Positions 1-64,000 of a stretch of DNA of 64,000 nt are shown here, one piece after another; within the stretch, counting starts at the first letter, position 1; each line of letters begins with the position of its first letter. The translations under genes and the position numbers were made by a program. Below the pieces are notes generated by a model. That model was not told the origin of the DNA. It saw only the letters and a list, made by a program, of their open reading frames with translations, and searched no databases. This stretch comes from Candidatus Niyogibacteria bacterium. Its GTDB lineage: Bacteria > Patescibacteriota > Minisyncoccia > HO2-45-28. The stretch is from contig CP066691.1 in the NCBI GenBank assembly GCA_016432485.1, positions 676,944 to 740,943 on the forward strand, in the 5' to 3' direction.

Positions 1-201
1 AAAACAGGCCATGAACACGGATCAAAATTAGAGTTGGTAAGATTAACCGTTCCTCGCCGGGTCTATACCAACGACCATCTGGGATATGTCGCGGAGAATA
101 TAATTAATCTCTTCAAAAAAAGAAAAACCGCGCGCGGATTAAAAATGGTTTATGAACCGAAGCAGTTAAGATTTTTCCAGGCGAAGTTTAAAAGAATATA
201 A
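1..201 (+). CDS. 3' fragment (C-terminal ~66 aa) of a tryptophanase/tyrosine phenol-lyase family beta-eliminating lyase, cut by the window start
   Basis: Frame-1 translation reads ...LELVRLTVPRRVYTNDHLGYVAENIINLFKKRKTARGLKMVYEPKQLRFFQAKFKRI*, matching the conserved C-terminus of TnaA/TPL (RLTIPR..YT...GL.F.YEPK.LRHF.AK). Absent from ORF track because no start codon in window. Confidence 0.5.
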   Translation, partial: KTGHEHGSKLELVRLTVPRRVYTNDHLGYVAENIINLFKKRKTARGLKMVYEPKQLRFFQAKFKRI

Positions 202-221
202 AATGGATGTGGATAAGCGGG

Positions 222-250
222 TTGACTAATTTATTCGTTTCTCTATAATT
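222..250 (+). promoter_or_regulatory. sigma70-like promoter (TTGACT-17-TATAAT) upstream of metalloprotease gene
   Basis: TTGACT at 222-227, 17-nt spacer, TATAAT at 245-250; 30 nt upstream of ATG 280. Confidence 0.5.
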
Positions 251-279
251 TCACTAATTAACAATAATTTTAAAAACTT

Positions 280-1083
280 ATGTCGACATCGAACAAAAAA
301 TATTTAATTATCGGCGCGCTTGCGGTTTTTTTGACCGGAACTCTTATAGTGTCAGCCAACCATTCATGGGGCGGATATCATTGGGGCAGAACCGCCAATC
401 CTTTTACGCTTGAGTTGGGAAGCAATGTTTCTGAAAAGTGGCTTGAACATTTGAATACGACTGCCGCCGATTGGAGCTTATCAGCCGTTCTTGATACGGT
501 GGTTGGCGCGGGAAAAACCAAGCCAAGAAATTGCAGAGCAACTGACGGCAGAGTTGAGGTTTGCAGCGCCTCTTACGGATTTAATGGCTGGCTTGGAATC
601 GCCCAAATTTGGATTTCTGGAGACCATATTGTAAAAGGCGCAACTAAAGTCAACGACACTTATTTTGACATGCCGGATTATAACAAGCCGGAATGGAGGA
701 ATTTGGTGATGTGCCAGGAGGTTGGGCACACATTGGGTCTTGCTCATCAAGACGAGGCGTTTGATAACCCGAATCTTGGCACCTGTATGGATTACACAAA
801 CGACCCCTTAACCAACCAGCATCCGAATCAGCATGATTATGACCAACTTGAGGCAATTTACGCGCATTTGGATAGTGTTCAGACCGTCGGTTCTTCCGAT
901 GGCGGAAGCGGGCCGGGAAAAGGCAACGGCAAGGGGAATAAATTAGGCGCCGGTATTGATTTAGATAATCCTTTAGAGTGGGGGCGGGCTGTTAAAAAAG
1001 ACGCACAGGGAAAAAATTCGCTCTTCGTTCGCGACTTGGGCCGAGGCGAGAAGGTTTTCACTTTTGTCATTTGGGCGCGCTAG
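280..1083 (+). CDS. secreted metzincin-type zinc metalloprotease (HExxHxxGxxH), N-terminal signal/TM segment
   Basis: Motif QEVGHTLGLAHQDE = HExxHxxGxxH (metzincin zinc site); hydrophobic N-terminus LIIGALAVFLTGTLIVSA; Gly-rich tail. Confidence 0.7.
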   Translation: MSTSNKKYLIIGALAVFLTGTLIVSANHSWGGYHWGRTANPFTLELGSNVSEKWLEHLNTTAADWSLSAVLDTVVGAGKTKPRNCRATDGRVEVCSASYGFNGWLGIAQIWISGDHIVKGATKVNDTYFDMPDYNKPEWRNLVMCQEVGHTLGLAHQDEAFDNPNLGTCMDYTNDPLTNQHPNQHDYDQLEAIYAHLDSVQTVGSSDGGSGPGKGNGKGNKLGAGIDLDNPLEWGRAVKKDAQGKNSLFVRDLGRGEKVFTFVIWAR

Positions 1084-1165
1084 GACTCTTATTTTAAGCC
1101 ATATTCAAACAGTCGGCTTTTCGTTATGATGAATAAAGAAAGCCGTAAAGCGGGAGGCGGTTTAC

Positions 1166-2038
1166 ATGAAACTCGCGCGTTGTTTGATAGTAGCTGGCGT
1201 TGCGGTTTTTTTGTCCGCGGGCTCGGCACAAGCCAGCGAAAAGCCGGAATTTTCTTTTTCATTTCTCGGTTTCCATAAAAAACTTGAAAAATACCGCCCA
1301 AAGATTGAAAAATTAAGCCGATATTATGGGATTGACCCCGATCTCGCCTTAGCCATAGCCATGTATGAATCCGGAGGAAACGAGGGGCTGGTGTCGCATG
1401 CCGGAGCGAGGGGCATTATGCAGGTTATGCCTTCCACGAAAGACAGCATGCAGCTTGATGACGACATTGAAGCCGGCATAAAGTATCTTTCGCGTCTTAA
1501 AAAAATTTTTGGCGACCAATCCTCAAAAATAATCGCGGCTTATAACGGAGGCCCGGGAGCGGTCAGGCGCGACCGATTGCGCCTTGAAACTATTCAATAT
1601 CTGCAAGGCGTTTCAATGTATCATCACCTGCTTAAACAATATAGGAAAGAAATTGATAAAGAGGCCGCGGATTTGAAAATTGTTGAAATTAAAAATGAGA
1701 CCTGGCGGGATGTCTCCATCCGTTTTCGTGTCTCCATTTTGGAACTTCGGATGTATAATCCTTTTTTGGCTCATCGCGGAGAGTTAAAGATGGGCGCGCG
1801 AGTGGTGGCGCCGAAAATATCGCGCCTCGGAATTAAAAAAGAAAATAACGAATTGATTTACATCGCGCGCTTGGGAGACGAACAGCATCTTTTGGCGAAT
1901 GTATTTGATGTTTCTTACGATGAATTTCGCAGGCGTAACCATCTTTTTCTTTACGGCGCTGTCTACCCCGGCATCGTGATACGGGCGATAGCGCGGGAAT
2001 ATCTTTTAAGCGGATGGCCCGTAAATAATAAAAAGTAA
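1166..2038 (+). CDS. lytic transglycosylase (SLT domain) with signal peptide and C-terminal LysM-like region
   Basis: SLT catalytic motif AIAMYESGGN...GARGIMQVMPST...AAYNGGPGAV; signal peptide MKLARCLIVAGVAVFLSAGSAQA. Confidence 0.75.
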   Translation: MKLARCLIVAGVAVFLSAGSAQASEKPEFSFSFLGFHKKLEKYRPKIEKLSRYYGIDPDLALAIAMYESGGNEGLVSHAGARGIMQVMPSTKDSMQLDDDIEAGIKYLSRLKKIFGDQSSKIIAAYNGGPGAVRRDRLRLETIQYLQGVSMYHHLLKQYRKEIDKEAADLKIVEIKNETWRDVSIRFRVSILELRMYNPFLAHRGELKMGARVVAPKISRLGIKKENNELIYIARLGDEQHLLANVFDVSYDEFRRRNHLFLYGAVYPGIVIRAIAREYLLSGWPVNNKK

Positions 2039-2042
2039 AAAT

Positions 2043-2068
2043 CCCCCGAGCGCTCGGGGGATTTTTGT
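2043..2068 (+). terminator. rho-independent terminator after lytic transglycosylase
   Basis: CCCCCGAGCGCTCGGGGG hairpin followed by TTTTT. Confidence 0.7.
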
Positions 2069-2069
2069 A

Positions 2070-2086
2070 TGGAGATGGCGGGAATT
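2070..2086. repeat. 17-bp direct repeat of the tmRNA 3' end (TGGAGATGGCGGGAATT), ~175 bp beyond the gene
   Basis: Identical to 2263-2279 (tmRNA 3' acceptor/T-arm); classic att-like duplication. Confidence 0.6.
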
Positions 2087-2220
2087 CTCTTCACCCGAAA
2101 ATTTTTGGCGCTTTCAGCGCATCAAAATTTTCTCCTTCAGAGCCAGGGTTTTCAAAAAAGCAAAGCAGTTTGCTTTTTTGAAATACCCTTCAATTCCCGC
2201 TACCGAACCATACAGCAAAT

Positions 2221-2254
2221 AAAAATCACCCCGCGCAAGGCGGGGTGATTTTTA
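2221..2254. terminator. bidirectional hairpin terminator immediately 3' of tmRNA
   Basis: AAAAATCACCCCGC-GCAA-GGCGGGGTGATTTTT perfect hairpin flanked by A/T runs on both sides. Confidence 0.6.
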
Positions 2255-2261
2255 TTTGTGG

Positions 2262-2606
2262 AGATGGCGGGAATTGAACCCGCGTCAGGAAATTTCGGGC
2301 AGAAACGTTTACAGGCGTAGTCCCGTCTTATTTTCGTTTCGCAACTGAAGACGGAACAAAACATTGCGAAACTTTACTTCTTTGAGTCGTTGCAAACCGA
2401 AGCTTGTTTGAAACCAAGCCCCATAATTTTACGCTCCAAGCTCTTTATGAGGCCTCAAGAGCCGGAACGGCTTACGCTAAATTAAGCGTAGGCGAGTGCT
2501 GGTTGATAGTTTGCACTTAGAACTGCCTAGCGGATTTGCGAGGTTGCCAGGCACCCTCGGCATGAAGTTTTTTGCCTTCAAATCTCCTTCGAAGCCGGTC
2601 ATCCCC
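2262..2606 (-). ncRNA. ssrA: tmRNA (ssrA)
   Basis: Minus-strand 5' end GGGGATGACCGGCTTCGAAGG... and 3' end ...GCGGGTTCAATTCCCGCCATCTCCAC (tRNA-Ala-like T-arm/acceptor); internal tag ORF GCA AAC TAT CAA CCA GCA CTC GCC TAC GCT TAA (ANYQPALAYA*); adjacent smpB. Confidence 0.85.
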
Positions 2607-2638
2607 GTCTTTATTATATACACTAAATTTTGCAATTG

Positions 2639-3682
2639 TCAAGTTAATGTTTTATTTCCCCGACGCAGCGCGTTTTCTACAATGTCCCTGATTAAATCGT
2701 TATAATCAATGCCCGCAACTTTGGCCGCATCGCCGAACTCTTCATTTAATGATATGTCGGGATTGGAATTAACTTCTAAAATATAAGGCCTTCTGTTTTC
2801 GCTGACTCGTATATCAATTCTGGCGTAATCACGACAACCGAGCAATTGAAAGGCCTTGAGCGCTATTTTTTCGAGGCGGTTTTTTAATATGGTTTCAATT
2901 TGTGCCGGAAAACGAGCTCTAGTGCCATATTCTCTTTTTGTGGAATTCCACTTTGCTTCGTATGAGAATACTTTAGGTTCTGTCGGATCCAAGCCGCTGA
3001 AATCAAGTTCTCCAATTCCAAAAATTCTTGGAGGATTGTCTACGACCACCACGGTAAACTCCCGTCCTTCAATGAATTCTTCAACCAGCGCCGGCTGCTT
3101 ATATCGCCCGTGAATGAATTGTATTTTTTCTTCCGCCTCTTGAAATGTTCCGACTACGGATTTTTTAGTGATGCCGACGCTGCCATCTTCTCTGACCGGT
3201 TTGATAATAAAAGGCGGGGTTATTGATTCAAGATTCGGTTTTTCTCCAATGGGGGCGTAAACCGATGGCGGAACCGGAATGCCCGAAGAGCGTAAAATTT
3301 GTTTGCAGCGCATCTTATTTAACGAAAGGCCCAACGGCATAGGTGGGGCGCCGGTGTAAGGCAACTTTAAAAGTTCCAGCCATCCGGCAACATACATTTC
3401 CGTTAGACTCCTGTGCGGGTGATTATGAAGAGACACACATAAATTAAAAATCACATCCGGCTGTATTTTTTCAAGCGCGGCTGTAATTTTGGAATCAGAA
3501 TTTTTTAGATTTAATGTTCGGACATTAAGCCCCGTTTTTTCCAGGGCTTGTTTTACGTCTTTAACATCCTGCACATCTTCTTGATCGTTGAGCTCGGAAT
3601 CAAAATGGTTTTCTATTTTTTGCAGTGGTTCGATGTTCGCGGCGTTGTATAAAATCAAACAAGTTTTTCCTTCAAGTCTCAC
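2639..3682 (-). CDS. ddl: ATP-grasp D-alanine--D-alanine ligase family protein
   Basis: ATP-grasp core FIIKPVREDGSVGITKK...EEFIEGREFTVVVV and Ddl-like C-terminus EVNSNPDISLNEEFGDAAKVAGIDYNDLI. Confidence 0.6.
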   Translation of the reverse strand: MRLEGKTCLILYNAANIEPLQKIENHFDSELNDQEDVQDVKDVKQALEKTGLNVRTLNLKNSDSKITAALEKIQPDVIFNLCVSLHNHPHRSLTEMYVAGWLELLKLPYTGAPPMPLGLSLNKMRCKQILRSSGIPVPPSVYAPIGEKPNLESITPPFIIKPVREDGSVGITKKSVVGTFQEAEEKIQFIHGRYKQPALVEEFIEGREFTVVVVDNPPRIFGIGELDFSGLDPTEPKVFSYEAKWNSTKREYGTRARFPAQIETILKNRLEKIALKAFQLLGCRDYARIDIRVSENRRPYILEVNSNPDISLNEEFGDAAKVAGIDYNDLIRDIVENALRRGNKTLT

Positions 3683-3739
3683 TATTTAATTGTAAAGTAT
3701 TTTATTTACAGTTAAAGATGTGTATAACTAAAAATTGAT

Positions 3740-4186
3740 TTATTCGTGTTTCAATTCTCTTTCAATCTTTCTTTTTGATTCGCGTTCTTTTATTTTTGCT
3801 CGTTTATCGTATTTTTTCTTTCCTCGGGCTATTCCAATTTCCATTTTCAGCACTTGTCCTTTGGCATAGATTTGTATCGGTATGACGGCGAGCCCTTTTT
3901 GTTCTGATTTTCCGGCCAGATAGTTTATTTCACTCTTTTTTAAAAGAAGTTTTCGGGTTCGCTGCGGTTCGTATTCTTTTGGCGTGTTTGCCGCCTGATA
4001 CGGTGGTATTTCCATTCCTATTATATAGGCCTCGCCCCCGCGGATTATAACGCGCGCGCCCAAAAGCGAGCCCTGTTTATTCCGCAAGGCCTTAACTTCA
4101 AATCCGCGCAATTCCAACCCCGCCTCCAGTTTTTCCAGAATCTCATAATCAAAATATGCTTTTTTGTTTTGCAATAGGCCCGTCAT
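3740..4186 (-). CDS. smpB: SsrA-binding protein SmpB
   Basis: KKAYFDYEILEKLEAGLELRGFEVKALR...LLLKKSEINYL typical SmpB; next to tmRNA. Confidence 0.85.
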   Translation of the reverse strand: MTGLLQNKKAYFDYEILEKLEAGLELRGFEVKALRNKQGSLLGARVIIRGGEAYIIGMEIPPYQAANTPKEYEPQRTRKLLLKKSEINYLAGKSEQKGLAVIPIQIYAKGQVLKMEIGIARGKKKYDKRAKIKERESKRKIERELKHE

Positions 4187-4232
4187 AAAAGAATTATCGC
4201 ATTTTTATCTATTTTACGATAGATTATAGGTA

Positions 4233-5804
4233 ATGCTTCGCGGGAGAATAAAAAAAGAAATTGAAAAACTTGCGCCGAAGGGGGCGGAATTTTCCATTTT
4301 TCGGCCTGAGCGTGAGGCGTTCGGCGACTATTCGTCAAATGTGGCGATGATTGCGGCTAAGGCGGAGAAAAAGAATCCGCGCGAACTTGCCGCGGATTTT
4401 AAAAAGGAACTGGAGAAATCAGGTCTTTTTAAAAAAATTGAAATCGCGGGCTCCGGATTTTTGAATTTCTGGATTACGGACGGAAAGGTTGCGGAAAGTT
4501 TTGGGCAGTTATCAAAAATTAAAGGATTGCCTAAACTCAATTTAGGCAAAAATAATAAAATTCAAATTGAATATGTCTCGGCTAATCCAACGGGCCCTCT
4601 TACGCTGGCTAATGGCCGGGGTGGTTTTTTAGGAGATGTTTTGGGTAATGTTCTGGGACTCGCCGGTTTTAAACTTGAGCGGGAATATTATGTTAATGAC
4701 ACCGGAAATCAAATAATAATTTTGGGTAAATCAATACTTGCGTCAGCCGGACTGATTCCCCGCGAGGAAATATTTTATAAAGGGGACTATGTTAAAGACT
4801 GGGCAATAAAAAATAAAACCAAAGTTAAAAAGTTTAAAGATAATTCCTTAAAACTGGGTCAAGAAGCGGCAAAGGATTTTTTGAAGTCAATTAAAAATTC
4901 TTTGGAAAAAAAAGCAAAAATAAAATTTGACCGTTGGACTTCCGAAGACAAACACATCCGCAAGAGAAATTTTGTGGAAAAAGCGCGGGCGCTTTTTGAC
5001 AAAAAAAACCTTATCTATAAAAAAGACGGCGCCGTGTGGCTGAAAACAACCGATTTTGACGACGATAAGGATAGGGTCCTTATAACTTCCGACGGCTATC
5101 CGACATATTTTTTGGCAGACTCCGGACACTATCTGGAAACTTTGTCACGAGGGTTCAAGAAAAAAATAAATATTTTGGGTCCTGACCACTACGGATATGT
5201 TGCGCGTATTCAGGCGGTTGCCGAAATTGTGGGAATGGAGGAATCCGAAATTATTGTTACCCAAACCGTGCGACTGATGAAGGGCGGAGAAGAATTTAAG
5301 ATGTCCAAACGCAAAGGGACATTTGTGGAATTTGAAGAACTGATTGATGAAATTGGGTTGGATGCTTCTCGTTGGTTTTTTTTGGAACGCTCGGCCGATA
5401 CCCACATGGACATTGATTTGGAATTTGCCAAAAAACAATCGGCGGAAAACCCCGTTTATTATGTCCAGTACGCGCACGCGCGCGCCGCTAGCATTTTAAG
5501 AAAAGCTCGCGCCGCGAGCACTCGGCCTCCAGCTTCCGTCTTCCAGCCTCAAGAACTGAGTTTTATAAAAAAACTTCTTGAGGTTGCCGATGTTTTGGAA
5601 GACACGGCGAAAGATTATCAAGTTCAGCGCCTGACCGCTTACGCCCATGAACTTGCGCAGGCGTTTTCGGCTTACTACCGAGATGTGAAGGTTTTAGGCT
5701 CGGGCGAAGATGAATCGCGCCGGCTTTTCATAGTAAAGTCCGCCAAAAATATCCTCGGTTCGCTCTTGAAGCTTCTCGGCATCTCGGCTCCGGAAAGGAT
5801 GTAA
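4233..5804 (+). CDS. argS: arginyl-tRNA synthetase
   Basis: IEYVSANPTGPLTLANGRGG (HIGH-region equivalent), C-terminal DALR region PVYYVQYAHARAASILRKA. Confidence 0.9.
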   Translation: MLRGRIKKEIEKLAPKGAEFSIFRPEREAFGDYSSNVAMIAAKAEKKNPRELAADFKKELEKSGLFKKIEIAGSGFLNFWITDGKVAESFGQLSKIKGLPKLNLGKNNKIQIEYVSANPTGPLTLANGRGGFLGDVLGNVLGLAGFKLEREYYVNDTGNQIIILGKSILASAGLIPREEIFYKGDYVKDWAIKNKTKVKKFKDNSLKLGQEAAKDFLKSIKNSLEKKAKIKFDRWTSEDKHIRKRNFVEKARALFDKKNLIYKKDGAVWLKTTDFDDDKDRVLITSDGYPTYFLADSGHYLETLSRGFKKKINILGPDHYGYVARIQAVAEIVGMEESEIIVTQTVRLMKGGEEFKMSKRKGTFVEFEELIDEIGLDASRWFFLERSADTHMDIDLEFAKKQSAENPVYYVQYAHARAASILRKARAASTRPPASVFQPQELSFIKKLLEVADVLEDTAKDYQVQRLTAYAHELAQAFSAYYRDVKVLGSGEDESRRLFIVKSAKNILGSLLKLLGISAPERM

Positions 5805-5931
5805 TACGATTTACTTTGTTTTTTGCAAAACTATCAATAAAATTTTACATACTCTTTGGGAGGGAAGCGTCCCACAAAATCATTAAAATTACATACATCA
5901 TTTCCGTACGATCGTACAAAAATGATGTATA

Positions 5932-5959
5932 TTGACAAAATTTGTATTCAGAGTATACT
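5932..5959 (+). promoter_or_regulatory. sigma70-like promoter (TTGACA-16-TATACT) preceded by nested palindrome 5890-5930
   Basis: TTGACA 5932-5937, TATACT 5954-5959; upstream ACATCATTT-CCGTACGATCGTAC-AAATGATGT nested inverted repeat (GTACGATCGTAC perfect 12-mer). Confidence 0.5.
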
Positions 5960-5965
5960 TTAAAA

Positions 5966-6158
5966 TCATGCATTATCAATTTTGCATGGCCAATAAAGGT
6001 CTTAATAACCCGACTTTCGTCCGGGATATTTCCCGCGTTTCGAGGGAGGACCATTTGGCCAAAAGCGATTTTGTTTAATGCGAATTTAATTTAAAAATCA
6101 ACAATTAAATTTCACAAAGACGCCCCGGCTAAATGGAGTCGGGGCGTCTTGTTTTGTT
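5966..6158 (+). ncRNA. candidate small RNA or regulatory leader (~190 nt) bounded by own promoter and intrinsic terminator
   Basis: No credible ORF; internal stems CATGCA..TGCATG, GGCCAA..TTGGCC; ends in GACGCCCCG-loop-CGGGGCGTC + TTGTTTTGTT. Confidence 0.4.
6119..6158 (+). terminator. rho-independent terminator directly upstream of GNAT gene RBS
   Basis: GACGCCCCGGCTAAATGGAGTCGGGGCGTC then TTGTTTTGTT. Confidence 0.65.
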
Positions 6159-6187
6159 CTCTTATAACCATGGAGGAGGAAGCCAAA

Positions 6188-6907
6188 ATGGAAAATAACG
6201 CCGTATCTCTTCGCGGAAAAAAAGTTGCGCTATGTGTTCCGGATAGAATTAAACATCTTGAAAATGCCATCAAATGGATGAACGATCCGGAGGTAACCCA
6301 ATTCGTCACCACTTATTTGCCGGTAACCAGAGATTTTGAAGAGGCGTGGTTTGATAATTTGGGAAAAGAGCGCGAAAAAAACGTCGTTTTCGCGATTGAA
6401 ACCAAGGACGGCAAACACATCGGCTTTACCGGACTGCATAATATAAATTGGCACGACCGAACAGCTGTCGTCGGAGCCATAATAGGCGATAAGGAATATT
6501 GGGGCAAAGGACACGGAACAGATTCAATGATGATTTTACTTTCTTACGCTTTTCTTACTCTGGATTTAAGAAAGGTGCGCGCTTCGATTCTGGCTTTTAA
6601 TCAAAGAAGTTTGAAACACGCGATCAAATGTGGCTATCGCAAGGAAGGCGTTTCAGAAAAACAATACTATAAAAACGGAAAGTATGTTGATGAAATTTTG
6701 ATGGCCGTTTTCAAGAATAAATGGATTTTGTTTCAGAATAGGGAGTTTCGTGAAAAAGGGGAATTGACCTTTCCGCAAGATATTTGTCCGAAATGCGCTG
6801 GAAAAATGAAAAAGCTTGCGAGGCCGGTCAGTCGTTCGGAATATCGGAATTGTTGGCGCTGCGAAGATTGCGGTTTTGAGACCGAACTGACAGAGATGCA
6901 GAAATAA
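6188..6907 (+). CDS. GNAT-family N-acetyltransferase (RimJ/RimL-like) with C-terminal CxxC...CxxC zinc ribbon
   Basis: RBS GGAGGAGG before ATG 6188 (track start 6149 probably too early); acetyltransferase core FAIETKDGKHIGFTGL...YWGKGHGT; tail CPKCAGK...CWRCEDCG. Confidence 0.65.
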   Translation: MENNAVSLRGKKVALCVPDRIKHLENAIKWMNDPEVTQFVTTYLPVTRDFEEAWFDNLGKEREKNVVFAIETKDGKHIGFTGLHNINWHDRTAVVGAIIGDKEYWGKGHGTDSMMILLSYAFLTLDLRKVRASILAFNQRSLKHAIKCGYRKEGVSEKQYYKNGKYVDEILMAVFKNKWILFQNREFREKGELTFPQDICPKCAGKMKKLARPVSRSEYRNCWRCEDCGFETELTEMQK

Positions 6908-6921
6908 TAACTCGCGAATTA

Positions 6922-6950
6922 GGCGCCCTAGAAATGGGGCGCTTTTTTAG
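6922..6950 (+). terminator. hairpin terminator between GNAT gene and ileS
   Basis: GCGCCC-TAGAAAT-GGGGCGC + TTTTTT. Confidence 0.5.
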
Positions 6951-6963
6951 TTAAAGTAATCCT

Positions 6964-9900
6964 ATGACCGACAAGGATTCGGAACATAAAAAATCATTTT
7001 CCGAAAGTGAGAAAGAAATTTTGGAATACTGGCGGAAAAATAAAATTTTTGAAGAAACCCTTGATAAAACCGAAAAGGGCAGGCCATTCGTGTTTTACGA
7101 GGGACCCCCTTACGCCAATGGCCGGCCGGGTATTCATCACGCGCTTGCCCGCGCCTTCAAAGACGCGATTTTGCGTTTTAAGACCATGCGGGGATTTTAT
7201 GTCCGCAGGAAAGCCGGATGGGATACTCACGGATTGCCGACTGAAATGGAAGTCGAGAAAAAACTCGGTTTGGCTTCCAAAAAAGATATAGAAGAAAAAG
7301 TCGGATTGGAAAAATTCGTTGAGGAAGCCAAAAAAAGCGTGTTCGGCTACAAAGAAGAATGGGAAAGACTGACCGACCGAATGGCTTACTGGCTTGATTT
7401 AAAAAATCCGTACGTGACTATGACCAATGGCTATATTGAGTCGCTCTGGTCGGTTTTTTCCAAGATCGCGGAAAACGGATATTTGTATAAGGACTACAAG
7501 GTTTTGCCGTGGTGTCCGCGATGCGGAACCTCGCTTTCGTCGCATGAACTCGCGCAGGGTTATAAAAAGGTAAAAGACGAATCAGTGTATGTTAAATTTC
7601 CCCTCAAACAACCTAAAAGCTATTTATTGGTTTGGACGACGACTCCCTGGACTTTGCCGGGCAACATTGCTTTGGCGGTCAATCCGAAAATCGGCTACGC
7701 GACGGTTGAAAAAAACGGCGAGCGGCTGATTTTGGCTAAAAGCCGGCTTGAAGTTCTTGAAGAAGATTATAAAGAAATAAACGAACAAAAAGGCAAAGAT
7801 CTGATCGGTCTGGAATATGAGCCGCTTTATCCAATATCTAACATTAAACATTCAACATCCGATTATAAGATAGTAGAGTCGGATTTCGTAACTGCCGAAG
7901 ACGGCACCGGCATTTTGCATGTAGCTCCGGCATTCGGCAGAGAGGACCAGGAAATAGGCAAAAAAGAAAAATTGCCAACTCCGATCACGGTGGACGAAGA
8001 GGGGAAATTGAAAGCGCCCGGGTACGCTTGGGACGGCAGATATTTCAAAGACGCCAATCCGCTTATTATTGAAGATTTAAAAAACCGGCAGCTTCTTTTT
8101 AAGACCGAACTTTACGAGCACGACTATCCGTTTTGCTGGCGTTGTCAGTCGCCTCTTATTTATTTCGCGAAGAATTCGTGGTTTTTAAAAACAACGGCGG
8201 TTAAAAATCAAATGATCGCCGAAAATAAAAAAATCGGCTGGCATCCGGAGTTTATTCGCGACGGGCGATTCGGCGAGTGGCTTTCCGAAAATGTTGATTG
8301 GGCGATTTCGCGCGAGCGTTACTGGGGGACTCCCTTGCCGATATGGCAATGCAACGCGTCCGGATGCGGGCATCAGGAAATAATCGGATCGCTTGAAGAA
8401 CTGGATAAGTTCGGGACAAAAAGAACTACGCGAGTTTTTATTATGCGTCACGGCGAGGCGGATCATAATGTTAACGGCTATGTGGGGCCGGTTATAAACG
8501 GCTCCGGCCTTACCGCAAAAGGCAGAAAACAGGTTGAAAAAGAAGTCAAAAAATTGGTCAAAGAAAAAATAGACATTATAATTTCTTCCCCGTTAACTCG
8601 CGCAAAACAAACCGCAGAAATTGTGTCTAAAACATTGGGAGCAAAAATAGAGGTAAACGAAAATATTTATGATTATAACTGGGGCAAACTTCAAGGAAAA
8701 ACGGTTGCGGAAGGGAACAAATTATTTCCGCTTGAAAGGAGATTTAAAGAATCTCCGCCGGGGGGAGAGAGCATACCGGATGTTCGAGCGAGAATGATGA
8801 TGGAGTTAAGGAAAGTTGTCAAAAAGCACGGCGGCAAAAATATTTTAATTATCAGCCACGGTGATCCGATATGGATTTTGAACGCGGCGCTTGAAGGGGC
8901 TGAAGAAAAAGATTATCCGCGATTATGGTATCCGAAAACAGGCGAAGCAAAAGAACTGAAGCTTCATAATTGGCCGTATAACCGAGCCGGAGAGCTGGAT
9001 TTGCACCGGCCTTATATTGATTTGATTGATTTGGTTTGTGCCAAATGCGGAGGCGAAATGAAGCGCGTGAAAGAAGTCGCTGATGTGTGGTTTGATTCGG
9101 GCGCCGTGCCGTTTGCCCAGGACAACTTTTTATTCGGCGCGAAAGCGAAAAGGCCCAGTCAATACCCCGCCGACTATATTGCCGAGGGAGTTGATCAAAC
9201 CAGGGGCTGGTTTTATACGCTGCTTGCCGTTTCGTCTCTATTGAAATTGCCGGCGCCTTATAAAAACGTTCTGGTCTTGGGATTGGTTCTTGATGAAAAA
9301 GGCGAAAAAATGTCCAAGTCGCGAGGTAACGCGGCTGAACCGCTGACGCTTTTTGAAAAATACGGGGCGGATGCCGTCAGATGGTATTTTTACACCGTTA
9401 ATCAGCCGTGGGACGAAAAACTTTTTAAAGAATCGGACATCGCGGAGGCCTCGCGAAGATTCCTGAATATTTTTTGGAACTCGTTTGTGTATTGGAGGAC
9501 TTATAAAGACAAGGGGAGTGTCCTGAAAAAAAAGCCGAGGCTTCTTATAAATAAATGGCTGGACATCAGATTAAACCAGGTTGGATACGACGCGACTGAA
9601 GCGCTTGAAAAATTTGACATTGTTCGCGCCGCGCGGATGATTGAAAACTTCGTGGCTGAAGATTTGTCGCGCTGGTATATCAGGCGGATAAGAGACGCCA
9701 TCAGATTCGGCTCAAAGCCCGAGAAAAAAGAGATAAGCGATATTTTTGGCCTTGCTTTGCGCGAGGTTTCAAAATTAGCGGCTCCTTTTATTCCCTTTTT
9801 GACAGACAGGATGTTTTTAGAAGTTATGAAAAACGGCAGTATTCATTTGGAAAAATGGACTAAATTCAAAAAACCGTCAGTATCCGAAAAAAAACTGGTT

Positions 9901-10371
9901 GAAGAAATGAACGAGGCGAGACGGATTGTTTCCTTGGGGCTTGAAGCGCGGGCGAAAGCCGGCATTAAAGTCCGCCAGCCGCTCGCATTGCTTAAAATCC
10001 GAAATCCGAAATCCGAAATCCGAAACAAAAAAGAATTTCTAAATTTAATAGAAGGGGAGGTGAATATTAAAAAAATAGTTTTTGATCCCAAAATCAAAGA
10101 CGAAGTTGAGTTGGACATAAACATAACTCCCGAACTGAAAGAAGAGGGCCAGCTTCGCGAACTTATACGTCATATTCAGGAGAAAAGAAAAGAAGCCGGT
10201 TTTAAGCCGTCAGATAAAATAACTTTTGCCGCATTAACCGACAGCAAAGGCGCCGCCTTTGTAAAGAAGTTTGAGGCAATCCTTAAAAAAGAAGCGGGGA
10301 TTAAAATAATAATTTTTGGAGAAGCGAAGCAAGAGCGGGGGCCCCTCATTTCTTTAAAATTTAATATATAA
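6964..10371 (+). CDS. ileS: isoleucyl-tRNA synthetase with an inserted histidine-phosphatase (PGAM-like) domain
   Basis: HIGH motif PPYANGRPGIHHA, KMSKS motif KMSKSRGN, editing/Zn regions; insert 8416-8970 carries RHGE...ISHGD. Confidence 0.9.
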   Translation: MTDKDSEHKKSFSESEKEILEYWRKNKIFEETLDKTEKGRPFVFYEGPPYANGRPGIHHALARAFKDAILRFKTMRGFYVRRKAGWDTHGLPTEMEVEKKLGLASKKDIEEKVGLEKFVEEAKKSVFGYKEEWERLTDRMAYWLDLKNPYVTMTNGYIESLWSVFSKIAENGYLYKDYKVLPWCPRCGTSLSSHELAQGYKKVKDESVYVKFPLKQPKSYLLVWTTTPWTLPGNIALAVNPKIGYATVEKNGERLILAKSRLEVLEEDYKEINEQKGKDLIGLEYEPLYPISNIKHSTSDYKIVESDFVTAEDGTGILHVAPAFGREDQEIGKKEKLPTPITVDEEGKLKAPGYAWDGRYFKDANPLIIEDLKNRQLLFKTELYEHDYPFCWRCQSPLIYFAKNSWFLKTTAVKNQMIAENKKIGWHPEFIRDGRFGEWLSENVDWAISRERYWGTPLPIWQCNASGCGHQEIIGSLEELDKFGTKRTTRVFIMRHGEADHNVNGYVGPVINGSGLTAKGRKQVEKEVKKLVKEKIDIIISSPLTRAKQTAEIVSKTLGAKIEVNENIYDYNWGKLQGKTVAEGNKLFPLERRFKESPPGGESIPDVRARMMMELRKVVKKHGGKNILIISHGDPIWILNAALEGAEEKDYPRLWYPKTGEAKELKLHNWPYNRAGELDLHRPYIDLIDLVCAKCGGEMKRVKEVADVWFDSGAVPFAQDNFLFGAKAKRPSQYPADYIAEGVDQTRGWFYTLLAVSSLLKLPAPYKNVLVLGLVLDEKGEKMSKSRGNAAEPLTLFEKYGADAVRWYFYTVNQPWDEKLFKESDIAEASRRFLNIFWNSFVYWRTYKDKGSVLKKKPRLLINKWLDIRLNQVGYDATEALEKFDIVRAARMIENFVAEDLSRWYIRRIRDAIRFGSKPEKKEISDIFGLALREVSKLAAPFIPFLTDRMFLEVMKNGSIHLEKWTKFKKPSVSEKKLVEEMNEARRIVSLGLEARAKAGIKVRQPLALLKIRNPKSEIRNKKEFLNLIEGEVNIKKIVFDPKIKDEVELDINITPELKEEGQLRELIRHIQEKRKEAGFKPSDKITFAALTDSKGAAFVKKFEAILKKEAGIKIIIFGEAKQERGPLISLKFNI

Positions 10372-10372
10372 A

Positions 10373-10933
10373 ATGTACAACCTTCATCATACCGAGGGCG
10401 TAATTTTGTCGGAAACGGATTTCGGCGAAGCCGACCGCATATATAATATCTACACTAAAGATTTTGGGAAAATTTCGGTTTTGGCCAAAGGGATAAGGTT
10501 GGAGAAGTCAAAATTAAGAACGCACTTAACGCCGCGATCTTTAATCCGGCTTTCTTTCGTAGAGGGTAAAGAATTTATGCGCCTGATAGACGCCGAAGAA
10601 ATTTATAATTTACCCGTGAACGAAGAAATATTCGCGTCGTTTACGCGGGCCGCGGCTTTTTTTGCGCGCATGATAAAAGGGCAGGAAAAAGATGAAGCGG
10701 TTTGGGAACTTATGCGCGGCATTTTATCCGACATCGAATGTTTGACAGTAGAATGGTTTGAGCCGCTTTTTGAAGCGAGGCTTCTGCATCGTTTGGGCTA
10801 TGTTTCTTTGCCTGATAAAAATCTCGGAAAAATTATTTCGGAAAATAATTGGTTTCAGCCGGCCTTACCTAAAGAAGAAATTTCGGCTCTCAAAAATATT
10901 TCCTATAAAGCCGCAATGGCTTCGCAGCTTTGA
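10373..10933 (+). CDS. recO: DNA repair protein RecO (short form)
   Basis: N-terminal OB-fold signature TEGVILSETDFGEADRIYNIYTKDFGKISVLAKGIR typical of RecO. Confidence 0.55.
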   Translation: MYNLHHTEGVILSETDFGEADRIYNIYTKDFGKISVLAKGIRLEKSKLRTHLTPRSLIRLSFVEGKEFMRLIDAEEIYNLPVNEEIFASFTRAAAFFARMIKGQEKDEAVWELMRGILSDIECLTVEWFEPLFEARLLHRLGYVSLPDKNLGKIISENNWFQPALPKEEISALKNISYKAAMASQL

Positions 10934-10967
10934 TTCAAAAAATCCCGCCGGAATCGGCGGGATTTCT

Positions 10968-12731
10968 TTATTCAATTAATTTTCGCATGGGGAGCGACTG
11001 ATCATCGGGTTCAAGCCGCACATTGATTATGGCAAGCGTTTTACTTTCGGCGGCTTGATGCAGCGCTTCGGCAAATCCATTCGGAGTTAAAACCAGAAAA
11101 CCGCGACCGTAATCAATGGCTTTTGCAAGCCGATGAAAATGAATTGGTGCCAGCGTCAGGCTTTCGGCATTCTGATTTTTATGGCGAAGCATTCCCCAGC
11201 CGTTATTATTAAGAACAATAATAATCGGGCAGAGGCCGTATTTTTTAAAAGAGCCAAGCTCGCCCTCCCACATTGAGAAAGCGCCGTCGCCGACAAGAAC
11301 AACCGGCCTTTTGCCGGCAAACTCAACGCCGAACGCGCCGACGCTGATGCCCATTGTTCCGTAGTTTGAAGACGTGAAGTATCCGGCCGGGCTTAATACT
11401 TGAAGAGCGATCATCATTGCGTCGCCGGTATCAGCTATAAGGGGCATATCCGTGTTTTTACTGAAAAACGCGTTCAGGATCGGCGCGATGTCGGCCGTTT
11501 TTATCGGCATGGGAACAGCGTCGCTCGCGCGCACTAAAGTTTTCTGATAATTTTTAGTTTCTTTTTCCGTATAATCGGCAAACGATTCAACTTTTTCATC
11601 ATCTCTCGGCAAAACATTCTCCGTCAGAAGGTTGATAAAATGAACCGCGTCTTTTGCGGATATGGTCGCATAGTGGTTGCCGATAACAATGGCGCGCTCC
11701 GGAAGGTCAATTTTAAGCGAGGGCCTTGGCAATTTTGGTTCCCTAAGGCCGTGGTTGACTTCATAATTATAAACGCCGATTTCCATTAAACAATCTGATG
11801 TTTCCGCCATCACGCCGGCAATTTCAGGATAGCTTGCGGTACCAACATATGCGCCTGTAAATAGCGGGTGTGTCAGAGGGAAATCACCGCGGCCATTAAA
11901 GCTTGAAATAACTGGAATGCGAGCCTTTTGGCTAAATCGCGCGATTGATTCTGTCAAACCGAATCGTTGGGCGAGATGCCCGATCAGAATTACGGGCCTT
12001 GCGGCATCGTCAAGCAAAGACATTGTTCTTTGGAGAAGGTTTTGAAACTTGCTTTCAGGCAGCCAAGTCAAAGTTTTTGCGGGAGGAGAGGGGAGGTATC
12101 TCGGCGTTTCAATAAGTCGATTCCACATATCCTGCGGAACTCCGATATAAACCGGCTGCTTGTCGCGCATGGCCATATCAATCATGCTGATAATTTGGCG
12201 CCAAGCGCGGCGATGGTCCACAAGGCTGATTGTGCGTTCGGGACCGAGAAGGTTTACAAAATTATCTCGCTGGTCGTCAAAATATCCCATTCGCGTCTGA
12301 TGATGAAAAAGACAGTGAGTTTCTGAGCGCTTATTTAAAGCGATTTCAGAACCAATGACAACGAGCGGACAAAAATTTGTTTTAGCATCCGTTACAGCCG
12401 AAAGCATATTAAGACAGCCGACATTATATGAGCCGTAACATGCTCCCAAGCCTTTTATGCGTCCGTAGATGTTCGCGGCAAAAGCACTTCCCGCCTCTGT
12501 TCTCGTCGTAATATTTGCAATTTCAGACTGTTCGCCTAAAGCGTAAACCAGGTCCAGAATGTAATCTCCGGGAACGCCGAAAATATGTTTAACGCCGCGG
12601 CAAGACAGCGCGGCCAATAGAAATCGAGAAAGCGTTTTTTGAGTCATGGCGCGAGCGCCTCCTTTATCAATTTTCAAGCCGACTTTCTGCGTTATATTAA
12701 CTCTTATTTGTTTTTTTGGCAAATAAGTCAT
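10968..12731 (-). CDS. thiamine-pyrophosphate-dependent enzyme (acetolactate synthase / pyruvate decarboxylase family)
   Basis: N-terminal TPP-pyrimidine domain HIFGVPGDYILDL, C-terminal TPP motif VVLVGDGAFSM...NNNGWG; probable true start at internal MTQKTLS (about 12647). Confidence 0.7.
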   Translation of the reverse strand: MTYLPKKQIRVNITQKVGLKIDKGGARAMTQKTLSRFLLAALSCRGVKHIFGVPGDYILDLVYALGEQSEIANITTRTEAGSAFAANIYGRIKGLGACYGSYNVGCLNMLSAVTDAKTNFCPLVVIGSEIALNKRSETHCLFHHQTRMGYFDDQRDNFVNLLGPERTISLVDHRRAWRQIISMIDMAMRDKQPVYIGVPQDMWNRLIETPRYLPSPPAKTLTWLPESKFQNLLQRTMSLLDDAARPVILIGHLAQRFGLTESIARFSQKARIPVISSFNGRGDFPLTHPLFTGAYVGTASYPEIAGVMAETSDCLMEIGVYNYEVNHGLREPKLPRPSLKIDLPERAIVIGNHYATISAKDAVHFINLLTENVLPRDDEKVESFADYTEKETKNYQKTLVRASDAVPMPIKTADIAPILNAFFSKNTDMPLIADTGDAMMIALQVLSPAGYFTSSNYGTMGISVGAFGVEFAGKRPVVLVGDGAFSMWEGELGSFKKYGLCPIIIVLNNNGWGMLRHKNQNAESLTLAPIHFHRLAKAIDYGRGFLVLTPNGFAEALHQAAESKTLAIINVRLEPDDQSLPMRKLIE

Positions 12732-12772
12732 GCGTATGGGCTGATGCCCGATTTGGGTGTTATAATGATTAA

Positions 12773-14677
12773 ATGGATGAGGATAGTTTGGGGCGCCTTA
12801 AAAAACGGCTTTATAAAAAAGGCGAGATTTTCCGCGGGCGTTTCCGTGAGCCAGAGCTTCCTTATAGAAAAGAAAGAGTTGGGTCCGAGTGGCTGGAAAA
12901 CCGGCCGGAAGAAGAGATTGCCGGCTTCTTAAAAGAATCAAGATTTTCTAAAATGAAGTTTTTTATATGGATTGCTTCAGTTTTTGTTTTGGGACTAGCC
13001 GTTCTAGCCACGGTTTATCTTTTTGGCGGCTTTGGAACAGTATCCTCGCGAAATATTGATGTTGTTATTTCCGCGCCGGCTGAAGTTGCCGGCGGCGATT
13101 TGGTCCGATGGGAAGTAACTGTTCATAACAAGAACAGCGTCAAATTGGTTTTGGCCGATTTAAGTTTCAAGTATCCCGACGGCTCACGTCCGGTCAGCAA
13201 ACTTTCGGGGCAGTTTTTAATAGAAAGAGTTTCAATCGGAGAGGTTCCTGCCGGAGAAGTGGCGCGTCAGACTTTTGCCGCTTATGTTTTTGGACCTGAA
13301 AATTTTGAAGGCGCAGCTGAGGCAACGCTGGAGTATCGCACTGAAGGGTCTAACGCGATTTTTGAAAAAAGCGAAAAGAATGTCGTAAAAATAATCCGTT
13401 CGCCGGTGGGAGTTTCAATATCGGCTCCTCAAGAAATAAATGCCGCCCGAGTCGTGGATTTTGAAATCAGGTATGTTTCAAATTCCTCGGATATCATCGG
13501 CGGCTTGGCGCTGGATGTAATTTATCCTGTCGGGTTCGTTTTTAAAAACGCGCGTCCCACGCCGGTTGAGGGTCAAAGCCGCTGGGCTTTGGGGGATTTA
13601 GCTCCGGGCGAAGCCAGGTCCATAACGGTTTCCGGAGTTTTTGAAGGAGAGGATTCGGAGCAAAAAAGCGTAGTGGCTCAAGTCGGAGCGCTTGACGGAA
13701 AAAATTTGCTGGTCTACGGCGCCGGAACCCACACTTTTATTCTAAGACGAATGTTCATTGATCTTGGAGTCAGGATAAACGGCCAGGATGAAATTTTGGC
13801 GGTAAAAAGCGGGGATTTTGTCAGTGCGGATGTTTTTTGGAAAAACAATCTTTTGCAGTCGGTGCGCAATGCCACGATAGAGCTTGAACTGACGGGAGAC
13901 GCGATTGACGAACGAAGCATATCGGTTTCATCGGGTTCATACCGAGGTTTTGAAAAAAAGATTATTTGGTCTCCATCAAGCAATAAAGATCTGGTTTTAA
14001 TTGATCCGGGAGCAACGGGACAAGCTCATGCCGGATTCAGGATTTTAGACGCCGTTTCTTTATCGCGCAAGCAATTAGTGAATCCGACCGTAAAATTGAA
14101 AGGTGAGATTAAGCCCGCTTTTCTTCCGGAAGGTTTTGAGGGCGCCGACATTTCCGGAAAATTTGAAATTGAATTAAAAATTGAAACCGCTCTGCAATTA
14201 TCCAGCGCCGGCTTTTATTATCTGCCGGCTTTGGCCGGTTATGGCCCGATACCTCCGCGCGTGGGGCAGGAAACCGTTTATACCGTCGTCTGGACTTTGG
14301 CTAATTTGTCTAATAATGCCAGCGGCGTTATTGTCAGAGCGTCACTGCCGGCATATGTCCGCTGGAAAGGCGTATTTAGTCCGGCCGTTGAAGAAATAAG
14401 TTATGACGCGGCAAAGTCCGAAATTGTCTGGAAGCCCGGGGCGGTAAAAGCCGGCGTTGGAATAACGCAGCCGGCAAGAGAGGCGTCTTTTCAGATAGGG
14501 ATTATTCCGTCGGCAGACCAGATAGGGTCGTCTCCGGTTTTGCTTTTTGACATCACGGCTTCCGGCCGAGATGATTTTACCGGAAATGCGATTAGTGACG
14601 CGGAATCGTCGCTCACAACCGACATATCAAGGTCGGATGTTAAAACCAAACAGGCCGACGGCGTTATTGTTCAATAA
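12773..14677 (+). CDS. large membrane-anchored surface protein with repeated beta-sandwich (DUF11/CARDB-like) modules
   Basis: TM helix FFIWIASVFVLGLAVLATVYLF (true start may be MKFF at 12953) followed by repetitive V/S/G-rich segments. Confidence 0.4.
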   Translation: MDEDSLGRLKKRLYKKGEIFRGRFREPELPYRKERVGSEWLENRPEEEIAGFLKESRFSKMKFFIWIASVFVLGLAVLATVYLFGGFGTVSSRNIDVVISAPAEVAGGDLVRWEVTVHNKNSVKLVLADLSFKYPDGSRPVSKLSGQFLIERVSIGEVPAGEVARQTFAAYVFGPENFEGAAEATLEYRTEGSNAIFEKSEKNVVKIIRSPVGVSISAPQEINAARVVDFEIRYVSNSSDIIGGLALDVIYPVGFVFKNARPTPVEGQSRWALGDLAPGEARSITVSGVFEGEDSEQKSVVAQVGALDGKNLLVYGAGTHTFILRRMFIDLGVRINGQDEILAVKSGDFVSADVFWKNNLLQSVRNATIELELTGDAIDERSISVSSGSYRGFEKKIIWSPSSNKDLVLIDPGATGQAHAGFRILDAVSLSRKQLVNPTVKLKGEIKPAFLPEGFEGADISGKFEIELKIETALQLSSAGFYYLPALAGYGPIPPRVGQETVYTVVWTLANLSNNASGVIVRASLPAYVRWKGVFSPAVEEISYDAAKSEIVWKPGAVKAGVGITQPAREASFQIGIIPSADQIGSSPVLLFDITASGRDDFTGNAISDAESSLTTDISRSDVKTKQADGVIVQ

Positions 14678-14716
14678 TTGATTGCTAATCGGTCCGCTTA
14701 CAATTAGACTTTCATA

Positions 14717-15997
14717 ATGGCAGAAAATAAATTGGAAAAAATAGTTTCGCTCGCCAAAAGGCGCGGATTTGTTTATCCGGCCTCTGAAATTTACGGGGGG
14801 CTGGCCGGCTTTTGGGATTTGGGACCTTACGGCGCCCAGTTAGCTCACAATATAAAAGATTTGTGGTGGAATCATTTTGTTAAAAGTCATGAAGATATGT
14901 ACGGCATCGCCACAACCGCCATAATGCCCGAAGCGGTTTGGCGCGCGAGCGGCCACTTGGAGGATTTTGCCGATCCGATGGTTGAATGTAAAAAATGCGA
15001 AGGGCGTTTTCGGGCGGATCAAGTGAAAGACGAAAAGAAATGCCCGGAATGCGGCGGTAAACTCGGAAACTCGCGGCAGTTTAATCTTATGTTTAAAACC
15101 GGAGAAGTATATTTGCGTCCGGAGATCGCTCAAGGAATGTTTGTTAATTTTAAAAATGTTTTGGATACGACGCGCGCGGCTCTCCCTTTCGGCATTGCCC
15201 AGATCGGCAAGGCGTATAGAAACGAAATTTCTCCGCGCGATTTTCTTTTTCGTGTAAGGGAATTCGATTTGATGGAGTTTGAATATTTTTGCCGCGAAAA
15301 AGAATGGCCGGAGCATTTTGAGCGTTGGCGTAAAGAGATGCTGTCTTGGATTGCGAGTGTCGGAATTGATGAGAGCATGGTTCATGAAATTGAGGTGCCG
15401 GAGAATGATCGCGCCCATTATTCAAAACGGACGGTTGATTTTGAGTTTGATTATCCCTTCGGCACAAAAGAACTTTATGGTTTGGCTTATCGCGCGGACT
15501 ACGATTTATCGCGCCATATGAAGGAATCCGGAGTTGATTTAAGGTACGCCGACCCTCAAAGCGGCGAAAAATTCGTTCCGCATGTTGTTGAGCCGACTTT
15601 CGGTTTGGGCCGGACGATTCTTGCGGTTTTGGTTTCGGCGTACGCCGAAGATGACTTTGGAGGAGAGCCGCGGACTTATTTAAAATTAAAACCGAGCATT
15701 GCTCCGGTAAAAATCGCTGTTTTCCCGTTAGTGAAAAATAAACCCGATTTAGTCAAAAAAGCCCGCGAGGTTTATCAAAATTTGAGAAAAGAGTTTGGCG
15801 CGGTTGAGTTTGACGATAACGGCAACATAGGCAAACGCTACCGCCGGCAAGACGAAATCGGAACGCCTTGGTGCGTAACGATTGACTACCAAACTTTGGA
15901 AGACGATACCGTAACCGTCCGTGATCGCGATTCGGGAAAACAGGAGCGTTTTGCGATAAAAGATTTGGAGACGCATTTTTTGAGCGTTTTACGCTGA
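14717..15997 (+). CDS. glyQS: glycyl-tRNA synthetase (alpha2 dimeric type)
   Basis: N-terminus RRGFVYPASEIYGGLAGFWDLGPYG and class II motifs. Confidence 0.9.
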   Translation: MAENKLEKIVSLAKRRGFVYPASEIYGGLAGFWDLGPYGAQLAHNIKDLWWNHFVKSHEDMYGIATTAIMPEAVWRASGHLEDFADPMVECKKCEGRFRADQVKDEKKCPECGGKLGNSRQFNLMFKTGEVYLRPEIAQGMFVNFKNVLDTTRAALPFGIAQIGKAYRNEISPRDFLFRVREFDLMEFEYFCREKEWPEHFERWRKEMLSWIASVGIDESMVHEIEVPENDRAHYSKRTVDFEFDYPFGTKELYGLAYRADYDLSRHMKESGVDLRYADPQSGEKFVPHVVEPTFGLGRTILAVLVSAYAEDDFGGEPRTYLKLKPSIAPVKIAVFPLVKNKPDLVKKAREVYQNLRKEFGAVEFDDNGNIGKRYRRQDEIGTPWCVTIDYQTLEDDTVTVRDRDSGKQERFAIKDLETHFLSVLR

Positions 15998-16055
15998 ATA
16001 AATCAGTTGTATAATTTAAAAAGAAGCGCGACTTGAGAAACTCGGAGAAAACGGG

Positions 16056-16442
16056 ATGAAAAGAAAGATAAGGCGGACGAAATATCATATCAGATATAGG
16101 TATCGCGCAAAAGACGGCCGTTTAGGCCGGCGTCAGCTTAAAATTCTGGGCTTATGGTTTGGCGCGATTATTTTTCTTGGTTGGCTGAATAATTATTTCT
16201 TTACGCCGTTTTCTGAAAGTGAAGTGAGGGCCGCGGATCGGTCCTCGCGGCATGTAGAACTTGTCAGAGCCACGGGTGTTGAAAGAATTATTATTAAAAA
16301 GACGGATCCGAGCGGAGCCACAAAAACATATCGCGGAAATGTCGGAAAGGGTGTTGGTTTTCGCGAAGACGGCATGAGTTATAATCTTAAGGGTTATATT
16401 AAAGAAAATGGCGAGCTGATTCTTAACATAGACGTAGAGTGA
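16056..16442 (+). CDS. hypothetical small membrane-anchored protein
   Basis: Basic N-terminus then TM LGLWFGAIIFLGWL; no recognised domain. Confidence 0.35.
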   Translation: MKRKIRRTKYHIRYRYRAKDGRLGRRQLKILGLWFGAIIFLGWLNNYFFTPFSESEVRAADRSSRHVELVRATGVERIIIKKTDPSGATKTYRGNVGKGVGFREDGMSYNLKGYIKENGELILNIDVE

Positions 16443-16446
16443 GTTT

Positions 16447-16490
16447 TTGCAGGGGCGCGTTATGTCACGCGCCCATTTTTATTTTTTTAC
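16447..16490 (+). terminator. rho-independent terminator
   Basis: GGGCGCG-TTATGTCA-CGCGCCC + ATTTTTATTTTTTT. Confidence 0.7.
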
Positions 16491-16512
16491 CGGCCATGAT
16501 AATATTTAAAAT

Positions 16513-17784
16513 ATGAAATTTTATAAAAAAATTCTGCCAAGCGGATTAAAAATAATTACCGCACCCATGTCGGGGACGGAAGCGATGACTATTTTGGTTT
16601 TGGTCGGCACCGGCTCAAAATATGAAACTAAAGGAACTAACGGCATATCGCATTTTTTGGAACATCTTTTTTTCAAAGGCACCGAGCATCGTCCGAACGC
16701 CGGCGATGTGCATCGGGATTTGGATCGTTTGGGCGCGGAGCATAACGCCTTCACTTCACAGGAAGTTACCGGCTACTGGGTTAAAGCCGCGGCCAAGCAT
16801 TTTGACGCGGCCTTGGACATTGTTTCGGACATTTTACTTGAGCCGTTATTTAAAGCGGAAGAAATTGAGCGCGAACGCGGCGTAATTTTGCAGGAAATCA
16901 GCATGTACGAGGATATGCCGCAAAGAAAAATATTTACGGTTTGGGAAGATCTTTTGTACGGCGACCAGCCCGCCGGATGGGATATAGCCGGCCCGCCCGC
17001 GACCATACGCAGGATAAAAAGAGAAGAAATTATCGGTTATAAAGAGGGGCAATATGTGGCCGCAAACACTTTAGTAATAGCAGCCGGAAATATTGACCAA
17101 AAGTCGGCGGAATCAAAAATCGCCGGAATCTTTAAAAAATTCAAGCACGGCCATCCGAATCCAAAAAAGAAAGTCAAAGAAAGTCAAATCAGGCCCGCCA
17201 TAAAATTTGAATTTAAAAAAACCGACCAGACCCATCTGGCTTTGGGTTTTCGCGGTTACGATATGTATGACCGGAGGCGTTACGCTCTCGGCCTTTTGAG
17301 CGTGATCCTCGGAGGCAACACTTCAAGCCGTTTGTTTGACGAAATTCGCGAAAAGCTGGGGCTGGCTTATTATGTGCGCGCGGCGGCCCAGCAATACACC
17401 GATTCCGGCTATCTCATATCTAACGCCGGCATACCTCACTCGGAATTGCCGAGAGTGATTAAGAAGATAATTGAAATTTTTAAAGACCTCAAAGAAAATG
17501 GCGTGTCAAACGAAGAAATTAAGTTCGCCAAAGATTATCTCCGCGGAACAATGGCGCTTTCTTTTGAGTCCTCCGACGAGATTGCTTCTTTTTTCGGTGA
17601 GCAGGCGCTTTTTTACAAAAAAATAAAAATGCCCCGGGAGATTTTTAAGGATATTGAAAAAGTAAGCAGAAATGATATTATGAGAGTGATTAGAGAGCTT
17701 TTCCGGCCGGCCAAAATAAATTTGGCGGTCATCGGTCCGCACAAGGAATCCGGCGACTATATCTCTCTTCTTAAGAAATTTTAA
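16513..17784 (+). CDS. M16-family (insulinase/pitrilysin-like) zinc peptidase
   Basis: Inverted zinc motif HFLEH (GISHFLEHLFFKGT) and downstream E. Confidence 0.8.
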   Translation: MKFYKKILPSGLKIITAPMSGTEAMTILVLVGTGSKYETKGTNGISHFLEHLFFKGTEHRPNAGDVHRDLDRLGAEHNAFTSQEVTGYWVKAAAKHFDAALDIVSDILLEPLFKAEEIERERGVILQEISMYEDMPQRKIFTVWEDLLYGDQPAGWDIAGPPATIRRIKREEIIGYKEGQYVAANTLVIAAGNIDQKSAESKIAGIFKKFKHGHPNPKKKVKESQIRPAIKFEFKKTDQTHLALGFRGYDMYDRRRYALGLLSVILGGNTSSRLFDEIREKLGLAYYVRAAAQQYTDSGYLISNAGIPHSELPRVIKKIIEIFKDLKENGVSNEEIKFAKDYLRGTMALSFESSDEIASFFGEQALFYKKIKMPREIFKDIEKVSRNDIMRVIRELFRPAKINLAVIGPHKESGDYISLLKKF

Positions 17785-18803
17785 TGCCAAACCTGACTAA
17801 AATAGAAATTTCAACCGGCACGTTTCTTCGCGCCATACTTTTGATTTTGGGATTTGTTTTTCTGTATTTTATACGGGATGTCGTCGCGGTAATTCTTTTT
17901 TCCGTAGTGATTGCGTCGGCTGTTGAGCCGGCAGCCCAGTGGTTTATGCGTTATCGCCTTCCGAGGGTTCTTGGCGTGCTTTTGGTCTACATTATTGTTT
18001 TTTCTCTTGTGGCATCCGCTTTTTCCCTGATTATTCCTCCGCTTTTTGCCGAAATTTCCGCGGTTTCTTCGGAATCGCTGATTAAGAGCGCTTCCGGAGC
18101 GTTTTTTAACATCGCGCCGCAGCTGCCGGCCTCCATATCCGGCGTAATAACCGGATTTATTGAGAACTCCAGAGTTTATGTTGAAAAATTGGCCGGAGGA
18201 TTTTTTCAAGCAACCTCTGCCCTGTTCGGCGGCGCCCTCTCTTTTATTTTAATTGTTGTCATATCTTTTTATCTCTCGGTGCAGGAAAGAGGTATTGAGG
18301 GTTTTTTAAAGATTGTTGTTCCGCTTGAATATGAGAGATATGTGTTGGATTTATGGTCGCGGGTTCGGCGCAAAATGGGCTCGTGGATGCAGTCCCAAAT
18401 ACTTTTAGGAGTGCTGGTAGGAGTTTTGGTTTTTATCGGTTTGACTATTTTGCAGATTAAATTTGCTTTGTCTCTCGCGATTATCGCGGCCATCTTTGAG
18501 ATTCTTCCGGTTTTCGGACCGATACTTGCCGCGATTCCGGCGGTTCTTTTGGCTTTTTTGCAGAGCCCGGCTCTGGGTCTTATGGTTATAATTTTTTATT
18601 TCATAGTTCAGCAATTTGAAAATCATCTTATTGTGCCCGTGCTTTTCAAGAAGGCGGTAGGGGTTCCTCCGATCCTGGTAGTTTTGGCTTTAATCGTCGG
18701 AGGAAAGCTCGGAGGTTTTTTCGGTCTTTTACTCGCGGTGCCGGTGGCAGTGGTTTTGGTGGAGTTTTTAAATGATATAGCCGCAAGGAAGCAGATTGGC
18801 TGA
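17784..18803 (+). CDS. AI-2E family transporter (PerM/UPF0118)
   Basis: Multi-TM protein, N-terminal FLRAILLILGFVFLYFIRDVVAVILFSVVIASAVEP characteristic of AI-2E family. Confidence 0.7.
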   Translation: MPNLTKIEISTGTFLRAILLILGFVFLYFIRDVVAVILFSVVIASAVEPAAQWFMRYRLPRVLGVLLVYIIVFSLVASAFSLIIPPLFAEISAVSSESLIKSASGAFFNIAPQLPASISGVITGFIENSRVYVEKLAGGFFQATSALFGGALSFILIVVISFYLSVQERGIEGFLKIVVPLEYERYVLDLWSRVRRKMGSWMQSQILLGVLVGVLVFIGLTILQIKFALSLAIIAAIFEILPVFGPILAAIPAVLLAFLQSPALGLMVIIFYFIVQQFENHLIVPVLFKKAVGVPPILVVLALIVGGKLGGFFGLLLAVPVAVVLVEFLNDIAARKQIG

Positions 18804-20371
18804 TGTCCGAGAAATTTTATATAACTACGGCCATAGCTTATGTTAACGCGCGACCGCATGTCGGTTTTGCTTTGGAGTTGGTTCAGGCGGACGCCATCGC
18901 CCGCTGGCACAAACTTAAGGGGCGGGAGGTTTATTTTCTTACGGGGACCGATGAACATGGCGCCAAAAACATCCGCGCCGCCCAAAAAGCGGGAAAAGAT
19001 ATAAAGGAGTTCGCGGATACAAACGCGTCTATTTTTAAAAAACTTGTTTCAGATCTCGGAATTTCAGCTGATGATTTCATACGCACTTCAGACCAAATCC
19101 GCCATTTCCCCGGAGCGCAGGAACTCTGGAAAAAACTTGAAGCGTCGGGAGATATTTATAAAAAAAAATATCGCGGTCTTTACTGCGTGGGGCATGAGGC
19201 CTTTGTGACCCAAAAGGACTTGATTGGAGGCAAGTGCGCCGACCACGACGCGGAGCCGGAAATTATAGAAGAAGAAAATTATTTTTTCCGCCTCTCACGC
19301 TTTACTCAAGAAATAAAAAAAGCGCTTTCTTCGGGTGAGTTGCGGATATACCCCGAATCGCGCCGGAATGAAATGCTGGCTTTTATTGAAGGGGGTCTGG
19401 AAGATGTAAGTTTTTCTCGGCCGTCAAAAGATATTTCCTGGGGAGTGCCCGTCCCCGGAGATGCCGCGCAAACAATGTATGTCTGGTCGGACGCCCTGGC
19501 TAACTACATAACCGCGCTCGGCTTCGGTTCTGAAAATTTGGAAAAATTCAAGAAATTCTGGCCGGCCGATTTGCATGTTTTGGGCAAAGATATTTTGCGC
19601 TTTCACGCTTTAATCTGGCCCGGCATGCTTCTCTCCGCGGGGCTTCCTTTGCCCAAGGGAATTTTCGTTCACGGCTTTATTAAGGTCGGCGGGCGGAAAA
19701 TGTCCAAAACACTCGGCAATGTCATTGACCCGATTGATTTTATTGAACGACACGGGCGTGATCCGCTCCGTTATTATCTTCTGCGCGAAATCCTGACGCA
19801 CGAGGACGGCGATTTAACCGAAGAAAAATTCATAGAGGCTTATAACGCCAATTTGGCCAACGGCCTTGGGAATTATGTGAGCCGAGTAGTGAAAATGATA
19901 GAGCAATATTTCGGCGGCGTTTTACAAAAGCCGTCTGACGCCGAAATATCCGCCGTTCCTATGAAAAAACGCGCCTCTTTTTTCAGGTCTGAAGATGAGG
20001 GCGCGAAACTGGAGCTGGTTTCCCCGCCTTATTTTATTGATCGGGTGGTTTGGCCGGCCTATGACAAATCAATGGAAGATTATCAGTTAAAATCCGCCCT
20101 TGATTTGGTTTGGTCGCTGATAGCGGAACTTGATTTATATATTCAAGCCTACGAGCCGTTTAAACTCATAAAGATCGAACCGGAAAAAACCAAAGTTATT
20201 TTGTGGAATCTGGCTTACGGCGCTTTAAGCGTTGGCTGGATGCTTAAGCCGTTTATGCCGGAGACCTCCGAAAAGATATTTAAGGCCTTTGGCGTTGATT
20301 TTGGGTCAAAAGAAGAGTGGCGCGAGGTTCGGGTGAAACTTGACGAGCCGCTGTTTTTGAGAATTTCTTAA
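18803..20371 (+). CDS. metG: methionyl-tRNA synthetase
   Basis: ITTAIAYVNARPHVGFALE (HIGH region), KMSKTLGN (KMSKS). Confidence 0.9.
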   Translation: MSEKFYITTAIAYVNARPHVGFALELVQADAIARWHKLKGREVYFLTGTDEHGAKNIRAAQKAGKDIKEFADTNASIFKKLVSDLGISADDFIRTSDQIRHFPGAQELWKKLEASGDIYKKKYRGLYCVGHEAFVTQKDLIGGKCADHDAEPEIIEEENYFFRLSRFTQEIKKALSSGELRIYPESRRNEMLAFIEGGLEDVSFSRPSKDISWGVPVPGDAAQTMYVWSDALANYITALGFGSENLEKFKKFWPADLHVLGKDILRFHALIWPGMLLSAGLPLPKGIFVHGFIKVGGRKMSKTLGNVIDPIDFIERHGRDPLRYYLLREILTHEDGDLTEEKFIEAYNANLANGLGNYVSRVVKMIEQYFGGVLQKPSDAEISAVPMKKRASFFRSEDEGAKLELVSPPYFIDRVVWPAYDKSMEDYQLKSALDLVWSLIAELDLYIQAYEPFKLIKIEPEKTKVILWNLAYGALSVGWMLKPFMPETSEKIFKAFGVDFGSKEEWREVRVKLDEPLFLRIS

Positions 20372-20379
20372 TTTTTGGC

Positions 20380-21231
20380 ATGTTGATTGACTCACACGCC
20401 CATTTGCAATTCAAGGACTTTGACGAAGACCGCGAGGAAGTGATAAAAAGGACTCTTGATGGCGGGATATTATGCATTAATGTCGGGACGGATTTAAAAA
20501 TGTCCGAAAGTGCGATTAAGCTCGCGGAACATTATGACGGTTTTTGGGCGACTGTCGGTTTGCATCCGACTGACTTATCCGAGGATTTTAATTTTGAGGA
20601 TTATGAAAAATTAGCTGTCCATCCGAAAGCTGTCGCAATAGGCGAGTGCGGATTTGATTACTATCGCTTGTCCGTCAAAGTCTTGGCGAAGGCGGACGCG
20701 ACTCCCGAAAGCCGCGTCAAACAGGAAAAAATTTTTCGCGCGCAAGTTGGACTCGCCAAAAAAGTGGGCAAACCACTTATGCTTCACTGCCGGCCATCGC
20801 AAAATTCCGCCCCCTCTTCGCTAAAGCTACGAGGGGCAAGCAAATCCTATTCGGATGACGCGTATCTGGACATGCTTCGGGTTTTAAAAGAAGAAGGAGG
20901 CGATAAAATCGGAGGAAATGTGCATTTTTTCGTCGGTTCCAAAGATATTGCCGAAAAATTCCTGGAAATCGGCTTTTCGTTTTCTTTTTCCGGCGTCATT
21001 ACCATTACTGATATGTATGACGAAGTGGTAAAATTTTTGCCGCTTGACTCAATTTTAATTGAGACCGACGCTCCATATGCCGCGCCCGTTCCGTATCGCG
21101 GTAAACGAAACGAGCCGCTATATGTTCGCGAAGTCGCCAAACGTCTGGCAGAGCTTCGCGAAAAGTCATTTGAGGAAATTGCCGAAATCACCGCCCAAAA
21201 CGCCAAAAGAGTTTTTAACCTGAAGTTTTGA
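20380..21231 (+). CDS. tatD: TatD-family metal-dependent hydrolase
   Basis: MLIDSHAHLQF..., LHCR..., terminal DAPY motifs of TatD; small S/P-rich insertion after LHCR. Confidence 0.8.
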   Translation: MLIDSHAHLQFKDFDEDREEVIKRTLDGGILCINVGTDLKMSESAIKLAEHYDGFWATVGLHPTDLSEDFNFEDYEKLAVHPKAVAIGECGFDYYRLSVKVLAKADATPESRVKQEKIFRAQVGLAKKVGKPLMLHCRPSQNSAPSSLKLRGASKSYSDDAYLDMLRVLKEEGGDKIGGNVHFFVGSKDIAEKFLEIGFSFSFSGVITITDMYDEVVKFLPLDSILIETDAPYAAPVPYRGKRNEPLYVREVAKRLAELREKSFEEIAEITAQNAKRVFNLKF

Positions 21232-21234
21232 AAG

Positions 21235-21272
21235 TAACACATTTTTAACAATTGTTAAAAATATGTTACCGG
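21235..21272. promoter_or_regulatory. 18-bp-arm near-perfect palindrome between convergent tatD and aldehyde dehydrogenase genes (bidirectional terminator or operator)
   Basis: GTAACACATTTTTAACAAT|ATTGTTAAAAATATGTTAC (1 mismatch); followed by GCTCCGAC-AATTC-GTCGGAGC hairpin. Confidence 0.4.
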
Positions 21273-21345
21273 AGTAAAACAAAAAGCTCCGACAATTCGT
21301 CGGAGCTGGGTTTGCAAAGTGGTCCAAGTCCGACTTGGACCAAAC

Positions 21346-23058
21346 TTATTGTTTGGAAAGATTCATGCCGCCTCGCGCCAAAACCTCTTGTGCGGCTTTC
21401 CTGTATTCCTCATCAGCTCCCGCCGGATAAAAACCGGAAAATGTCTGTTGAGATCCAAAGAGCGCCAGCGCATTTTTACCTTTTACGCCGTTTGGTGAAG
21501 ATGCCGAGCGCAGACCGCCGAAACATTCCGTTTCAACAAGCGCGCCGGTGCATTTCCTGTTCCAGTACAAGTTTCCGGCAGGTATTACGCTCATCATTCG
21601 CTTCAATGCTTCAAGGTCTCGGCAGAATACGGAGCCCGTAAGCGCGAACTCCGTACGCTTGCACATCTGTTCCACTTCGTCCAGGTTGCCGAACGGCACA
21701 ACCGTGCTTACGGGACCGAAAAATTCGGTGTTCATAACTTTCCATGTCGCATATCTATTATCTATTGATCCATGAAGCATTAAGACCGTTGGCGGAAAGT
21801 CGCTTGCCGAAACCTCATCAATTTTTTTCTGATAAAGTTTAAATACTATACCCAAATGCTCGAGCTCCTCTATCTTTTCAGCTAATGAGTTTTTGGCCTC
21901 AACAGTAATCATTGCTCCCAGGTAAGTGCCCTGCTTGACATCACCATAGCGAATTTGTTCCAGCTGTTCCAGCGTCGTTTGCATAAATTGCGTCTGAATA
22001 TTTCGGTCCACAAACGCGATTCGCGCCGAGGAACACTTCTGCCCCGAACGTCCGATGAATGATTTTACATATTCCTTCGCGGCATGAATTGGGTCGGCAT
22101 CTTCACAAACGACAAAAATGTTTACGCCGCTTGTTTCGGCCGAACCGTAAACAAGTTCCGCTTTGCCGTGATATCCATAGCGAAGAAAGTCCCTGTAGTT
22201 TCGTCTGATTGCCCTGAAGACCTCGCTTGAGCCGGTAAAAGAAAGACCGGAAACATGGGGACTCGAAAGAAACGCGTCAACCACCTCTTTGCCTCCGGGA
22301 GCGTAGTTAATCACTCCGTCCCAACCAATACCCGTTCGCTCAAATGCTACTCTGATGCTTTCCCAGACAAGATATCCGCAAAGAGATGCTTTTGGCGACG
22401 GCTTCATAATAACTGCGTTGCCCATAGCGAGCGCTTTGGTCGCCATATCTATTGGAATAGCGCCGGGGAAATTGAACGGTTCAACATCAAGAAACACGCC
22501 GTGCGGGAAAAAACACTTTCCGTTTAGGTCGCTAGCAAACTTCGGACTTGGAATCAGCAAGTCGCGGTTAAGTTCTTCAAGATACATCGCGTTTACAAGA
22601 GGAAAATCAACTTCTTCGTCTGTTTCACCTATGGCTTCGGCAACGGATTGCCCCGTCTCGTACATTTTCGCGGCACACAAAAGCCAGAAACGCTCTTTGA
22701 CCACTCGCGAAATCATTTCAAGAAGTTCTACTCGCTTCGGCCAAGGATTTTTTTCAAAAAATCTGCGCCCGGCATCGCGAATAGCTTCAGTATGTGGATT
22801 AATACTCCAAGGAAAATATTGTTCAAATTTCCCTATTATATGTGGATTTGCTGCCGGCGAGTTTGGATCAACGGTTGTAAAAAAGCTTGCCGGCACGTAT
22901 TTAGTGCCGCTGAGAATCCACGGAAAATAGCTTCCAAGATAATCTTGCTCGAATTGTTTAATCCCGTCAGCAAGTTTTTTCGCCGTTTCAGGGTCAGACG
23001 GATTCGGATAAACCTTGCCTGAAAGCTGTCTCTGAATGCGCTCACGAACAGAACTCAT
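21346..23058 (-). CDS. aldehyde dehydrogenase family protein (1-pyrroline-5-carboxylate dehydrogenase-like)
   Basis: ALDH motifs FTGSSEVFRAI, FGPVSTVVPF, catalytic Cys region NRKCTGALV; RBS AGGAGG upstream. Confidence 0.65.
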   Translation of the reverse strand: MSSVRERIQRQLSGKVYPNPSDPETAKKLADGIKQFEQDYLGSYFPWILSGTKYVPASFFTTVDPNSPAANPHIIGKFEQYFPWSINPHTEAIRDAGRRFFEKNPWPKRVELLEMISRVVKERFWLLCAAKMYETGQSVAEAIGETDEEVDFPLVNAMYLEELNRDLLIPSPKFASDLNGKCFFPHGVFLDVEPFNFPGAIPIDMATKALAMGNAVIMKPSPKASLCGYLVWESIRVAFERTGIGWDGVINYAPGGKEVVDAFLSSPHVSGLSFTGSSEVFRAIRRNYRDFLRYGYHGKAELVYGSAETSGVNIFVVCEDADPIHAAKEYVKSFIGRSGQKCSSARIAFVDRNIQTQFMQTTLEQLEQIRYGDVKQGTYLGAMITVEAKNSLAEKIEELEHLGIVFKLYQKKIDEVSASDFPPTVLMLHGSIDNRYATWKVMNTEFFGPVSTVVPFGNLDEVEQMCKRTEFALTGSVFCRDLEALKRMMSVIPAGNLYWNRKCTGALVETECFGGLRSASSPNGVKGKNALALFGSQQTFSGFYPAGADEEYRKAAQEVLARGGMNLSKQ

Positions 23059-23143
23059 CTTATTCCTCCTTTTTAGCTCCGACCTTGTCTTGCTAGCGTC
23101 GGAGTTGTCAAAAACCGTCTTTATCTTAACGCCGTTTTTTTTA

Positions 23144-23172
23144 TTGTCAATCGGCGGCGGAGTAGTTAAAAT
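23144..23172 (+). promoter_or_regulatory. sigma70-like promoter (TTGTCA-17-TAAAAT) for leuS
   Basis: Spacing 17 nt; 10 nt upstream of leuS ATG region. Confidence 0.45.
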
Positions 23173-23182
23173 AACTAAATAA

Positions 23183-26164
23183 ATGCCTGATTACGATTTC
23201 AATAAAATAGAAAAGAAGTGGTCGGAAAAGTGGCTTAAGGATAAAACTTACGAGCCCCTCGACTTCGCTCGGGGTAAACCGGATTTAGACAAGGCCAAAA
23301 AGCCCTTCTACAACCTGATGATGTTTCCGTATCCTTCGGCCGAGGGGCTTCATGTGGGCAATATGTACGCGTTTACCGGCGCGGATATTTATGGCCGGAA
23401 AAAAAGAATGGAGGGCAAGGATGTTTTTGAGCCAATCGGCCTTGACGGTTTCGGGATTCATTCGGAAAATTACGCCTTAAAAATCGGCAAACACCCCAAA
23501 AAACTGGCGCAAGAGACAGAAAAAAGATTTTACGAGCAGTTGAAAATGATTGGCAACGGATTTTCTTGGGATGAACGGCTTGAGACATACGACCCCGAAT
23601 ATTACAAATGGACCCAGTGGATTTTTGTTCAGATGTTTAAGCGGGGGCTCGCCTATCGCAAAAAAGCCAGCGTTAATTGGTGCGCGCAATGTTTAACGGT
23701 TTTAGCCGATGAACAGGTGCTTGCGGGCGAGTGCGAAAGGTGCGGGACAAAAGTAATTAAAAAAGAACTTGAGCAATGGTTTTTTAAAATTACGGATTAC
23801 GCCGAGCGGCTTTTGAATGATATTGAAAAAATAGATTGGTCCAAACGAATTAAGATTGCCCAGAAAAATTGGATTGGGAAGTCAGAAGGAGCGTTAATAA
23901 AATTTCCGCTAAAAGCTAAGAGCTTACAGCTAAAAGTTGAAACAGAGGTTTTTACGACGAGGCCGGATACTTTATTTGGAGCAACATACCTTGTGTTAAG
24001 CCCGGAACATCCGTGGCTTACACAAGAAATCCTAAATTCTAAATCCGAAATCCTAAACAAATCCGAAATCCGAAATTATATAGAAAAATCCAAGGCAAAA
24101 ACCGAAGAAGAAAGAATTGCCGAAAGGGGCGACTCGCCTTCGCATAAAGCTTCGGCGGAGCAAGGAAAAACGGGAGTAGAATTGAAAGGAATTAAGGCAA
24201 TAAATCCGGCAACGAAAGAAGAAATACCAATATGGATTGCAGACTATGTTTTGGCGGGCTATGGCACTGGCGCGATTATGGCAGTTCCGGCGCATGACCA
24301 GCGCGATTTTGAGTTTGCACAGAAATTCGGGCTAGAAGTTAGGGAAGTTATTCGGCCGGTCTACGGGGAGCCACACGAAGGCGCGGAGTTTAGAAGGACT
24401 GTTACGGCTATAGTCCAAAGAAAAAGCGATGGTAAGTTTTTAGTCGTGAAGTGGAATAAATTTAATTGGGTGTCTTTGCCTATAGGCGGAATTGACGAAG
24501 GGGAGACGGCAGAAGAAACAGCGGTTCGCGAAGTATTTGAAGAAACTGGGCACAGAGTAAGACCGGTAAAAAAATTAGGCGGTGAGGTTACAATGCATTT
24601 TTTTGCTGAGAACAAAAATGTATGGAGACATAGATTGGATCAGCCTGTACTGCTTGAGTTGGTTGACGAAAACCAGACGGAGCGAAGTATTGAAGAAAAG
24701 GAGAAGTTGGAGCCAGTATGGATGAGCGGAGAAGAACTTATAAGATCAATAACCCATGAATACAATGTTATTGGCGTAAAGCGTTTTCTGGGTTTTGAGC
24801 TGGCGTATCAAGGACGGGGGGAATTGGTTAATTCCGGCGTTTTTGATGGAATGGATTCAGAGAAAGCAAAGCGGGAGATTACTAAATTTGTTGGCGGGGA
24901 AATAAAAAGTCAATATCATCTTCGCGATTGGCTTATATCCCGCCAGCGTTACTGGGGGCCTCCAATCCCGATGATTTTTTGCCCCGCCTGCGCCAACTCG
25001 GCCTTCGTAGCTACTTCGGCGAAGGAGGCGGCTTCGGCGGGCAAGAAAAATGCCGGTTGGCAACCCGTGCCGGAAAAAGACCTGCCTGTTTTACTGCCGG
25101 ACATAAAGAATTTTCGTCCGACAGGAACGGATAAATCTCCGCTGGCGACAGTTGAAGAATTCGTAAAAGCGAAATGCCCGAAATGCGGCGGGGAAGCACG
25201 AAGGGAAACGGATGTTTCAGACACTTTTTTGGATTCGGCCTGGTATTTTTTCAGATATATTGACCACGAAAATAAGCAAGAAGCTTTTAGCCGGAAGCTC
25301 GCGAAGCGCTGGCTTCCCGTGGATATGTATATCGGAGGCGCCGAGCACGCCGTTTTGCATCTTTTATACACAAGATTTTTAACCAAAGTTTTTTATGATT
25401 GGGGTTTGATTGATTTTGACGAGCCATTCAAAAAGTTCCGCGCGCATGGACTTTTAATAAAAGACGGCGCGAAAATGTCCAAGTCAAAAGGCAATGTGGT
25501 GAATCCCGACGATTATATAAATAAATTCGGCGCGGATACTCTTAGAATGTATTTGATGTTTTTGGGGCCGTTTGACGAGGGCGGAGATTTTAGAGATGAA
25601 AGCATCGCGGGCGCTGTCAGGTTTTTGAATAGGGTCTGGAAGTTGAAAGAAAAAATCACCCCGTCATCCGACGGGGTGCCCGGTCGAATGACCGGGCAAA
25701 ATCCCAAATTAGAAATCATACTGAATCAATCAATTAAAAAAATCGGAGATGATATTGAGAAACTTCATTACAATACCGCGATTTCCCAATTGATGATTTT
25801 ATTAAGCTCGTTTGAAAACGGATGCGACGAAAAAAGTTTTAAAATATTTTTGAAACTTCTCGCGCCCTTCGCTCCGTTTCTTGTAGAAGAGCTCTGGCAT
25901 AAATTGGGGGAGTCAGAAAGTATTCATACATCAAAATGGCCCGAATACGACGAATCAAAAATTAAAGAGGAGATGAAAACGATAATTGTGCAGATCAACG
26001 GAAAAGTCCGCGAAAAATTTGAAATATCATCTAAGGACTCGGATGAAGAAATTAAAATACAAACGTTGAATCTCCCGAAGATAAAAGAATTCCTTGGCGG
26101 AAAAAATCCTCAAAAGATAATCGTGGCCAGAAATCGGTTGGTAAATATAGTGCTTGCAAAATAG
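23183..26164 (+). CDS. leuS: leucyl-tRNA synthetase with an inserted Nudix hydrolase domain
   Basis: HIGH-like FPYPSAEGLHVGN, KMSKSKGN, CP1 editing domain; insert 24340-24780 with canonical Nudix box GGIDEGETAEETAVREVFEETGH. Confidence 0.9.
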   Translation: MPDYDFNKIEKKWSEKWLKDKTYEPLDFARGKPDLDKAKKPFYNLMMFPYPSAEGLHVGNMYAFTGADIYGRKKRMEGKDVFEPIGLDGFGIHSENYALKIGKHPKKLAQETEKRFYEQLKMIGNGFSWDERLETYDPEYYKWTQWIFVQMFKRGLAYRKKASVNWCAQCLTVLADEQVLAGECERCGTKVIKKELEQWFFKITDYAERLLNDIEKIDWSKRIKIAQKNWIGKSEGALIKFPLKAKSLQLKVETEVFTTRPDTLFGATYLVLSPEHPWLTQEILNSKSEILNKSEIRNYIEKSKAKTEEERIAERGDSPSHKASAEQGKTGVELKGIKAINPATKEEIPIWIADYVLAGYGTGAIMAVPAHDQRDFEFAQKFGLEVREVIRPVYGEPHEGAEFRRTVTAIVQRKSDGKFLVVKWNKFNWVSLPIGGIDEGETAEETAVREVFEETGHRVRPVKKLGGEVTMHFFAENKNVWRHRLDQPVLLELVDENQTERSIEEKEKLEPVWMSGEELIRSITHEYNVIGVKRFLGFELAYQGRGELVNSGVFDGMDSEKAKREITKFVGGEIKSQYHLRDWLISRQRYWGPPIPMIFCPACANSAFVATSAKEAASAGKKNAGWQPVPEKDLPVLLPDIKNFRPTGTDKSPLATVEEFVKAKCPKCGGEARRETDVSDTFLDSAWYFFRYIDHENKQEAFSRKLAKRWLPVDMYIGGAEHAVLHLLYTRFLTKVFYDWGLIDFDEPFKKFRAHGLLIKDGAKMSKSKGNVVNPDDYINKFGADTLRMYLMFLGPFDEGGDFRDESIAGAVRFLNRVWKLKEKITPSSDGVPGRMTGQNPKLEIILNQSIKKIGDDIEKLHYNTAISQLMILLSSFENGCDEKSFKIFLKLLAPFAPFLVEELWHKLGESESIHTSKWPEYDESKIKEEMKTIIVQINGKVREKFEISSKDSDEEIKIQTLNLPKIKEFLGGKNPQKIIVARNRLVNIVLAK

Positions 26165-26247
26165 ATATAGTTGTGTTATAATTTGAGCAGTTAAAAGGCG
26201 TTGTCGTTCCCTGACAAATAAACCCTTTTAAGAGGAAGGAGAGCCCT

Positions 26248-26475
26248 ATGTTTCGCCGGTTGAGAAATTGCGTCGGCATCCTTTTGGTTTTGGTTTTTCT
26301 TTTCGGATGCGGCGCGCAAAAGCCCTCCGACCCCATCGACTGGGGAACGCGAAAAGAAGAATCGTTTGGTGACGGCGGGTGGAGAGCGGCTCCGCCAGGA
26401 TTCATTCAAAGCTGTATCAGTCCTTCCAGCGAAGTAGCTGACGAGGACTGCGTCAGAGGAGGGTTTAAGAAATGA
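26248..26475 (+). CDS. small lipoprotein of unknown function
   Basis: RBS AGGAAGGAG; signal peptide with lipobox LVFLFGC; 75 aa. Confidence 0.5.
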   Translation: MFRRLRNCVGILLVLVFLFGCGAQKPSDPIDWGTRKEESFGDGGWRAAPPGFIQSCISPSSEVADEDCVRGGFKK

Positions 26476-35293: not shown

Positions 35294-36541
35294 ATGATAG
35301 ACCAAAAAATGCGCGGACTGATTAAAGCCGAAGAAAAGCGGCAGCAAGGCGTTATCAACCTGATTGCTTCTGAAAATTTTGCATCAAAAGAGGTTCGGGA
35401 GGCGAGCGGTTCGGTTTTGACTAATAAATATTCAGAAGGTTATCCGGGGAGGCGTTATTACGCCGGAAACGAAATTATTGATAAAGTTGAGCGGCTGGCA
35501 CAGGAGCGCGCGCTGAAACTTTTTAAATTAAATCCGGCGCGTTGGGGCGTGAATGTTCAGGCGCTTTCCGGAGTTCCGGCAAATTTTCTTGTTTACTCGG
35601 CTTTGATTGAACCGGGACAAAAAATCGCGGGACAGGCCTTGGATCAGGGCGGGCACTTGTCTCACGGTTCAAAGGTTAGTTTAACCAGCAAGTTTTGGCA
35701 CTGGGTTCATTATACGGTTGACAGGAAAACAGAAATTCTGGACTATAAAAAACTTGCAAGCCGGATGAAAAGAGAAAAGCCCAGGATGATTGTTGCCGGA
35801 TATTCGGCTTATTCACAAAAATTGGATTTTAAAAAATTCAGAAAAATTGCCGATTCAGTCGGCGCGCTTTTGATGGTTGATATGGCGCATTTCGCGGGTT
35901 TGGTTGCGGGCGGAGTTTATCCTTCGCCGTTTCCTTACGCCGACATTATTACAACCACGACCCACAAAACTTTAAGAGGCCCCAGAGGCGCCTTAATTTT
36001 CGCACGAAAAATCCAACATCCAACATCCAACTTCCAACTTTCAGAGTTGATCGATAAAGCCGTATTTCCGGGGGGACAAGGCGGGCCCCATGATCATCAA
36101 ACCGCCGCGATTGCCGTCGCTTTACGCGAAGCGATGCAACCCCCGTTTAAAAAATACGCTCGCCAAATCGTAAAAAACGCGAAAGTTCTTGCCGATGAAT
36201 TAAAAAAGAAGGGCTGGCGAATTGTCTCGGGCGGAACAGACAATCATTTATTTTTAGTTGATGTCTGGTCGCAAGGTCTTGCCGGAAAAGACGCCGAGAG
36301 TATTCTGGAATCAGCCGGAATTATAATCAACCGAAACGGTATTCCGTATGACAGCCGTTCTCCTTTTAATCCGTCGGGGATTCGTATTGGAACTCCGGCC
36401 GTGACCACGAGGGGAATGAAAGAAAAAGAGATGGTGATTATCGCCGGGTGGATTGACGGGCTTTTAAAAAGTGAAATAAGCCCCTTGAGCGTTAAAAAAG
36501 AAGTCGCGCGCTTCGTAAAGAAATTTCCGATTAAACAATGA
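35294..36541 (+). CDS. glyA: serine hydroxymethyltransferase
   Basis: NLIASENFASKEVREASGSVLTNKYSEGYPGRRYY, PLP-lysine region TTTTHKTLRGPRG. Confidence 0.9.
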   Translation: MIDQKMRGLIKAEEKRQQGVINLIASENFASKEVREASGSVLTNKYSEGYPGRRYYAGNEIIDKVERLAQERALKLFKLNPARWGVNVQALSGVPANFLVYSALIEPGQKIAGQALDQGGHLSHGSKVSLTSKFWHWVHYTVDRKTEILDYKKLASRMKREKPRMIVAGYSAYSQKLDFKKFRKIADSVGALLMVDMAHFAGLVAGGVYPSPFPYADIITTTTHKTLRGPRGALIFARKIQHPTSNFQLSELIDKAVFPGGQGGPHDHQTAAIAVALREAMQPPFKKYARQIVKNAKVLADELKKKGWRIVSGGTDNHLFLVDVWSQGLAGKDAESILESAGIIINRNGIPYDSRSPFNPSGIRIGTPAVTTRGMKEKEMVIIAGWIDGLLKSEISPLSVKKEVARFVKKFPIKQ

Positions 36542-37395
36542 TTATTGACGGAAAAAATCTTGCCGAAGAAATTAAGGAAGAATTAAAAAAAGAAATCTCG
36601 GCAGCCGGAAAAAAACTTAAGCTCGCCGTAATTTACATCGGTGAAAATCCGGCATCAGCCAGTTTTATTAAGCGAAAGCAGGCATACGGCGCGGAAATAG
36701 GCATTGAAGTTGAAATAAAAAAACCGAAAGAAGAAATATGGAAATCGCGGGCGGGATTAAGGGATTATCTCTCAAAAATAACGCACGATAAAAAAAATAA
36801 CGGAGTCATAATCCAATTGCCGCTTCCAGAAGAAATAAAATCAAGAACTCAATATCTGCTGGACGCCATTCCCGCGGATAAAGATGTTGATGTTTTGTCA
36901 TCGGAAGCCGTCGGTAAGTTCGCAAGCGCCCGCTTTTCCATAACTCCTCCGGTTGTGGGGGCGATTAAACATATTTTTGAAAAAAATAAAATTGAACTCG
37001 CGGGTAAAAATATAGTTATTGTGGGCGAGGGCGTTTTGGTGGGCAAGCCCGTTGCTTTGTGGTTTTTAAGCCGGCGTTTGCCGTTCACCATCTTAACCAC
37101 CAAGTCGCCAAATTTTTCAGAAGTTATGGCTGGCGCCGATATTGTTATTTCGGGAGCGGGCAAATCCGGATTGATTAAAAAAGGCATGGTAAAAAACGGC
37201 GTTGTTGCCATTGATGCCGGTACCTCATCCGAGTCCGGCCAACTGAAAGGAGATTTTGATCCGGTGGTTTCCGAGAAGGCGTCTTTGTTTACTCCCGTTC
37301 CCGGCGGCATCGGCCCCTTAACGGTCGCGATGCTTTTTAAAAACTTTATTGTTTTGTCGCAAAAAACCAAACACCGAGTGTCTGGTAAACATTGA
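36538..37395 (+). CDS. folD: bifunctional methylenetetrahydrofolate dehydrogenase/cyclohydrolase
   Basis: IIDGKNLAEEIKEELK...ASFIKRKQ...; Rossmann GxGxxG region; overlaps glyA stop. Confidence 0.85.
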   Translation: MIIDGKNLAEEIKEELKKEISAAGKKLKLAVIYIGENPASASFIKRKQAYGAEIGIEVEIKKPKEEIWKSRAGLRDYLSKITHDKKNNGVIIQLPLPEEIKSRTQYLLDAIPADKDVDVLSSEAVGKFASARFSITPPVVGAIKHIFEKNKIELAGKNIVIVGEGVLVGKPVALWFLSRRLPFTILTTKSPNFSEVMAGADIVISGAGKSGLIKKGMVKNGVVAIDAGTSSESGQLKGDFDPVVSEKASLFTPVPGGIGPLTVAMLFKNFIVLSQKTKHRVSGKH

Positions 37396-37399
37396 TAAT

Positions 37400-37969
37400 A
37401 TGGATACGGCTGTTTTAAGTTATTTAAATAGTTTTGCGGGGCGATGGCAGTTTTTTGACACAGCCGTAATTTTCAAGGCCGAATATCTCGGCTGGTGGAT
37501 GCTTGCGGGAGTCGGTGCGTTTTTGGCGGTCTCCGCCTATCTAAAAAGAGGGGAATTAAAGGCAAGGCACATGGTTTTTGTGGCCGTTGTCTCGGGCCTT
37601 CTGTCGCGGTTTGTGGTTACGGAGATCATCAGATTTTTTTACGACAGACCGCGCCCGTTTGACTTGTCCGCCGAAGCCTTGGCGAAGGCGGGAGTTTTGG
37701 ATGTTTATAAACTAATAGCGCATAACGGCGGAGGGTCATTTCCTTCGGGTCATGCGGCTTTTTTCTTTGCTGTGGCAGCCGGAGTTTTTATCTATTACAA
37801 AAAGTGGGGAATTTTATTTTATTTGTTTGCTTTAGCCATGGGGCTAAGCCGAGTTATCGCGGGTATCCATTGGCCGTCAGACATCTTGGGGGGCGCTATT
37901 ATAGGCATTGCCTCGGCGTATTTAACGACTTACGTCGTATCAAAATATCAAAAACGCTCCGATATCTAA
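37400..37969 (+). CDS. PAP2-family membrane phosphatase
   Basis: PAP2 motifs KxxxxxxRP (FFYDRPRP), PSGH (SFPSGHAAF), SRxxxxxHxxxD (SRVIAGIHWPSD); start taken at MDTAV (track start 37349 overlaps folD). Confidence 0.75.
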   Translation: MDTAVLSYLNSFAGRWQFFDTAVIFKAEYLGWWMLAGVGAFLAVSAYLKRGELKARHMVFVAVVSGLLSRFVVTEIIRFFYDRPRPFDLSAEALAKAGVLDVYKLIAHNGGGSFPSGHAAFFFAVAAGVFIYYKKWGILFYLFALAMGLSRVIAGIHWPSDILGGAIIGIASAYLTTYVVSKYQKRSDI

Positions 37970-38640
37970 CTTTCCTTAACTTCCCAATCAAGATGCATTT
38001 TGGGGAGCATCATATGGGGGTTCCATTCTTTTTTGAGTTTATTTAAATCGTCGGCCGCCTGATACTTGCCTTTATCCTGGGAATAATCTTTATCTAATAT
38101 TGGCTCTACTTCGTAAAAAACCATCTGCGCTATTCTGCGTCCGACAACCAGCGGTATCGTGAAGTGCTGTGAATTGTTCGTCACCTCCATCGTCCAGCGG
38201 TTAAAGTACCCGACATCTCCCCAGCCGGCGTCTTTGCAAACCTCAATAAAATTTCGTCCGAGTGATGAGCGGGCGTACATTTTGCCGACGCATTTTTTGC
38301 GGCCGCCGACGAATTCCTGGGTGTGCGCAAGGATTGTTTCTCCCGGGTGCAGGAGAATGACCTTATCGCGCGGTTTGATATTGGCGAATTTCATCCCCAT
38401 TTGTTTTGAAAGTTTGTCCGCGTTAGCCGCTTTATGCGGTCCCGACCAAATACGTCTGGTTGAGGCCTCGTCATATATATTATGTATGGTGTGTCCGCCG
38501 TTCGGGTGCGATTCGCGCCAGAAATGCTCGCCGAGTGTCACATCGTAGCTCGTGGTTTTGAGCTTTTTGGGATGAAAAGGAGCAATAATTATATTGCCCT
38601 CCTTAATATGTCTTAAAATTGCGTTTCGGGATAAAAGCAT
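37966..38640 (-). CDS. dcd: dCTP deaminase family protein (possibly bifunctional dCTP deaminase/dUTPase)
   Basis: N-terminus MLLSRNAILRHIKEGNIIIAPF resembles Dcd; longer C-terminus than canonical. Confidence 0.6.
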   Translation of the reverse strand: MLLSRNAILRHIKEGNIIIAPFHPKKLKTTSYDVTLGEHFWRESHPNGGHTIHNIYDEASTRRIWSGPHKAANADKLSKQMGMKFANIKPRDKVILLHPGETILAHTQEFVGGRKKCVGKMYARSSLGRNFIEVCKDAGWGDVGYFNRWTMEVTNNSQHFTIPLVVGRRIAQMVFYEVEPILDKDYSQDKGKYQAADDLNKLKKEWNPHMMLPKMHLDWEVKES

Positions 38641-38724
38641 AAGGAAAGTTTAGCACGCTTGAAGACGGAAGAGTATAGATTTATGATGTGGATGGCTGTT
38701 GAAAACTGAATAAGGGGTCCGATT

Positions 38725-39891
38725 ATGGATTTTGAACTGACTGCCGAGCAAAAAATGATTCAAGATATGGCGAAAGGTTTTGCCGTCACTCATTTCGCGC
38801 CCATTGTTGAAGAATATGAGGCGCAAGAAAAATGCCCCACACATCTTTTTCAGAAAACGGCCGATTGTGGATTTTTGGGCATAAATGTTCCCCAGAAGTT
38901 TGGTGGAATGGGCTTGGATTCCGTCTCTCAAATGCTTATTGTCAAGGAGTTGTCCAAGGTCTGGGCCGGGGGCACTTTGAGTTTGATCATTGTCCCGAAT
39001 TCCTTGGTAGCCTATTCTCTGGCAAAATACGGTACGGCCGAGCAAATTGAAAAATACCTGAAGCCGCTAATTAGGGGCGAGAAGCATGGGTGTTTTGGCT
39101 TGACCGAGCCGAATTATGGTTCGCATGCCTCGGGCGTGAAAACCAAAGCACACCCCCCCGACATAAGTGTGTTCGGAAGCGCATATAGAATAAATGGCGA
39201 GAAAACCTTTATTACCAATGTTACTTTTGCCGATTTTATCCTGGTTCTGGCACGAACCCATTTGGCAGACAAAGACCGGCCGGAATACGACGGTTTGACT
39301 GCTTTCATTGTAGATATAGGTGCGACTTGCGTTACCAAAGAGATAAAAAAAATAGGACTTCACTCCGCTCCTTTCGGTTCAATTCATTTTAAAGATACGT
39401 TTGTTTCGGAGGAAAATATTTTAAGCAAAGAAGGACGAGGTTTTAAAATTTTTATGGATACCCTGATTTCGGGTCGGATTTTTATTGCCGCCCAAGCGTG
39501 GGGAGTTGCTGAAGCCGCGTTTGAAGACGCGTTGGCCTATACCAAAGAGAGGAGGACTTTCGGAAAACTTTTGATTGACCATCAGGTGGTTAGCCACACT
39601 CTTGCCGATATGGCCATGGCGGTCAAAGAAGCCGAGTTCTGGACGCTTTACGCCGCTTCGCTTAAGGACTCCGGCGCGCCCGATTTTCGTAAATGGGCTT
39701 CGGCCGCGAAGACAAGGGCTACTGAAAGCGCGCTTTTTTGCGCCGATAAAAATGTTTTAATTCACGGCGGCATGGGTTACACCCGCGAAGCTCTTGCGGG
39801 ACGCCTTTGGCAGGAAGCTAAAGCATTTGAAATTTATGAGGGCGCAAATCCCATTCAAAAAGAAATTATTGCCAGAGAACTGAAAAAGTAA
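38725..39891 (+). CDS. acyl-CoA dehydrogenase family protein
   Basis: MDFELTAEQKMIQDMAKGFA... CFGLTEPNYGSHASG... typical ACAD N-/middle-domain motifs. Confidence 0.8.
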   Translation: MDFELTAEQKMIQDMAKGFAVTHFAPIVEEYEAQEKCPTHLFQKTADCGFLGINVPQKFGGMGLDSVSQMLIVKELSKVWAGGTLSLIIVPNSLVAYSLAKYGTAEQIEKYLKPLIRGEKHGCFGLTEPNYGSHASGVKTKAHPPDISVFGSAYRINGEKTFITNVTFADFILVLARTHLADKDRPEYDGLTAFIVDIGATCVTKEIKKIGLHSAPFGSIHFKDTFVSEENILSKEGRGFKIFMDTLISGRIFIAAQAWGVAEAAFEDALAYTKERRTFGKLLIDHQVVSHTLADMAMAVKEAEFWTLYAASLKDSGAPDFRKWASAAKTRATESALFCADKNVLIHGGMGYTREALAGRLWQEAKAFEIYEGANPIQKEIIARELKK

Positions 39892-39897
39892 AAAATG

Positions 39898-39929
39898 AAT
39901 ACGCAACGAGTGTTGCGTATTTTTATTTT
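39898..39929 (+). terminator. rho-independent terminator after acyl-CoA dehydrogenase
   Basis: AATACGCAAC-GAGT-GTTGCGTATT + TTTATTTT. Confidence 0.7.
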
Positions 39930-39949
39930 GGCGGGCGGCAAATTTTTTG

Positions 39950-39993
39950 AAAAATATAAAGAGAAAGGCACCGTCAACTGAATGAACGGTGCC
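39950..39993 (-). terminator. intrinsic terminator of minus-strand gene 40055-40543
   Basis: Minus strand AGGCACCGTTCATTCAGTTGACGGTGCCT + TTCTCTTTATATTTTT. Confidence 0.6.
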
Positions 39994-40054
39994 TGTGATG
40001 GACAGCACTCGAAGGTGACTATCCGGAAACCTTTAGAACGAACGCTTACTCCTC

Positions 40055-40543
40055 CTACATCCACACCGGCCCTCGAGTTCCCCACGTGTAGGGAAGCCCG
40101 ATGCCAGCGCAGCCGTACTCGCCGCGTCTCGCCTTTTTCCAAAGGACGAGCTGTGCGTGGCGGACCTTCTGGTCACACACCACGCACAGGCGAAGCTGCC
40201 TGATCCGATCGTTCTTCACGAACCGGATCAGCGCAACCTCGACATCGGCTTGCCGACCTGATGTCTCCACCAGATCGTCGGGACCGAGCGCCGGCGGCTC
40301 CTGCGGCACTTCCGCGTATCCGTACGCGTAGTATTCGCCGTTGTAGTAATCGAGCCGGAGCGTGAAGTCGCCGAAGTTGATCTTCGGACGATGCACCACA
40401 CTTTGCCGGTCCGACCAGATCCCGAAGAGGAAGAAGAGAATCGCTTCTCTCCACCTCGACTCGGGGAATTCCTGCGACGACAGACCGCTGACCTGGATGC
40501 CATTGCTGATGACACCCGCGAGACGCGCAACTAGCTGATTCAT
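40055..40543 (-). CDS. hypothetical 162-aa protein, GC-rich island gene
   Basis: Start MNQLVARLAG preceded by AGGAGG; consensus promoter 40708-40736; Tyr/Gly-rich centre DYYNGEYYAYGY and CVVCDQ...H segment; no recognised family. Confidence 0.5.
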   Translation of the reverse strand: MNQLVARLAGVISNGIQVSGLSSQEFPESRWREAILFFLFGIWSDRQSVVHRPKINFGDFTLRLDYYNGEYYAYGYAEVPQEPPALGPDDLVETSGRQADVEVALIRFVKNDRIRQLRLCVVCDQKVRHAQLVLWKKARRGEYGCAGIGLPYTWGTRGPVWM

Positions 40544-40707
40544 ACGAACCTCCTGGGAGGTACTCCGCAATACCACACTACTGAACCATTCAGCAGGTGA
40601 ATTGTGGAGGCAGCCGCATTTCTGCAGCAACAAGCGAGAAACTAAGGAATAATTTCCCATTTGTTGCCGCAAAAGCCAAAAATCAATGTGCTTAATTTAC
40701 TGTAATA

Positions 40708-40736
40708 AGTATAGCATATATAAACTCATATGTCAA
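40708..40736 (-). promoter_or_regulatory. consensus sigma70 promoter (TTGACA-17-TATACT) on minus strand with ~160-nt leader
   Basis: Minus strand TTGACATATGAGTTTATATATGCTATACT. Confidence 0.55.
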
Positions 40737-40904
40737 GCCAAAACAGAGCAATCAAAAAAAGCCCTTATTTCAGGCCATTTTCCACTTTTAAATTCTTATG
40801 GAAATTTTTCTTTGCATTGCCCTACGAAGCCTTGGTCCTACTCCGTAGCAGTCACTACTGCGAAGGACGCAGCGAAGTATGGGGCGGCAAATTCTTTGTT
40901 TTTT

Positions 40905-40950
40905 ACAATTTTAAAAATGAGAAACCCGCTACGCCCGAAGACGTAGCGGG
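40905..40950 (-). terminator. intrinsic terminator of gene 40979-41608 (minus)
   Basis: CCCGCTACG-TCTTCGGG-CGTAGCGGG + TTTCTCATTTTT on minus strand. Confidence 0.65.
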
Positions 40951-40978
40951 TGGGCAGTCTGCTTAGTTTTTGTTGCGA

Positions 40979-41608
40979 TCACCACCATGGCGGGCGTTCG
41001 AAGTCGCGAAGCGAGATGTTGTTCACGTTGATCCACGCATCGTAGCAGTCACCACCGTCGAGCTTGGCGGACAGCTCGGAGCCATCCTCAAACTTGATGT
41101 GGAGATTCTCGCCGACCACGTCAATCTCGGTGAGCTTCTTGCCAACGAATTCGCTCGTGAGCTTCGCGACGAACTGCTGTCGTGCCGCTTCGTGCGCTTC
41201 CGCCCTACGACGCTCTCGCTCTTCCTTCTCGCGCTGAGCCCGCGCCTCGTAATCCCTGCGGATCGTTTCCTTGAGCGTCGGGTTCGATACATAAAGCGCG
41301 ATTCCCACGGCAGGCACTTCACGCCAACCGCCGCCCTCGATCTTCTTGCGCTGTTGTTTCCGCATGAACGTATGGCGGATCTCGACAGTCCAAGGATCGG
41401 TAAGGGCGATGTTGTCGCTCGGAACCTCGAAACTCCGATCTCCGGATTCGATCTTCACCAGCTCTCCGAAGAGAGACGCTCCGACAACCTGAGGATTCGG
41501 CGAGAAGCCGAGCTCTCGCACCTGATGACCACCAGACACGACCCATCCTCCCTCGTTGAGCTTGTTGACAAGCTCTATCGGGGACAACGAAGTGCTGTGC
41601 CGGTTCAT
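40979..41608 (-). CDS. hypothetical 209-aa protein, GC-rich island gene
   Basis: Start MNRHSTSL after AGGAGG; Arg/Glu-rich coiled segment RDYEARAQREKEERERRRAEAHEAARQQ; no recognised family. Confidence 0.5.
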   Translation of the reverse strand: MNRHSTSLSPIELVNKLNEGGWVVSGGHQVRELGFSPNPQVVGASLFGELVKIESGDRSFEVPSDNIALTDPWTVEIRHTFMRKQQRKKIEGGGWREVPAVGIALYVSNPTLKETIRRDYEARAQREKEERERRRAEAHEAARQQFVAKLTSEFVGKKLTEIDVVGENLHIKFEDGSELSAKLDGGDCYDAWINVNNISLRDFERPPWW

Positions 41609-41675
41609 CGCGTTCACCTCCTAAGGTTTGATTTGTTCAAGGGAATGTAGATAATTCCACACTCCGACTGTTTAC

Positions 41676-41704
41676 AGTGTAGCAAGTATATATGACTTTG
41701 TCAA
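41676..41704 (-). promoter_or_regulatory. consensus sigma70 promoter (TTGACA-17-TACACT), minus strand
   Basis: Minus strand TTGACAAAGTCATATATACTTGCTACACT. Confidence 0.55.
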
Positions 41705-41766
41705 GCTCAGGTACAGTTAACCTTATGAGGTGACATTCTTGATGCGATAGGGTGACAAATTCTTTT

Positions 41767-42525
41767 TTAGATTTTATGAGCAACAATGACAACTCTATGG
41801 CGTTTCAACTCAATACCTTCTTGCGTTTTCATTTTTTCAACATACTCGGACAAAAATTTCCCGTCTTTAGTTGGGTCAAAATCCTTAAAAATAGGCACAC
41901 TTTCAAGCCAAAGGCTGAAATTATCAATATCCGAATAATATTCGGAGTAAAAAAATTCTTTTGCGAAAATCTCCTTAAAGCCAAGTGTTTCAAGCTCCGT
42001 CTTTTTCGATGCAAGGACGGATTTATCCCAGCCGCCAAAATTTTGGCCCCGACCAAAAACCTCCTTCAATTCCTTTGCGTCTTTCTCGCCGATACCAATT
42101 TCTATAAAACAACCACTCTTTTTCAAAACTCGATGAATTTCTTGATAAGGAGTTGGGCCTCTACGACTGTAAATCAAATCAAAATATTTGTCTTTAAATG
42201 GAAGTTTTTCTGCCTCGGCTTTTTGAAAAGTAACATTAGAAACTTTCTGTTCTTCTTGAAACTGCTTGGCCTTAGCGAGCATTTCAGAAGATATATCAAT
42301 TCCAAAAGTTTTATGAAATTTTTCTGCTATTTTAAGCGTAAATCTTCCGTCGGCACAACCAATATCAAGAGCGGTCTTATCTTTGTGGCCATACTTAATA
42401 AGTTGCTCAAGAAAAATTTCTTCTGGATTCCCATTGGGAAAATGGCTTTTGTGAATTGCTTCGGACTTATAGCCGCCGAATTTTTTAGCAACTTTATCAT
42501 AAAACTTTTGGTCAGGAATATTCAT
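41767..42525 (-). CDS. class I SAM-dependent methyltransferase
   Basis: Motif I ALDIGCADGRFT; AT-rich like host genome. Confidence 0.7.
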   Translation of the reverse strand: MNIPDQKFYDKVAKKFGGYKSEAIHKSHFPNGNPEEIFLEQLIKYGHKDKTALDIGCADGRFTLKIAEKFHKTFGIDISSEMLAKAKQFQEEQKVSNVTFQKAEAEKLPFKDKYFDLIYSRRGPTPYQEIHRVLKKSGCFIEIGIGEKDAKELKEVFGRGQNFGGWDKSVLASKKTELETLGFKEIFAKEFFYSEYYSDIDNFSLWLESVPIFKDFDPTKDGKFLSEYVEKMKTQEGIELKRHRVVIVAHKI

Positions 42526-42837
42526 AGGATTAAAAAATTTTCTTTTCTGCTTCTAACGAAATCGGGAATTTCTTTTTCCCCTAAAAGATTTGCTTCGCAA
42601 ATTTAACGGGGCACGTATTTTTCTCCGAATTCTTTTGCTGTTTTGGCATCCTGAAAGGAAGTGACAATTTCCCTCCTTCGCTTTCAGCTACGGACGGACA
42701 AGCAAGTTTTTTTTTGCTTTGCACTTCGTAGCTTCAGCGAAGGATGTGGCGGCATTCAATCCAAGAATTCGCGAAGCGAATACCTAAAGAATATAGGATT
42801 TTAAAAATGATGACAACAATGACAATCAGAAAAAAGA

Positions 42838-42870
42838 AACAGGCCGAACGCTCTTGCGAACGCTGGCCTG
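42838..42870 (-). terminator. intrinsic terminator of gene 42888-43379 (minus)
   Basis: ACAGGCC-loop-GGCCTGT then TTTCTTTTTTCT on minus strand. Confidence 0.6.
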
Positions 42871-42887
42871 TTGGTTGTGGTTATTCC

Positions 42888-43379
42888 TCACGGCAGTTCT
42901 CCGTTCAGGATTTCCTGCCACGAGTTCACCTGCTTGACGCGGCTGAGGAAGCGAGCGTATCGCCACACTTCATCGGGACGCGGCTGGAAGAGGTAGAGCG
43001 TGCTCACCGTAGCGAGGTTGCCCAAGACTTCCAATCGGTCGTCAACAAAGTGGGTAACGCCCAACTCCTCACAGATACCGGCCTTCTCGTGTCGCTCACG
43101 GCAGAAGCGAACGCGCTCGCGTCCGATTCCAGTGAGGTCATAGAAGCGGTGATGGTCGAGCCATTGCAGGGTTTTGTTCTGCACACGCTGACCGCACTTC
43201 GAGACAAGGAATACCTTGTCGCCGAACCGCTTCTCCACGAGCTGACGCAGAGCGTCGAAGACGCCCGGCACTGCCGTAGTCCGCAGGTAATTGTCAGTGA
43301 AGAACGAGGTATCGGTTCCGTCGTTCACTCGGTCGATGATGACGCCGCCGATATCGACGCCAAGCGTTTCTGCATTCAA
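42888..43379 (-). CDS. hypothetical 163-aa protein (degenerate HAD-like motifs), GC-rich, TTG start
   Basis: AGGAGG 8 nt before TTG; LGVDIGGVIID, VFLVSKCG, THFVDDRLEVL loosely resemble HAD motifs I/II/IV with non-canonical motif I. Confidence 0.45.
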   Translation of the reverse strand: MNAETLGVDIGGVIIDRVNDGTDTSFFTDNYLRTTAVPGVFDALRQLVEKRFGDKVFLVSKCGQRVQNKTLQWLDHHRFYDLTGIGRERVRFCRERHEKAGICEELGVTHFVDDRLEVLGNLATVSTLYLFQPRPDEVWRYARFLSRVKQVNSWQEILNGELP

Positions 43380-43436
43380 CGTTCTGCCCTCCTATCAAGG
43401 CACATTTTAACCTAAGCACTATGCCTAGATTTGAAA

Positions 43437-43465
43437 GCAATCATAGCATATCCAATCTAATACGT
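43437..43465 (-). promoter_or_regulatory. sigma70 promoter (TTGACG-17-TATGAT) minus strand, overlapping an 11-bp-stem hairpin
   Basis: Minus strand CAAGAAGCGGC-CAAAC-GCCGCTTCTTGACGTATTAGATTGGATATGCTATGAT. Confidence 0.5.
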
Positions 43466-43542
43466 CAAGAAGCGGCGTTTGGCCGCTTCTTGGAAAGAAT
43501 CACTAGGATTAAAAATTTTTCTTTTCTATTTTTCTTACGTGA

Positions 43543-43559
43543 TGCCGCGGGTGGGAGTT
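43543..43559. repeat. 17-bp direct repeat of tRNA-Leu 3' end (TGCCGCGGGTGGGAGTT) 82 bp beyond the tRNA
   Basis: Matches 43645-43661; intervening DNA forms nested hairpin GTGGGAGTT...GGGCTGCC-TAAA-GGCAGCCC...AACTCCCAC. Confidence 0.6.
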
Positions 43560-43642
43560 CTTTTGACTCGCTTTGCTCGTCTGCAAGCCTGGGCTGCCTA
43601 AAGGCAGCCCTTCAACTCCCACCAATAATTATTTTAAATTCT

Positions 43643-43730
43643 TGGTGCCGCGGGTGGGAGTTGAACCCACATGACCTTGCGGTCGCAGGATTTTGAGTCC
43701 TGTGCGTCTGCCAGTTCCGCCACCGCGGCA
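43643..43730 (-). tRNA. tRNA-Leu (anticodon CAA), CCA encoded
   Basis: Minus strand TGCCGCGGTGGCGGAACTGGCAGACGCACAGGACTCAAAATCCTG + long variable arm + GGGTTCAACTCCCACCCGCGGCACCA. Confidence 0.8.
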
Positions 43731-43802
43731 TAAACTTCTACGATAAATCTATACATTTATCCACCCATTGTCAAAAAAAACTGATTTGCTAACCTATAAA
43801 TA

Positions 43803-44834
43803 ATGTCTGAAATTTCATCCGAAGCCTCAAATAAAACCCAAAGCATTTTTTGGATTGAAACCGATAAAATAAGTCCGAATCCGCTTCAGCCGCGGCGCGA
43901 ATTTGATGAGGCAAAGCTCAACGATCTTGCCGAATCAATCAAACAATACGGCATTTTGCAGCCGTTGGTGGTGGTGCGTCAAGAGCGTGAGACCGGCGCG
44001 GGCATCGCGGTTGACTACGAGCTGATTGCCGGTGAACGTCGTTTGAGAGCGGCAAAGATAGCCGGATTGGCTCATGTTCCGGCAATGATACGAAGTGAGC
44101 CGGCCGACAAAGTGAAACTGGAGATTGCTTTGATTGAAAATGTCCAGCGTGAAGATTTGAATCCGATGGAACGGGCCGTCGCTTTCAAACAACTGATGGA
44201 TAATTTCAATATGCGTCAGCGCGACGTCGGTTTGAAAATCGGGAAAAGCCGCGAATTCGTGGCCAATACTTTAAGAATGCTGTCTCTTCCGGAATATGTG
44301 CAAAAAGCGCTTGCTGACGGGCGAATAAGCGAGGGACATGCCAGGCCTCTTATGATGCTGTCCGAGCGGCCCGAAGAACAGGAAGCTTTGTTTAATGATA
44401 TTTACTTCAAACGGCTTTCGGTCCGCGATGCCGAAAAAGCGTCGCGCCGAATCGCGGTTGAGCGTACGCGCAAGCGCGACGACATACCGGATGCCGAAAC
44501 CCGTTCGCTTGAAGAAAAGCTGCGCGAAGCTCTGGGCACCAGAGTATATATAGAAAGGAAAGGCATCGGCGGAAAGATTTCCATTGAATTTTTTTCGGAA
44601 GACGAACTACGCACTCTGATAAATCAAGTTGCTTTGCATAGAACTCAAGAGGGCGCTGATTATGGAAGTGTTCGGCCTGAAGAAAAACTTGCTGAAAAAA
44701 TACCGCTAAATGAGCCGGTTTCGGGTCAACCTTTTGAAGACGAATCTTTGGATTCTTTGCCTTCGCCGGAGTCCGAAATAAACATAATGACCGCTCAAGC
44801 CCGCCCCGAAGACCTGAAGGATTTTACGGTTTGA
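43803..44834 (+). CDS. parB: ParB/Spo0J chromosome partitioning protein
   Basis: ParB box IAGERRLRAAKIAGL, HTH region, C-terminal dimerisation tail. Confidence 0.85.
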   Translation: MSEISSEASNKTQSIFWIETDKISPNPLQPRREFDEAKLNDLAESIKQYGILQPLVVVRQERETGAGIAVDYELIAGERRLRAAKIAGLAHVPAMIRSEPADKVKLEIALIENVQREDLNPMERAVAFKQLMDNFNMRQRDVGLKIGKSREFVANTLRMLSLPEYVQKALADGRISEGHARPLMMLSERPEEQEALFNDIYFKRLSVRDAEKASRRIAVERTRKRDDIPDAETRSLEEKLREALGTRVYIERKGIGGKISIEFFSEDELRTLINQVALHRTQEGADYGSVRPEEKLAEKIPLNEPVSGQPFEDESLDSLPSPESEINIMTAQARPEDLKDFTV

Positions 44835-46614
44835 TTTTCTCCGCTACCGATTGCACTCCGCTGATTTTTTTGATGCGGGTTTTTATGCGTTCAAGCTGTT
44901 CGGCTTTTTTGCTTCGGAATTTTATGGTGATGGTCGGATAATCATTGCCGTGCGCCGCGCTGGAGACGGATTCTATATTAATTCTGAAAGTGGCGAGCAC
45001 CGCGGTTATATCTTTCAGGACGCCGACTCTATTTTTTACGACTATATTTAATTCAGCGGAGTCTTCGCCAATTTTTTTAGACGGATGAATTATGCCAAGC
45101 ACTTTTTTTATGCGGTTTTTGGCTAAAGAAGTTTTTACAAAGGTCAGCCATTCGGCGCTGGGTTTTTTATTTTTTTGAGTTATGATTTCCACCACGCTTC
45201 CGGAGGATAGAGTTGACGATAACGGAGACATTTTGGAATTGATTTTCGCGCCGGCCGCGTGATTGCCGATTTCCGAATGGACATGGTAGGCGAAGTCCAC
45301 GGGTGTGGCTCCCTCGGGCAGGTCCACGACATCGCCCTTGGGAGTTAAAACGAAGATGCGGTCTTTGAAAAAATCAATTTTTAAGGATTCCAAAAATTCT
45401 TCGGAATTTTGTTCTTTTTCAAATTCTTTTTGCCATGATTGCAGTTGTTTAACCCAGGCGAACTTTTGTTCTTTGAATTCGGCTCCGCCTCTAGGTTTGC
45501 CGGCTTCATCCCAGAACCAGTGGGCGGCGATTCCGTATTCCGCTTCGCGATGCATTTCCTCGGTGCGTATCTGAAACTCGGTTGGCTGTCCGTCAAGGCA
45601 AAATACCGTGGTATGGATGCTTTTGTAGCCGTTGAGTTTCGGCAGTGCTATATAATCTTTTATTCTTCCGGGCATGGGCTTCCATAATTTATGGATGACA
45701 CCGAGCGCTGAATAGCAATCTTCCACGTTTTTTACGATTATTCTCAGCGCTACCAGGTCTAAAACCTTGCCCCAGTTCATTTCATAGCGCAAAAGTTTTT
45801 TCCATGTGCTGTAATAATGTTTAGCCCGAGCCGATACTTCAAGCGGTTTTATATGTTCGGCCGCCAGCTCTTTTTTGACCACCGGCATTATTTTTTTCAG
45901 GTATTTTTCTCTTTCGGGAATTTTGGCGCCAACTTCTTTTTTGACCCATTCGTATTCTTGAGGATAGACATAGCGGAAGGCCAGGTCTTCAAGTTCATTT
46001 TTCATCTCGCCCATTCCCAGCCGATCAGCCAGTGAAGCGTAAATTTCAAGGGTCTCGGTCGCGATTCTGCGCTGTTTGTCGGCAGACGGCAGGACGTAAA
46101 GAGTTTTCATATTATTAAGGCGGTCAACCAGTTTTAATACGACTACCCTGATATCTTCGGCAACGGCCAGAAACATCCGTCGCATGGATTCGGCGGCGCG
46201 CTCTACGCCGTGGTATTTTAATTTATCCACTTTGGTGACGCCCCGGACTAAAAAAGCGATTTCGTCCCCGAATTTCTTTTTTATGTCGCGCATTGTGGCT
46301 ACGTTGTCTTCAACCGTGTCGTGGAGAAGTGCTGCTGAAACGGTTTTCACGTCCAGCTTTAAAGAAGCCGCGTCCAGCGCGACGTCCGTTACGTGATTTA
46401 TGTACGCTTCTCCGGTAAGGCGTGTCTGTAAGCGATGGGCCTCGGAGGCGTATTCAAAAGCTTTTTTAATCAGCGCCAAGTCGTCTTTTGAGAACCGCCC
46501 CCTATTTTTGGCCAGAAGTTTTTGTTCAAAGTCCGACCAAGACAGGCCTAAATTTTTTGAAGCATTTACCATATACATATTATATGGCAGAATTAACTTT
46601 ATAGGCCAATTCAA
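44824..46614 (-). CDS. bifunctional (p)ppGpp synthetase/hydrolase RelA/SpoT family
   Basis: HD hydrolase HDTVED, synthetase GRIKDYIALPKLNGYKSIHT, TGS and ACT-like C-terminus; start likely at MVNASKN. Confidence 0.85.
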   Translation of the reverse strand: MNWPIKLILPYNMYMVNASKNLGLSWSDFEQKLLAKNRGRFSKDDLALIKKAFEYASEAHRLQTRLTGEAYINHVTDVALDAASLKLDVKTVSAALLHDTVEDNVATMRDIKKKFGDEIAFLVRGVTKVDKLKYHGVERAAESMRRMFLAVAEDIRVVVLKLVDRLNNMKTLYVLPSADKQRRIATETLEIYASLADRLGMGEMKNELEDLAFRYVYPQEYEWVKKEVGAKIPEREKYLKKIMPVVKKELAAEHIKPLEVSARAKHYYSTWKKLLRYEMNWGKVLDLVALRIIVKNVEDCYSALGVIHKLWKPMPGRIKDYIALPKLNGYKSIHTTVFCLDGQPTEFQIRTEEMHREAEYGIAAHWFWDEAGKPRGGAEFKEQKFAWVKQLQSWQKEFEKEQNSEEFLESLKIDFFKDRIFVLTPKGDVVDLPEGATPVDFAYHVHSEIGNHAAGAKINSKMSPLSSTLSSGSVVEIITQKNKKPSAEWLTFVKTSLAKNRIKKVLGIIHPSKKIGEDSAELNIVVKNRVGVLKDITAVLATFRINIESVSSAAHGNDYPTITIKFRSKKAEQLERIKTRIKKISGVQSVAEKIKP

Positions 46615-46644
46615 TTATTAATTATTAATCATTAATAAATTAGT

Positions 46645-47085
46645 ATGAATGATTCTGAAAATCCTCAAGGGGTCACAGGCGGCGCTCCGGATAGTCCCGC
46701 CCAAAACCAATACTCGGTTTTAATAGTTGAAGACGATAAATTTCTGCGGGACCTTTTGGTTCTCAAATTAAAAAAAGAAGGTTTTAAAATCAGCGAGGCT
46801 CTTGACGGTCAGGAGGGGCTGAATAAGGCCAGAAGCGTAAAGCCGAACATAATCGTTCTGGATTTGATAATACCGGTTAAGGACGGCTTTGCTTTTTTGG
46901 AGGAGATGAAGAAAGATCCGCAGATAGAATCAATACCGGTGATTGTGCTTTCCAATTTGGGACAGCGCGAGGATATAGAGCGCGCCAAGGCTCTGGGCGC
47001 TAAAGATTACATGGTTAAGGCTCAGCTTACGCCGATAGAAGTGGTGGAAAGGATTAAAGCCATTTTAAGGGAGTCATACATTTAG
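46645..47085 (+). CDS. stand-alone response-regulator receiver domain (CheY-like)
   Basis: VLIVEDD...IVLDLIIP...K motif set of REC domain; no output domain. Confidence 0.75.
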   Translation: MNDSENPQGVTGGAPDSPAQNQYSVLIVEDDKFLRDLLVLKLKKEGFKISEALDGQEGLNKARSVKPNIIVLDLIIPVKDGFAFLEEMKKDPQIESIPVIVLSNLGQREDIERAKALGAKDYMVKAQLTPIEVVERIKAILRESYI

Positions 47086-47101
47086 TTTTTGGTTCCGGAA
47101 T

Positions 47102-48178
47102 TTGTATATGAATAAAGAGGCTCAATTTGCCCATGCTTTTAATACTATTCAGGGTATGGGCGCTCTTAAATTAAGAAGACTTTGGACGTTTTTCAATTCA
47201 TTTGAAGACGCGTGGTCAGCCGGACATCATGAAATTGAGAAAAAAACTGGTGATGCGGATTTGGCTTTACTTCTTGACGCAAGGCGGAACGTAAATCCGC
47301 GCCAAGAGTGGCGCATTCTTGAAGACGCGGGCATTAAAAGCGTTTTTCAAAGCGATGAAAATTATCCCAACCTTTTGCCTGAAATTCCTCATCCGCCGGC
47401 CATTTTATATTATTTAGGCGATCTGAATTACGCGGTTCAGCCGACAGTGGCCATTGTCGGAACAAGGCGCGCTACGCGCTATGGACTTGAAACCGCGGAG
47501 AACTTAGCCGCGGATCTGGCCGCTTCCGGAATTTTAGTGGTCAGCGGTTTGGCTTTGGGCGTTGACAGCCGCGCTCACCGCGGAGCTTTGAAGGGGGGAG
47601 GTAAAACCGTTGCCGTTTTGGGCTCCGGCCTTAACTATATTTATCCTTTGCAGAATAAAGAACTCGCCGCTAATATAATCGCCCAAGACGGAGCCGTTAT
47701 TTCCGAGTTTCCTCCGGCTAAGGCTCCGGAAAAATGGACTTTTCCGCAGAGAAACAGAATTATAGCGGGATTATCCCGATTGGTGGTGGTTGTGGAGGCT
47801 CCCCGGAAAAGCGGCGCTTTAATTACGGCAAATTTAGCGCTTGATTATAATAGGGAAGTGGGCGCTGTTCCCGGGGAAGTGGGCTCAATAAATTCATTCG
47901 GAACAAACGCGCTTTTGAAAAACGGCGCGGCAGTCATTCGTTCAGCCGACGATGTTCTGGAACTTCTGGGAATGGAGACGGTCCCAGTGAACACTCTTGA
48001 CAAAACGGACGACATCGACCAATACTTATTGGGTTTGATGGAAGAACCGCTGGACGCCGGCTCCATTTTGCAAAAAAGCAATTTGAGTCCGGCGGAACTT
48101 AATCAGAAACTTACTCTTCTGGAATTATGCGGGAAAATTAAAAATGTCGGAGGAATGTTTTATAAAATTTCTAATTAA
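47102..48178 (+). CDS. dprA: DNA processing protein DprA (Smf)
   Basis: VAIVGTRRATRYG...VVSGLALGVDSRAHRGAL Rossmann-like DprA core. Confidence 0.85.
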   Translation: MYMNKEAQFAHAFNTIQGMGALKLRRLWTFFNSFEDAWSAGHHEIEKKTGDADLALLLDARRNVNPRQEWRILEDAGIKSVFQSDENYPNLLPEIPHPPAILYYLGDLNYAVQPTVAIVGTRRATRYGLETAENLAADLAASGILVVSGLALGVDSRAHRGALKGGGKTVAVLGSGLNYIYPLQNKELAANIIAQDGAVISEFPPAKAPEKWTFPQRNRIIAGLSRLVVVVEAPRKSGALITANLALDYNREVGAVPGEVGSINSFGTNALLKNGAAVIRSADDVLELLGMETVPVNTLDKTDDIDQYLLGLMEEPLDAGSILQKSNLSPAELNQKLTLLELCGKIKNVGGMFYKISN

Positions 48179-48200
48179 CCTAAATTTCTAATTAACATAA

Positions 48201-50291
48201 ATGAAGTTGATAATAGTAGAGTCGCCAACTAAAGCCAAAACTATCGGCAAATTTCTGCCGAAGGATTTTGAGATTGCTTCGTCTTTCGGCCATATTCGCG
48301 ATCTGCCGGCGTATGAATTGGGGGTTGACGCCGAAAAAGGTTTTGAACCTCATTATGTAGTTCCGAAAAAAGCAAGGCCCGCCGTAAAAAATTTAAAACA
48401 AATGGCGATTAAATCTTCGGATGTGATTCTGGCGACAGACGAAGACCGCGAGGGAGAAGCAATTGCCTGGCACATCACGCAAGCCCTGGGCTTGCGGGAA
48501 CTAAAAGCTAAAGGCTCAAAGCTAAAGGCCGTGGAACGAATTGTTTTTCATGAAATTACCAAGCGCGCCATCGAGGATGCTTTGAAAAATCCGCGCGAAA
48601 TTAATATGAATCTGGTTGATGCCCAGCAGGCGCGGCGCATTCTTGACCGACTCGTGGGATACAAACTTTCGCCGTTTTTGTGGCGCAAGGTTATGCGCGG
48701 ACTTTCTGCCGGGCGCGTGCAGTCGGTGGCCTTGCGTCTGATAGTTGAGCGCGAAACGCAAATCAAAGCCTTTACACCAGTAACTTTTTGGACGATTGAG
48801 ACGGAGGTGCAAAAAAAAGGATGCGCGGACCAAAAAGGCGAGTGCCTTCCGTTTAAAGCCCAGCTTGAAAGCGTGAATAAAAAATCGCCGTCCGAACCCG
48901 GCTTCACCGATAAAGAAGAAGTTGATTTGCTGGTTGACGATTTAAAAAAAGCCGAATTCAAATCGGTTTCGGTTGATAAGAAATCAAGAAAAAGAAATCC
49001 TTTGCCGCCCTTCACCACTTCAACTTTGCAGCAAGACGCTTACCGGCGGCTCGGATATTCCGCCAAGCGCACAATGATGTCGGCACAGCGTCTTTACGAA
49101 ACCGGCTTCATAACTTATATGCGCACCGACTCCGTTAATCTGGCACAAGAAGCTCTGAATAAAGCCGAAGAGTTCATAAAAAAAGAGTTCGGAGAAAATT
49201 TCAGCTCCAGACGCGTTTTTAAAACCAAATCGCGCCTGGCCCAGGAAGCTCATGAAGCAGTGCGGCCCACAAATCCGGAATTAGACCCGCAAAAAGCGGC
49301 GGGCGAAATAACAGACAGGTCGCAATTCAAACTTTATGACCTTATCTGGCGGCGTTTTACGGCTTCGCAAATGGCTGAAGCGGTTTTTGACGAAACGGTC
49401 ATTAAAATCGAAGCGCGGAATAAAAATGTTTATGAATTGAAAGCCGCGGGCTCCGTGATTTCTTTTGAGGGCTTTTTAAAGGTTTATCCGTCAAAAGCCG
49501 AAGATGTTATTTTGCCGAATTTGGAAGGTTCGGCGGATTTGAATTTGCTTGGTTTGGAATCGGTTGAGCGTCAGACCCGCGGGCCCGCGCGTTATTCCGA
49601 CGCCACTCTGGTTAAAGAACTTGAGAAATTGGGGATAGGCCGGCCGTCCACTTACGCGCCCATTATTTCAACCATTGAAGAACGCGGCTATGTCGTTCGC
49701 GATGAGAAAAAAAGTTTTCAGCCGACCGAAATCGGGGAAAAAGTAAATGAAATCTTGGTTAAAAACTTTTCAGAAATTGTTGACGTGGATTTTACGCGAA
49801 AGATGGAGGGCGAATTGGACGAAATCGCCGAAGGCAAAAAAGAAACTAAAGAAGTTTTAACCGCTTTCTACGAGCCCTTCATTAAAAATTTAAACGAAAA
49901 ATATCAAAGCGTGGTTAAAGAGGATTTGTCCCTGCCGACCGATCGCAAGTGTCCTGAATGTTCTAAGCCGCTTGTAATCCGGCAGGGGCGGTTCGGTAAA
50001 TTTATCGCCTGCTCCGGTTTTCCGGAATGTAAATACACCGAGGCATTGCCGCCGCCGACTATAGATATGAAATGCCCCATATGCAAAGAAGGCGAAGTTG
50101 TAGTGCGCCAGACCAGACGTAAGCGGACTTTTTACGGATGTTCCAAATGGCCCGAATGCAGTTTTGCCAGTTGGCGCAAGCCGACCGGAAAATTGTGTAT
50201 AGAATGCGGCTCGCCCTTGGTTGAATCTGTGCGCGGAGAAAAGTGCCCCAATAAAAACTGTTCATTCCGGGCCAAAAAAGAAAAAGTTTAG
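48201..50291 (+). CDS. topA: DNA topoisomerase I with C-terminal zinc ribbons
   Basis: TOPRIM start MKLIIVESPTKAKTIGKFL, catalytic Tyr region, three C4 ribbons (CPECSKP..CSGFPEC, CPICKEG..CSKWPEC, CIECGSP..CPNKNC). Confidence 0.9.
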   Translation: MKLIIVESPTKAKTIGKFLPKDFEIASSFGHIRDLPAYELGVDAEKGFEPHYVVPKKARPAVKNLKQMAIKSSDVILATDEDREGEAIAWHITQALGLRELKAKGSKLKAVERIVFHEITKRAIEDALKNPREINMNLVDAQQARRILDRLVGYKLSPFLWRKVMRGLSAGRVQSVALRLIVERETQIKAFTPVTFWTIETEVQKKGCADQKGECLPFKAQLESVNKKSPSEPGFTDKEEVDLLVDDLKKAEFKSVSVDKKSRKRNPLPPFTTSTLQQDAYRRLGYSAKRTMMSAQRLYETGFITYMRTDSVNLAQEALNKAEEFIKKEFGENFSSRRVFKTKSRLAQEAHEAVRPTNPELDPQKAAGEITDRSQFKLYDLIWRRFTASQMAEAVFDETVIKIEARNKNVYELKAAGSVISFEGFLKVYPSKAEDVILPNLEGSADLNLLGLESVERQTRGPARYSDATLVKELEKLGIGRPSTYAPIISTIEERGYVVRDEKKSFQPTEIGEKVNEILVKNFSEIVDVDFTRKMEGELDEIAEGKKETKEVLTAFYEPFIKNLNEKYQSVVKEDLSLPTDRKCPECSKPLVIRQGRFGKFIACSGFPECKYTEALPPPTIDMKCPICKEGEVVVRQTRRKRTFYGCSKWPECSFASWRKPTGKLCIECGSPLVESVRGEKCPNKNCSFRAKKEKV

Positions 50292-50341
50292 CTGTTTTAA
50301 GTAAAAACCGCCAAAAGTGTGCGCACATTACCTGTGGGCCT

Positions 50342-50369
50342 TTACATAATTTTTAGATATGTTATCATA
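50342..50369 (+). promoter_or_regulatory. candidate promoter (TTTACA-16-TATCAT) followed by 11-bp-stem leader hairpin 50388-50432
   Basis: CCGCCCCGAAA...TTTCGGGGCGG stem in 5' UTR of gene 50476. Confidence 0.35.
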
Positions 50370-50475
50370 GAGCCGGAAGCTAGGTTGAGAATTCCGCCCC
50401 GAAAGGTCTAAAAAAGTTTTCGGGGCGGAGTTCTTTAAATATCATTTTTTTCAACGGAGAGGAAAGGAGGAGCAT

Positions 50476-51240
50476 ATGTGGCCGGAAGGCAATGGTTGGA
50501 GAACCGTAGATGAAATGGCAGAGGAATTTGAAAGAAAACTGAACGAGGCTCTTAACGATTTTAAAGAATATCGACCCGCCAAAGAAACAAAACCTACCGA
50601 TATTGAGTTAGTGCTTGATATACAGCGACGGAATGTCCCAAAGGGCCACAGTTTGGTTCGCGAAATTTCTGGTATGTCCAAAAAGGCGCTCAAAGCTCTT
50701 CTTCGGGGAGATGAGGAAACTCTTGATCTTTTGAAGAGAAAGTTGGTTGAAGCTGTAACGAACCTTCATCTTCTTGACCTTCCTGATGGCCAGCAGGCCC
50801 GTGTTTTTGACGGCACGAAAGAGTATGGAGAATTTGTCTTCGCCTCCATCATCTGCCCCGTTATTTTGTACGGCAAACCCTTGCCAGAAAAACTGCCGGT
50901 CGCTTTTGAACTCTTAGCCGACCCGAAAACATACGCACATTGTATCATTGAAAGTTTCGGAGAGGCTTCACGGAAAATGGGCGAGTTTCTGATGAGGACT
51001 GATATTTCTGATCTTGATATTCGTGTTGCCGCTCGCCAGCGTTTCATCGCTCTGGCCACAGTGACTTGCAATGTTTACAAAGAGCGCTTGCTGGAATTTG
51101 ACCCCCAGCTTAAGGCCGGACGTTTTTGGAGGTCGTCTCTTCGCGGAATGGTTGATAACCTGGGCGCGATAATCAGGCGTCATGTAGATACTTTAAACCA
51201 CATTTTTGACACGCTGTCTGCGCGGAGGGCGGGCCTATGA
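50476..51240 (+). CDS. hypothetical protein (254 aa), first gene of unknown cluster
   Basis: RBS AGGAGG; no recognised motifs. Confidence 0.5.
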   Translation: MWPEGNGWRTVDEMAEEFERKLNEALNDFKEYRPAKETKPTDIELVLDIQRRNVPKGHSLVREISGMSKKALKALLRGDEETLDLLKRKLVEAVTNLHLLDLPDGQQARVFDGTKEYGEFVFASIICPVILYGKPLPEKLPVAFELLADPKTYAHCIIESFGEASRKMGEFLMRTDISDLDIRVAARQRFIALATVTCNVYKERLLEFDPQLKAGRFWRSSLRGMVDNLGAIIRRHVDTLNHIFDTLSARRAGL

Positions 51241-51905
51241 GCGACGCAAGGAGGCTGGCCGTAAGCGGTTCATTCGGAATATCCGCTTTTTACGAAAGAA
51301 ATCTGGCTTGGCTCAAGTTTCCGGCAGGAGTTCACGGATCAGCTCTGAAAATCGCCTTTGAAACGACATTTCTTGCGGAGAGCAATCCGGAAAGCCGTCG
51401 TTTGCTGATACCTCCGGCCGGCTATCCCAGGGAAATGGACAGGTATTATAGGGGACAAGATGGAAAAAAGATGGCGCGATTTTACAACCCTGCTTTTCAG
51501 GGAAGTGATGTCTGCAACATTGTTTTTTCGTCCCGCTTCTCGCCTGACGGCGACTTTCCAAGAAAGCGTCTGGTTTTCAGGCGAAAAGAAGCGGCGCGCT
51601 TTGGCAAAACTCATGTTTTGCCGATGACAATGGCCCGTTTAGGCGAAGAAAAGCCGTTTGGTTTTTCTTTGTGGGAAGAGGGCGACCCCGGCGACAGAAA
51701 CTATGTCAATTTGGCATTCCCCGGCCTTTCCGGAAAGTTTGAGCCGGCATTTGTCAGGATTGACGAAGCGCTTGAAACCATCTTTTACAAGATTGAGGCG
51801 GAAGAAAGGGGCGTTCAGCTGCACATTTTCGTAAAGAGGGTGGAGGCGGATGACGTTCCGCTCCAACTTGGCGACATGATTCCGATTGAAGAAATGACTC
51901 GTTAA
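51237..51905 (+). CDS. hypothetical protein (222 aa), translationally coupled (ATGA overlap) to upstream gene
   Basis: Start overlaps previous stop; no recognised motifs. Confidence 0.5.
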   Translation: MSDARRLAVSGSFGISAFYERNLAWLKFPAGVHGSALKIAFETTFLAESNPESRRLLIPPAGYPREMDRYYRGQDGKKMARFYNPAFQGSDVCNIVFSSRFSPDGDFPRKRLVFRRKEAARFGKTHVLPMTMARLGEEKPFGFSLWEEGDPGDRNYVNLAFPGLSGKFEPAFVRIDEALETIFYKIEAEERGVQLHIFVKRVEADDVPLQLGDMIPIEEMTR

Positions 51906-51923
51906 TATAAGGAAGAATTTTTA

Positions 51924-51960
51924 GGCCTTGTCATGACCACTTGACAAGGCCGTTTTTTTT
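51924..51960 (+). terminator. rho-independent terminator overlapping next promoter
   Basis: GGCCTTGTCA-TGACCAC-TTGACAAGGCC + TTTTTTTT. Confidence 0.7.
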
Positions 51961-51968
51961 GATATAAT
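51941..51968 (+). promoter_or_regulatory. consensus sigma70 promoter (TTGACA-16-TATAAT) embedded in terminator, ~165-nt leader
   Basis: TTGACA is the 3' arm of the terminator stem; TATAAT at 51963-51968. Confidence 0.6.
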
Positions 51969-52139
51969 AGAGAGAGTAAAATGCCACTGTTCAATGTGAA
52001 TGGGTTGGCACAAGGTCTTTGTCAACTTTTCAGATAAGGAGAAAAGACACATAGGACACCTGTTTTTGGCGTTTTTTTCGTAACACAGGCGAAAGGGGCA
52101 TTGAGCCCAAAGCAACATATCTCCAAGGAGGAGAGGAAC

Positions 52140-53588
52140 GTGGCAAAGCCCAAGAGTGAGCACAGAACAGCGGAAGAGGGAAGCCTCGGCACCCTCGGCG
52201 ATTTGGCGGTGGGTGGCCTCGTCGTCAGAGGCAAGGCCGCCAAGAAACCGTCGGATGACGACGGCTTCGGCATCCCCGATCTCACCGGCATCAAGCCGGC
52301 GGAGGAGTTGGAGGACGAGCGCTTGCGCGCCGAAAGGAGGGAGGAGAAGACAGCCTCCTTCCTCGAGGCCGTGCCGTCGGCAGTCAAGATGCTTCTCGAG
52401 CGGATTCGCTCCAAGGCGGGAGCCGAGGAGGCCCGGCAGATTCTGCAGGAGAGGATCCTGGACGTTCAGGACCCCGAACTGCGGGGTCGCGCTCGCTGGC
52501 TCTACGCCCGTGAGTTCGTGGCCCGCGCCGTGGAAAACGGCGGGTCGCCCAACATGTTCGAGGTTCTCAATCACCTCGGCATGAAGGATGATGGCCTCAA
52601 ACTCGTCGGGGAGCCCGAGGGGAACAAGGTCGTCACCATCCGGGTGCAGGTCGGGAAGAAGTTCTTTGTCCCGGCCCACATTCCGACCGGCATGGAGCCG
52701 GTGGTGAAGGAAGCGTTCCAGCTTCTTCACCAGCTTTCCGGCGTCACCAAGGAAAAGCAGTACGATGAGCGAAAGGCTGCTCTCGAGGCGTTCACCAAGG
52801 ACGTCTCGCGCGAGTGGGACGACCTCCTCTCCGGCCAGCCCGGGACCTACGTCTTCTACGTGCCCGACGAAAAGGGCACAAGGAAGACGGACACCGGCGA
52901 ACGCGTGCCATGGACTTACTTCGGAGGCCACCTCAAGGTGGTTTCTGACGGTGGAACCTTCGTGGCCGTGGGGGCTCTCGGCGCCTTTGAGAGGTCGAGA
53001 ATCCTGGCCGAAGCCATCGCCTGGCAGGTGGCCGTTATCGTTCCCTCCGTTCAGAAGGGGTTCGAGAGGGATGCGGAGGGCAGAGGGCCAAGGATCTCGC
53101 CCGAGCGCCTGCCCAAAGATCAGTTCAAAGCGGCCATCCATCTTCACAGCCTGATGAACCGCGCCTTCGTCCTTCACGAGGCCAACATGGCCAAGAAGGC
53201 CGAGGCCGACAAGGCCAAGGCCGAGGCGACGGTGGAGCACGAAGCCTTCCTGCTGGATGGCGCCGACGGCGTGGCTTTCGTCAAGCACCTCCGCTTCAAC
53301 GATGTGCCCCATCCGTGGGCGCTCGTGGAGCGCAAGGCCGGCGAGATCCGGGTCGTGGAAGCCCACCCTGCGGAAGATTTCTTCCCGCCTGAGAGCTTCG
53401 GGTTCATGCCGGAGGGCGAGGATTTCGCGGGTCTGGATAAGACCCTGCGCAACTTCTTGCGCTACGCCAGAACCAAGGCCGAGCGGGCCAAGGAGAAGGG
53501 CAAGGGCTTCGACTCCGGAAACGCCACGGAGGAGGAGATGAAGGCGTACGCCGAAGATTTGGGAGTTCCCACCGACGGACGCTCCTGA
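52140..53588 (+). CDS. hypothetical 482-aa protein, strongly GC-rich (~63%) foreign gene, GTG start
   Basis: AGGAGGAGAGGAAC then GTG; codon usage unlike rest of window; Lys/Ala/Glu-rich C-terminal coiled segment; no recognised family. Confidence 0.55.
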   Translation: MAKPKSEHRTAEEGSLGTLGDLAVGGLVVRGKAAKKPSDDDGFGIPDLTGIKPAEELEDERLRAERREEKTASFLEAVPSAVKMLLERIRSKAGAEEARQILQERILDVQDPELRGRARWLYAREFVARAVENGGSPNMFEVLNHLGMKDDGLKLVGEPEGNKVVTIRVQVGKKFFVPAHIPTGMEPVVKEAFQLLHQLSGVTKEKQYDERKAALEAFTKDVSREWDDLLSGQPGTYVFYVPDEKGTRKTDTGERVPWTYFGGHLKVVSDGGTFVAVGALGAFERSRILAEAIAWQVAVIVPSVQKGFERDAEGRGPRISPERLPKDQFKAAIHLHSLMNRAFVLHEANMAKKAEADKAKAEATVEHEAFLLDGADGVAFVKHLRFNDVPHPWALVERKAGEIRVVEAHPAEDFFPPESFGFMPEGEDFAGLDKTLRNFLRYARTKAERAKEKGKGFDSGNATEEEMKAYAEDLGVPTDGRS

Positions 53589-53633
53589 CGAAGCCGGAGG
53601 ACCGGCGACACAGGACTGACGTCAATAACACCT

Positions 53634-53677
53634 GCCCCCGGAAGGAGGATTTTCTCCTCCTTCCGGGGCGTTTTTTT
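53634..53677 (+). terminator. strong rho-independent terminator
   Basis: CCCCCGGAAGGAGG-ATTTTC-TCCTCCTTCCGGGG + CGTTTTTTT. Confidence 0.8.
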
Positions 53678-53690
53678 GAAAGGAACGTAA

Positions 53691-54509
53691 ATGGAAATTC
53701 ATCCGCAAAACAGGGGAAAGGCTAAAAAGATTTTTGATCTGGTTCTTTCAGAAGCCGGAGAGGGAAATAGGTGGGATAATGAGGAACCGGGAGTAATTGA
53801 TTTTATTTCCAAAAAGAGCGGTCTGAAATTGGGCCGCGAAGTGATAGGCAAACTTCTTTCAGAAGTTTGTGATGCGGGTTATCTGGAAAAGATTCTTGGC
53901 GGAAGGACGGGCCGAAAAATTGTTAGCCTGCGGATCCTCCGCCGCGAATGGCAAGAGAAAAGCGCTCAAAGGCCGCCACAGAAAAATAAAGAGACGGCCG
54001 CGATAACACCGGCGCCGAAGACGGCGGCAGATCGGAAAAAACCCGAAAAGCCAAGGCTGGTTTTGCTTGTTGATTTCGTCAATATAGAAACTACTTTGAT
54101 GAGCGCGTCTAAAGCCGTTGACGCAATAGTCGGCTTGGAAGGACCTCTGGTGAACATTGGCACGATTGAAGCCAAATTCAGTTTTATACCGTCCCATCGA
54201 TTAGATGGCGCGCTGGTCCTCTCACTCATTTATCGTCATCTATTGATTGTCTGTCCCAGAAATCTGCATAACGGAGTCGATAAGACTAAGGATAAAGACC
54301 TGGTTGACGCGAGAATGAGCAATTTGGTTAATATCATCGCTCTTTTTAACGATGACATATCGCACATTGTCTTTGTTTCAGGAGATGGAGATTTTCTCGA
54401 CGCAGCCTGTTATGCCAAAGACCACGGCAAGAAAGTGGTCGTGGCCGCTCCGATGGGACATCTTTCAAGGGCGCTTGAAAAAGTGGCCGACGAAATTATC
54501 TTTTTCTAG
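53691..54509 (+). CDS. NYN/LabA-like (PIN-fold) domain protein with N-terminal winged-helix-like region
   Basis: C-terminal LVLLVDFVNIE...VFVSGDGDFLDAACYAKDHGKKVVVAA matches NYN/LabA signature (SGDGDF). Confidence 0.6.
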   Translation: MEIHPQNRGKAKKIFDLVLSEAGEGNRWDNEEPGVIDFISKKSGLKLGREVIGKLLSEVCDAGYLEKILGGRTGRKIVSLRILRREWQEKSAQRPPQKNKETAAITPAPKTAADRKKPEKPRLVLLVDFVNIETTLMSASKAVDAIVGLEGPLVNIGTIEAKFSFIPSHRLDGALVLSLIYRHLLIVCPRNLHNGVDKTKDKDLVDARMSNLVNIIALFNDDISHIVFVSGDGDFLDAACYAKDHGKKVVVAAPMGHLSRALEKVADEIIFF

Positions 54510-54609
54510 TTTTGGTTTTCTGACGAAGTAGCCCGAAGGGGCAGCTCAAAGAGCTGCCCCTTCAATATTTTTACTTGTTTAAATCAAAAATCTATTTTAT
54601 CATTTTGGT

Positions 54610-56463
54610 ATGAAACTATTTTCCAGGAACATTTTTATAACCCTGTTTATTTTTCTTTTATTGGCCACGCTTTACCCCATGATTTTGGAGCAATTTAAGG
54701 AGGTTGAAGAAATCTCGCTTTCAGCTCTGGCTGAAAAAATTAAAGCGGGTAATGTTGAACGCATTGAAGTTTCCGGCGACACGCTTCAAGTTTTTACGGC
54801 CGGAGAACGGGAATTCGTCTCTAAAAAAGAGGCGGAGGCCGGACTTACCGAAACTCTTAAAAATTACGGCGTCACCACCGAAGAATTTTCCAAAATAGAC
54901 ATAGCCGTAAAAAATCCCACGGGTTTCGCTTTCTGGGTCGGAGCGATTCTTCCGTTTTTGGCGCCCTTTCTTTTGATTATTTTATTTTTCTGGCTAATTT
55001 CGCGCCAGGTCAAACAGGCCAATGTCCAAGCCTTTACTTTCGGACGCTCAAAAGCGCGGGTCATAATGCCCGACAACAAAAAAGACCGCGCCACTTTCGC
55101 GGATGTCGCCGGAGTTGAAGAAGCCAAAGAAGAGCTTCGGGAGGTTGTTGAGTTTTTAAAGACCCCGGCCAAGTTTTTAAAAATCGGAGCGCGCATCCCC
55201 AAAGGGGTTTTGCTGATGGGTCCTCCGGGAGCGGGCAAGACCCTTTTGGCAAGAGCCGTGGCGGGTGAAGCGAGCGTTCCGTTTTTCCACATATCGGCAT
55301 CCGAATTCGTGGAAATGTTCGTTGGAGTCGGCGCGAGCCGTGTTCGCGATCTTTTCAAAATGGCCAAACGCACGGCGCCGGCCATAATTTTTATTGACGA
55401 AATTGACGCTATCGGGCGCCATCGCGGCGCGGGATTGGGAGGGGGTAATGACGAAAGGGAGCAGACCTTAAATCAGATTTTAGTGGAGCTTGACGGTTTT
55501 GAACCGCATGAATCGGTAATCGTGATGGCCGCGACTAACCGGCCGGATGTTTTGGATCCCGCGCTTTTGCGTCCAGGAAGATTTGACCGTCGGGTTATCC
55601 TTGATTTGCCCGACCTTAAAGCGCGAGAGGCGATTTTAAAAATACATGCCATTAAAAAACCTCTGGCAAAAGAAGTTAACCTGCGCGTGGTGGCCGAACG
55701 GACGCCGGGTTTTTCGGGCGCTGATCTGCAGAATTTAATGAACGAGGGCGCGATACTGGCCGCGCGAAAAGACCAGAAACACATCATCCAGCAGGACCTT
55801 TTGATTTCAATTGAAAAAGTCATGCTCGGACCGGAAAGGAGAAGCCACATTTTAACGCCCGATGAAAAAAAGATCTCGGCTTATCACGAAGCCGGACACG
55901 CGCTGGTGGCCACAGCGATGCCCGCGGCCGATCCGGTGCATAAGGTCTCAATAATTTCCAGAGGCCGCGCCGCCGGCTACACTCTTAAATTGCCGATAGA
56001 AGACCGTCATTTATATTCCAAACTTCATTTTTTGGCCGAGCTTGCCGTGTCGCTTGGAGGATACGCGGCCGAAAAAATAATTTTCGGAGAACTGACCACC
56101 GGCGCGTCAAACGATTTGAAACAGGCCACGGCCGTGGCCCGAGATATGGTGACCAAGTACGGAATGTCCGAGAAAGTCGGGCCGGTTAACCTCGGTTCGG
56201 GCGAGGATATGGTTTTTCTGGGACGGGAGATTGCCAGCGGCCAGCATTATTCTGAAAAAATGGCTTCCGAGGTTGACGGCGAGGTGAGCCGTTTTATGCG
56301 CGAAGGATTCAAAAAGGCCACCGAGCTTTTAAAAAAGCACAAAAACATTTTGGAGGCCATTGCCAAATATTTGATTGAAAAAGAAACCATAGAGCGCGAT
56401 GAATTTAATAATCTGGTCAAATCCTTCGGATTGATTCCTAAAACGGCGTTAGAAACGGCTTAA
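54610..56463 (+). CDS. ftsH: ATP-dependent zinc metalloprotease FtsH
   Basis: N-terminal TM, Walker [12 protein letters not shown], zinc motif HEAGHAL. Confidence 0.9.
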
Positions 56464-56526
56464 AATGTAGACCAATAAAACTTTAAAAATTAAAATAAAA
56501 ACCCCGCGGGCATTGCCGAGGGGGTT

Positions 56527-57102
56527 TTAGGCCATTTTTATGACTTTCCGGATTATCCAGACGGCGATAGCGAAAGCGATTAAAGTATCAACAATCAACC
56601 AAGCGGGGTTAAAATAAATGATTATTGCTCCTAAAAGAACTCCAAGAGAACTATAGATGTCGGTGTCCAGACATAATTTGTATCTGTCCGCGCTTTTGCT
56701 TGAAAGCCCCCGGCCGCGCACTATGAATCTTTGCGCCGCGTTGCCCAAGAGCCCCAATATGGTTGCCCAAAACATAATAGGCGCTATGATACTCTCCGGT
56801 TTTAAGTAGCGCTCCACCGCTTCCCACATAAGCCAAGGGACAAACAAGAAAAGAAGCAGGAAAATAATAAGCCGGGAACCGACCCTGTCTATTTTTTTGC
56901 TTCCGGTCCAAAGAGCGATAATGACCAAGACCTCAGTCGCGGCGTGGGTGAATACATGAGCCGTGTCAACGATCAAGGCCTTGCTTCCGGATAATATTCC
57001 GCCGGTAAGCTGGATAAGAATAATGAGCGCCGATAAACAGAGATTAAGCCGGAAATAAGGCAGATCTTTTAAATTTCGCGCCGCGTCATGCTCATGAGGC
57101 AA
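56527..57102 (-). CDS. cation diffusion facilitator family transporter, transmembrane domain only
   Basis: SGSKALIVDTAHVFTHAA resembles CDF TM2 metal-site motif; lacks cytoplasmic C-terminal domain. Confidence 0.55.
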   Translation of the reverse strand: MPHEHDAARNLKDLPYFRLNLCLSALIILIQLTGGILSGSKALIVDTAHVFTHAATEVLVIIALWTGSKKIDRVGSRLIIFLLLFLFVPWLMWEAVERYLKPESIIAPIMFWATILGLLGNAAQRFIVRGRGLSSKSADRYKLCLDTDIYSSLGVLLGAIIIYFNPAWLIVDTLIAFAIAVWIIRKVIKMA

Positions 57103-57177
57103 TTCGTTTTACTCCATTTTTGCAGACGGGGTTTCTATAAAGATTTTAATAAAAATTAAATTAAAATCAAGTCAATA

Positions 57178-57747
57178 TTGTGTTTTTTTATCTTTTATTA
57201 TAAGATATTCACGGCCGACACGATGGAAATGTCCATCGGAAAGCCGGCATATTTAAGGGCCGATAGGCCGCGTTCCTTGATAAAGGAAGAAAAAATGGAA
57301 AAAGCGCCTGAATTTGTTTTACAGGATATTCAAAATATCCTTAATACATCCGAACGTCTTAATAAACGCAAAGACGAAATTAAAAGATTTTTAAAAATTA
57401 TAGAAGGATTTCTTACAGAAAGCGGCGAACTAGATCGCTTATCATCAGGATCAGAGATTACTAAAATCAATTTTAGAGAACCGCTTGAGAGTTATTCCTG
57501 CAGTATTTTGTCTAGGATTGATGCGTCATCTGGATGGAAAGGGAGAATGTTGTTTAGATTGTATGATATGGGGATTCAACAGAATGTATTAGATATTTCT
57601 TCAGATAATGTTAGCGGGCTTTCAAGACATTTGATGCCGATTTTTTATCTCGCATTGCCAGAAATTCTCGAGGCGCTGGTAAATTTGTTTCCTAAATTGG
57701 GGGAGAATATACAAGAACTTATTCAGATTTCTAATATGACACGATAA
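57178..57747 (+). CDS. hypothetical protein
   Basis: ORF only; start may be internal MEMSIGK. Confidence 0.3.
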   Translation: MCFFIFYYKIFTADTMEMSIGKPAYLRADRPRSLIKEEKMEKAPEFVLQDIQNILNTSERLNKRKDEIKRFLKIIEGFLTESGELDRLSSGSEITKINFREPLESYSCSILSRIDASSGWKGRMLFRLYDMGIQQNVLDISSDNVSGLSRHLMPIFYLALPEILEALVNLFPKLGENIQELIQISNMTR

Positions 57748-57816
57748 ACTAATTATAAAATTATAATCACTTTTTGATTCTTCGCGCAAAGCGAAGAATT
57801 TTTTTTGTCGAGATTT

Positions 57817-57888
57817 TGGGCACACCAGGACTCGAACCTGGAACCACCAAGGTATAAGCTTGGCGCTCTGCCATTGAGCTATGTGCCC
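57817..57888 (-). tRNA. tRNA with anticodon UAU (AUA-reading tRNA-Ile)
   Basis: Minus strand GGGCACATAGCTCAATGGCAGAGCG-CCAAG-CTTATAC-CTTGG-TGGTT-CCAGGTTCGAGTCCTGG-TGTGCCCA; cloverleaf fits, loop CU-UAU-AC. Confidence 0.7.
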
Positions 57889-58017
57889 ATCGCGATGAAG
57901 TCAAGGCGGGCGCATCATATTTTATATTATCGTTTCCTTGACTAATTTACAAGCCAATATATGCTGAAAATGGGTTGAAATTTGAAATAAAACATCCGTT
58001 TTAAGGAGGAGGCAACG

Positions 58018-60078
58018 ATGGCAGAGGTGCGGGAAAACGAGCGGCTGAAATATCACCTTCAAGCCGTGCTTAAAAGTGAAAGAAGGTTTGAGAACGTGAA
58101 TCAGGCCGTAACCAGAATGGTTTTGGCTGACGGCGTGGATAAGGTTTCAATAGCCGGAAGAACAACTTACGATTTCAGATTTTTCCGCAAAGGTCCAAAA
58201 CACATAATCGGCTGGCTTGACGAAATAAATGATTTTGTCAACTTTACGAAAGACGCGGCCGAAGGCGGACCATCTAAAGAAATGGCCTTTGTTTTGGTCG
58301 GTGAGCCCGGAAACGGAAAAACCTTTTTCGTGGATTATATCTGCGACAGGTATAAAAGGTTTACTTCCCTCCCGGAAAACAGGCGCTATACTTTTGAGTT
58401 TGCAAATTTAGACCAGCTTGGCGGATACGGAGGAATCCGTTTCGCCCAATCGCAGACATTTGAAGATCCGGTGATTTTGGCCATGAATTTATTTGAGTCT
58501 GTTGACGAAAACAAGGAGTATTTGCTCAAGTTCGGGTTTGGTGAACAGAGAATAGAGCAATTATTCGGAAACTACAGACCTCTGGGGGCTTGCACGGAAC
58601 ATATTTGGAACGAAATTTTTGTCCATTATGACGGCGACGTTGAGAAAGCTCTTGGGTCCGTAAAAATTGTTCCGGCGAAAATCGGCAATAAAAAATCCGG
58701 CGTTCTTACCGGCAAATATTCGGCTAAAGACAAGATTACTTCTTCCGCCGAGGATATTTTGGGAGATGAAGACCTAAAACGCATGCTTGATATTGAAGAT
58801 GCCGCGCATCCGTACAGATATAATGTCCGCCGGGGAGTGATTGCCCGCGTTGCCGGCGGAGGCATTCTCTTTTTGGACGAGTTTTTCAGAATCAAAAAAG
58901 ACCTTGTGCAGGTTTTTCTTCAGGTTATTCAGGACAGAATTATTGAATTAAGGGGCTTTTGCTGGTACCCGGATATGCTGATTATCGGCACCAGCAACAG
59001 TGATTCATATAAAGATTTTGTGGCCGAGAAGAGCGAAAGTCCGATTAAAGACCGCAGCAGGGTTTGCTATGTTTCCCACTGCACCGATTACAAACTTCAG
59101 CAGCTTTTGACCCGCTATTCTCTTGGTGTGGAAAAGAAGTCCACCGTTATCGGCGAAGAGATGCACGAAGATCCCAATCTCAATTACGCTTTATCGGTCG
59201 CGGTGACTCTTACCCGCCTTCCTCATAGCGACCAGCTTACTCCGGTTGAGACAATGAAATTGGAGGCCGGCGAGATTGCGGGTGATAAAAGCGTCAAGAC
59301 CTTAACGGAAATCAAGGGGACTTTGAACGCGAGCACCGATGTTACCAAGCGCTGGGGGCAAAGGGGCGTAGGACACAGAGGCCTCGGAAGATTTATTAAT
59401 ATTATGCTTGCTATGCCCGAAACACATGAGGGCAAGTGTCTTTTTGCTTACGATTGCTTTAAGGCGGCGGAAAGGGAAGTAATAGATTTTGGCTATGATC
59501 CCGCTGACCGTGAAAAGTTTATGAAAGACATAGCCATTGCCCGCAAGCTTTACCGAGAAAGAATTAAAACAGGTATTTATAACGCTTTTCGCGATGACCC
59601 CGAGGCTGTCCGTAAAGATGTTATGATCTATGTCAACATGATTATAGGCTTTGACTCGGACGCATTGGGTCCGGATAAGATATGGAGGCCCAAAGATCCT
59701 CAAACCGGAGAAGAAAAGCCGCTTAAAATAGATGAGAAATATATTAACAGCGTTGAATCCCGCCTGGGTCTTAATACCAAAGAAACAAGAGATTCATTCA
59801 GAACATCCATCAGAAGGATTTACGGTCAAAAAGCAACCATTGATCCCGATTACGATTTTATGGATAACGAGAGGCTTATCAAGGCAGTGACCGAGGTGCG
59901 TTTGGAGTCGGATTTCGCAGGCGCGGGTTCACTCATTGGCGCTCTGTCCAATCCTACAAACGAAGAAAACGCCCGGCTTCGCAACAGAATGATTGATACT
60001 ATGTTTAAGATGGGTTATTGCAGAACATGCGCGCAAAAAACAATTGAGTATTGGTGCGAGAAAGAAGACGAAGAATAA
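58018..60078 (+). CDS. prkA: PrkA-family AAA serine protein kinase-like protein
   Basis: Walker A VLVGEPGNGKT, PrkA-like blocks ...GGGILFLDEFFRIKKD..., IIGTSNSDSYKDFV..., C-terminal domain. Confidence 0.7.
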   Translation: MAEVRENERLKYHLQAVLKSERRFENVNQAVTRMVLADGVDKVSIAGRTTYDFRFFRKGPKHIIGWLDEINDFVNFTKDAAEGGPSKEMAFVLVGEPGNGKTFFVDYICDRYKRFTSLPENRRYTFEFANLDQLGGYGGIRFAQSQTFEDPVILAMNLFESVDENKEYLLKFGFGEQRIEQLFGNYRPLGACTEHIWNEIFVHYDGDVEKALGSVKIVPAKIGNKKSGVLTGKYSAKDKITSSAEDILGDEDLKRMLDIEDAAHPYRYNVRRGVIARVAGGGILFLDEFFRIKKDLVQVFLQVIQDRIIELRGFCWYPDMLIIGTSNSDSYKDFVAEKSESPIKDRSRVCYVSHCTDYKLQQLLTRYSLGVEKKSTVIGEEMHEDPNLNYALSVAVTLTRLPHSDQLTPVETMKLEAGEIAGDKSVKTLTEIKGTLNASTDVTKRWGQRGVGHRGLGRFINIMLAMPETHEGKCLFAYDCFKAAEREVIDFGYDPADREKFMKDIAIARKLYRERIKTGIYNAFRDDPEAVRKDVMIYVNMIIGFDSDALGPDKIWRPKDPQTGEEKPLKIDEKYINSVESRLGLNTKETRDSFRTSIRRIYGQKATIDPDYDFMDNERLIKAVTEVRLESDFAGAGSLIGALSNPTNEENARLRNRMIDTMFKMGYCRTCAQKTIEYWCEKEDEE

Positions 60079-60105
60079 AATCGCGATTTAAGCCCGCGCA
60101 GCTGC

Positions 60106-61512
60106 GTGGGCTTTTTTTGTGGGGTTTGTTGTTGTAATATGTGCCTGGAAGTGGATTTCGCGGAGCTTTTTGAAAGGAGGCGGACAGTGGTTAAAGAGTT
60201 TATGACGGAACTGGATATTTTAGGCGAGAACTCGGCGGCGAAAGAACGCCTTGAAAAGCTTTTTGGAGCCGGGCGCGACAAAAGACTATCCGCTAAAATT
60301 TCAGCCCTTGAATCATTCGATGATCTTTTAAATAGAGACAAGAAACGCGAAGATGACGGATTTAAGCCGAAAATAAAATTCAGGAGAATACTTGTTGGTC
60401 CGAATAAGATAATCGTGGTTCCGTATGTTGAGGAAGAACAATTTGTGCATGGAGAATTTGAGCCAACGAACATAGCTCAGCTTTCTCAATTGTCGGATGA
60501 AAAAGAAAAAGATATTGGGGAAACGATTGGACACGGCGACGGCGAAATCGGGGATATAATCAGGGAAGAGCCTTTGCGCGATTCCGGCGGCGACGGAGAC
60601 GGTGACGGAGATGGACAGGACCCCGGTAAAAACGCGGGCCAGGAGTCGGGCGATCATGGATTTGAAGAAGAGGCCTATGAAGCGGGTAAAAAACGAATGG
60701 AACAGCTTCAGCTTCCCAATACTAAAGAAAAACGTAAAAAGATTCCGACAGACGAGTATGTTTATGACCTGATCGACAGGCATAAGGGCTCGGGCCAGCT
60801 TTTGGACAAAAAAGAAACTTTAAAGAGAATTGTCCGCACAAATATTTTTCTCGGACGAATTAACGAGGATAATCTTGACCCGTCAAAGATGATAGTGGGT
60901 CCGCAAGACAAAGTTTTTCGCGTGCTTTCAAGAGAAAGGGTCTGGAAGTCGCAGGCGGTTGTCTTTTTCCTCCGGGACTATTCCGGTTCAATGTATGGCG
61001 AACCGACAAGAGCGCTTATTTCACAGCATTTGGATATATACGGCTGGCTTTTGGTTCAGTATGAAAGAATGGTTGTGCCGAGATTCGTAGTTCACGATAC
61101 TGAGGCCAAAGAAGTTTCCGCTCGTCAGTATTTTAAGCTTAGTTCTGGCGGAGGAACATCAATCATTTCCGGATACAAAAAAATAAATGAAATTGTTGAA
61201 GGCGAAAGTTTGGATAAAGACTATAACGTTTACGTGTTTCAAGGCACTGATGGCGATGACTGGGTAAAAGGCAGCGGGCAGACTCTTGCGGAACTTAAGA
61301 AAATTCTTGGATATGTGAATCGGATGGGTGTTACGGTTTTTAAGCATCCTTATCATATCGCGAACGGCAGAAAAACAACCTTTGAGGAATATATTGAAGA
61401 GGGAGGAATCTTGCAGGAGCGCGACGTTTTCAGAATGCATGTTATGTCAAGCGAGGAGGTGACTGAAGAGATGAATATTGAAGCGATAAAAGCGCTTGTG
61501 GATCAGGATTAA
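60106..61512 (+). CDS. YhbH/YeaH (DUF444) vWA-like protein
   Basis: Acidic GDGDGDG tract, MIDAS-like DYSGSM, follows prkA. Confidence 0.65.
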   Translation: MGFFCGVCCCNMCLEVDFAELFERRRTVVKEFMTELDILGENSAAKERLEKLFGAGRDKRLSAKISALESFDDLLNRDKKREDDGFKPKIKFRRILVGPNKIIVVPYVEEEQFVHGEFEPTNIAQLSQLSDEKEKDIGETIGHGDGEIGDIIREEPLRDSGGDGDGDGDGQDPGKNAGQESGDHGFEEEAYEAGKKRMEQLQLPNTKEKRKKIPTDEYVYDLIDRHKGSGQLLDKKETLKRIVRTNIFLGRINEDNLDPSKMIVGPQDKVFRVLSRERVWKSQAVVFFLRDYSGSMYGEPTRALISQHLDIYGWLLVQYERMVVPRFVVHDTEAKEVSARQYFKLSSGGGTSIISGYKKINEIVEGESLDKDYNVYVFQGTDGDDWVKGSGQTLAELKKILGYVNRMGVTVFKHPYHIANGRKTTFEEYIEEGGILQERDVFRMHVMSSEEVTEEMNIEAIKALVDQD

Positions 61513-61518
61513 GGAGGA

Positions 61519-63213
61519 ATGAACATGAAGCTCTTAGATCCGGCGGCAAAAAAAGATATGGAGGAATGCAAAAAAAGAGCCAGAGCCGCGGGCTTGGTAT
61601 TTCCCGACGACACTCTGGAATATTTTGTTACCAACCGCGATATGCTTGAATTGAGTCCTAAAGTTATGATTCCGACTCTATATGACCACTGGATTCAGGA
61701 TCTTGAAGTGGTGAGAAGTAAATGGATTTATGAGGCCTTTCCGCATAACCCCTATGAAACAGTGATTAATACAAGGCCCCCGATTTCTTTTTATAACGCC
61801 GATAACGCTGACTGGCTGAATGTTATGATTTTTTATCATGTTTTGGCTCACATAGACTTTTTTCAGAATAATATATTTTTCCGAAAAACCTGGGACGATG
61901 ATTTTTGCGGGCAGGCTTTGGCCGACAAACGGCTAATTAACCACATAAGAAAGGAATTGGGAGCCGAAAAAAGATGGGTTGATTATGTCATTGAATTTTC
62001 GAGCGCCATCGGAAATCTCGTCGGCTATTACCCCGAACTGGAAGAAGCTTCAAGGCAAGATGCGCCGGAGGTTTTCGGGAGAGTTTCCGAAAAAACAGAC
62101 TTTTATTTCGGGCATTTTCTTAAGCAGCGTTATGAAGCAAAAGTCATTGATTTGAAATTCTTTTTTGACGAAGTGGAACGCCGTAATCTCTTTCTTAGGA
62201 ATCATGGACGAGAACGCGGAGAAGTCGCTTTCTTTGAAGATGACTATCTTAAAAGCAGGTTTCCGGAGTTTAATGACGTGTTTAGGAAGTGGAAGGAAAA
62301 GAATCATAAACCAAAGCCAAAAGACCTTTTTGAGCATCTCGCGGAAAACTCGGAATTTTTGAATAAAGAAAAAAACAGATGGATGAAAGACGTGCTCCAA
62401 GTGGTCAGAAGGACAAATCTTTATTTTCAGGCGCAGATAAGGACAAAAAATTGCAATGAGGGCTGGGCCAGTTTGTGGCACGAAAGGCTGTTTATACCGG
62501 ACGAAAGGATTAAAACCCGCGAAACGGATTATGCCAAGGTTAATGCCGGAGTCGTTGTTGATCCGAGGATCGGACTTAATCCTTATGCTTTCGGCAAGCA
62601 TATGCTTGAATTTATTGAAGATATGGCAAGGCGCGGAAAATTGTCTCGCGGATATCAGTTGATTAAAGACGCGGAAATAAGGAAACATTACAATTGCGGC
62701 TCCGGAGAAGGGTTTGCTAAAAAAGTTCTCTTTGAAGCCAGAAAATATTTTGACGACCGCCTGCTTTTGAATTTTCTTTCCGACGACGATTTTCAGGATT
62801 TTACGGACAAGCACAAGTTTTTTGTGGTTGGAGCTCGTCTCAGCCCCACGAAGTGGGGCATGGCTGAACTATATATCAAAAGCAAAAGCGGCATAGAATA
62901 TCGCAGACTGCTCAACAAGCATCTATATCATCCTCCGCATATCGTGATTGACGAAAAAAGGAGCGCGGACGGCGGGTTGTATCTTGTTCATGAGTATGAA
63001 GGCAGAACTTTGTTTACAAAGCATATTCCGGAGGTTTTAATCGGCCTTGAGTTTTTGAGCGGCGGATGTGTTGCCCTTGAGACAACCGAATACGAAGAAG
63101 TAAATATGAAGCCGCAGTGGAAACATTTTTGGGAAGGGACGGAGCCGGAATTTAAAAAGGAGCGAGTTCGTTATACTTGTAAAGATAAAGAAGTTGAAAG
63201 GACGGTTTTATAG
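61519..63213 (+). CDS. spoVR: SpoVR/YcgB family protein
   Basis: NEGWASLWHERLF and YHVLAHIDFF motifs; operon position after yhbH. Confidence 0.65.
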   Translation: MNMKLLDPAAKKDMEECKKRARAAGLVFPDDTLEYFVTNRDMLELSPKVMIPTLYDHWIQDLEVVRSKWIYEAFPHNPYETVINTRPPISFYNADNADWLNVMIFYHVLAHIDFFQNNIFFRKTWDDDFCGQALADKRLINHIRKELGAEKRWVDYVIEFSSAIGNLVGYYPELEEASRQDAPEVFGRVSEKTDFYFGHFLKQRYEAKVIDLKFFFDEVERRNLFLRNHGRERGEVAFFEDDYLKSRFPEFNDVFRKWKEKNHKPKPKDLFEHLAENSEFLNKEKNRWMKDVLQVVRRTNLYFQAQIRTKNCNEGWASLWHERLFIPDERIKTRETDYAKVNAGVVVDPRIGLNPYAFGKHMLEFIEDMARRGKLSRGYQLIKDAEIRKHYNCGSGEGFAKKVLFEARKYFDDRLLLNFLSDDDFQDFTDKHKFFVVGARLSPTKWGMAELYIKSKSGIEYRRLLNKHLYHPPHIVIDEKRSADGGLYLVHEYEGRTLFTKHIPEVLIGLEFLSGGCVALETTEYEEVNMKPQWKHFWEGTEPEFKKERVRYTCKDKEVERTVL

Positions 63214-63302
63214 ACGGAATGTTTGGGGTTGTCAAATTTGACAGCCCTCTTTATTTTTCGTAGAAATAAAAAGGAGTTTTACGCGAAAAGGAGGTTGTCA
63301 AA

Positions 63303-64000
63303 ATGGCGGATATTCAGGAAGCTCTTCAGTTTTTGGGGACCGAAGTTGATAGAAAGGATCAAAAGACTCTTTTGAGTTTTCCGGAATATCTGGAATATGT
63401 CTGCGAAAATCCGCAGATGGCCCTAAGAAATATTTTCAGATTGTTCTATGACATGGTCAAAGGCCGCGTCGTCGAAGAAGACGACGGACATCCGGACGAT
63501 CCCGAGTCAGTAGGATTTAAAAAATACGACTGCTCAAAATTGCTGGTTGAGGGTGCCGATAATCCGTTTTTTGCCGACCGTCTTTTTGCCAACAGATTTG
63601 TAAGACAGGTGGAAAGCTTGAGGCAGGGATTTCAGCAGAACAGAATTTATGTCTACGAGGGCCCTTCGGGATGCGGCAAGAGCACTTTCTTGAATAACCT
63701 TTTGAGGTCTTTTGAAGATTATATGAGGACGGACGAAGGCCGAACGTTTGAGATTATTTGGGAAATAGACGAGGCGGCTTTTCAGGTAGGGGCTACCCCG
63801 TCGGCAGACCAGAACCGTCGAAAATTAATTGTTCCTTGTCCGAACCACGATCATCCTATACTGATAATTCCGAAAGAGCACCGGGTAAAATTTGTTGAAA
63901 AGCTGTTGGAAAATTCTAAGGCAAAAAAGATAATTTTGACTGAAAAAGATTATGAGTGGCTTTTTAGAGAAGAGGTTTGCACGATTTGTAAATCAATTTT
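63303..64000 (+). CDS. second PrkA-family protein, 5' portion (runs off window)
   Basis: P-loop YVYEGPSGCGKST and N-terminal region resembling YeaG/PrkA. Confidence 0.55.
   Translation, partial: MADIQEALQFLGTEVDRKDQKTLLSFPEYLEYVCENPQMALRNIFRLFYDMVKGRVVEEDDGHPDDPESVGFKKYDCSKLLVEGADNPFFADRLFANRFVRQVESLRQGFQQNRIYVYEGPSGCGKSTFLNNLLRSFEDYMRTDEGRTFEIIWEIDEAAFQVGATPSADQNRRKLIVPCPNHDHPILIIPKEHRVKFVEKLLENSKAKKIILTEKDYEWLFREEVCTICKSI

What the first reader, a model, noticed from the sequence alone, without database searches (positions are those of the whole stretch)
8416..8970. Histidine-phosphatase (PGAM/SixA-like) domain inserted inside isoleucyl-tRNA synthetase
ileS encodes about 185 extra residues between the zinc-knuckle/ELDKFG segment and the conserved LHRPYID segment. 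The insert carries the catalytic signatures of the histidine phosphatase superfamily: RHGE (FIMRHGEADHN) and the second His in ILIISHGDPI. Canonical IleS has only a short linker here. Together with the LeuS Nudix insert, this makes two class-I editing synthetases in one genome that each carry an embedded phospho- or nucleotide-hydrolase module. That suggests a lineage-specific theme, for example hydrolysis of misactivated aminoacyl-adenylates, Ap4A or alarmones.
Basis: partly seen in the sequence, partly recalled or inferred. Interest (0 to 1): 0.65.

Follow-up and report, generated by a model that had tools for sequence, protein, structure and literature searches.

The report
Phosphatase domain embedded in isoleucyl-tRNA synthetase
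The isoleucine-charging enzyme of this tiny-genome (CPR/Patescibacteria) bacterium carries a complete phosphatase with all its catalytic residues spliced into its middle; relatives either share this or encode the same phosphatase as a separate gene directly in front of ileS, so the two enzymes look like dedicated partners whose joint job is unknown.

Summary
ileS (6964-10371, 1135 aa) has a 185-aa insert (aa 485-669) that is a complete His_Phos_1 domain (Pfam E 4e-36; AF2 pLDDT 94; PhoE/PspA-like fold). A solved type-2 IleRS has 6 residues at this point.

It is not a one-off:
- All 120 closest IleS homologues carry it, as do 90 of the 151 sequences analysed from a scan of 50%-identity cluster representatives. 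Named sources are all CPR lineages (Paceibacteria, Peregrinibacteria, Peribacteria).
- The catalytic R-H-R-E-H pentad is intact in 105 of 107 inserted copies.
- The closest free-standing homologues lie immediately upstream of an insert-less ileS in 6 of 7 contexts checked, in the same argS-ileS-recO synteny.
- 57 insert-less ileS loci, nearly all non-CPR, have no such gene within 4 kb.
- Rare variants carry the domain at two other positions in IleS, in tandem, or together with a Nudix or P-loop insert.

The window's LeuS Nudix insert shows the same pattern: its closest free-standing homologues lie just downstream of leuS in 3 of 3 contexts.

Best reading: an active phosphomonoesterase that is a dedicated partner of IleRS. 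Its substrate is unknown. Aminoacyl-adenylate hydrolysis is chemically unlikely. I found no publication describing this.

The parts
6964..10371 (+). ileS, a type-2 (MupA/MupB-like) isoleucyl-tRNA synthetase of 1135 aa carrying the insert
   Evidence: ORF. TIGR00392 scores 850 bits against a cutoff of 621; the next best models are MupB and MupA. PDB IleRS 8c8w E=1e-232 and 1ile E=1e-229. There is a 100% identical database protein, P0121, from a Candidatus Niyogibacteria MAG on an 836,981-bp contig.
7126..7140 (+). HIGH-type signature (PGIHH, aa 55-59) of the synthetic site
   Evidence: Sequence. P55, G56, H58 and H59 are at least 90% conserved in 81 homologues.
7561..8130 (+). CP1 editing domain (about aa 200-389), with its conserved residues intact
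   Evidence: PDB editing-domain chains 1wk8 and 1ue0 align to aa 199-389. WTTTPWT (224-230), H319 and D328 are invariant in 81 homologues.
8350..8367 (+). First cysteine pair (C463, C468) of the second Zn-knuckle, whose loop receives the insert
   Evidence: C463 and C468 are invariant in 120 of 120 homologues.
8416..8970 (+). Inserted histidine-phosphatase module (aa 485-669); the Pfam His_Phos_1 core is aa 491-656 (nt 8434-8931)
   Evidence: Pfam E=3.8e-36. AF2 pLDDT 93.8, pTM 0.90. Foldseek TM 0.80-0.83 to PspA 4ij6, GpgP 4qih and PhoE 1h2e. It corresponds to a whole free-standing HP ORF, from 'N-K-Y-F-I-L-RHGE' to the C-terminal 'KTGE.KEL'.
8446..8454 (+). RHG motif: R495, H496 (predicted phospho-acceptor nucleophile) and G497
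   Evidence: R and H are present in 120 of 120 homologues and G in 119 of 120.
8599..8601 (+). R546, second phosphate-pocket arginine (SPLTRAKQT)
   Evidence: Present in 120 of 120 homologues.
8767..8769 (+). E602, predicted general acid (GGES)
   Evidence: Present in 119 of 120 homologues.
8857..8859 (+). H632, second catalytic histidine (ISHGDP)
   Evidence: Present in 120 of 120 homologues.
8971..9048 (+). Return to native IleS: WPYN..GELDLHRPYID (aa 670-686) and the second cysteine pair C692, C695
   Evidence: P671, D679, H681, P683, D686, C692 and C695 are invariant or nearly so. The same segment is present in the insert-less relative P0254.
9307..9321 (+). KMSKS loop (aa 782-786)
   Evidence: Motif search. 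K782, M783 and K785 are invariant.
4233..5804 (+). argS, the upstream anchor of the conserved synteny block
   Evidence: Pfam Arg_tRNA_synt_N, tRNA-synt_1d and DALR_1. The same order is seen in L001-L010 and L094.
6149..6907 (+). GNAT (Acetyltransf_3) gene with a C-terminal Zn ribbon. It occupies the slot where relatives carry the free-standing HP gene. It is not part of the HP module and is followed by a terminator-like hairpin.
   Evidence: Pfam; sequence. It is not conserved upstream of other insert-bearing ileS genes.
10373..10933 (+). recO, the downstream anchor of the synteny block
   Evidence: Pfam RecO_N. Also downstream of ileS in L001, L006, L008-L010 and L094.
24392..24739 (+). Companion feature: a NUDIX domain (aa 404-519) inserted in LeuS (23183..26164) just after the editing domain
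   Evidence: Pfam NUDIX E=1.1e-13 and editing domain at 228-396. leuS_bact scores 874 bits. The closest free-standing Nudix genes lie just downstream of leuS in L011, L012 and L095.

Best explanation
The segment is a complete PhoE/PspA-like histidine phosphatase with all its catalytic residues. It is inserted into the loop of the second zinc knuckle of an otherwise fully functional type-2 IleRS. It is a conserved architecture of CPR/Patescibacteria, not an accident of this genome. In CPR relatives that lack the insert, the homologous phosphatase is a separate gene that abuts or overlaps the ileS start. The phosphatase is therefore a dedicated partner of IleRS, kept with it either by operon coupling or by physical fusion.

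Inferred mechanism: H496 attacks a phosphomonoester held by R495, R546 and H632. E602 protonates the leaving group, and the phospho-histidine intermediate is then hydrolysed. Meanwhile the synthetase core (HIGH, KMSKS, editing site) charges tRNA-Ile as usual. Fusion guarantees 1:1 stoichiometry and proximity.

Shown here: domain identity, intact catalytic residues under purifying selection, confident fold, the distribution across lineages, and the gene-neighbour and fusion linkage.

Inferred: catalytic activity, and that the substrate is a phosphorylated small molecule or RNA end connected with IleRS or tRNA-Ile function. The substrate itself is unknown.
For: Domain identity: Pfam E=3.8e-36. 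The AF2 domain model has pLDDT 93.8, and Foldseek gives TM about 0.8 to the phosphatases PspA, GpgP and PhoE. The full-length model has pLDDT 90.4 and pTM 0.85, with high confidence through both junctions.

Selection: R495, H496, R546 and H632 are invariant and E602 is present in 119 of 120 IleS homologues spanning 48-100% identity. The R-H-R-E-H pentad is intact in 105 of 107 inserted and 118 of 120 free-standing copies.

Distribution: all 120 best IleS homologues carry PF00300. So do 90 of the 151 sequences analysed, which were the 150 listed 50%-identity representatives plus the window's own protein. 23 genome loci with the HP inside ileS come from Spechtbacterales, Paceibacteria, Yanofskybacteria, Peregrinibacteria and Peribacteria.

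Linkage: 6 of 7 free-standing closest homologues sit directly upstream of an insert-less ileS, from a 4-nt overlap to a 5-nt gap in five cases and 361 nt in one, within the same smpB-argS-[HP]-ileS-recO block. Insert-bearing loci lack the upstream HP gene (window). 57 insert-less ileS loci, nearly all non-CPR, have no HP within 4 kb on either side.

Recurrent tethering: the HP occurs at two further positions in IleS (P0355 after DxWFESG; P0295 and P0298 before the anticodon-binding domain) and as tandem copies (P0322, L032, L033).

IleRS itself is intact: HIGH, KMSKS and the editing residues are conserved.
Against: No biochemical data exist, and no substrate can be read from the sequence. Every characterised subfamily model (SixA, dPGM, PspA, CobC, RNase H/acid phosphatase) scores below its cutoff. 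Conserved adjacency and fusion can arise from a need for co-expression alone. The variety of insertion sites argues that exact geometry relative to the IleRS active sites is not critical. I could not obtain model coordinates, so the orientation of the HP active site relative to the tRNA path is untested. Inserted and free-standing HPs are only 27-43% identical even where the IleS cores are about 60% identical. The evolutionary route between the two states is therefore unresolved.
Confidence: 0.75

Rival explanations
1. Co-expression or neutral fusion only. The HP is a general housekeeping phosphatase (PhoE-like broad specificity, phosphoserine phosphatase, or a short phosphoglycerate mutase) with no functional connection to IleRS. 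It rode in the argS-ileS operon for constitutive expression. It was then captured into a permissive surface loop by illegitimate recombination and retained because both activities are needed (constructive neutral evolution in small, drifting genomes).
For: The closest structures are metabolic small-molecule phosphatases. Several different insertion sites are tolerated, which suggests geometry does not matter. The inserted HP evolves faster than the IleS core: mean pairwise identity is 0.40 against 0.59.
Against: The HP-ileS adjacency is kept across three distinct IleS sequence types. It is absent from 57 insert-less, nearly all non-CPR ileS loci. Physical fusion arose at three or more sites, plus tandem copies. 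The same neighbour-or-insert pattern is seen for an unrelated hydrolase (Nudix) with LeuS. Repeated, independent tethering is more than operon hitch-hiking usually produces.
Confidence: 0.3
2. tRNA-end repair or anti-toxin module. The HP in IleRS, and the Nudix in LeuRS, remove a 3'-phosphate, 2',3'-cyclic phosphate or 3'-pyrophosphate from the tRNA CCA end so that the tRNA can be charged. Such groups are left by tRNases or added by toxSAS-type toxins.
For: Pyrophosphorylation of the tRNA 3'-CCA end that blocks aminoacylation is an established toxin mechanism (10.1101/2021.04.30.441581; PMC11559606). A pyrophosphohydrolase family (Nudix) and a phosphomonoesterase family (HP) are the two activities such a repair would need. 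Both occur in one CPR IleS, P0385. One variant (P0349) adds a P-loop AAA_33/AAA_18 kinase-like domain, which recalls kinase-phosphatase end-healing enzymes.
Against: This is entirely inferential. The HP fold is closest to small-molecule phosphatases, not to open-site protein or RNA phosphatases. There is no evidence that the active site faces the tRNA acceptor end. There is no explanation for why only tRNA-Ile and tRNA-Leu would need repair. P0385 and P0349 are singleton clusters.
Confidence: 0.1
3. Non-catalytic module. The domain acts as a phospho-ligand sensor or structural brace that regulates IleRS and no longer turns over substrate.
For: The domain is predicted to be rigidly integrated, with high pLDDT through both junctions and pTM 0.85. 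A few relatives have truncated or degenerate copies (P0319, L035).
Against: The full catalytic pentad, including the general-acid Glu that is needed for turnover but not for binding, is retained in 105 of 107 inserted copies and is invariant or nearly so in 120 homologues.
Confidence: 0.08
4. One reading: the HP hydrolyses misactivated aminoacyl-adenylates or Ap4A as an extra proofreading or clean-up step.
For: The free-standing-or-inserted pattern resembles that of aaRS editing domains. Nudix enzymes, the LeuS partner, include Ap4A hydrolases (established knowledge).
Against: The histidine-phosphatase pocket (two Arg, two His) binds a terminal phosphomonoester. Aminoacyl-AMP and Ap4A have no terminal monoester phosphate (established family chemistry). 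The CP1 editing-site residues of this IleS are intact.
Confidence: 0.05
5. Artefact: a chimeric assembly, frameshift or mis-called ORF.
For: None found.
Against: The reading frame is continuous. An identical protein is in NCBI (P0121). More than 100 independent homologues from different samples have the same architecture.
Confidence: 0.01

Closest known systems
PhoE / PspA / GpgP-type histidine phosphatases (His_Phos_1, PF00300)
   Same: Same fold (Foldseek TM 0.80-0.83). Same catalytic set: RHG, a second Arg, Glu, and a second His. Similar size of about 180-200 aa.
   Different: This copy is embedded inside another enzyme. Every characterised subfamily model scores below its cutoff: PspA 77 against 350, dPGM_arch 82 against 225, CobC 75 against 163, SixA 50 against 74.5. 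The substrate is unknown.
aaRS editing modules that exist both inserted and free-standing (ProRS INS / YbaK / ProXp, AlaXp, archaeal ThrRS-ed) - from established knowledge
   Same: The evolutionary pattern is the same: a small hydrolase is either an internal or terminal domain of the synthetase, or a separate gene that serves it.
   Different: The folds are unrelated and the chemistry differs (phosphoryl transfer rather than aminoacyl-ester hydrolysis). IleS already has its own intact CP1 editing domain.
Mycobacterial MutT1 (Nudix N-terminal domain plus SixA-like histidine-phosphatase C-terminal domain; PMC12407098)
   Same: It combines the same two hydrolase superfamilies seen here: HP in IleS, Nudix in LeuS, and both in the CPR IleS P0385.
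   Different: No synthetase is involved. It is a simple two-domain fusion, and its HP domain dephosphorylates sensor histidine kinases. The window insert hits the MutT1 model only at E=0.0027.
Bifunctional RNase H / acid phosphatase (NCBIfam PRK07238, Rv2228c-type)
   Same: This is the best-scoring NCBIfam model for the insert (103 bits, HP part only). It is another case of an HP domain joined to a nucleic-acid enzyme.
   Different: It is a C-terminal fusion, not an internal insertion. The score is far below the cutoff of 326, and there is no RNase H here.
IleS with an N-acetyltransferase domain (NCBIfam NF040702, ileS_w_GNAT)
   Same: It is another curated case of IleS carrying an extra catalytic domain. 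Here a free-standing GNAT gene lies directly upstream of ileS.
   Different: The accessory fold is different. The window IleS scores 315 against a cutoff of 1999, so it is not a member. GNAT adjacency is not conserved in other insert-bearing loci.

Membership tests
Histidine phosphatase superfamily, branch 1 (PF00300) | Profile match above the curated gathering score | tested here: met
   125 bits against a cutoff of 21.7, E=3.8e-36, profile positions 1-171 of 194.
Histidine phosphatase superfamily, branch 1 (PF00300) | RHG motif with nucleophilic His, second Arg, acid Glu and second His | tested here: met
   R495, H496, G497, R546, E602 and H632 are present and invariant or nearly so in 120 homologues. 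The pentad is intact in 105 of 107 inserts.
Histidine phosphatase superfamily, branch 1 (PF00300) | Alpha/beta PGM-like fold | tested here: met
   AF2 pLDDT 93.8. Foldseek probability 1.00 and TM about 0.8 to 4ij6, 4qih and 1h2e.
Histidine phosphatase superfamily, branch 1 (PF00300) | Phosphatase or mutase activity through a phospho-His intermediate | not testable with these tools
   Needs an enzyme assay of the wild type against H496A.
Isoleucyl-tRNA synthetase (TIGR00392), type 2 | Equivalog model above its cutoff; closest to MupA/MupB-like and T. thermophilus-type IleRS | tested here: met
   850 bits against a cutoff of 621; MupB 797 and MupA 749. PDB 8c8w and 1ile at E around 1e-230.
Isoleucyl-tRNA synthetase (TIGR00392), type 2 | HIGH and KMSKS signatures and the CP1 editing residues (TTTPWT, His, Asp) | tested here: met
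   PGIHH at 55-59 and KMSKS at 782-786. W224-T230, H319 and D328 are invariant.
SixA phosphohistidine phosphatase (TIGR00249) | Equivalog model above its cutoff | tested here: not met
   43.1 bits (whole protein) and 49.5 bits (insert alone) against a cutoff of 74.5; only the first 78 profile positions match.
Cofactor-dependent phosphoglycerate mutase (dPGM; NF038349, TIGR01258) | Family model above its cutoff | tested here: not met
   dPGM_arch 82.5 bits against 225; pgm_1 32.6 bits against 81.7.
PspA-type phosphoserine phosphatase (NF045917) | Equivalog model above its cutoff | tested here: not met
   76.7 bits against 350, although 4ij5/4ij6 are the top PDB hits.
IleS with GNAT domain (NF040702) | Exception model above its cutoff | tested here: not met
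   314.8 bits against 1999.

The most novel reading that the evidence does not exclude
CPR (and DPANN) class Ia synthetases have recruited small phosphohydrolases as a previously unrecognised class of synthetase accessory modules: a histidine phosphatase for IleRS and a Nudix for LeuRS. Like editing domains, they exist either free-standing next to the synthetase gene or inserted in it. In this reading their job is to restore a chargeable tRNA 3' end. They would remove 3'-phosphate, cyclic phosphate or toxin-added pyrophosphate, giving the synthetase a built-in end-healing or anti-toxin step before aminoacylation.
Probability: 0.1. Interest if true: 0.9.

Novelty: new variant of a known kind. 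Interest (0 to 1): 0.72.

Why it matters
Bacterial aminoacyl-tRNA synthetases are among the best-studied enzymes. Extra catalytic domains in them are normally editing deacylases. Here a phosphoryl-transfer enzyme with all its catalytic residues sits inside the catalytic body of the only IleRS found in the window, and the architecture is conserved across a large part of the CPR/Patescibacteria radiation. An equivalent split-gene form exists, the domain has been tethered repeatedly at different sites, and there is a parallel Nudix-LeuRS pairing. Together these point to an unrecognised biochemical need linked to Ile and Leu charging in ultra-small-genome organisms. The hypothesis is directly testable with recombinant wild-type and H496A protein against a panel of nucleotide and tRNA-end substrates. 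It also explains why NCBI names these proteins only 'class I tRNA ligase family protein'. Finally, it gives a marker trait for CPR lineages.

Tried and rejected
1. Literature. Eight full-text searches (IleRS or tRNA synthetase with histidine phosphatase, phosphoglycerate mutase, Nudix, CPR, Patescibacteria) found no description of this architecture. Subscription-only papers were not searched.

2. HP-domain NJ tree. It was comb-like and unresolved, so it cannot show whether the inserted copies are monophyletic. The IleS core NJ tree interleaves inserted, neighbour and 'none' states. Pairwise identities show that free-standing HPs form a tighter group (55-76% identity) than free-standing against inserted (27-43%). 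A recent hop from the upstream gene into ileS is therefore not supported, and the direction and number of events at the canonical site remain open.

3. Orientation of the HP active site relative to the synthetic site, editing site and tRNA path. The structure tool returns no coordinates, so this was not testable.

4. GNAT-ileS adjacency as part of the system. Rejected: the genes upstream of other insert-bearing ileS differ (an AMP-binding enzyme in L008, PmbA/TldD in L009), and a terminator-like hairpin separates the GNAT gene from ileS.

5. A common origin for the Nudix inserts. Rejected: the Nudix in IleS P0385 shows no significant similarity to the window's LeuS Nudix.

6. A second HP gene in the window. 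None was found.

7. P0097, a weaker free-standing HP hit, is not next to ileS. The linkage is specific to the closest subfamily.

8. The insert's GC3 (0.39 against 0.49 for the rest of the gene) is somewhat lower, but I do not take this as evidence of recent transfer.
Full report
**Observation**

The ORF 6964..10371 (+) encodes a 1135-aa protein.
- It scores 850 bits on the NCBIfam ileS equivalog (cutoff 621), with the match split into two stretches.
- It next resembles MupB/MupA-type (type-2) IleRS.
- Pfam places His_Phos_1 at aa 491-656 (E=3.8e-36).
- Against solved structures, query residue 484 aligns with residue 478 of IleRS 8c8w, and query 677 with residue 485. A canonical type-2 IleRS therefore has 6 residues where this protein has 192.
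- The flanks are native IleS sequence. Two cysteines (C463, C468) and '..ELDKFG' lie upstream. 'WPYN..LDLHRPYID' and two more cysteines (C692, C695) lie downstream. All are conserved, and all are present in the insert-less relative P0254.

The insert therefore sits in the loop of the second zinc knuckle of the connective-peptide region. This is the region I recall being called CP3 in ValRS nomenclature; that name is from my own knowledge and was not tested. The observation and its coordinates are confirmed.

**The domain itself**

All residues that define the histidine-phosphatase active site are present: R495-H496-G497, R546, E602 and H632, plus N502 and R610.
- Across 120 IleS homologues at 48-100% identity, R495, H496, R546 and H632 are invariant, and E602 is present in 119 of 120.
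- An AlphaFold2 model of aa 485-676, built with 57 free-standing homologues, has pLDDT 93.8 and pTM 0.90.
- Its closest solved folds are small-molecule phosphatases: PspA 4ij6, glucosyl-3-phosphoglycerate phosphatase 4qih/6s2q and PhoE 1h2e, at TM 0.80-0.83. Sequence search gives the same picture.
- No characterised subfamily model reaches its cutoff. SixA scores 50 against 74.5, dPGM_arch 82 against 225, PspA 77 against 350, CobC 75 against 163, and RNase H/acid phosphatase 103 against 326.

It is thus a member of the superfamily, but of no assigned subfamily, and 'SixA-like' is not supported.

The host enzyme looks fully functional. HIGH (PGIHH), KMSKS and the CP1 editing residues (WTTTPWT, H319, D328) are conserved. 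A full-length model has pLDDT 90.4 and pTM 0.85, with high confidence through both junctions.

**Distribution**

The window's protein is identical to one from a Candidatus Niyogibacteria MAG (836,981-bp contig).
- All 120 best homologues carry PF00300. Named sources include Niyogi-, Giovannoni-, Taga-, Wildermuth- and Nealsonbacteria.
- I analysed 151 sequences: the 150 listed representatives of 50%-identity clusters, plus the window's own protein. Ninety contain an HP domain. One of them is from Peregrinibacteria.
They are labelled Spechtbacterales, Minisyncoccia, Paceibacteria, Yanofskybacteria, Peregrinibacteria, Peribacteria and 'Saccharibacteria', plus one MAG labelled 'Gammaproteobacteria' that I suspect is mislabelled.
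- The 57 insert-less ileS loci returned by the same scan have no HP within 4 kb on either side. They are mostly Clostridia, Bacilli, Chloroflexi and Actinobacteria, with a few archaea.
- The catalytic pentad is intact in 105 of 107 inserted copies.
- The insert is less conserved than the IleS core (mean pairwise identity 0.40 against 0.59), but the two co-vary (r=0.70).

**The key contextual finding**

The insert's best database matches are free-standing CPR proteins of about 190 aa, at 35-44% identity. I looked up seven of them.
- Six lie immediately upstream of an insert-less ileS of 954-1015 aa. Five of these range from a 4-nt overlap to a 5-nt gap, and one has a 361-nt gap.
- The surrounding block is the same as in the window: smpB - argS - [HP] - ileS - recO - DUF11/CLIPPER protein - class II synthetase - M16 peptidase - AI-2E transporter (window genes).
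- The seventh (P0097) is a weaker hit in a different context and is not linked to ileS.
- Insert-bearing loci (the window, L008, L009) lack the upstream HP gene.
- The free-standing proteins start '..N-K-Y-F-I-L-RHGE' and end '..KTGE.(K/R)EL'. These match the two ends of the insert, so a whole ORF's worth of protein is embedded.
- The adjacency holds across three different IleS sequence types (PHYGH-, GIHH- and GVHH-type HIGH regions).

**Variants**

A few CPR IleS proteins carry the HP elsewhere or in extra copies.
- P0355 has it just after DxWFESG.
- P0295 has it between the catalytic body and the anticodon-binding domain.
- P0298 has one copy at the canonical site and one at that third site.
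- P0322 and two Peri-/Peregrinibacteria loci have tandem copies at the canonical site.
- P0319 and L035 have truncated copies.
- P0385 has a NUDIX domain as well as the HP.
- P0349 has the HP plus an AAA_18/AAA_33 P-loop domain.

Three distinct insertion sites mean at least three tethering events.

**The LeuS companion**

LeuS (23183..26164) has a NUDIX domain at aa 404-519 with an intact Nudix box. Its closest relatives are free-standing Nudix proteins at 55-61% identity. In 3 of 3 contexts these lie 33-43 nt downstream of leuS. This holds next to both bacterial-type and archaeal-type LeuS, on contigs that look archaeal (TFIIB, ribosomal protein S8e). The pattern of a neighbour gene or an internal insert is therefore repeated with an unrelated hydrolase and a second class Ia synthetase. 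The Nudix in IleS P0385 is unrelated in sequence to the one in the window's LeuS, so these were independent recruitments.

**Interpretation**

What is shown:
- an HP domain with all its catalytic residues, under purifying selection;
- linkage to IleRS in CPR both by operon position and by repeated physical fusion;
- no such linkage in the insert-less, nearly all non-CPR, ileS loci checked.

What is inferred:
- that the domain is an active phosphomonoesterase, with H496 as nucleophile, R495/R546/H632 forming the phosphate pocket and E602 as the acid;
- that its substrate is connected with IleRS or tRNA-Ile function.

The substrate cannot be deduced.

The main rival is that the HP is an unrelated housekeeping phosphatase kept with ileS only for expression and fused neutrally. 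The tolerance of several insertion sites and the metabolic-phosphatase-like fold favour that view. The recurrence of tethering, the restriction to CPR and the Nudix-LeuS parallel argue against it.

The most novel reading still open is repair of phosphorylated or pyrophosphorylated tRNA 3' ends. Toxin-mediated CCA pyrophosphorylation is documented (10.1101/2021.04.30.441581; PMC11559606). I give this reading about 10%.

**Comparison with known systems**

- The pattern of a hydrolase that is either inserted in a synthetase or encoded beside it is that of aaRS editing modules (INS/YbaK, AlaX). The fold and chemistry differ.
- Mycobacterial MutT1 joins Nudix and HP domains, but acts on nucleotides and sensor kinases (PMC12407098).
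- NCBIfam already curates an IleS with a GNAT domain. This protein is not a member of that family.

I found no paper describing HP-IleRS or Nudix-LeuRS. The architecture is nonetheless visible in precomputed Pfam annotations of public proteins, which NCBI names only 'class I tRNA ligase family protein'.

**Verdict**

The feature is real. It is conserved across a lineage and, as far as I could search, undescribed. It is a new variant of a known kind: a synthetase with an accessory catalytic module. Its function is unknown but testable. Interest 0.72.

Noticed in passing
window 23183-26164 (+); Nudix at about 24392-24739: LeuS (bacterial type, 993 aa) has a NUDIX domain with an intact Nudix box inserted right after its editing domain. 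The closest free-standing Nudix genes (55-61% identity) lie 33-43 nt downstream of leuS in three archaeal-looking (DPANN-like) contigs, next to both bacterial-type and archaeal-type LeuS (L011, L012, L095). Only one other LeuS fragment with this insert was found, so it seems much rarer and younger than the IleS insert.
   Followed up: partly
window 6149-6907 (+): A GNAT (Acetyltransf_3, RimL/RimJ-like) gene with a C-terminal CxxC...CxxC zinc ribbon sits directly upstream of ileS, in the slot where relatives carry the free-standing phosphatase. It is followed by a terminator-like hairpin (GGCGCCC..GGGCGC TTTTTT). NCBIfam has a curated 'IleS with GNAT domain' family, but GNAT adjacency is not seen in the two other insert-bearing loci checked (L008, L009).
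   Followed up: partly
proteins P0385 and P0349 (CPR IleS from other metagenomes): One Patescibacteria IleS (P0385, MCX6807234.1) carries both a NUDIX domain (aa 226-343, after the first Zn hairpin) and the HP domain. Another (P0349) carries the HP plus a P-loop AAA_18/AAA_33 (kinase-like) insert of about 180 aa after DxWFESG. Both are singleton clusters.
   Followed up: partly
L032 and L033 (Peregrinibacteria / Peribacteria ileS); P0322, P0298: Some CPR IleS proteins of 1420-1490 aa carry two histidine-phosphatase domains. These are either in tandem at the canonical site or split between the canonical site and a site just before the anticodon-binding domain.
   Followed up: partly
window 10968-12731 (-): A thiamine-pyrophosphate enzyme gene (TPP_enzyme_N/M/C) lies on the opposite strand between recO and the DUF11/CLIPPER-like gene. 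It interrupts a gene order that is otherwise conserved in related CPR loci.
   Followed up: no
window about 52000-54000 (ORFs 52101-53588 + and 51921-53366 -): A locally GC-rich stretch (0.59 against a window mean of 0.46) has long overlapping ORFs on both strands. The + strand ORF (495 aa) has no Pfam match and there is no Rfam hit. It may be foreign or fast-evolving DNA.
   Followed up: partly
window 2256-2606 (-): A tmRNA gene (Rfam RF00023, 165 bits) lies upstream of the argS-ileS block. Related loci have smpB at about the same relative position, but here an ATP-grasp D-Ala-D-Ala-ligase-like gene (2639-3682, -) is adjacent instead.
   Followed up: no
L004 / L005, about 4072-5841: In one CPR lineage a HEPN/nucleotidyltransferase pair and an AbiEii/DUF6922 pair (toxin-antitoxin-like modules) are wedged between argS and the HP-ileS gene pair.
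   Followed up: no
L012 8662-10737 (-): An RNase HII gene in the archaeal-looking contig carries an intein (Intein_splicing plus LAGLIDADG).
   Followed up: no

What the first reader, a model, noticed from the sequence alone, without database searches (positions are those of the whole stretch)
24340..24780. Nudix hydrolase domain inserted inside leucyl-tRNA synthetase
The leuS reading frame is uninterrupted and has HIGH, KMSKS and CP1 editing motifs. Between the end of the editing domain (AHDQRDFEFAQKFGLEV) and the catalytic core, it encodes about 145 aa carrying a textbook Nudix box, LPIGGIDEGETAEETAVREVFEETGH (GX5EX7REUXEEXGU). Nudix enzymes hydrolyse nucleoside-diphosphate-X compounds such as Ap4A, which aaRSs make as a side product. 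A Nudix module embedded in an aaRS is not an architecture I know to be described. It replaces the position of the leucyl-specific domain. It could couple aminoacylation to Ap4A or NDP-X turnover, or be a second editing activity.
Basis: partly seen in the sequence, partly recalled or inferred. Interest (0 to 1): 0.7.

Follow-up and report, generated by a model that had tools for sequence, protein, structure and literature searches.

The report
Nudix hydrolase nested inside leucyl-tRNA synthetase
An essential translation enzyme (leucyl-tRNA synthetase) of an ultra-small Patescibacteria bacterium carries a complete, apparently active nucleotide-pyrophosphate-cleaving (Nudix) enzyme spliced into a loop of its proofreading domain; this turns out to be a widespread but apparently undescribed architecture, and the same Nudix family sits as a separate gene right behind leuS in DPANN archaea.

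Summary
ORF 23183-26164 (+) is an uninterrupted 993-aa bacterial-type LeuRS (TIGR00396, 874 bits). It contains a complete Nudix domain (PF00293, E 1e-13; canonical box at aa 435-457) at aa ~393-538 (nt 24359-24796). It does not replace the leucine-specific domain, which the whole clade lacks. The fusion is not unique. 79 of the 120 closest LeuRS homologs (Paceibacteria/Parcubacteria) have a Nudix at this loop, and 89 of the 150 nearest Nudix representatives are LeuRS-embedded. The metal-binding glutamates are 99-100% conserved. The closest free-standing relatives (57-63% identity) lie downstream of leuS in 8 of 8 DPANN-like contigs examined. The module is accessory and exchangeable: a syntenic sister genome (leuS dS about 0.1) lacks it, and a ~0.7-kb tract around it has saturated dS. 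Other LeuRS variants carry Ham1, HAD, alpha/beta-hydrolase, ASCH or up to three Nudix modules. Function is inferred only; a nucleoside/dinucleoside-polyphosphate (Ap4A-type) hydrolase coupled to LeuRS is the best guess. I found no paper describing it. Verdict: a new variant of known kinds, of moderately high interest.

The parts
23183..26164 (+). leuS ORF, 993 aa, bacterial-type leucyl-tRNA synthetase carrying the embedded Nudix module (protein QQG46084.1)
   Evidence: Uninterrupted ORF. TIGR00396 scores 873.7 bits against a cutoff of 548.4. E 4e-200 to T. thermophilus LeuRS 1h3n. The exact sequence is in NCBI as a Candidatus Niyogibacteria MAG protein.
23351..23362 (+). HIGH-type signature, here HVGN (aa 57-60)
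   Evidence: Motif scan. H57 and G59 are invariant, and HVGN is the consensus in 65 aligned relatives.
23954..23971 (+). CP1 editing-site threonine-rich motif TTRPDT (aa 258-263)
   Evidence: Motif scan, within the PF13603 match aa 228-396.
24263..24298 (+). CP1 editing motif GTGAIMAVPAHD (aa 361-372) with the conserved Asp, about 20 aa upstream of the insertion point
   Evidence: Motif scan. Identical to the motif in T. thermophilus LeuRS in the alignment.
24359..24796 (+). Embedded Nudix hydrolase module (aa ~393-538), equivalent to a whole free-standing Nudix protein
24485..24553 (+). Nudix box GGIDEGETAEETAVREVFEETGH (G435, E441, R449, E450, E453, E454, G456)
   Evidence: Motif scan. The equivalent Glu positions are 99-100% conserved in 158 boxes from 145 LeuRS proteins.
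24797..24922 (+). C-terminal remainder of the CP1 editing domain after the insert (aa 539-580, ELAYQGRGELVNSGVFDGMDSEKAKREITKFVGG...)
   Evidence: Aligns to T. thermophilus LeuRS 374 onward and to the same segment of insert-free relatives.
24143..24863 (+). Approximate tract with a different evolutionary history from the rest of leuS (codons ~321-560). It contains the Nudix cassette and about 70 upstream CP1 codons
   Evidence: Against sister L081, dS is 0-0.24 over codons 41-320 and 641-993 but saturated over codons 321-400. Pooled dS is 0.099 outside and 0.89 inside. Protein identity is 96% outside and 81% inside. The boundaries are approximate.
25472..25486 (+). KMSKS catalytic loop (aa 764-768). 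No leucine-specific domain precedes it
   Evidence: Motif scan. T. thermophilus residues 578-635 have no counterpart.

Best explanation
SHOWN: the window encodes the LeuRS of a Candidatus Niyogibacteria (Patescibacteria/CPR) genome. A complete ~146-aa Nudix pyrophosphohydrolase is nested in a surface loop in the last quarter of the CP1 editing domain. The synthetic-site, editing-site and Nudix-box residues are all intact. The module belongs to a Nudix clade whose members are mostly LeuRS-embedded in Paceibacteria, or are encoded directly behind leuS in DPANN-like archaeal contigs. The module is accessory: close relatives differ in whether they have it, and the surrounding ~0.7 kb of leuS has a separate history, consistent with exchange by homologous recombination. 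INFERRED: the protein is a bifunctional enzyme in which LeuRS works normally and the Nudix domain independently hydrolyses a nucleoside-5'-polyphosphate-type substrate. The most likely substrates are dinucleoside polyphosphates such as Ap4A, which aminoacyl-tRNA synthetases form when the aminoacyl-adenylate reacts with ATP, or related (damaged) NTPs. The products would be reusable AMP/ATP in organisms that depend on nucleotide salvage. The physical fusion in CPR and the gene pairing in DPANN keep the hydrolase expressed together with the synthetase and located next to it. My confidence that it is a real, catalytically competent Nudix nested in CP1 of a functional LeuRS, and one member of a large undescribed family, is about 0.9. 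My confidence in the specific Ap4A/NpnN-type substrate and in functional coupling to LeuRS is about 0.3-0.35. The single confidence value given (0.45) is for the statement as a whole.
Confidence: 0.45

Rival explanations
1. Passenger or house-cleaning module without a mechanistic link to leucylation. The CP1 loop, like other LeuRS loops, is a structurally permissive 'safe harbour'. In reduced genomes, small single-domain hydrolases (Nudix, Ham1, HAD, alpha/beta-hydrolase) become fixed there because the host gene is essential and constitutively expressed. The Nudix would perform general nucleotide sanitation or salvage.
For: Several unrelated hydrolase families are inserted at several LeuRS sites. 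Alpha/beta-hydrolase, ASCH, Ham1 or extra Nudix copies occur at the start of CP1, HAD after CP1, and Ham1 before the anticodon-binding domain. Unrelated non-Nudix inserts occupy the same loop in five homologs. Presence or absence varies among close relatives, and the sister tolerates a deletion there. The top structural neighbours include MutT1-type 8-oxo-GTPases.
Against: The same Nudix clade is encoded immediately behind leuS in 8 of 8 DPANN-like contigs, including behind an archaeal-type LeuRS. A random passenger would not be expected to keep that link once separated, unless the adjacency is only inherited. Most nearest relatives of this Nudix clade are LeuRS-embedded rather than spread over many host proteins.
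Confidence: 0.35
2. RNA-directed Nudix. The module acts like RppH or decapping enzymes on a 5'-triphosphate, NAD cap or Np4A cap of an RNA brought near by LeuRS (tRNA-Leu precursors or mRNAs). This would link RNA 5'-end processing to the synthetase.
For: Weak sub-threshold NCBIfam matches to RNA pyrophosphohydrolase models (E 2.5e-7 to 6e-5). RppH and decapping-type Nudix effectors are among the structural neighbours. The host protein is an RNA-binding enzyme, and an RNA-binding ASCH domain occurs in one variant.
Against: All RppH-model scores are far below their cutoffs (30 against 241 bits). Mature tRNAs carry 5'-monophosphates made by RNase P (own knowledge). Nothing computed here shows an RNA-binding surface on the module.
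Confidence: 0.1
3. Non-catalytic structural role. The Nudix fold serves as a tRNA-binding or editing-domain-positioning element, for example compensating for the missing leucine-specific domain, or as an additional editing activity.
For: A subclade of embedded domains has an altered box (GX5Q...[A/T/M]E..EE), which hints at relaxed or changed catalysis in some lineages. The insert lies inside the editing domain.
Against: The window's box is fully canonical. The metal-binding glutamates are 99-100% conserved across 158 boxes. Insert-free relatives also lack the leucine-specific domain, so no compensation is needed. Nudix chemistry (pyrophosphate cleavage) does not match deacylation of mischarged tRNA (own knowledge).
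Confidence: 0.05
4. Artefact. The insert would be a chimeric assembly or mis-join, or an intein-like selfish element that is removed from the mature protein.
For: None found. It was considered only because the source is a metagenome-assembled genome.
Against: The frame is continuous. The same junctions occur in at least 79 independent clusters from different assemblers and repositories. Base composition across the insert is like the rest of the gene (GC 0.43-0.47). No Hint, intein or homing-endonuclease family is detected in the ORF.
Confidence: 0.01

Closest known systems
Canonical bacterial LeuRS (T. thermophilus 1H3N/2BYT, E. coli 4AQ7/4ARC)
   Same: Same domain order and motifs: HIGH-type and KMSKS signatures, ZN1, a CP1 editing domain with the T-rich and GTG..AHD motifs, the anticodon-binding domain and the C-terminal domain. 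E 4e-200 to 1h3n; TIGR00396 above its cutoff.
   Different: A 146-aa enzyme domain interrupts CP1 between T. thermophilus residues 368 and 374. There is no leucine-specific domain. The HIGH signature reads HVGN. There is an extra 21-aa low-confidence insertion at aa ~601-621.
Free-standing Nudix proteins encoded downstream of leuS in DPANN-like archaeal contigs (P0001-P0013; loci L084-L094)
   Same: Same Nudix subfamily: 57-63% identity over the whole module, with shared motifs VFGEPHEGAE and HFFAENKNVWRHR.DQPVLL. Same partnership with LeuRS.
   Different: These are separate genes rather than insertions. Their LeuRS partner has an uninterrupted CP1 loop and is chimeric (bacterial body, archaeal C-terminus) or fully archaeal-type.
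Nudix ApnA / polyphosphate hydrolases (M. tuberculosis Rv2985/MutT1, T. thermophilus Ndx1, Aquifex Ap4A hydrolase 3I7U, DIPP/DDP1, DR1025) and RppH
   Different: Only 20-26% identity. No curated equivalog model is met. They are stand-alone enzymes or are fused to other partners, not nested in a synthetase.
NadM-Nudix bifunctional NMN adenylyltransferase / ADP-ribose pyrophosphatase (HIGH-motif nucleotidyltransferase fused to Nudix)
   Same: A HIGH-superfamily adenylate-forming Rossmann enzyme and a Nudix hydrolase share one polypeptide, and the Nudix is thought to trim a nucleotide product of the pathway (own knowledge; fusion mentioned in PMC7824862).
   Different: It is a terminal fusion, not an insertion inside another domain. 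The partner is not an aminoacyl-tRNA synthetase. It belongs to a different Nudix subfamily (ADPR-type).
Other class Ia synthetases with accreted enzyme domains, e.g. NCBIfam NF040702 'isoleucine--tRNA ligase, N-acetyltransferase domain-containing', and eukaryotic aaRS domain accretions (GST, WHEP, EMAPII)
   Same: An essential synthetase that has acquired an extra domain. NF040702 appears in the hit list as a curated precedent for a bacterial class Ia aaRS with a second enzyme domain.
   Different: The domain type differs (GNAT or non-catalytic modules). Eukaryotic accretions are mostly terminal and non-enzymatic (own knowledge). Here a hydrolase is nested inside the editing domain and varies between close relatives.

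Membership tests
Bacterial-type leucyl-tRNA synthetase (NCBIfam TIGR00396, class Ia aaRS) | Whole-protein HMM score above the curated cutoff | tested here: met
   873.7 bits against a cutoff of 548.4, in 4 stretches because of the insert.
Bacterial-type leucyl-tRNA synthetase (NCBIfam TIGR00396, class Ia aaRS) | Class I signatures HIGH and KMSKS | tested here: met
   KMSKS is exact at aa 764-768. The HIGH position reads HVGN at aa 57-60, which is the consensus of the whole clade, with H57 and G59 invariant.
Bacterial-type leucyl-tRNA synthetase (NCBIfam TIGR00396, class Ia aaRS) | CP1 editing domain with the threonine-rich motif and conserved Asp, placed as in bacterial LeuRS | tested here: met
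   PF13603 E 4.7e-55 at aa 228-396. TTRPDT and GTGAIMAVPAHD are present. The order matches T. thermophilus LeuRS.
Bacterial-type leucyl-tRNA synthetase (NCBIfam TIGR00396, class Ia aaRS) | Leucylation and editing activity; sole LeuRS of the genome | not testable with these tools
   This needs biochemistry and the full genome. Only 64 kb was visible, and it contains no second leuS.
Nudix hydrolase superfamily (Pfam PF00293) | Domain HMM above the gathering score | tested here: met
   51.7 bits in context and 56.4 bits excised, against a gathering score of 21.1.
Nudix hydrolase superfamily (Pfam PF00293) | Nudix box GX5EX7REUXEEXGU with the metal-binding glutamates | tested here: met
   GGIDEGETAEETAVREVFEETGH. 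G435, E441, R449, E450, E453, E454 and G456 are all present. Only the final U is His instead of an aliphatic residue.
Nudix hydrolase superfamily (Pfam PF00293) | Alpha/beta/alpha Nudix fold | tested here: met
Nudix hydrolase superfamily (Pfam PF00293) | Divalent-cation-dependent pyrophosphohydrolase activity | not testable with these tools
   Inferred only, from conservation of the catalytic residues.
Nudix dinucleoside-polyphosphate (ApnA) hydrolases | Closest characterised relatives are ApnA/polyphosphate hydrolases; an aromatic residue about 16-18 positions after the box (signature recalled from memory, Dunn et al. 1999) | tested here: inconclusive
Curated Nudix equivalogs (RppH, MutT, NudE, NudC, NudB, YtkD, MutT1, Deinococcus Nudix) | NCBIfam equivalog score above its cutoff | tested here: not met
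   The best scores are 37.2 bits (cutoff 200), 31.2 (475) and 30.3 (241); all are far below cutoff. I therefore do not file it under any named Nudix enzyme.
ADP-ribose, NADH and CoA Nudix subfamilies | Pro about 15-16 residues after the box (ADPRase); SQPWPFPxS (NADH); NuCoA motif upstream of the box (motif definitions recalled from memory) | tested here: not met
   Read directly from aa 386-545 printed. Position +15 is His472, and there is no SQPWPFPxS or LLTxR..FPGG-like motif.
Intein / self-splicing or homing insertion | Hint splicing domain or homing endonuclease, with Cys/Ser/Thr junction residues | tested here: not met
   No such Pfam family at E up to 0.01 in the ORF. The junctions read ...IRP|VYGEP... 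and ...RFLGF|ELAY....

The most novel reading that the evidence does not exclude
In Paceibacteria and DPANN archaea, LeuRS may be a dedicated platform that couples amino-acid activation to nucleotide or alarmone turnover. A LeuRS-specific Nudix clade, joined in some lineages by Ham1, HAD, alpha/beta-hydrolase and extra Nudix modules, would clear Ap4A-type by-products or aberrant NTPs at the point of ATP consumption. The module would circulate as a recombination-exchanged cassette between leuS alleles, and across the CPR-DPANN boundary, existing either nested in the editing domain or as the gene downstream of leuS.
Probability: 0.25. Interest if true: 0.8.

Novelty: new variant of a known kind. 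Interest (0 to 1): 0.62.

Why it matters
Aminoacyl-tRNA synthetases are among the most conserved enzymes. In bacteria they are usually regarded as architecturally static, and catalytic domains nested inside the editing domain are not part of the textbook picture. This case gives four things.

1. A large natural family, with dozens of 50%-identity clusters, of LeuRS proteins carrying an apparently active pyrophosphohydrolase inside CP1.
2. A Rosetta-stone pair, fusion in CPR and adjacent gene in DPANN, that argues for a functional link between LeuRS and a specific Nudix clade.
3. A natural experiment: sister genomes with and without the module, differing by a recombination tract.
4. Evidence that LeuRS loops in ultra-small symbionts are hot spots for acquiring hydrolase modules.

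If the substrate is Ap4A or a related nucleotide, this would be a built-in disposal or recycling route for a synthetase by-product in organisms that cannot make nucleotides. That would make the long-debated physiological relevance of aaRS-made Ap4A directly testable with one recombinant protein. It also matters for annotation: PGAP downgrades these essential enzymes to 'class I tRNA ligase family protein' because of the insert.

Tried and rejected
1. Vestigial CP1 flank. I tested whether the N-terminal tails of free-standing Nudix proteins retain a trace of the LeuRS flank (FEFAKKF.LPI..VI.P), which would show that they escaped from a fusion. PSSM scores were not better than shuffles (p 0.13-0.6), so the idea was dropped.

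2. Direction of the recombination event. Either the Nudix-bearing tract was imported into the window lineage, or the deletion-bearing tract was imported into the sister. Region-by-region nearest neighbours were not decisive. P0023's inner region is closest to P0031 (86%), and P0022's inner region has no close donor apart from the P0107-like Nudix at 73%. The direction is left unresolved.

3. Single or multiple origin of the embedded Nudix. An NJ tree places the free-standing clade inside the embedded ones. However, rooting was by midpoint and sampling was biased towards the query, so I do not claim monophyly or a direction.

5. Literature. Five searches combining LeuRS or aaRS with Nudix, CPR or DPANN found nothing relevant. 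The jumbo-phage paper mentions only NTase-Nudix fusions.

6. The intein or selfish-element reading was rejected.

7. The assembly-artefact reading was rejected.

8. Assignment to a named Nudix enzyme was rejected, because every NCBIfam equivalog is far below its cutoff.

9. Docking geometry of the module on LeuRS could not be examined, because model coordinates are not exposed. Only confidence values were obtained.

10. The GC-rich stretch at 27.75-29.1 kb gave no Rfam match even at E up to 0.1.
Full report
**1. What is in the sequence.**
The window carries one uninterrupted 993-codon ORF at 23183..26164 on the + strand. NCBIfam identifies it as bacterial-type leucine--tRNA ligase (TIGR00396, 873.7 bits, cutoff 548.4). 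It aligns to T. thermophilus LeuRS (PDB 1h3n) with E 4e-200. The class I signatures are present: HVGN at aa 57-60 and KMSKS at aa 764-768. So are the CP1 editing motifs TTRPDT (aa 258-263) and GTGAIMAVPAHD (aa 361-372). Pfam also finds a NUDIX domain (PF00293) at aa 404-519, with E 1.1e-13 in context and 4e-15 on the excised piece; both are well above the gathering score. The Nudix box GGIDEGETAEETAVREVFEETGH (aa 435-457, nt 24485-24553) has every conserved residue of GX5EX7REUXEEXGU except the last position, which is His. It is the only Nudix box in the 64-kb window.

**2. Where exactly the insert sits.**
Neither holds.
- The Pfam editing-domain model is matched only to position 146 of 185 before the insert.
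- In the alignment to T. thermophilus LeuRS, query 3-397 pairs with residues 3-368 and query 539-759 pairs with residues 374-578.
- So about 146 aa (V393-F538, nt 24359-24796) interrupt a loop inside CP1. The last ~40 residues of CP1 (ELAYQGRGELVNSGVFDGMDSEKAKREITKF...) follow the insert.
- The leucine-specific domain (T. thermophilus ~578-635) would lie just before KMSKS. It has no counterpart (query 759-762), and insert-free relatives lack it too.

Structure prediction agrees with a clean domain-in-domain arrangement. The module alone gives pLDDT 92.6 and pTM 0.87. The full protein gives pLDDT 87.9 and pTM 0.80, with the Nudix block at 90-96 and short connectors at about 90 (N side) and 73-81 (C side).

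**3. It is not a one-off and not an artefact.**
The exact protein is in NCBI as QQG46084.1, 'MAG: class I tRNA ligase family protein [Candidatus Niyogibacteria bacterium]', on an 836,981-bp contig. I classified the 120 best LeuRS homologs by the length and content of the segment between the HDxRD and RDW..SRQRYWG anchors:

| Content of the CP1 loop | Homologs (of 120) |
|---|---|
| Nudix domain | 79 |
| Unrelated insert | 5 |
| No insert | 36 |

 Named members come from Niyogibacteria, Liptonbacteria, Sungbacteria, Jorgensenbacteria, Paceibacterota and 'Parcubacteria group' MAGs.

An exhaustive HMMER search of 1.84 billion 50%-identity representatives with the module alone gave 910 hits at E up to 1e-3. 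Of the best 150, 89 are LeuRS-embedded, 36 are short free-standing proteins and 25 are other proteins. The catalytic signature is maintained across 158 Nudix boxes in 145 LeuRS proteins. The three metal-binding glutamates are 99-100% conserved, the Arg 86% and the first Glu 85%, and 132 boxes are strictly canonical. This holds although most embedded domains are only 38-42% identical to the window's. One subclade has a systematically altered box (GGIEKGQT...[A/T/M]EIREETG).

**4. A second form of the same partnership.**
The closest relatives of the window's module are free-standing 156-179-aa Nudix proteins (57-63% identity) that align over their whole length. The only closer relative is the insert of one distant LeuRS (P0107). 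I looked up the genomic context of eight of these free-standing proteins.
- In all eight the gene lies downstream of leuS on the same strand.
- Seven are separated by only 9-97 bp (L084-L093).
- In L094 a HicAB toxin-antitoxin pair lies in between. The upstream fragment there ends ...KPALLIE*, as the L084 LeuRS does.
- These contigs carry archaeal markers (TFIIB, ribosomal protein S8e), and one is annotated 'uncultured archaeon'. They are DPANN-like.
- Their LeuRS has an uninterrupted CP1 loop.
- L084 and L087 were scanned against NCBIfam and are chimeric: TIGR00396 over the body and TIGR00395/NF008957 over the C-terminal third. In L091 the LeuRS is fully archaeal-type (TIGR00395, 895 bits).
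- A MAG labelled Pacearchaeota also has the fused form (L002: 977-aa LeuRS with the Nudix at aa 396-510).

Fusion in one set of genomes and tight adjacency in another is the classical Rosetta-stone signal of a functional link. Part of it could also reflect shared ancestry of one arrangement.

**5. The module is accessory and has been exchanged.**
The window's LeuRS backbone is 93% identical to P0023 (787 aa) over conserved columns, and 96% identical outside aa 301-630. P0023 has no Nudix and also lacks about 33 aa of the flanking CP1 segment. Five further relatives share the same short linker.

The P0023 contig (L081) is syntenic with the window. At the DNA level, window 24330-24875 (545 bp) corresponds to 38 bp in L081.

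Synonymous divergence between the two leuS genes is 0-0.24 over codons 41-320 and 641-993, but saturated over codons 321-400. Pooled dS is 0.099 outside and 0.89 inside. A tract of roughly 0.7 kb (about nt 24143-24863) that includes the cassette therefore has a different history from the rest of the gene. The simplest cause is allelic replacement by homologous recombination through the conserved CP1 flanks.

The window's Nudix is 73% identical to the insert of P0107, whose backbone is only 52% identical. For most other fusions the relation is reversed: insert about 40%, backbone 63-70%. I could not determine which lineage was the recipient, nor whether embedded or free-standing forms came first. 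The NJ tree is midpoint-rooted and its sampling is biased. A test for a vestigial CP1 flank in the free-standing proteins was negative.

**6. LeuRS as an insertion hot spot.**
Pfam scans of longer relatives show other modules:

| Site in LeuRS | Inserted module (example) |
|---|---|
| Start of CP1 | alpha/beta-hydrolase (P0038), ASCH (P0099), Ham1 (P0116), additional Nudix copies (P0143, P0152) |
| After CP1 | HAD (P0144) |
| Between the catalytic core and the anticodon-binding domain | Ham1 (P0195) |

Some proteins carry two or three Nudix boxes (P0143, P0151, P0158). Two unrelated inserts without Pfam matches occupy the same loop as the window's Nudix: P0056/P0101, and P0119/P0131/P0136 with a GFWNEY motif.

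**7. What it most likely does.**
Shown:
- Both enzymes look intact.
- The Nudix catalytic residues are under long-term conservation.
- The Nudix clade is specifically associated with LeuRS, in cis or as the next gene.
- The module is dispensable for LeuRS function in close relatives.

Inferred: the protein is bifunctional, and the Nudix acts on a small nucleoside-polyphosphate substrate. The best profile and structural matches with known function are listed below.
- Rv2985/MutT1 (diadenosine polyphosphates, 8-oxo-GTP)
- Yeast DDP1 and human DIPP1
- T. thermophilus Ndx1 (Ap6A)
- Aquifex Ap4A hydrolase
- DR1025
- RppH

The main rival, at about 0.35, is that the loop is simply a permissive harbour for house-cleaning hydrolases with no mechanistic link to leucylation. 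The variety of inserted hydrolases supports that rival. An RNA-end-directed role (about 0.1) and a non-catalytic or editing role (about 0.05) are less likely. An artefact is excluded for practical purposes.

**8. Comparison with what is known, and novelty.**
By every testable criterion the protein is a member of bacterial-type LeuRS and contains a member of the Nudix superfamily. I do not file it under any named Nudix enzyme.

The nearest architectural precedents are HIGH-motif nucleotidyltransferase-Nudix fusions such as NadM-Nudix (own knowledge; mentioned in PMC7824862) and class Ia synthetases with a second enzyme domain, such as the GNAT-containing IleRS (NF040702, listed). Both differ in domain type or topology from a hydrolase nested within CP1.

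Sequences of this architecture have been public since 2016 and are named only 'Leucine--tRNA ligase', 'hypothetical protein' or 'class I tRNA ligase family protein'. Five full-text searches found no description of a LeuRS-Nudix fusion or of the leuS-nudix gene pair. The library does not cover most subscription journals, so a prior description cannot be excluded.

I rate it a new variant of known kinds, with interest 0.62. It would surprise an aaRS specialist, and it offers a directly testable link between a synthetase and nucleotide or alarmone turnover. Its function remains inferred.

Noticed in passing
Proteins P0038, P0099, P0116, P0143, P0144, P0151, P0152, P0195 (relatives, not in the window): Patescibacterial LeuRS variants carry other hydrolase modules. 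Alpha/beta-hydrolase, ASCH, Ham1 or extra Nudix copies sit at the start of CP1. HAD sits after CP1. Ham1 sits between the catalytic core and the anticodon-binding domain. Some proteins have up to three Nudix boxes.
   Followed up: partly
Proteins P0056/P0101 and P0119/P0131/P0136 (relatives), same CP1 loop as window 24359-24796: Two unrelated inserts of about 88 aa and about 120-134 aa (motif GFWNEY) occupy the same loop as the Nudix. P0131, the one scanned, had no Pfam match covering its insert; P0056, P0101, P0119 and P0136 were not scanned here.
   Followed up: partly
L081 190-2553 (P0023) and relatives P0031, P0026, P0034, P0043, P0055: A clade of Niyogibacteria-like LeuRS lacks about 33 aa of the C-terminal part of CP1 (the ...AY.G.G.LVNSG.F.G... 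segment). It is replaced by a short linker, S[ND]APL[AV]D. So this part of the editing domain seems dispensable.
   Followed up: partly
L084 3382-5991, L087 3301-5958 (DPANN-like contigs): The LeuRS proteins upstream of the free-standing Nudix gene in L084 and L087 are chimeric. A bacterial-type body (TIGR00396) is joined to an archaeal-type C-terminal third (TIGR00395/NF008957 to the end of the profile). L091 has a fully archaeal-type LeuRS with the same C-terminal peptide KPALLIE.
   Followed up: partly
L094 537-983: A HicB/HicA toxin-antitoxin pair is inserted between the end of leuS and the free-standing Nudix gene.
   Followed up: no
L091 7662-9737: An RNase HII gene of 691 aa has intein (Intein_splicing, LAGLIDADG) Pfam hits in a DPANN-like contig.
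   Followed up: no
window 24983-25046: A 21-codon insertion in the window's LeuRS (within ...CANSAFVATSAKEAASAGKKNAGW...), between the CP1 exit and the zinc-binding CPKC region. It is absent from sister L081 and has low confidence in the model (aa 615-619 pLDDT below 50).
   Followed up: partly
window 27750-29110: A GC-rich stretch (up to 0.63 against about 0.45 nearby) with only overlapping, arginine-rich ORFs in several frames. It has no Rfam match at E up to 0.1. Nt 28337-29110 have no counterpart in the syntenic sister contig L081.
   Followed up: partly
window 57816-57889 (-): A tRNA-Ile with anticodon TAT (UAU). Most bacteria instead read AUA with a lysidine-modified CAU tRNA, so this may indicate a TilS-independent AUA decoding strategy.
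   Followed up: no
window 2256-2606 (-) and 43643-43729 (-): A tmRNA gene (165 bits, tag peptide ANYQPALAYA) and a tRNA-Leu(CAA), a cognate substrate of the LeuRS studied here.
   Followed up: no
Proteins P0036, P0045, P0070, P0092, P0093, P0100, P0103, P0108, P0117, P0121 (relatives): A subclade of LeuRS-embedded Nudix domains has a systematically altered box: the first Glu is replaced by Gln and the Arg by Ala, Thr or Met, while the three metal-binding Glu are kept. In triple-Nudix proteins one copy is of this type. This suggests altered specificity or a regulatory copy.
   Followed up: partly
window 23351-23362: The HIGH signature of this LeuRS clade reads HVGN (the last His is replaced by Asn), with H57 and G59 invariant across 65 relatives.
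   Followed up: no

Follow-up and report, generated by a model that had tools for sequence, protein, structure and literature searches.

Two neighbouring genes on the minus strand of the closed Candidatus Niyogibacteria chromosome (45.8% GC), here called A and B, differ from their surroundings in base composition and raise the question of whether they are one imported two-gene system, independent accessory units, or long-standing residents of the genome. The window is the whole 64,000-nucleotide stretch of this chromosome that was analysed, and positions are counted from its first letter. A preliminary description had read the genes as mobilised expression cassettes, giving correct coordinates, strand and sizes for both; the RNA structures around A, the other GC-rich cassettes of the window and the linkage to tRNA genes were absent from it. 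The reading favoured here, with a probability of about 0.55, is that A and B are moron-like accessory cassettes, each a separate single-gene unit, and that A is controlled post-transcriptionally, probably autogenously.

40055..40543, minus strand: gene A, for a mildly basic alpha/beta protein of 162 aa
40979..41608, minus strand: gene B, for a 209-aa protein of a Patescibacteria-only family
42764..43473, minus strand: sister cassette C, with promoter TTGACG-17-TATGAT, a GC-rich gene of 163 aa (42888-43379), a terminator and trailing sequence

Base composition and expression signals

The locus has an acyl-CoA dehydrogenase gene, a methyltransferase gene, ParB and tRNA-Leu as neighbours. A has a GC content of 0.605 and B one of 0.584 (60.5% and 58.4%, as the earlier figure of ~60% had it), against 0.458 for the whole window, 0.464 and 0.361 for the flanking acyl-CoA dehydrogenase and methyltransferase genes, and 0.40-0.43 for the intergenic spacers. 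At third codon positions (GC3) the values are 0.71-0.76 for A and 0.72 for B, compared with a mean of ~0.46 for the other ORFs of the window and 0.53-0.55 in the handful of directly adjacent genes. The excess thus falls mainly on third positions, and amino-acid composition does not explain it. At least five GC-rich promoter-to-terminator gene units, A and B among them, lie within the window, and five island genes have a common GC-shifted codon usage, with C/(C+T) at 0.76 versus 0.39 and G/(G+A) at 0.78 versus 0.36.

In AT-rich genomes, RNA genes typically appear as GC-rich islands equipped with promoter and terminator, and the stretches could in principle be structured non-coding RNAs whose ORFs arise by chance from the high GC, the more so as several ORFs overlap in other frames and one further GC-rich island of the window does appear non-coding. 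Against this, changes relative to homologues are in excess at third codon positions in A and dominate there in B, invariant columns occur in both families and ORF lengths are conserved, a strong Shine-Dalgarno (SD) sequence is suitably spaced from the start, and the AlphaFold confidence of the proteins is 87-89. The non-coding reading was rejected on the codon-position pattern, and its probability is practically nil.

The expression signals are as follows.

40708..40736, minus strand: promoter of A, TTGACA-17-TATACT with a TG extended -10, 11/12 matches
41676..41704, minus strand: promoter of B, TTGACA-17-TACACT with a TG extended -10, 10/12 matches
41642..41665, minus strand: leader hairpin of B, GGAGUGUGGAAU..ACAUUCC, 10 bp, z -1.8, a weak element
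41617..41622, minus strand: SD sequence AGGAGG of B, 8 nt before the ATG
40913..40951, minus strand: intrinsic terminator of B, ACCCGCUACGUCUUCGGGCGUAGCGGGU and a U run, conserved in sequence in the family
39950..39993, minus strand: intrinsic terminator of A, GGCACCGU..ACGGUGCC and a U-rich tail, kept in homologues

The two strong sigma70 promoters had been described before and are confirmed: in a scan of 10 kb they are among the five best matches (at least 10/12), the third of which, at 43468-43440, drives another GC-rich gene. A near-consensus promoter recurs in 9/9 B-family loci examined and, among the A loci with upstream sequence available, in most; the A and B loci examined also all have a terminator of their own. 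AGGAGG is likewise present in both genes, and the spacing of 7-8 nt claimed for it fits B, A having only 5 nt to the ATG. Both terminators proved genuine; that of B has a 12-bp stem and a T run at 40951-40924, and that of A, which as DNA reads GGCACCGT..ACGGTGCC with a T-rich tail, is conserved in homologues though a simple scan overlooked it. Hairpins also recur in the leaders of B homologues, with poorly conserved sequence.

Two protein families restricted to Patescibacteria

The A family comprises 144 clusters and the B family 136, and all named homologues of either among 5.8 billion proteins are from Patescibacteria. The statement that neither protein belongs to a recognised family stands: A has no match, and neither B nor C a significant one, in Pfam, PHROGs, PADLOC or NCBIfam. 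The AlphaFold models are confident (pLDDT 88.6 for A and 87.2 for B), with no fold match for A in the PDB or in BFVD (viral) and none for B among PDB or viral structures; sequence-profile searches of the PDB gave no match for A and only noise for B and C.

The median pI across the A family is 8.9. Of the two motifs pointed out earlier in A, the Tyr/Gly-rich core is kept throughout the family as GEYYAYG, whereas CVVC sits in a variable stretch of the alignment and, not being conserved, is ruled out as a metal or redox motif. For B, the charged helix described previously is borne out by the model, which predicts an N-terminal beta domain, a single charged helix of 45 residues and a small C-terminal beta domain. 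The C-terminal domain scores 16.2 bits (E 0.015) against DUF7448, below the curated cut-off of 27 bits and so a lead only, and P0175, a stand-alone relative, scores 17.4 bits. Weak matches of B to MctB and MFAP1 arise from the low-complexity charged helix and were discarded. In a distant relative of B, the N-terminal domain is fused to an RNA-ligase-like domain, the sole hint at the role of B.

A and B as independent units

Homologues of A and B are never adjacent in ~50 other loci, and no other locus holds both; the two are therefore not a two-gene system. As judged from these sequences, A and B are unrelated, independently evolving single-gene transcription units that do not form an operon. 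The preliminary description had named toxin/immunity, defence or host-interaction genes as candidates. A toxin/immunity, anti-phage defence or host-interaction pair acquired as a block would suit two adjacent, co-oriented, unannotated genes of like GC, and one B homologue (L066) adjoins a Gp49/HTH toxin-antitoxin pair. Such a pair is scarcely credible given that the linkage is absent elsewhere, that each gene has its own promoter and terminator, that neither matches PADLOC, and that the families differ in size and distribution.

RNA structures in the gene A transcript

40619..40674, minus strand: HP1, a leader hairpin of A, 23 bp
40559..40613, minus strand: HP2, the core leader hairpin of A, with covarying stems around invariant UUCAC / GUGGUA
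40541..40561, minus strand: anti-SD/SD hairpin ACCUCC-CA-GGAGGU, with the SD sequence and start codon of A
40000..40033, minus strand: 3' UTR hairpin/pseudoknot of A, in which AAGGU pairs with the loop ACCUU of the hairpin GGAUAGU..GCUGUCC

The leader of A contains a conserved structured site at the ribosome-binding site that is exclusive to the A gene. Its main element, HP2, has two single-nucleotide bulges and variable stems around an invariant centre; 94.9% of cells are paired, versus 33-51% with the partner slid, and compensatory changes occur in 13 of 19 pairs, a number equalled by 0/500 shuffles. A covariance model of HP2 scores 69.7 bits at the window site and finds 31 matches in 363 kb, one per matching locus and all (31/31) just upstream of an A homologue, with no further site anywhere else in the window. 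A regulatory RNA common to A and B, considered for the GUGUGG likeness of the leaders, was rejected because the model finds no site at B. HP1 is found in 16/26 A leaders and is part of the minimum-energy fold, with many G-U pairs and compensatory changes in 12 of its 23 pairs.

HP2, a conserved hairpin of 45 nt, lies 2-25 nt upstream of the ribosome-binding site, and in most lineages a CCUCC element that follows HP2 pairs with the GGAGG site. The SD sequence is paired in the folds of about two-thirds of the 26 A leaders, and this pairing covaries (AUCCU/AGGAU, GUCCU/AGGAC). A GGAG-like sequence also occurs in the 3' strand of HP2 in ~15 leaders; these are the same leaders that carry the anti-SD hairpin, and seven have neither feature.

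The 3' UTR of A folds with z -4.0, and the stem of its hairpin is 100% paired (6/7 pairs compensatory), the pseudoknot helix 84% paired (2/5 compensatory). In most homologues the stop codon lies immediately before the AGGU of the pseudoknot; the window's A has a premature TAG at 40057-40055 that leaves AGGU ~20 nt downstream of the stop. The element may stabilise the mRNA 3' end or serve as a second binding site. The G-U pairs make the leader and 3' structures of A strand-specific, which suggests that they act as RNA. Neither the leader nor the 3' UTR matches Rfam 15 at the gathering score, nor at E up to 10 over positions 39800-43800.

Probable translational control of gene A

The arrangement of these elements suggests that the A mRNA is under post-transcriptional control, which is probably autogenous. 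The 3' strand of HP2 may compete with the SD sequence for the CCUCC element, and a factor that binds the invariant UUCAC/GUGGUA core would stabilise HP2. Stabilised HP2 would lock the A ribosome-binding site away, or cover the site directly where it abuts HP2. The most likely factor is, putatively, protein A itself, in which case a very strong promoter would be coupled to negative feedback. The core could equally bind another protein or a small ligand, and the A model shows no known RNA-binding fold in structure comparison with the PDB and BFVD, which counts against the predicted binding of HP2.

Established autogenous operators include ribosomal-protein leaders (L20, S15) and the operator hairpins of the MS2 and PP7 coat proteins. 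The A leader resembles them in having a bulged hairpin at or over the ribosome-binding site, confined to its own gene, with covarying stems around an invariant core. It differs in its two leader hairpins, separate anti-SD helix and 3' pseudoknot, and in the lack of an Rfam match and of a known RNA-binding fold in the protein.

Alternatively, the A leader could be a metabolite or ion riboswitch or an RNA thermometer, with gene A acting on or responding to the signal. In the usual manner of a riboswitch, the leader joins a conserved core and variable, covarying stems to a platform that sequesters the SD sequence, and the purine-rich stem strand and the SD sequence of A could compete for one CCUCC in a three-part switch; the position of C and B beside dnaJ/dnaK or groES-groEL in L028 and L071 hints at a stress context. 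However, the invariant bases of HP2 are nearly all in Watson-Crick or G-U pairs, and with only two single-nucleotide bulges there is little room for a ligand pocket, none being evident. Riboswitches usually control several gene families, whereas this motif is tied to one (31/31 matches) and matches no Rfam family. The five-G-C anti-SD helix is also stiffer than known thermometers such as the ROSE and fourU elements. Sensing of a small signal by the leader is accordingly improbable, if conceivable, and control by a bound protein, probably A, is preferred.

Cassette C and the association with tRNA genes

43643..43729, minus strand: tRNA-Leu(CAA), the first element of the co-oriented run
43540..43560, minus strand: direct repeat of the tRNA-Leu 3' end, 21 nt, 83 nt downstream of the tRNA

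A and B belong to a co-oriented run of ~3.8 kb, in the order tRNA-Leu, tRNA 3'-end repeat, cassette C, methyltransferase, B and A. The copy of C in L028 is 92% identical in DNA over 713 bp, with homology beginning exactly at the -35 box, and 95% identical in amino acids, with 17 synonymous versus 7 non-synonymous codon changes. Nothing else in L028 matches the window at the DNA level except a B homologue (75%); the flanks do not align, and the B gene neighbouring C is only 51% identical. C belongs to a 19-member 90% cluster and has a third context, L071. In the three genomes C follows tRNA-Leu, tRNA-Lys and tRNA-Arg, two of them with a duplicated tRNA 3' end; L028 has the same layout as the window, with a tRNA-Lys 3'-end repeat of 41 nt ahead of C. 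Separated from the tRNA by 60-85 nt, these repeats are proximal to the cassettes and do not bracket them, and no distal copy occurs within 4 kb. C and B in L028 and L071 adjoin dnaJ/dnaK or groES-groEL.

The alignment with L028 demonstrates that at least one sister unit, C, has moved recently between genomes, and such units appear to circulate among Patescibacteria, piling up downstream of tRNA genes. Adjacency to tRNA genes recurs in L004, L011, L025, L028, L043, L067 and L071; the tRNA gene immediately precedes B in L004, L025 and L067, and A in L011 and L043. The earlier idea of independently mobilised cassettes is supported in so far as the units are separate, A and B are unlinked elsewhere, C is near-identical in L028, and what genomes have in common is the unit from the -35 box up to a point shortly beyond the terminator, where homology stops. 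Movement of A and B themselves is less clear, since only two loci have core genes in common with the window and in both the identity of the cassette does not exceed that of the core genes. The L004 copy of B, within a TopoI-DprA-tRNA neighbourhood that is partly syntenic, is 50% identical, versus 53% for TopoI; A is 45% identical in a genome whose FtsH is 61% identical. As this test of two loci gives no excess, the argument for transfer rests on cassette C, composition and context, and B may be an old resident. Eight of eight further B-carrying contigs, from one sample series, have the same arrangement, with no empty site among them.

No integrase, transposase or phage gene is found among the screened ORFs at 36-46 kb (cassette genes and immediate flanks). 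A phage origin was rejected, as the A, B and C families are absent from IMG/VR and there is no PHROG match. A DNA pattern for the leader hairpin gave four viral matches, all without hairpin or gene and attributable to chance. The Patescibacteria in question are naturally competent, and the units could have accumulated by integrase action since erased or by tRNA-anchored recombination.

Junction motifs and shared modules

41750..41762, minus strand: junction motif copy 1, GAATTTGTCACCC, just past the methyltransferase stop and ahead of cassette B
40882..40894, minus strand: junction motif copy 2, GAATTTGCCGCCC
39933..39945, minus strand: junction motif copy 3, AAATTTGCCGCCC, between the terminators of A and of the convergent acyl-CoA dehydrogenase gene
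40810..40890, minus strand: imperfect palindromic spacer element, TTGCCGCCCC..GGGCAAUGCAAAG, z only -1.8
40737..40789, minus strand: shared upstream module, AAAAGTGGAAAATGGCCTGAAATAAGGGCTTTTTTTG.., immediately ahead of the A promoter and containing a weak hairpin that resembles a terminator (40776-40760)

Cassettes B and A are bracketed by the three copies of the junction motif. The pattern AATTTGCC[GA]C has 8 sites in 445 kb, of which six, from five genomes, lie 20-30 nt past A or B terminators. A shorter relative of the palindromic spacer element follows cassette C at 42715-42760. The upstream module also precedes A cassettes in L037, L032 and L054, and cassettes C and B in L028, so that module and junction motif are found in unrelated cassettes. 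Each unit comprises an insulating module upstream, a sigma-70 promoter close to consensus and a leader, together with a strong ribosome-binding site, an ORF rich in GC3 and a terminator.

Phage morons are extra single genes with their own promoter and factor-independent terminator, distinct composition, horizontal spread and independent expression (PMC3594210). The A and B units resemble them in having their own promoters and terminators and a composition unlike that of their flanks. They differ in lying outside any recognisable prophage, with families absent from IMG/VR and without PHROG match, and in forming, with C, co-oriented runs after tRNAs on a Patescibacteria chromosome, with a shared upstream module and junction motif. 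Tandem, co-oriented single-gene cassettes with short, partly palindromic junction repeats also recall integron arrays. Here, however, IntI, attC R/L boxes and a common Pc promoter are all absent, each cassette being self-promoted; with no integrase in the screened ORFs and no attC box pattern in the junction motif AATTTGCCGCC, an integron was rejected. Compared with tRNA-linked genomic islands and islets (PMC2704930), the run shares the position directly after a tRNA, the tRNA 3'-end repeat, atypical GC, accessory cargo and a mosaic make-up, but it spans only ~3.8 kb without an integrase, its repeats lie 60-85 nt apart without flanking the cargo, and the same cassette follows three different tRNAs.

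A bolder extension of the moron-like reading, tentative and rather unlikely as a whole, is a previously undescribed, integrase-free trade among Patescibacteria in ready-to-express cassettes that share the insulator-promoter module and the AATTTGCCGCC motif and build integron-like arrays after tRNAs, with A as a self-regulating RNA-protein module. Under it, tRNA-anchored recombination of transformed DNA would insert cassettes one after another, and protein A, with a new fold, would recognise both the 3' pseudoknot and a hairpin operator of a new type on its own mRNA.

Origin of the GC offset

The GC3 of A exceeds the mean of its neighbours in 24/24 loci (by 0.22 on average) and every single neighbour in 20/24, and that of B exceeds its neighbours in 5/5. 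Across loci, the GC3 of A follows that of the host (r 0.66, slope 0.54), so the offset is at least partly kept over long residence and is not simply a mark of recent import. Expression-linked codon bias is an unlikely cause: GroEL and GroES of L028 are not GC3-elevated, L32 is without the shift and L19 shifted much less than B, and G- and C-ending codons are both enriched.

Donation by a higher-GC host outside the Patescibacteria, suggested in the preliminary description, could account for GC and GC3 far above the genome average, and two bins with homologues (L014 and L020) are labelled Gammaproteobacteria, L014 having 60% GC. Both labels were assigned by automated binning, on short contigs. 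Every named homologue among the 5.8 billion proteins is from Patescibacteria, the offset appears in all hosts (30% to 67% GC3) and partly tracks host GC, and Patescibacteria homologues retain the promoter, leader RNA and terminator. Such a donor is very improbable.

A more serious competitor holds that A and B are ordinary, vertically inherited, very highly expressed and non-mobile genes, whose GC-rich codons, structured UTRs and strong promoters are maintained by selection for expression that is high and stable. On that view, neighbourhoods vary because gene order in Patescibacteria is generally scrambled. The correlation of GC3 with the host, the near-perfect promoters and ribosome-binding sites, the absence of mobility genes from the screened ORFs, the 45% identity of A where FtsH has 61%, and the L004 copy of B, which shares the TopoI-DprA neighbourhood and has diverged as much as TopoI, all agree with this. 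Yet distribution is sporadic, with 15 loci among GTDB species representatives in a pattern-limited scan, and C is near-identical in otherwise unmatched contexts after three different tRNAs. GroEL, GroES and L32 lack the GC3 shift, L19 has much less than B, and the shift falls on purine- and pyrimidine-ending codons alike, as expected for a compositional difference; the upstream module and junction motif are common to unrelated cassettes. Purely vertical descent is thus unlikely but keeps appreciable weight. The contrary case named in the preliminary description, widespread core proteins of similar GC, fits in one half: the families are widespread across Patescibacteria classes, but sporadic and not core, and GC-richer than the host everywhere. 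The accessory-cassette reading is therefore retained.

Implications

Patescibacteria have tiny genomes with a large unannotated share, and almost nothing is known of their gene regulation or gene exchange. A and B add two new phylum-restricted families with confident predicted structures and without detectable solved or viral structural relatives. The two hairpins, SD-sequestering switch and 3' pseudoknot in the leader and 3' UTR of A are new to Rfam 15, and may be among the first candidate cis-regulatory RNAs specific to the phylum. Genetic tools now in development for these bacteria are still without inducible expression (PMC11665869), and the compact, portable RNA element of A could be tried as a control part in such tools. 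The persistent GC3 offset in every host means that the GC anomaly cannot here be read simply as recent import. Promoter-to-terminator units that move between genomes and gather at tRNAs would offer a testable route by which reduced episymbionts gain accessory functions.

Conserved RNA structures in the mRNA of gene A

The structures carried by the mRNA of gene A, the first of two adjacent GC-rich genes on the minus strand, are the clearest new result; they are conserved and strand-specific, located at the ribosome-binding site and beside the stop codon, and exclusive to gene A. The elements of the transcription unit are as follows.

40736-40708, minus strand: promoter of gene A, TTGACA-17-TATACT with a TG extended -10
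40619-40674, minus strand: HP1, upstream leader hairpin of 23 bp, 12 of them compensatory, present in 16 of 26 leaders
40563-40609, minus strand: HP2, core leader hairpin of 45 nt, aligned from 24 loci
40055-40543, minus strand: gene A, 162 aa, 60.5% GC
40000-40033, minus strand: 3' hairpin/pseudoknot of gene A

Conservation is higher in the 165-nt leader than in protein A itself. In the 24-locus alignment of HP2, 94.9% of cells are paired, as compared with 33-51% when the partners are slid, and compensatory changes are seen in 13 of the 19 pairs, values reached by none of 500 shuffles. The centre of the hairpin is invariant, with UUCAC paired to GUGGUA (including a U-G pair) and two single-nucleotide bulges in the 3' strand. 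A covariance model of HP2 gave 31 hits in the 363 kb of window and homologous loci, each immediately upstream of an A homologue, with no second site in any locus and none elsewhere in the window. In approximately two-thirds of the A leaders, the GGAGG site is paired, with covariation, to a CCUCC element 3' of HP2; these are also the leaders in which HP2 has a GGAG-like 3' strand. In the remaining clade, 2-6 nt separate the ribosome-binding site from HP2, and the extra hairpin is lacking. Folding of the entire leader (-66 kcal/mol, z -5.8) yields the HP1, HP2 and Shine-Dalgarno elements, with a closing helix that extends to the start codon.

At the 3' end of most A homologues the stop codon is followed by AGGU, which pairs with the ACCU loop of a conserved hairpin, GGACAGC..GCUGUCC, to form a pseudoknot, and the terminator is next. 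The hairpin stem is 100% paired, with compensatory changes in six of its seven pairs, and the pseudoknot helix is 84% paired, with switches from AGGU/ACCU to GGGU/ACCC and UGGU/ACCA. Neither the leader nor the 3' end matched Rfam 15, at the gathering score or at E values up to 10. The window's own gene A stops (40033-40057, minus strand) at a TAG some 8-9 codons earlier than its closest homologues, which run on past this stop with ..TREEYERSF, and a remnant of the lost tail is readable out of frame ahead of the pseudoknot. Thus, the C-terminus is slightly truncated, and the pseudoknot, whose upstream strand is here AAGGU, is ~20 nt past the premature stop instead of abutting it.

A possible translational operator

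We infer that HP2 is a translational operator. In leaders with the CCUCC element, stabilization of HP2 would leave CCUCC free and the ribosome-binding site locked; if the base of HP2 were to open, its GGAG strand would capture CCUCC and the ribosome-binding site would be released. In the clade that has no CCUCC, a bound factor would cover the ribosome-binding site directly. The favoured ligand of HP2 is a protein, most simply A itself, which would then exert negative feedback on a gene with a very strong promoter; we put this reading at roughly one in three. The leader could instead be a small-molecule or temperature sensor, but a protein ligand is preferred because the invariant nucleotides of HP2 are nearly all paired, with two bulges, and because the motif accompanies one protein family only, which is mildly basic. 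Negative feedback from a protein ligand would resemble that of ribosomal-protein leaders and phage coat-protein operators.

Genes A and B are not a two-gene system

The source genome of the window is closed (836,981 bp, Candidatus Niyogibacteria, Patescibacteria/CPR), and its entries for the A and B proteins are HYY55_04025 and HYY55_04030. Gene B and its promoter lie upstream of the gene A unit.

41704-41676, minus strand: promoter of gene B, TTGACA-17-TACACT with a TG extended -10
40979-41608, minus strand: gene B, 209 aa, 58.4% GC

These TTGACA-17-TATACT and TTGACA-17-TACACT promoters agree with the preliminary description, as does the GC-rich terminator hairpin found for both genes. Both also have the AGGAGG site it described, but its spacing of 7-8 nt holds only for B (8 nt to the ATG), that of A being 5 nt. 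A and B occur together in none of the ~45 loci with an A homologue or the 9 with a B homologue and, wherever the flanks could be read, a near-consensus promoter and a terminator accompany each gene. The toxin/immunity or defence pair that had been proposed is ruled out, since the two genes share no locus and are each provided with a separate promoter and terminator. In one other genome (L066, 465-1978), a B-family gene lies directly 3' of a Gp49-like toxin / HTH antitoxin pair and a tRNA-Arg, a typical accessory or mobile setting.

Protein families A and B

The A and B ORFs are real genes; their families, of 144 clusters and 136 representative clusters, respectively, have invariant columns and conserved lengths, and third codon positions differ from homologues about twice as often as first or second positions. 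Protein A is mildly basic (median pI across the family 8.9) and alpha/beta, with an AlphaFold model of pLDDT 88.6 and pTM 0.83. Protein B (pLDDT 87.2) is predicted to have a beta domain at its N-terminus and a small one at its C-terminus, separated by a charged single helix of 45 residues (110-154). That neither protein belongs to a recognized family was upheld by searches of Pfam, PHROGs, PADLOC and NCBIfam, by sequence comparison with solved structures, and by fold comparison of the models with the PDB, none of which gave a match; the A model was also without a match among BFVD viral models. Of the motifs noted earlier in A, the GEYYAYG core is conserved in the family and CVVC is not.

The functional hints for B are weak and limited to two similarities. 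Its C-terminal domain resembles DUF7448 at a below-threshold score, and in P0219, a distant metagenomic relative of 357 aa, the B-family N-domain follows, in a single fused protein, a domain similar to RNA ligases (PF09414, E 3.6e-5, under the curated Pfam cut-off). Only this fusion hints at an action of B on nucleic acids. Named homologues of A and B are all Patescibacteria, with hosts among Giovannoni-, Magasanik-, Komeili-, Kerfeld-, Vogel- and Levybacteria, WWE3, Paceibacteria and "Saccharibacteria" bins; two related loci (L014 and L020) are in bins carrying the putative label Gammaproteobacteria.

GC-rich islands and a lasting compositional offset

Besides A and B, the 64-kb window contains at least four GC-rich islands of similar build.

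42764-43473, minus strand: cassette C, promoter TTGACG-17-TATGAT, 163-aa gene
28440-29035, minus strand: cassette D, GC-rich promoter-to-terminator unit, ORF 28530-28928, 132 aa
51940-53590, plus strand: cassette F, promoter TTGACA-16-TATAAT, leader of ~130 nt, ORF 52101-53588, 495 aa
~27790-28340, minus strand: non-coding-looking island, promoter TTGACA-17-TATAAT with TG, ~500 nt, 60% GC, strong terminator

The proteins of cassettes D (132 aa) and F (495 aa) have no match in Pfam. The cassette F ORF is compositionally the most extreme in the window (GC 0.63, GC3 0.82); two unannotated ORFs precede it, and an NYN-domain protein (53691-54509) follows. The fourth island has no credible ORF, folds at -260.7 kcal/mol (z -7.1) and matches nothing in Rfam at the gathering score or at E values up to 10, and is a candidate for a large structured non-coding RNA.

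The GC excess of A and B, relative to a window mean of 45.8% and to 40-43% in their flanking spacers, is mostly at third codon positions (GC3 0.71-0.76 for A and 0.72 for B versus a host mean of ~0.46 for the window's other ORFs), and thus is not explained by amino-acid composition. All five protein-coding islands have the same codon usage, which is GC-shifted in both pyrimidine-ending (0.76) and purine-ending (0.78) codons, as compared with 0.39 and 0.36 in host genes. Across genomes, the GC3 of the A homologue exceeds the mean of its neighbours in 24/24 loci (by 0.22 on average) and that of every neighbour in 20/24, and the B homologue exceeds the mean of its neighbours in 5/5. Expression-linked codon bias is an unlikely cause, since GroEL and GroES of one such genome show no GC3 shift. 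The GC3 of A follows that of the host (r 0.66, slope 0.54), so that the offset persists in these genes whatever the host and is not the mark of one recent import. The class-I SAM methyltransferase between C and B (41767-42525, minus strand) is unusually AT-rich (36% GC versus 45.8%), making the run from tRNA-Leu to the acyl-CoA dehydrogenase gene a patchwork of segments with high and low GC. A methyltransferase 30% identical to it adjoins an A homologue in L057.

Evidence for and against movement of the cassettes

Sequence comparison leads us to conclude that cassette C moved recently. The window copy and that of another genome (L028) are 92% identical in DNA over 713 bp, with 17 synonymous and 7 non-synonymous codon changes. 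The B homologue of L028 has only 51% protein identity and, these two genes apart, the L028 locus has no DNA-level match to the window. Homology of C starts exactly at the -35 hexamer in three genomes, and the tRNA gene upstream differs in each (Leu in the window, Lys in L028, Arg in L071). In two of the three, a copy of the tRNA 3' end (21 nt in the window, 41 nt in L028) lies 60-85 nt downstream of the tRNA. Cassette C is beside the heat-shock genes dnaJ/dnaK or groES-groEL in L028 (3234-7562, also with B) and L071 (2261-7072), a setting that may be linked to stress or may be no more than coincidence in tRNA-rich regions. In the window, ARAGORN called a tRNA-Ile (anticodon UAU) at 57816-57889 (minus strand); in most bacteria, AUA is decoded by a lysidine-modified CAU tRNA.

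It is likely that A and B circulate horizontally. A tRNA gene immediately precedes B in L004, L025 and L067, and A in L011 and L043. Unrelated cassettes have in common an upstream module of ~50 nt that contains a weak terminator-like hairpin; it is found before A in the window, L037, L032 and L054, and before C and B in L028. The junction motif AATTTGCC[GA]C (the AATTTGCCGCC junction) occurs at 8 sites in 445 kb, six of which, in five genomes, are 20-30 nt past A or B terminators. Three copies bracket B and A in the window.

41750-41762: junction motif
40882-40894: junction motif
39933-39945: junction motif

In addition, the spacer elements at 42715-42760 and 40810-40890 (minus strand) are related imperfect hairpins starting with TGCCGCC(M)CAT(M)CTTCGCTG. 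L028 and L071 have plain TGCCGCCAAAG at the equivalent position, so the window copies resemble small palindromes that were inserted into the junction sequence.

Against simple mobility, no integrase, transposase or phage gene was found among the cassette genes and their immediate flanks, and IMG/VR has no members of the families. The tRNA repeats do not appear to bracket the cassette cargo, no distal copy being found within 4 kb, and no empty-site relative of the locus was retrieved. In L004, B is found in a partly syntenic TopoI-DprA-tRNA neighbourhood, with 50% identity for B versus 53% for TopoI, and B may be a long-term resident at the window locus.

Comparison with known systems

Like phage morons, the A/B-type units come with a promoter and a terminator of their own and differ in composition from their neighbours (PMC3594210), but morons sit in a phage genome, and this defining context is missing here. 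Genomic islands are similar in tRNA linkage, tRNA-end repeats and atypical GC (PMC2704930), but the units described here are without an integrase, an apparent flanking pair of repeats or the usual size. The likeness to integron arrays is limited to co-oriented tandem cassettes with repeated junction sequences. We file the units as moron-like accessory cassettes at tRNA-proximal chromosomal sites of Patescibacteria, one of them with a new candidate cis-regulatory RNA; what had been observed at the outset is confirmed, and its interpretation is borne out in part. Patescibacteria are naturally competent (PMC11665869), and competence is a plausible entry route for the cassettes. Tempered by the mobility of A and B being likely and not proven, the value of these findings is in well-supported new RNA structures, in two protein families that are specific to the phylum and have no known fold, and in a model of cassette exchange that can be tested.

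What the first reader, a model, noticed from the sequence alone, without database searches (positions are those of the whole stretch)
42838..43560. GC-rich gene abutting tRNA-Leu with a duplicated tRNA 3' end (att-like scar)
There is a third minus-strand GC-rich gene of 163 aa, with a TTG start after AGGAGG and a TTGACG-17-TATGAT promoter. It sits 160 bp from tRNA-Leu(CAA). Immediately 3' of the tRNA, a 17-bp copy of the tRNA's own 3' end (TGCCGCGGGTGGGAGTT) recurs after only 82 bp. The intervening sequence folds into a nested hairpin. This is the classic footprint of site-specific integration into a tRNA gene (attL/attR). No integrase remains, so this is probably a decayed or excised island whose cargo is the GC-rich gene or genes. 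A perfect 11-bp-stem hairpin (CAAGAAGCGGC..GCCGCTTCTTG) separates the repeat from the gene's promoter.
Basis: seen in the sequence. Interest (0 to 1): 0.55.

Follow-up and report, generated by a model that had tools for sequence, protein, structure and literature searches.

The report
Hairpin mini-element duplicating a tRNA end
The repeated tRNA-Leu end is real and bounds an 86-base, hairpin-rich, gene-free insert of a type found behind about one in seven tRNA genes in related tiny (CPR) bacteria, which marks tRNA ends there as gene-insertion hotspots that work without a nearby integrase.

Summary
The att-scar reading is only partly right.

- **What the repeats enclose.** The two 17-nt copies enclose 86 bp of non-coding, strongly folding DNA. 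This contains a 13-nt inverted copy of the tRNA T-arm (X') and two hairpins. The GC-rich gene lies outside the repeats.
- **A recurrent design.** In 1.9 Mb of related Patescibacteria DNA, 35 of 242 tRNAs (Leu, Trp, Tyr, Cys) carry the same design downstream. It never occurs upstream. Some copies are in tandem arrays, and some have cargo genes but no recombinase. X' stays perfectly Watson-Crick complementary to the live tRNA end through compensatory changes, while the displaced copy decays.
- **Empty sites.** Close relatives lack the insert or hold other genes there. The tRNA-Leu 3' flank is a hypervariable insertion hotspot.
- **The GC-rich gene.** It is real: 844 homologues and a HAD-like fold. 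It travels as a promoter-gene-terminator module and sits between two copies of tRNA-trailer sequence.

Best reading: an integrase-less, att-flanked mini-element inserted in the T-loop by a recombinase acting in trans, next to separately acquired cargo. I found no Rfam family or paper describing it. The mechanism is inferred, not shown.

The parts
43643..43729 (-). tRNA-Leu(CAA), divergent from parB; the target gene
   Evidence: ARAGORN. Rfam tRNA at 56.9 bits. Its promoter-like site TTGACA-17-TAGATT lies at 43774-43746. The tRNA-Leu/ParB adjacency is conserved in relatives.
43646..43662 (-). X1: the repeat copy inside the live tRNA, running from T-loop A57/58 to the discriminator A
   Evidence: Exact 17-mer.
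43624..43642 (-). 19-nt AT-rich linker. This is the 'body' position, which holds a palindromic terminator or cargo genes in longer family members.
   Evidence: Sequence. Comparison with other elements.
43611..43623 (-). X': perfect inverted copy (GGTGGGAGTTGAA) of the tRNA T-loop plus the T-stem 3' strand
   Evidence: I15 (13 nt, 100% complementary). It is a family hallmark: 24 of 135 tRNAs have at least 10 nt of it downstream and 0 of 135 have it upstream. It covaries with X1.
43591..43610 (-). H2: perfect 8-bp hairpin GGGCTGCC-TTTA-GGCAGCCC
   Evidence: Fold. The equivalent hairpins in L185 and L018 differ by fully compensatory changes.
43565..43589 (-). H3: imperfect 7-bp hairpin that carries the GAGCAAAGCGAG motif
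   Evidence: Fold. The motif GAGCRAAGCGA is enriched downstream of flagged tRNAs: 5 observed against 0.09 expected.
43543..43559 (-). X2: the displaced copy of the tRNA 3' end (attR-like), followed by TCA instead of CCA
   Evidence: Exact 17-mer. Logan contigs of the same strain end exactly 13 nt past it, at 43572.
43504..43527 (-). tRNA-trailer repeat, copy 2 (AGAAAAGAAAAATTTTTAATCCTA)
   Evidence: D2 (96%). Local alignment score 41 against a shuffle maximum of 24.
43466..43492 (-). Perfect 11-bp hairpin whose 3' arm overlaps the -35 box of gene C. It is probably an insulator or terminator at the cassette's 5' edge.
   Evidence: A hairpin plus -35 is arranged the same way in L134 and L091.
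43440..43468 (-). Promoter of gene C: TTGACG-17-TATGAT with a TG extension
   Evidence: It is conserved at the DNA level with the gene's homologue in L091.
42888..43379 (-). Gene C (NCBI locus tag HYY55_04040): 163 aa, GC-rich, with a HAD-like Rossmannoid fold
   Evidence: 844 homologues at 60-94% identity. AlphaFold2 model at pLDDT 93. Foldseek hits to 3bwv, 1rku and 2p11. No Pfam, PHROG or NCBIfam hit.
42839..42871 (-). Terminator hairpin of gene C, followed by a T-run
   Evidence: Sequence. Conserved downstream of the L091 homologue.
42526..42577 (-). tRNA-trailer sequence, copy 1, abutting the methyltransferase start. It is orthologous to the sequence 85-135 nt downstream of tRNA-Leu in L134 and L199.
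   Evidence: 41 of 46 bases identical to L134. It contains the 24-nt repeat at 42525-42548.
39930..43642 (.). Variable island between the acyl-CoA dehydrogenase terminator and the tRNA 3' end. It holds GC-rich genes A (40055-40543) and B (40979-41608), a low-GC methyltransferase (41767-42525), gene C and the mini-element.
   Evidence: The island is absent in L011, L175, L226 and L015, and replaced by two other genes in L134. GC profile.

Best explanation
The 17-nt repeat is the boundary of an 86-bp, gene-free, hairpin-rich mini-element inserted in the T-loop of tRNA-Leu(CAA).

**Layout, read along the tRNA strand:** tRNA with X1, a 19-nt linker, X' (inverted T-arm copy), hairpin H2, hairpin H3, then X2 (the displaced old 3' end).

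**Family.** It is a short member of a family common in Paceibacteria/Parcubacteria. Fuller members add three things: a palindromic terminator after X1, a second half of X' complementary to the acceptor 3' strand, and a further hairpin H1.

**Most likely origin (inferred).** The unit [X1 - body - X' - hairpins] is a non-autonomous integrative cassette. A recombinase encoded elsewhere inserts it by site-specific recombination at about T55/C56-A58 of the T-loop. The cassette regenerates the tRNA 3' end and pushes the old end downstream. Repeated events build tandem arrays and cargo-bearing versions.

**Role of X'.** X' is kept strictly complementary to X1. It would let the excised or single-stranded form fold into a stem that mimics the duplex tRNA target.

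**Gene C.** The GC-rich gene is not inside this element. It is a separately mobile promoter-gene-terminator module lodged in the same tRNA-adjacent hotspot, between two copies of trailer sequence.

**What is shown and what is inferred.** Shown: the anatomy, the recurrence, the polymorphism, the covariation, and the absence of a recombinase within the 64-kb window. Inferred: the recombination mechanism, its direction, and the hairpin's role.
For: **The element itself**
- The repeat is exact and the spacer is strongly structured.

**Recurrence**
- 18 of 142 tRNAs in ParB-anchored relatives carry a copy of their own last 16 nt at 74-332 nt downstream. None has one upstream.
- 24 of 135 have an exact inverted copy of at least 10 nt downstream. 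None has one upstream.
- Overall, 35 of 242 tRNAs in 1.93 Mb are flagged.
- Repeat length is 16-21 nt, so the junction always falls within the T-loop.

**Homology across tRNA types**
- The design is the same for Leu, Trp, Tyr and Cys.
- Shared non-tRNA motifs are 30-100 times enriched downstream of flagged tRNAs: GGGGTCGNR, YGTGACYRA, CACCTGYGTG, CCTGTAAGG and GAGCRAAGCGA.

**Signs of insertion activity**
- Tandem arrays occur in L034, L075, L043, L073 and L042.
- Cargo versions occur with no recombinase evident among the cargo ORFs. L047 has a kinase-like ORF between X1 and X2. L056 has two ORFs between X2 and an X'-H2-H3-X3 module.
- Relatives with the identical tRNA end have empty sites: L175, L226 and L014. 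The nearest relative, L011, also lacks the insert, though its tRNA-Leu 3' end differs in sequence.
- Only 2 of 120 metagenome loci carrying the 17-mer have a second copy.

**Which copy is the original**
- In L185 and L018 the distal copy is the one followed by the natural next gene, tRNA-Arg. In L185 it also keeps the CCA. So X2 is the original end and X1 came with the insert.

**X' tracks X1, not X2**
- X' is more complementary to X1 than to X2 in 25 of 26 cases.
- In four homologous elements (L023, L029, L025, L024), X1:X' is Watson-Crick in 83 of 83 cells. Eight of 21 pairs changed on both sides, and 0 of 500 shuffles reached this. Meanwhile X2 keeps the ancestral CAAGTCyCTCTCC.

**No recombinase nearby**
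- No recombinase domain was found in 35 window ORFs.

**Gene C**
- Its homologues sit in different neighbourhoods with the same promoter, leader and terminator.
Against: - No recombinase has been linked to these elements.
- No free or phage-borne form was found. The IMG/VR motif scan gave only chance hits.
- The sequence just 5' of X2 does not mimic the T-stem 5' strand, as the core sites of a classical tyrosine integrase would.
- If X1 arrives with the element, the tRNA acceptor 5' strand must still pair with it. Yet acceptor stems differ on both strands between genomes that share the same X2 fossil. So either X1 and X' co-evolved in place, or whole tRNA-plus-element segments were replaced.
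- The short trailers after X1 and X2 resemble each other in the window and in L018. That fits local duplication as well as it fits an attP/attB identity block.
- The sense strand folds better than the antisense strand in 27 of 35 elements, p = 8e-5. This would also fit an RNA role.
- Everything rests on sequence comparison of metagenome assemblies.
Confidence: 0.6

Rival explanations
1. The two 17-mers are the attL/attR of one decayed or excised genomic island or prophage whose cargo was the GC-rich genes. The 86 bp are what random deletion left behind.
For: - The region next to the tRNA 3' end is a variable island that is absent from relatives.
- The GC-rich genes have a foreign base composition and a sporadic distribution.
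- No integrase is present.
- Gene C sits between two trailer copies.
Against: - The genes lie outside the exact repeats, and there is no third copy of the 17-mer.
- The 86 bp are not debris. They share a conserved design, X' - H2 - H3, with L185, L018 and dozens of other tRNAs, with compensatory hairpin changes.
- Independent deletions would not converge on the same structure.
Confidence: 0.1
2. The element is a cis-acting RNA part of the tRNA-Leu precursor. X' pairs with the tRNA's own 3' half, or with X2, to control folding, 3' processing, termination or stability. X2 is a by-product or a decoy.
For: - The fold is very stable (z = -5.25 and -6.83).
- The predicted precursor fold pairs X1 with X', and the 5' acceptor strand with X2.
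- X1:X' complementarity is maintained through 8 double changes.
- The sense strand folds better than the antisense strand in 27 of 35 elements.
- No ordinary terminator follows the tRNA in the window.
Against: - The element is present or absent among close relatives that have identical tRNA ends.
- Tandem arrays, cargo genes and decaying X2 fossils have no place in this model.
- In long versions a strong palindromic terminator sits between the tRNA and X', so X' would rarely be co-transcribed.
- None of the 83 X1:X' cells is a G-U pair. That is more typical of DNA-level copying than of RNA selection.
- No Rfam family matches.
Confidence: 0.12
3. The element arose locally without any mobile element. 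Replication template switching at the tRNA terminator palindrome created the inverted copy (X'), and slippage created the direct copy (X2). Arm-to-arm gene conversion then keeps X' identical to X1.
For: - In long versions X1, the terminator and X' form one continuous long palindrome.
- X1:X' pairing is strictly Watson-Crick with no G-U.
- X1 equals X2 whatever the tRNA type.
- The trailers after X1 and X2 resemble each other.
Against: - Template switching creates no new sequence. Yet H1, H2 and H3 carry motifs shared between different tRNA genes and different genomes, and these are strongly enriched.
- Two different tRNAs in one genome can share near-identical hairpins: L077 Leu and Cys, L025 Tyr and Leu, L041 Trp and Leu.
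- Cargo-bearing versions exist.
Confidence: 0.1

Closest known systems
Integrative elements and genomic islands that target tRNA genes, flanked by attL/attR repeats of the tRNA 3' end (Reiter 1989 and Williams 2002, as cited in PMC9897764)
   Same: - An intact tRNA is followed by a direct copy of its own 3' end that begins in the T-loop.
- Relatives have empty sites.
- Variable cargo sits next to the tRNA 3' side.
   Different: - The repeats are 86 bp apart, not kilobases.
- There is no integrase.
- The insert is a conserved set of hairpins with an inverted T-arm copy.
- There is no T-stem-like core site directly 5' of the distal copy.
CIMEs (cis-mobilizable elements) and tandem accretion at tRNA att sites (PMC5704250)
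   Same: - The element is att-flanked and lacks its own recombination genes.
- Elements accumulate in tandem at one tRNA.
- They are presumed to depend on a recombinase supplied in trans.
   Different: - CIMEs are decayed ICEs or IMEs many kilobases long. Here the unit is 85-330 bp with a conserved structure, which suggests a purpose-built module rather than decay.
- No related ICE or IME is known in these genomes.
Integron gene cassettes with folded attC sites, and the folded single-strand attP of CTX-type phages (from my own knowledge, not tested here)
   Same: - Imperfect inverted repeats (X' and X) flank a variable, branched middle.
- The crossover lies at the edge of the core.
- The inverse core matches the cassette's own start (X1), not the next one (X2).
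- Arrays of small cassettes lack a recombinase of their own.
   Different: - No IntI or Xer link was found.
- There is no R''/L'' sequence consensus.
- The target is a tRNA T-loop rather than attI or dif.
- The cassettes here carry their own strong promoters and terminators.
Casposons and other elements that duplicate a tRNA 3' end as a target-site duplication (from my own knowledge; PMC4046053 was listed but not read)
   Same: A short (14-21 bp) duplication of a tRNA gene's 3' end flanks an insert. A duplication made from the target itself would explain why X1 equals X2 for every tRNA type.
   Different: - There is no Cas1 or polymerase gene.
- The terminal inverted repeats are not at the element's ends.
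- X' tracks X1 while X2 decays, which favours X1 belonging to the element.
Tycheposons and their cargo-only satellites in Prochlorococcus (10.1101/2020.12.28.424599; abstract seen, details from my own knowledge)
   Same: - tRNA-linked hotspots in streamlined genomes.
- Arrays of partial tRNA repeats.
- Cargo units with no integrase of their own.
   Different: - A different phylum.
- Tycheposons have identifiable integrases or transposases elsewhere in the family.
- No inverted T-arm hairpin module has been described for them.

Membership tests
tRNA-targeting integrative element (attL/attR) | A direct repeat identical to the tRNA 3' end, downstream of the intact tRNA | tested here: met
   Exact 17-mer, extending to 19 of 20 bases.
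tRNA-targeting integrative element (attL/attR) | The repeat begins at a canonical sublocation (T-loop or anticodon loop) | tested here: met
   It begins at A57/58 of the T-loop. Across the family the repeat is 16-21 nt long.
tRNA-targeting integrative element (attL/attR) | An integrase gene inside the element, next to an att site | tested here: not met
   The 86 bp hold no ORF. None of the 35 window ORFs tested has a recombinase or transposase domain.
tRNA-targeting integrative element (attL/attR) | An empty site in related genomes | tested here: met
   L011, L175, L226 and L014. 118 of 120 metagenome loci carrying the 17-mer have a single copy.
CIME (att-flanked element without recombination genes) | attL and attR are retained while the integrase and transfer genes are lost | tested here: met
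CIME (att-flanked element without recombination genes) | Derived by deletion from an ICE or IME, and mobilised in trans by a related integrase | not testable with these tools
   No autonomous relative was found. The viral scan gave only chance hits.
Integron cassette / attC | An IntI integrase and an attI site next to the array | tested here: not met
   No tyrosine recombinase was found in the window. The array starts at a tRNA gene.
Integron cassette / attC | A folded imperfect palindrome whose inverse core pairs with the cassette's own core | tested here: inconclusive
   The design is analogous: X' pairs better with X1 than with X2 in 25 of 26 cases and folds as a three-way junction. No attC sequence consensus was tested or seen.
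Integron cassette / attC | Promoterless cassettes | tested here: not met
   Gene C and the L042 cassettes carry their own consensus promoters.
Intrinsic terminator of the tRNA | A GC-rich hairpin followed by a T-run directly downstream of the tRNA | tested here: not met
   No terminator-like site lies between 43380 and 43642 on the minus strand. H2 is followed by AGGCTTGC.
Curated RNA family (Rfam 15) | A match at the family's gathering score | tested here: not met
   Only the tRNA passes. The rest fall far below threshold, in the window and in two full-length relatives.
MITE | Terminal inverted repeats at both ends plus a short target duplication | tested here: not met
   The inverted copy X' is internal, and its partner is the tRNA itself. 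The duplication is 17-21 nt.
HAD-superfamily phosphatase (gene C protein) | A Rossmannoid HAD fold with motif I DxD, motif II S/T, and motif IV DD | tested here: inconclusive
   Structural matches are weak (TM-score 0.60-0.68 to 3bwv, 1rku and 2p11). D9 is nearly invariant, and S60 and D113-D114 are invariant, but the D+2 position is an invariant Gly. No Pfam HAD hit.

The most novel reading that the evidence does not exclude
Paceibacteria may carry a previously undescribed gene-cassette system that uses tRNA T-loops as its docking site. Small cassettes, with or without a promoter-driven cargo gene, would end in a branched hairpin module (X'-H2-H3). In single-stranded or excised form this module would pair with the cassette's own tRNA-end copy, mimicking the duplex target much as attC does. 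A genome-encoded recombinase, not yet identified, would insert the cassettes one after another at the tRNA. This would explain how genomes with hardly any recognisable mobile elements acquire accessory genes such as the GC-rich genes here.
Probability: 0.2. Interest if true: 0.8.

Novelty: new variant of a known kind. Interest (0 to 1): 0.6.

Why it matters
Candidate Phyla Radiation bacteria have tiny genomes and few recognisable plasmids, transposons or integrases. Even so, their gene content varies between close relatives.

A recurrent, structured, integrase-less insert was found at about 15% of the tRNA genes examined. It occurs in tandem arrays, and it carries promoter-bearing cargo genes. 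This points to a specific and testable route of gene gain at tRNA ends.

The finding also gives a concrete sequence signature for locating such sites genome-wide: an inverted T-arm copy ending in TYGAA, then hairpins, then a direct copy of the tRNA end starting in the T-loop. The same signature can be used to search, by co-occurrence, for the enzyme responsible.

On the practical side, these tRNA-end fragments and palindromes break short-read assemblies. Several relatives' contigs end at this tRNA. In the GC-rich gene, gene callers picked the antisense ORF instead of the real one.

Tried and rejected
- **Further copies of the 17-mer.** None in the window at up to 3 mismatches.
- **Rfam.** At E < 1-5, searches on the window and on two full-length elements returned only the tRNA plus generic hairpin noise.
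- **Protein family searches.** Pfam, PHROGs, NCBIfam and a PDB sequence search gave nothing usable for genes A, B and C.
- **IMG/VR scans.** The scan for GGGGTCGCGA...GTGACCGA gave 27 hits, all chance matches inside GC-rich phage genes with no tRNA nearby. The scan for the window's own X'-H2 junction gave no hit.
- **Far-range search.** I looked for X2 or X' kilobases from their tRNA to find an autonomous element. Only small cargo ORFs turned up, with no recombinase evident.
- **A third, degenerate element in the window.** I tested whether the spacer between gene C and the methyltransferase holds one, orthologous to the 85 nt after the tRNA in L134. Only the last 46 nt or so are significantly similar. 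The left part is not (score 21 against a shuffle mean of 18.4, with 50 of 300 shuffles as high). I dropped that claim.
- **A shared motif downstream of each GC-rich gene.** RAATTTGCCGCCC / TGCCGCCNCATNCTTCGCTG is present, but support is weak: 15 of 100 shuffles give two 13-mer hits.
- **Exact-protein look-up of gene C.** It found nothing, because the gene caller on those contigs chose the antisense ORF.
- **AFDB fold search.** Not available on the machine.
- **Other mechanisms considered and set aside on anatomy alone.** These were a primer-binding-site analogy, group I/II intron guide sequences, IS200/IS605, IS110 bridge RNA, and CRISPR-transposon homing spacers. The required protein genes or core motifs are absent, and X' does not consistently reach the tRNA 3' terminus.
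Full report
**1.

The window comes from a Candidatus Niyogibacteria genome in the Patescibacteria (CPR). Gene C is NCBI protein HYY55_04040, on an 837-kb contig.

- tRNA-Leu(CAA) lies at 43643-43729 on the minus strand, divergent from parB.
- The 17-mer TGCCGCGGGTGGGAGTT occurs exactly twice, at 43646-43662 inside the tRNA and at 43543-43559. Even at up to 3 mismatches only 0.2 hits are expected.
- The match extends to 19 of 20 bases. The distal copy reads TCA where the tRNA has its encoded CCA.
- The 86 nt between the copies fold into a three-way structure at -45.4 kcal/mol, z = -5.25.
- The 11-bp hairpin, the TTG start after AGGAGG, and the TTGACG-17-TATGAT promoter are all present.
- The gene is 58-59% GC in a 34-47% GC neighbourhood.
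- One correction: the gene starts 263 bp from the tRNA. The quoted 160 bp is the distance from the distal repeat.

**2. Anatomy of the spacer**

Read on the tRNA strand, the order is:

| Part | Coordinates | Description |
|---|---|---|
| X1 | 43646-43662 | Repeat copy inside the tRNA |
| Linker | 43624-43642 | 19-nt AT-rich stretch |
| X' | 43611-43623 | GGTGGGAGTTGAA |
| H2 | 43591-43610 | Perfect 8-bp hairpin |
| H3 | 43565-43589 | Imperfect hairpin with GAGCAAAGCGAG |
| AAAAG | 43560-43564 | Short linker |
| X2 | 43543-43559 | Displaced repeat copy |

X' is a perfect inverted copy of the T-loop plus the T-stem 3' strand (I15).

**3. The spacer is not a one-off scar**

I fetched 80 loci anchored on ParB relatives. 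tRNA-Leu(CAA) next to parB is conserved among them.

- L018 has 65% ParB identity and a different tRNA 3' end. It shows the same layout built from its own tRNA sequence: X' GGGAGTTGAA, two hairpins, then a direct copy of its own end.
- Of 142 tRNAs in these loci, 18 have a copy of their own last 16 nt at 74-332 nt downstream. None has one upstream.
- 24 of 135 have an exact inverted copy of at least 10 nt downstream. The upstream maximum is 8 nt.
- With the metagenome loci added, 35 of 242 tRNAs in 1.93 Mb are flagged.
- The tRNAs involved are Leu(CAA), Trp, Tyr and Cys.
- The direct repeat is 16-21 nt long, so the junction always lies in the T-loop. X' nearly always ends in TCGAA or TTGAA, the complement of T54-A58.

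Full-length members have this order: tRNA/X1, a palindromic terminator, X'a (the complement of the acceptor 3' strand), hairpin H1, X'b, H2, H3, then X2. The window's copy is a short version without the terminator, X'a or H1.

Several motifs that are not derived from the tRNA are 30-100 times enriched in the 400 nt behind flagged tRNAs. They are shared between tRNA types and between genomes: GGGGTCGNR, YGTGACYRA just before X2, CACCTGYGTG, CCTGTAAGG and GAGCRAAGCGA. The elements are therefore homologous, not independent accidents.

No Rfam family matches them. Six full-text literature searches found no description of them.

**4. Evidence that these are insertions**

- *Presence or absence.*
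  - The closest relative, L011 (ParB 80%), runs from the tRNA straight into the acyl-CoA dehydrogenase terminator.
  - L175, L226 and L014 carry the identical 17-mer and have no element.
  - Of 120 metagenome loci holding the 17-mer, only L185 and L198 have a second copy.
- *Tandem arrays.* Seen in L034, L075, L043, L073 and L042.
- *Cargo.*
  - L047 has a kinase-like ORF between X1 and X2.
  - L056 has two small ORFs between X2 and a complete X'-H2-H3-X3 module.
  - L042 has several X-like copies, each followed by a consensus promoter and a small gene.
  - None of this cargo looks like a recombinase.
- *Polarity.* In L185 and L018 the distal copy is the one followed at natural spacing by the next gene, tRNA-Arg. 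In L185 it keeps the CCA. X2 is therefore the original end, and X1 arrived with the insert.

**5. X' follows X1, not X2**

- X' is more complementary to X1 than to X2 in 25 of 26 cases.
- Four elements are homologous along their length: L023, L029, L025 and L024 (67% column identity).
  - Three of them (L023, L029, L025) keep nearly the same X2 fossil, CAAGTCyCTCTCC. That fossil matches the live tRNA end of L024.
  - Their live X1 sequences differ, and X' differs in step.
- On this alignment all 83 X1:X' cells are Watson-Crick, and 8 of 21 pairs changed on both sides. No shuffle out of 500 reaches this, and slid controls give at most 1.
- There is not a single G-U pair. I read that as copying or homogenisation at the DNA level, or as a strict duplex requirement, rather than ordinary RNA-helix drift. 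This is inference.
- The tRNA-sense strand folds better than the antisense strand in 27 of 35 elements, p = 8e-5. That leaves room for a role as single-stranded DNA or RNA.

**6. The gene and the island**

- *Gene C is real.*
  - It has 844 homologues at 60-94% identity across Patescibacteria.
  - A confident model (pLDDT 93) has a Rossmannoid fold. Its nearest matches are HAD-type phosphatases and a deoxyribonucleotidase-like protein (TM-score 0.60-0.68).
  - The nucleophile Asp is kept (D9, nearly invariant), but the D+2 position is an invariant Gly.
  - Pfam, PHROGs and NCBIfam are silent.
- *Gene C moves as a module.*
  - In L091 (89-90% protein identity; gene 54% GC in a 37% GC locus) the promoter, leader and terminator are conserved at the DNA level, but the neighbours are different.
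  - L096 and L099 differ again.
- *Gene B* (HYY55_04030) has 27 homologues scattered across Patescibacteria.
- *The interval between the tRNA and the acyl-CoA dehydrogenase is hypervariable.*
  - It is empty in L011.
  - The dehydrogenase gene is absent in L015, and both it and the dCTP deaminase gene are absent in L175 and L226.
  - It holds two unrelated genes in L134.
  - It holds genes A and B, the methyltransferase, gene C and the mini-element in the window.
- *Trailer duplication.*
  - A 24-nt repeat at 96% identity lies just after X2 (43504-43527) and again just before the methyltransferase start (42525-42548).
  - The second copy and its surroundings match the sequence 85-135 nt behind the tRNA in L134 and L199 at 41 of 46 bases.
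  - So the gene C module sits between two copies of tRNA-trailer sequence. That is the footprint of an insertion into the trailer, with a newer tRNA-proximal layer (mini-element, X2, trailer copy 2 and gene C) placed in front of the older one.
  - I could not show that the rest of that spacer is a decayed element.

**7. What was not found**

- No integrase, recombinase or transposase domain was found in 35 window ORFs, including all four island genes.
- No viral contig carries the module.
- No terminator-like site lies between the tRNA and the gene C promoter.

**8. A lead from assemblies of the same strain**

- Seven Logan contigs are 100% identical to the window. Five of them end at 43572.
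- With k = 31, this is exactly the last k-mer that still contains base 43542 in front of X2 plus 13 nt of the element.
- A graph branch there means some reads have a different base before X2 followed by the element's start.
- A tandem second copy, an excised circle, or a strain with a different flank at the X2 junction would each produce that. This is inference and needs the reads.

**9. Verdict**

The repeat is the boundary of a miniature, integrase-less, structured element inserted in the tRNA T-loop. It is one member of a family that appears to be undescribed.

Its closest conceptual relatives are att-flanked CIMEs and tandem accretion at tRNA genes (PMC5704250; for tRNA fragments as att sites, PMC9897764). 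By design it also resembles integron attC sites and the folded attP of CTX-type phages.

It fails the membership tests for a classical integrase-bearing island, an integron, a MITE, a terminator and every Rfam family. The recombination mechanism and the enzyme remain unknown.

Noticed in passing
window 42525-42548 and 43504-43527: A 24-nt direct repeat (TAGGATTAAAAA[A/T]TTTTCTTTTCT, 96% identity) brackets the gene C module. The copy at the methyltransferase start belongs to a stretch orthologous to the tRNA-proximal trailer of L134 and L199.
   Followed up: yes
window 39933-39945, 40870-40893, 42735-42754 (minus strand): Each of the three GC-rich genes is followed, 90-135 nt after its stop codon, by a related motif (RAATTTGCCGCCC / TGCCGCCNCATNCTTCGCTG). 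It occurs nowhere else in the window. Statistical support is weak.
   Followed up: partly
window 40736-40708, 41704-41676, 43468-43440 (minus strand): All three GC-rich genes have near-consensus promoters, TTGAC(A/G)-17-TAnnnT with a TG extension, set in AT-rich spacers. Each gene also has an AGGAGG site and its own terminator, so they look like self-contained expression modules.
   Followed up: partly
window 52101-53588 (+) and 28518-29042 (+): Two more GC-rich ORFs without any Pfam match: 495 aa at 63% GC and 174 aa at 55% GC. They may be further foreign modules of the same kind.
   Followed up: no
window 43572 and 42697; loci L001-L007: Short-read (Logan) contigs of the same strain, 100% identical to the window, end at 43572 in five cases and at 42697 in two. 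The first position is exactly X2 plus 13 nt. It implies an assembly-graph branch at the X2 junction.
   Followed up: partly
window 42744-43415 (+); L001-L006: Gene callers on the Logan contigs annotated the antisense ORF (198-202 aa) instead of the real 163-aa gene C. This is why the exact-protein look-up failed. It is an annotation trap in GC-rich genes with TTG starts.
   Followed up: yes
L013 1-202: A complete tRNA-Leu with a different acceptor stem is followed, about 60 nt later, by the 3' half (from the anticodon loop onward) of a tRNA-Leu identical to the window's. The contig ends there. This suggests whole-tRNA replacement or an anticodon-loop integration event.
   Followed up: no
L016 about 2700-3020 and L017 about 7500-7806: A LAGLIDADG-like ORF (...VVGVALGDGNLSNPNGRA...) starts within about 25 nt of the tRNA-Leu 3' end. 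In L091 an HNH gene sits between tRNA-Cys and tRNA-Leu(UAA). Free-standing homing-endonuclease genes at tRNA ends may be another route of insertion at these sites.
   Followed up: no
L042 240-1760: An array lies downstream of tRNA-Tyr. It starts with a full element. Then come several diverged tRNA-end-like copies (GTTCCAACyTCGTmCCA..GCGCAC), each followed by a consensus promoter and a small gene. A second near-identical copy of the element's left half also occurs.
   Followed up: partly
L024, L025, L034, L041 (elements behind tRNA-Leu, Tyr, Trp): The hairpin just before X2 often reads GGTCCTGTAAGGACC. Its 7-nt loop CUGUAAG looks like a tRNA-Tyr anticodon loop, even in elements at Leu and Trp genes.
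   Followed up: no
window 57816-57889 and 2258-2606: The window also holds tRNA-Ile with the rare anticodon UAU, next to a low-GC 189-aa ORF without a Pfam hit (57178-57747), and a tmRNA with the tag ANYQPALAYA. Neither RNA gene has an X' or X2 copy downstream.
   Followed up: partly
window 60106-63213: DUF444 and SpoVR-like genes follow a 686-aa ORF at 58018-60078 that I did not scan. The trio is typical of a PrkA/YeaH/YcgB stress operon, which would be unexpected in a minimal CPR genome.
   Followed up: no
L198 380-700: A T-arm plus acceptor 3' fragment identical to the window's X is preceded by sequence that is not tRNA. It is followed by a terminator, hairpins with the AAGCAAAGCGAGG motif, and a second diverged copy. 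It is either an array member far from its tRNA or an element outside a tRNA.
   Followed up: no
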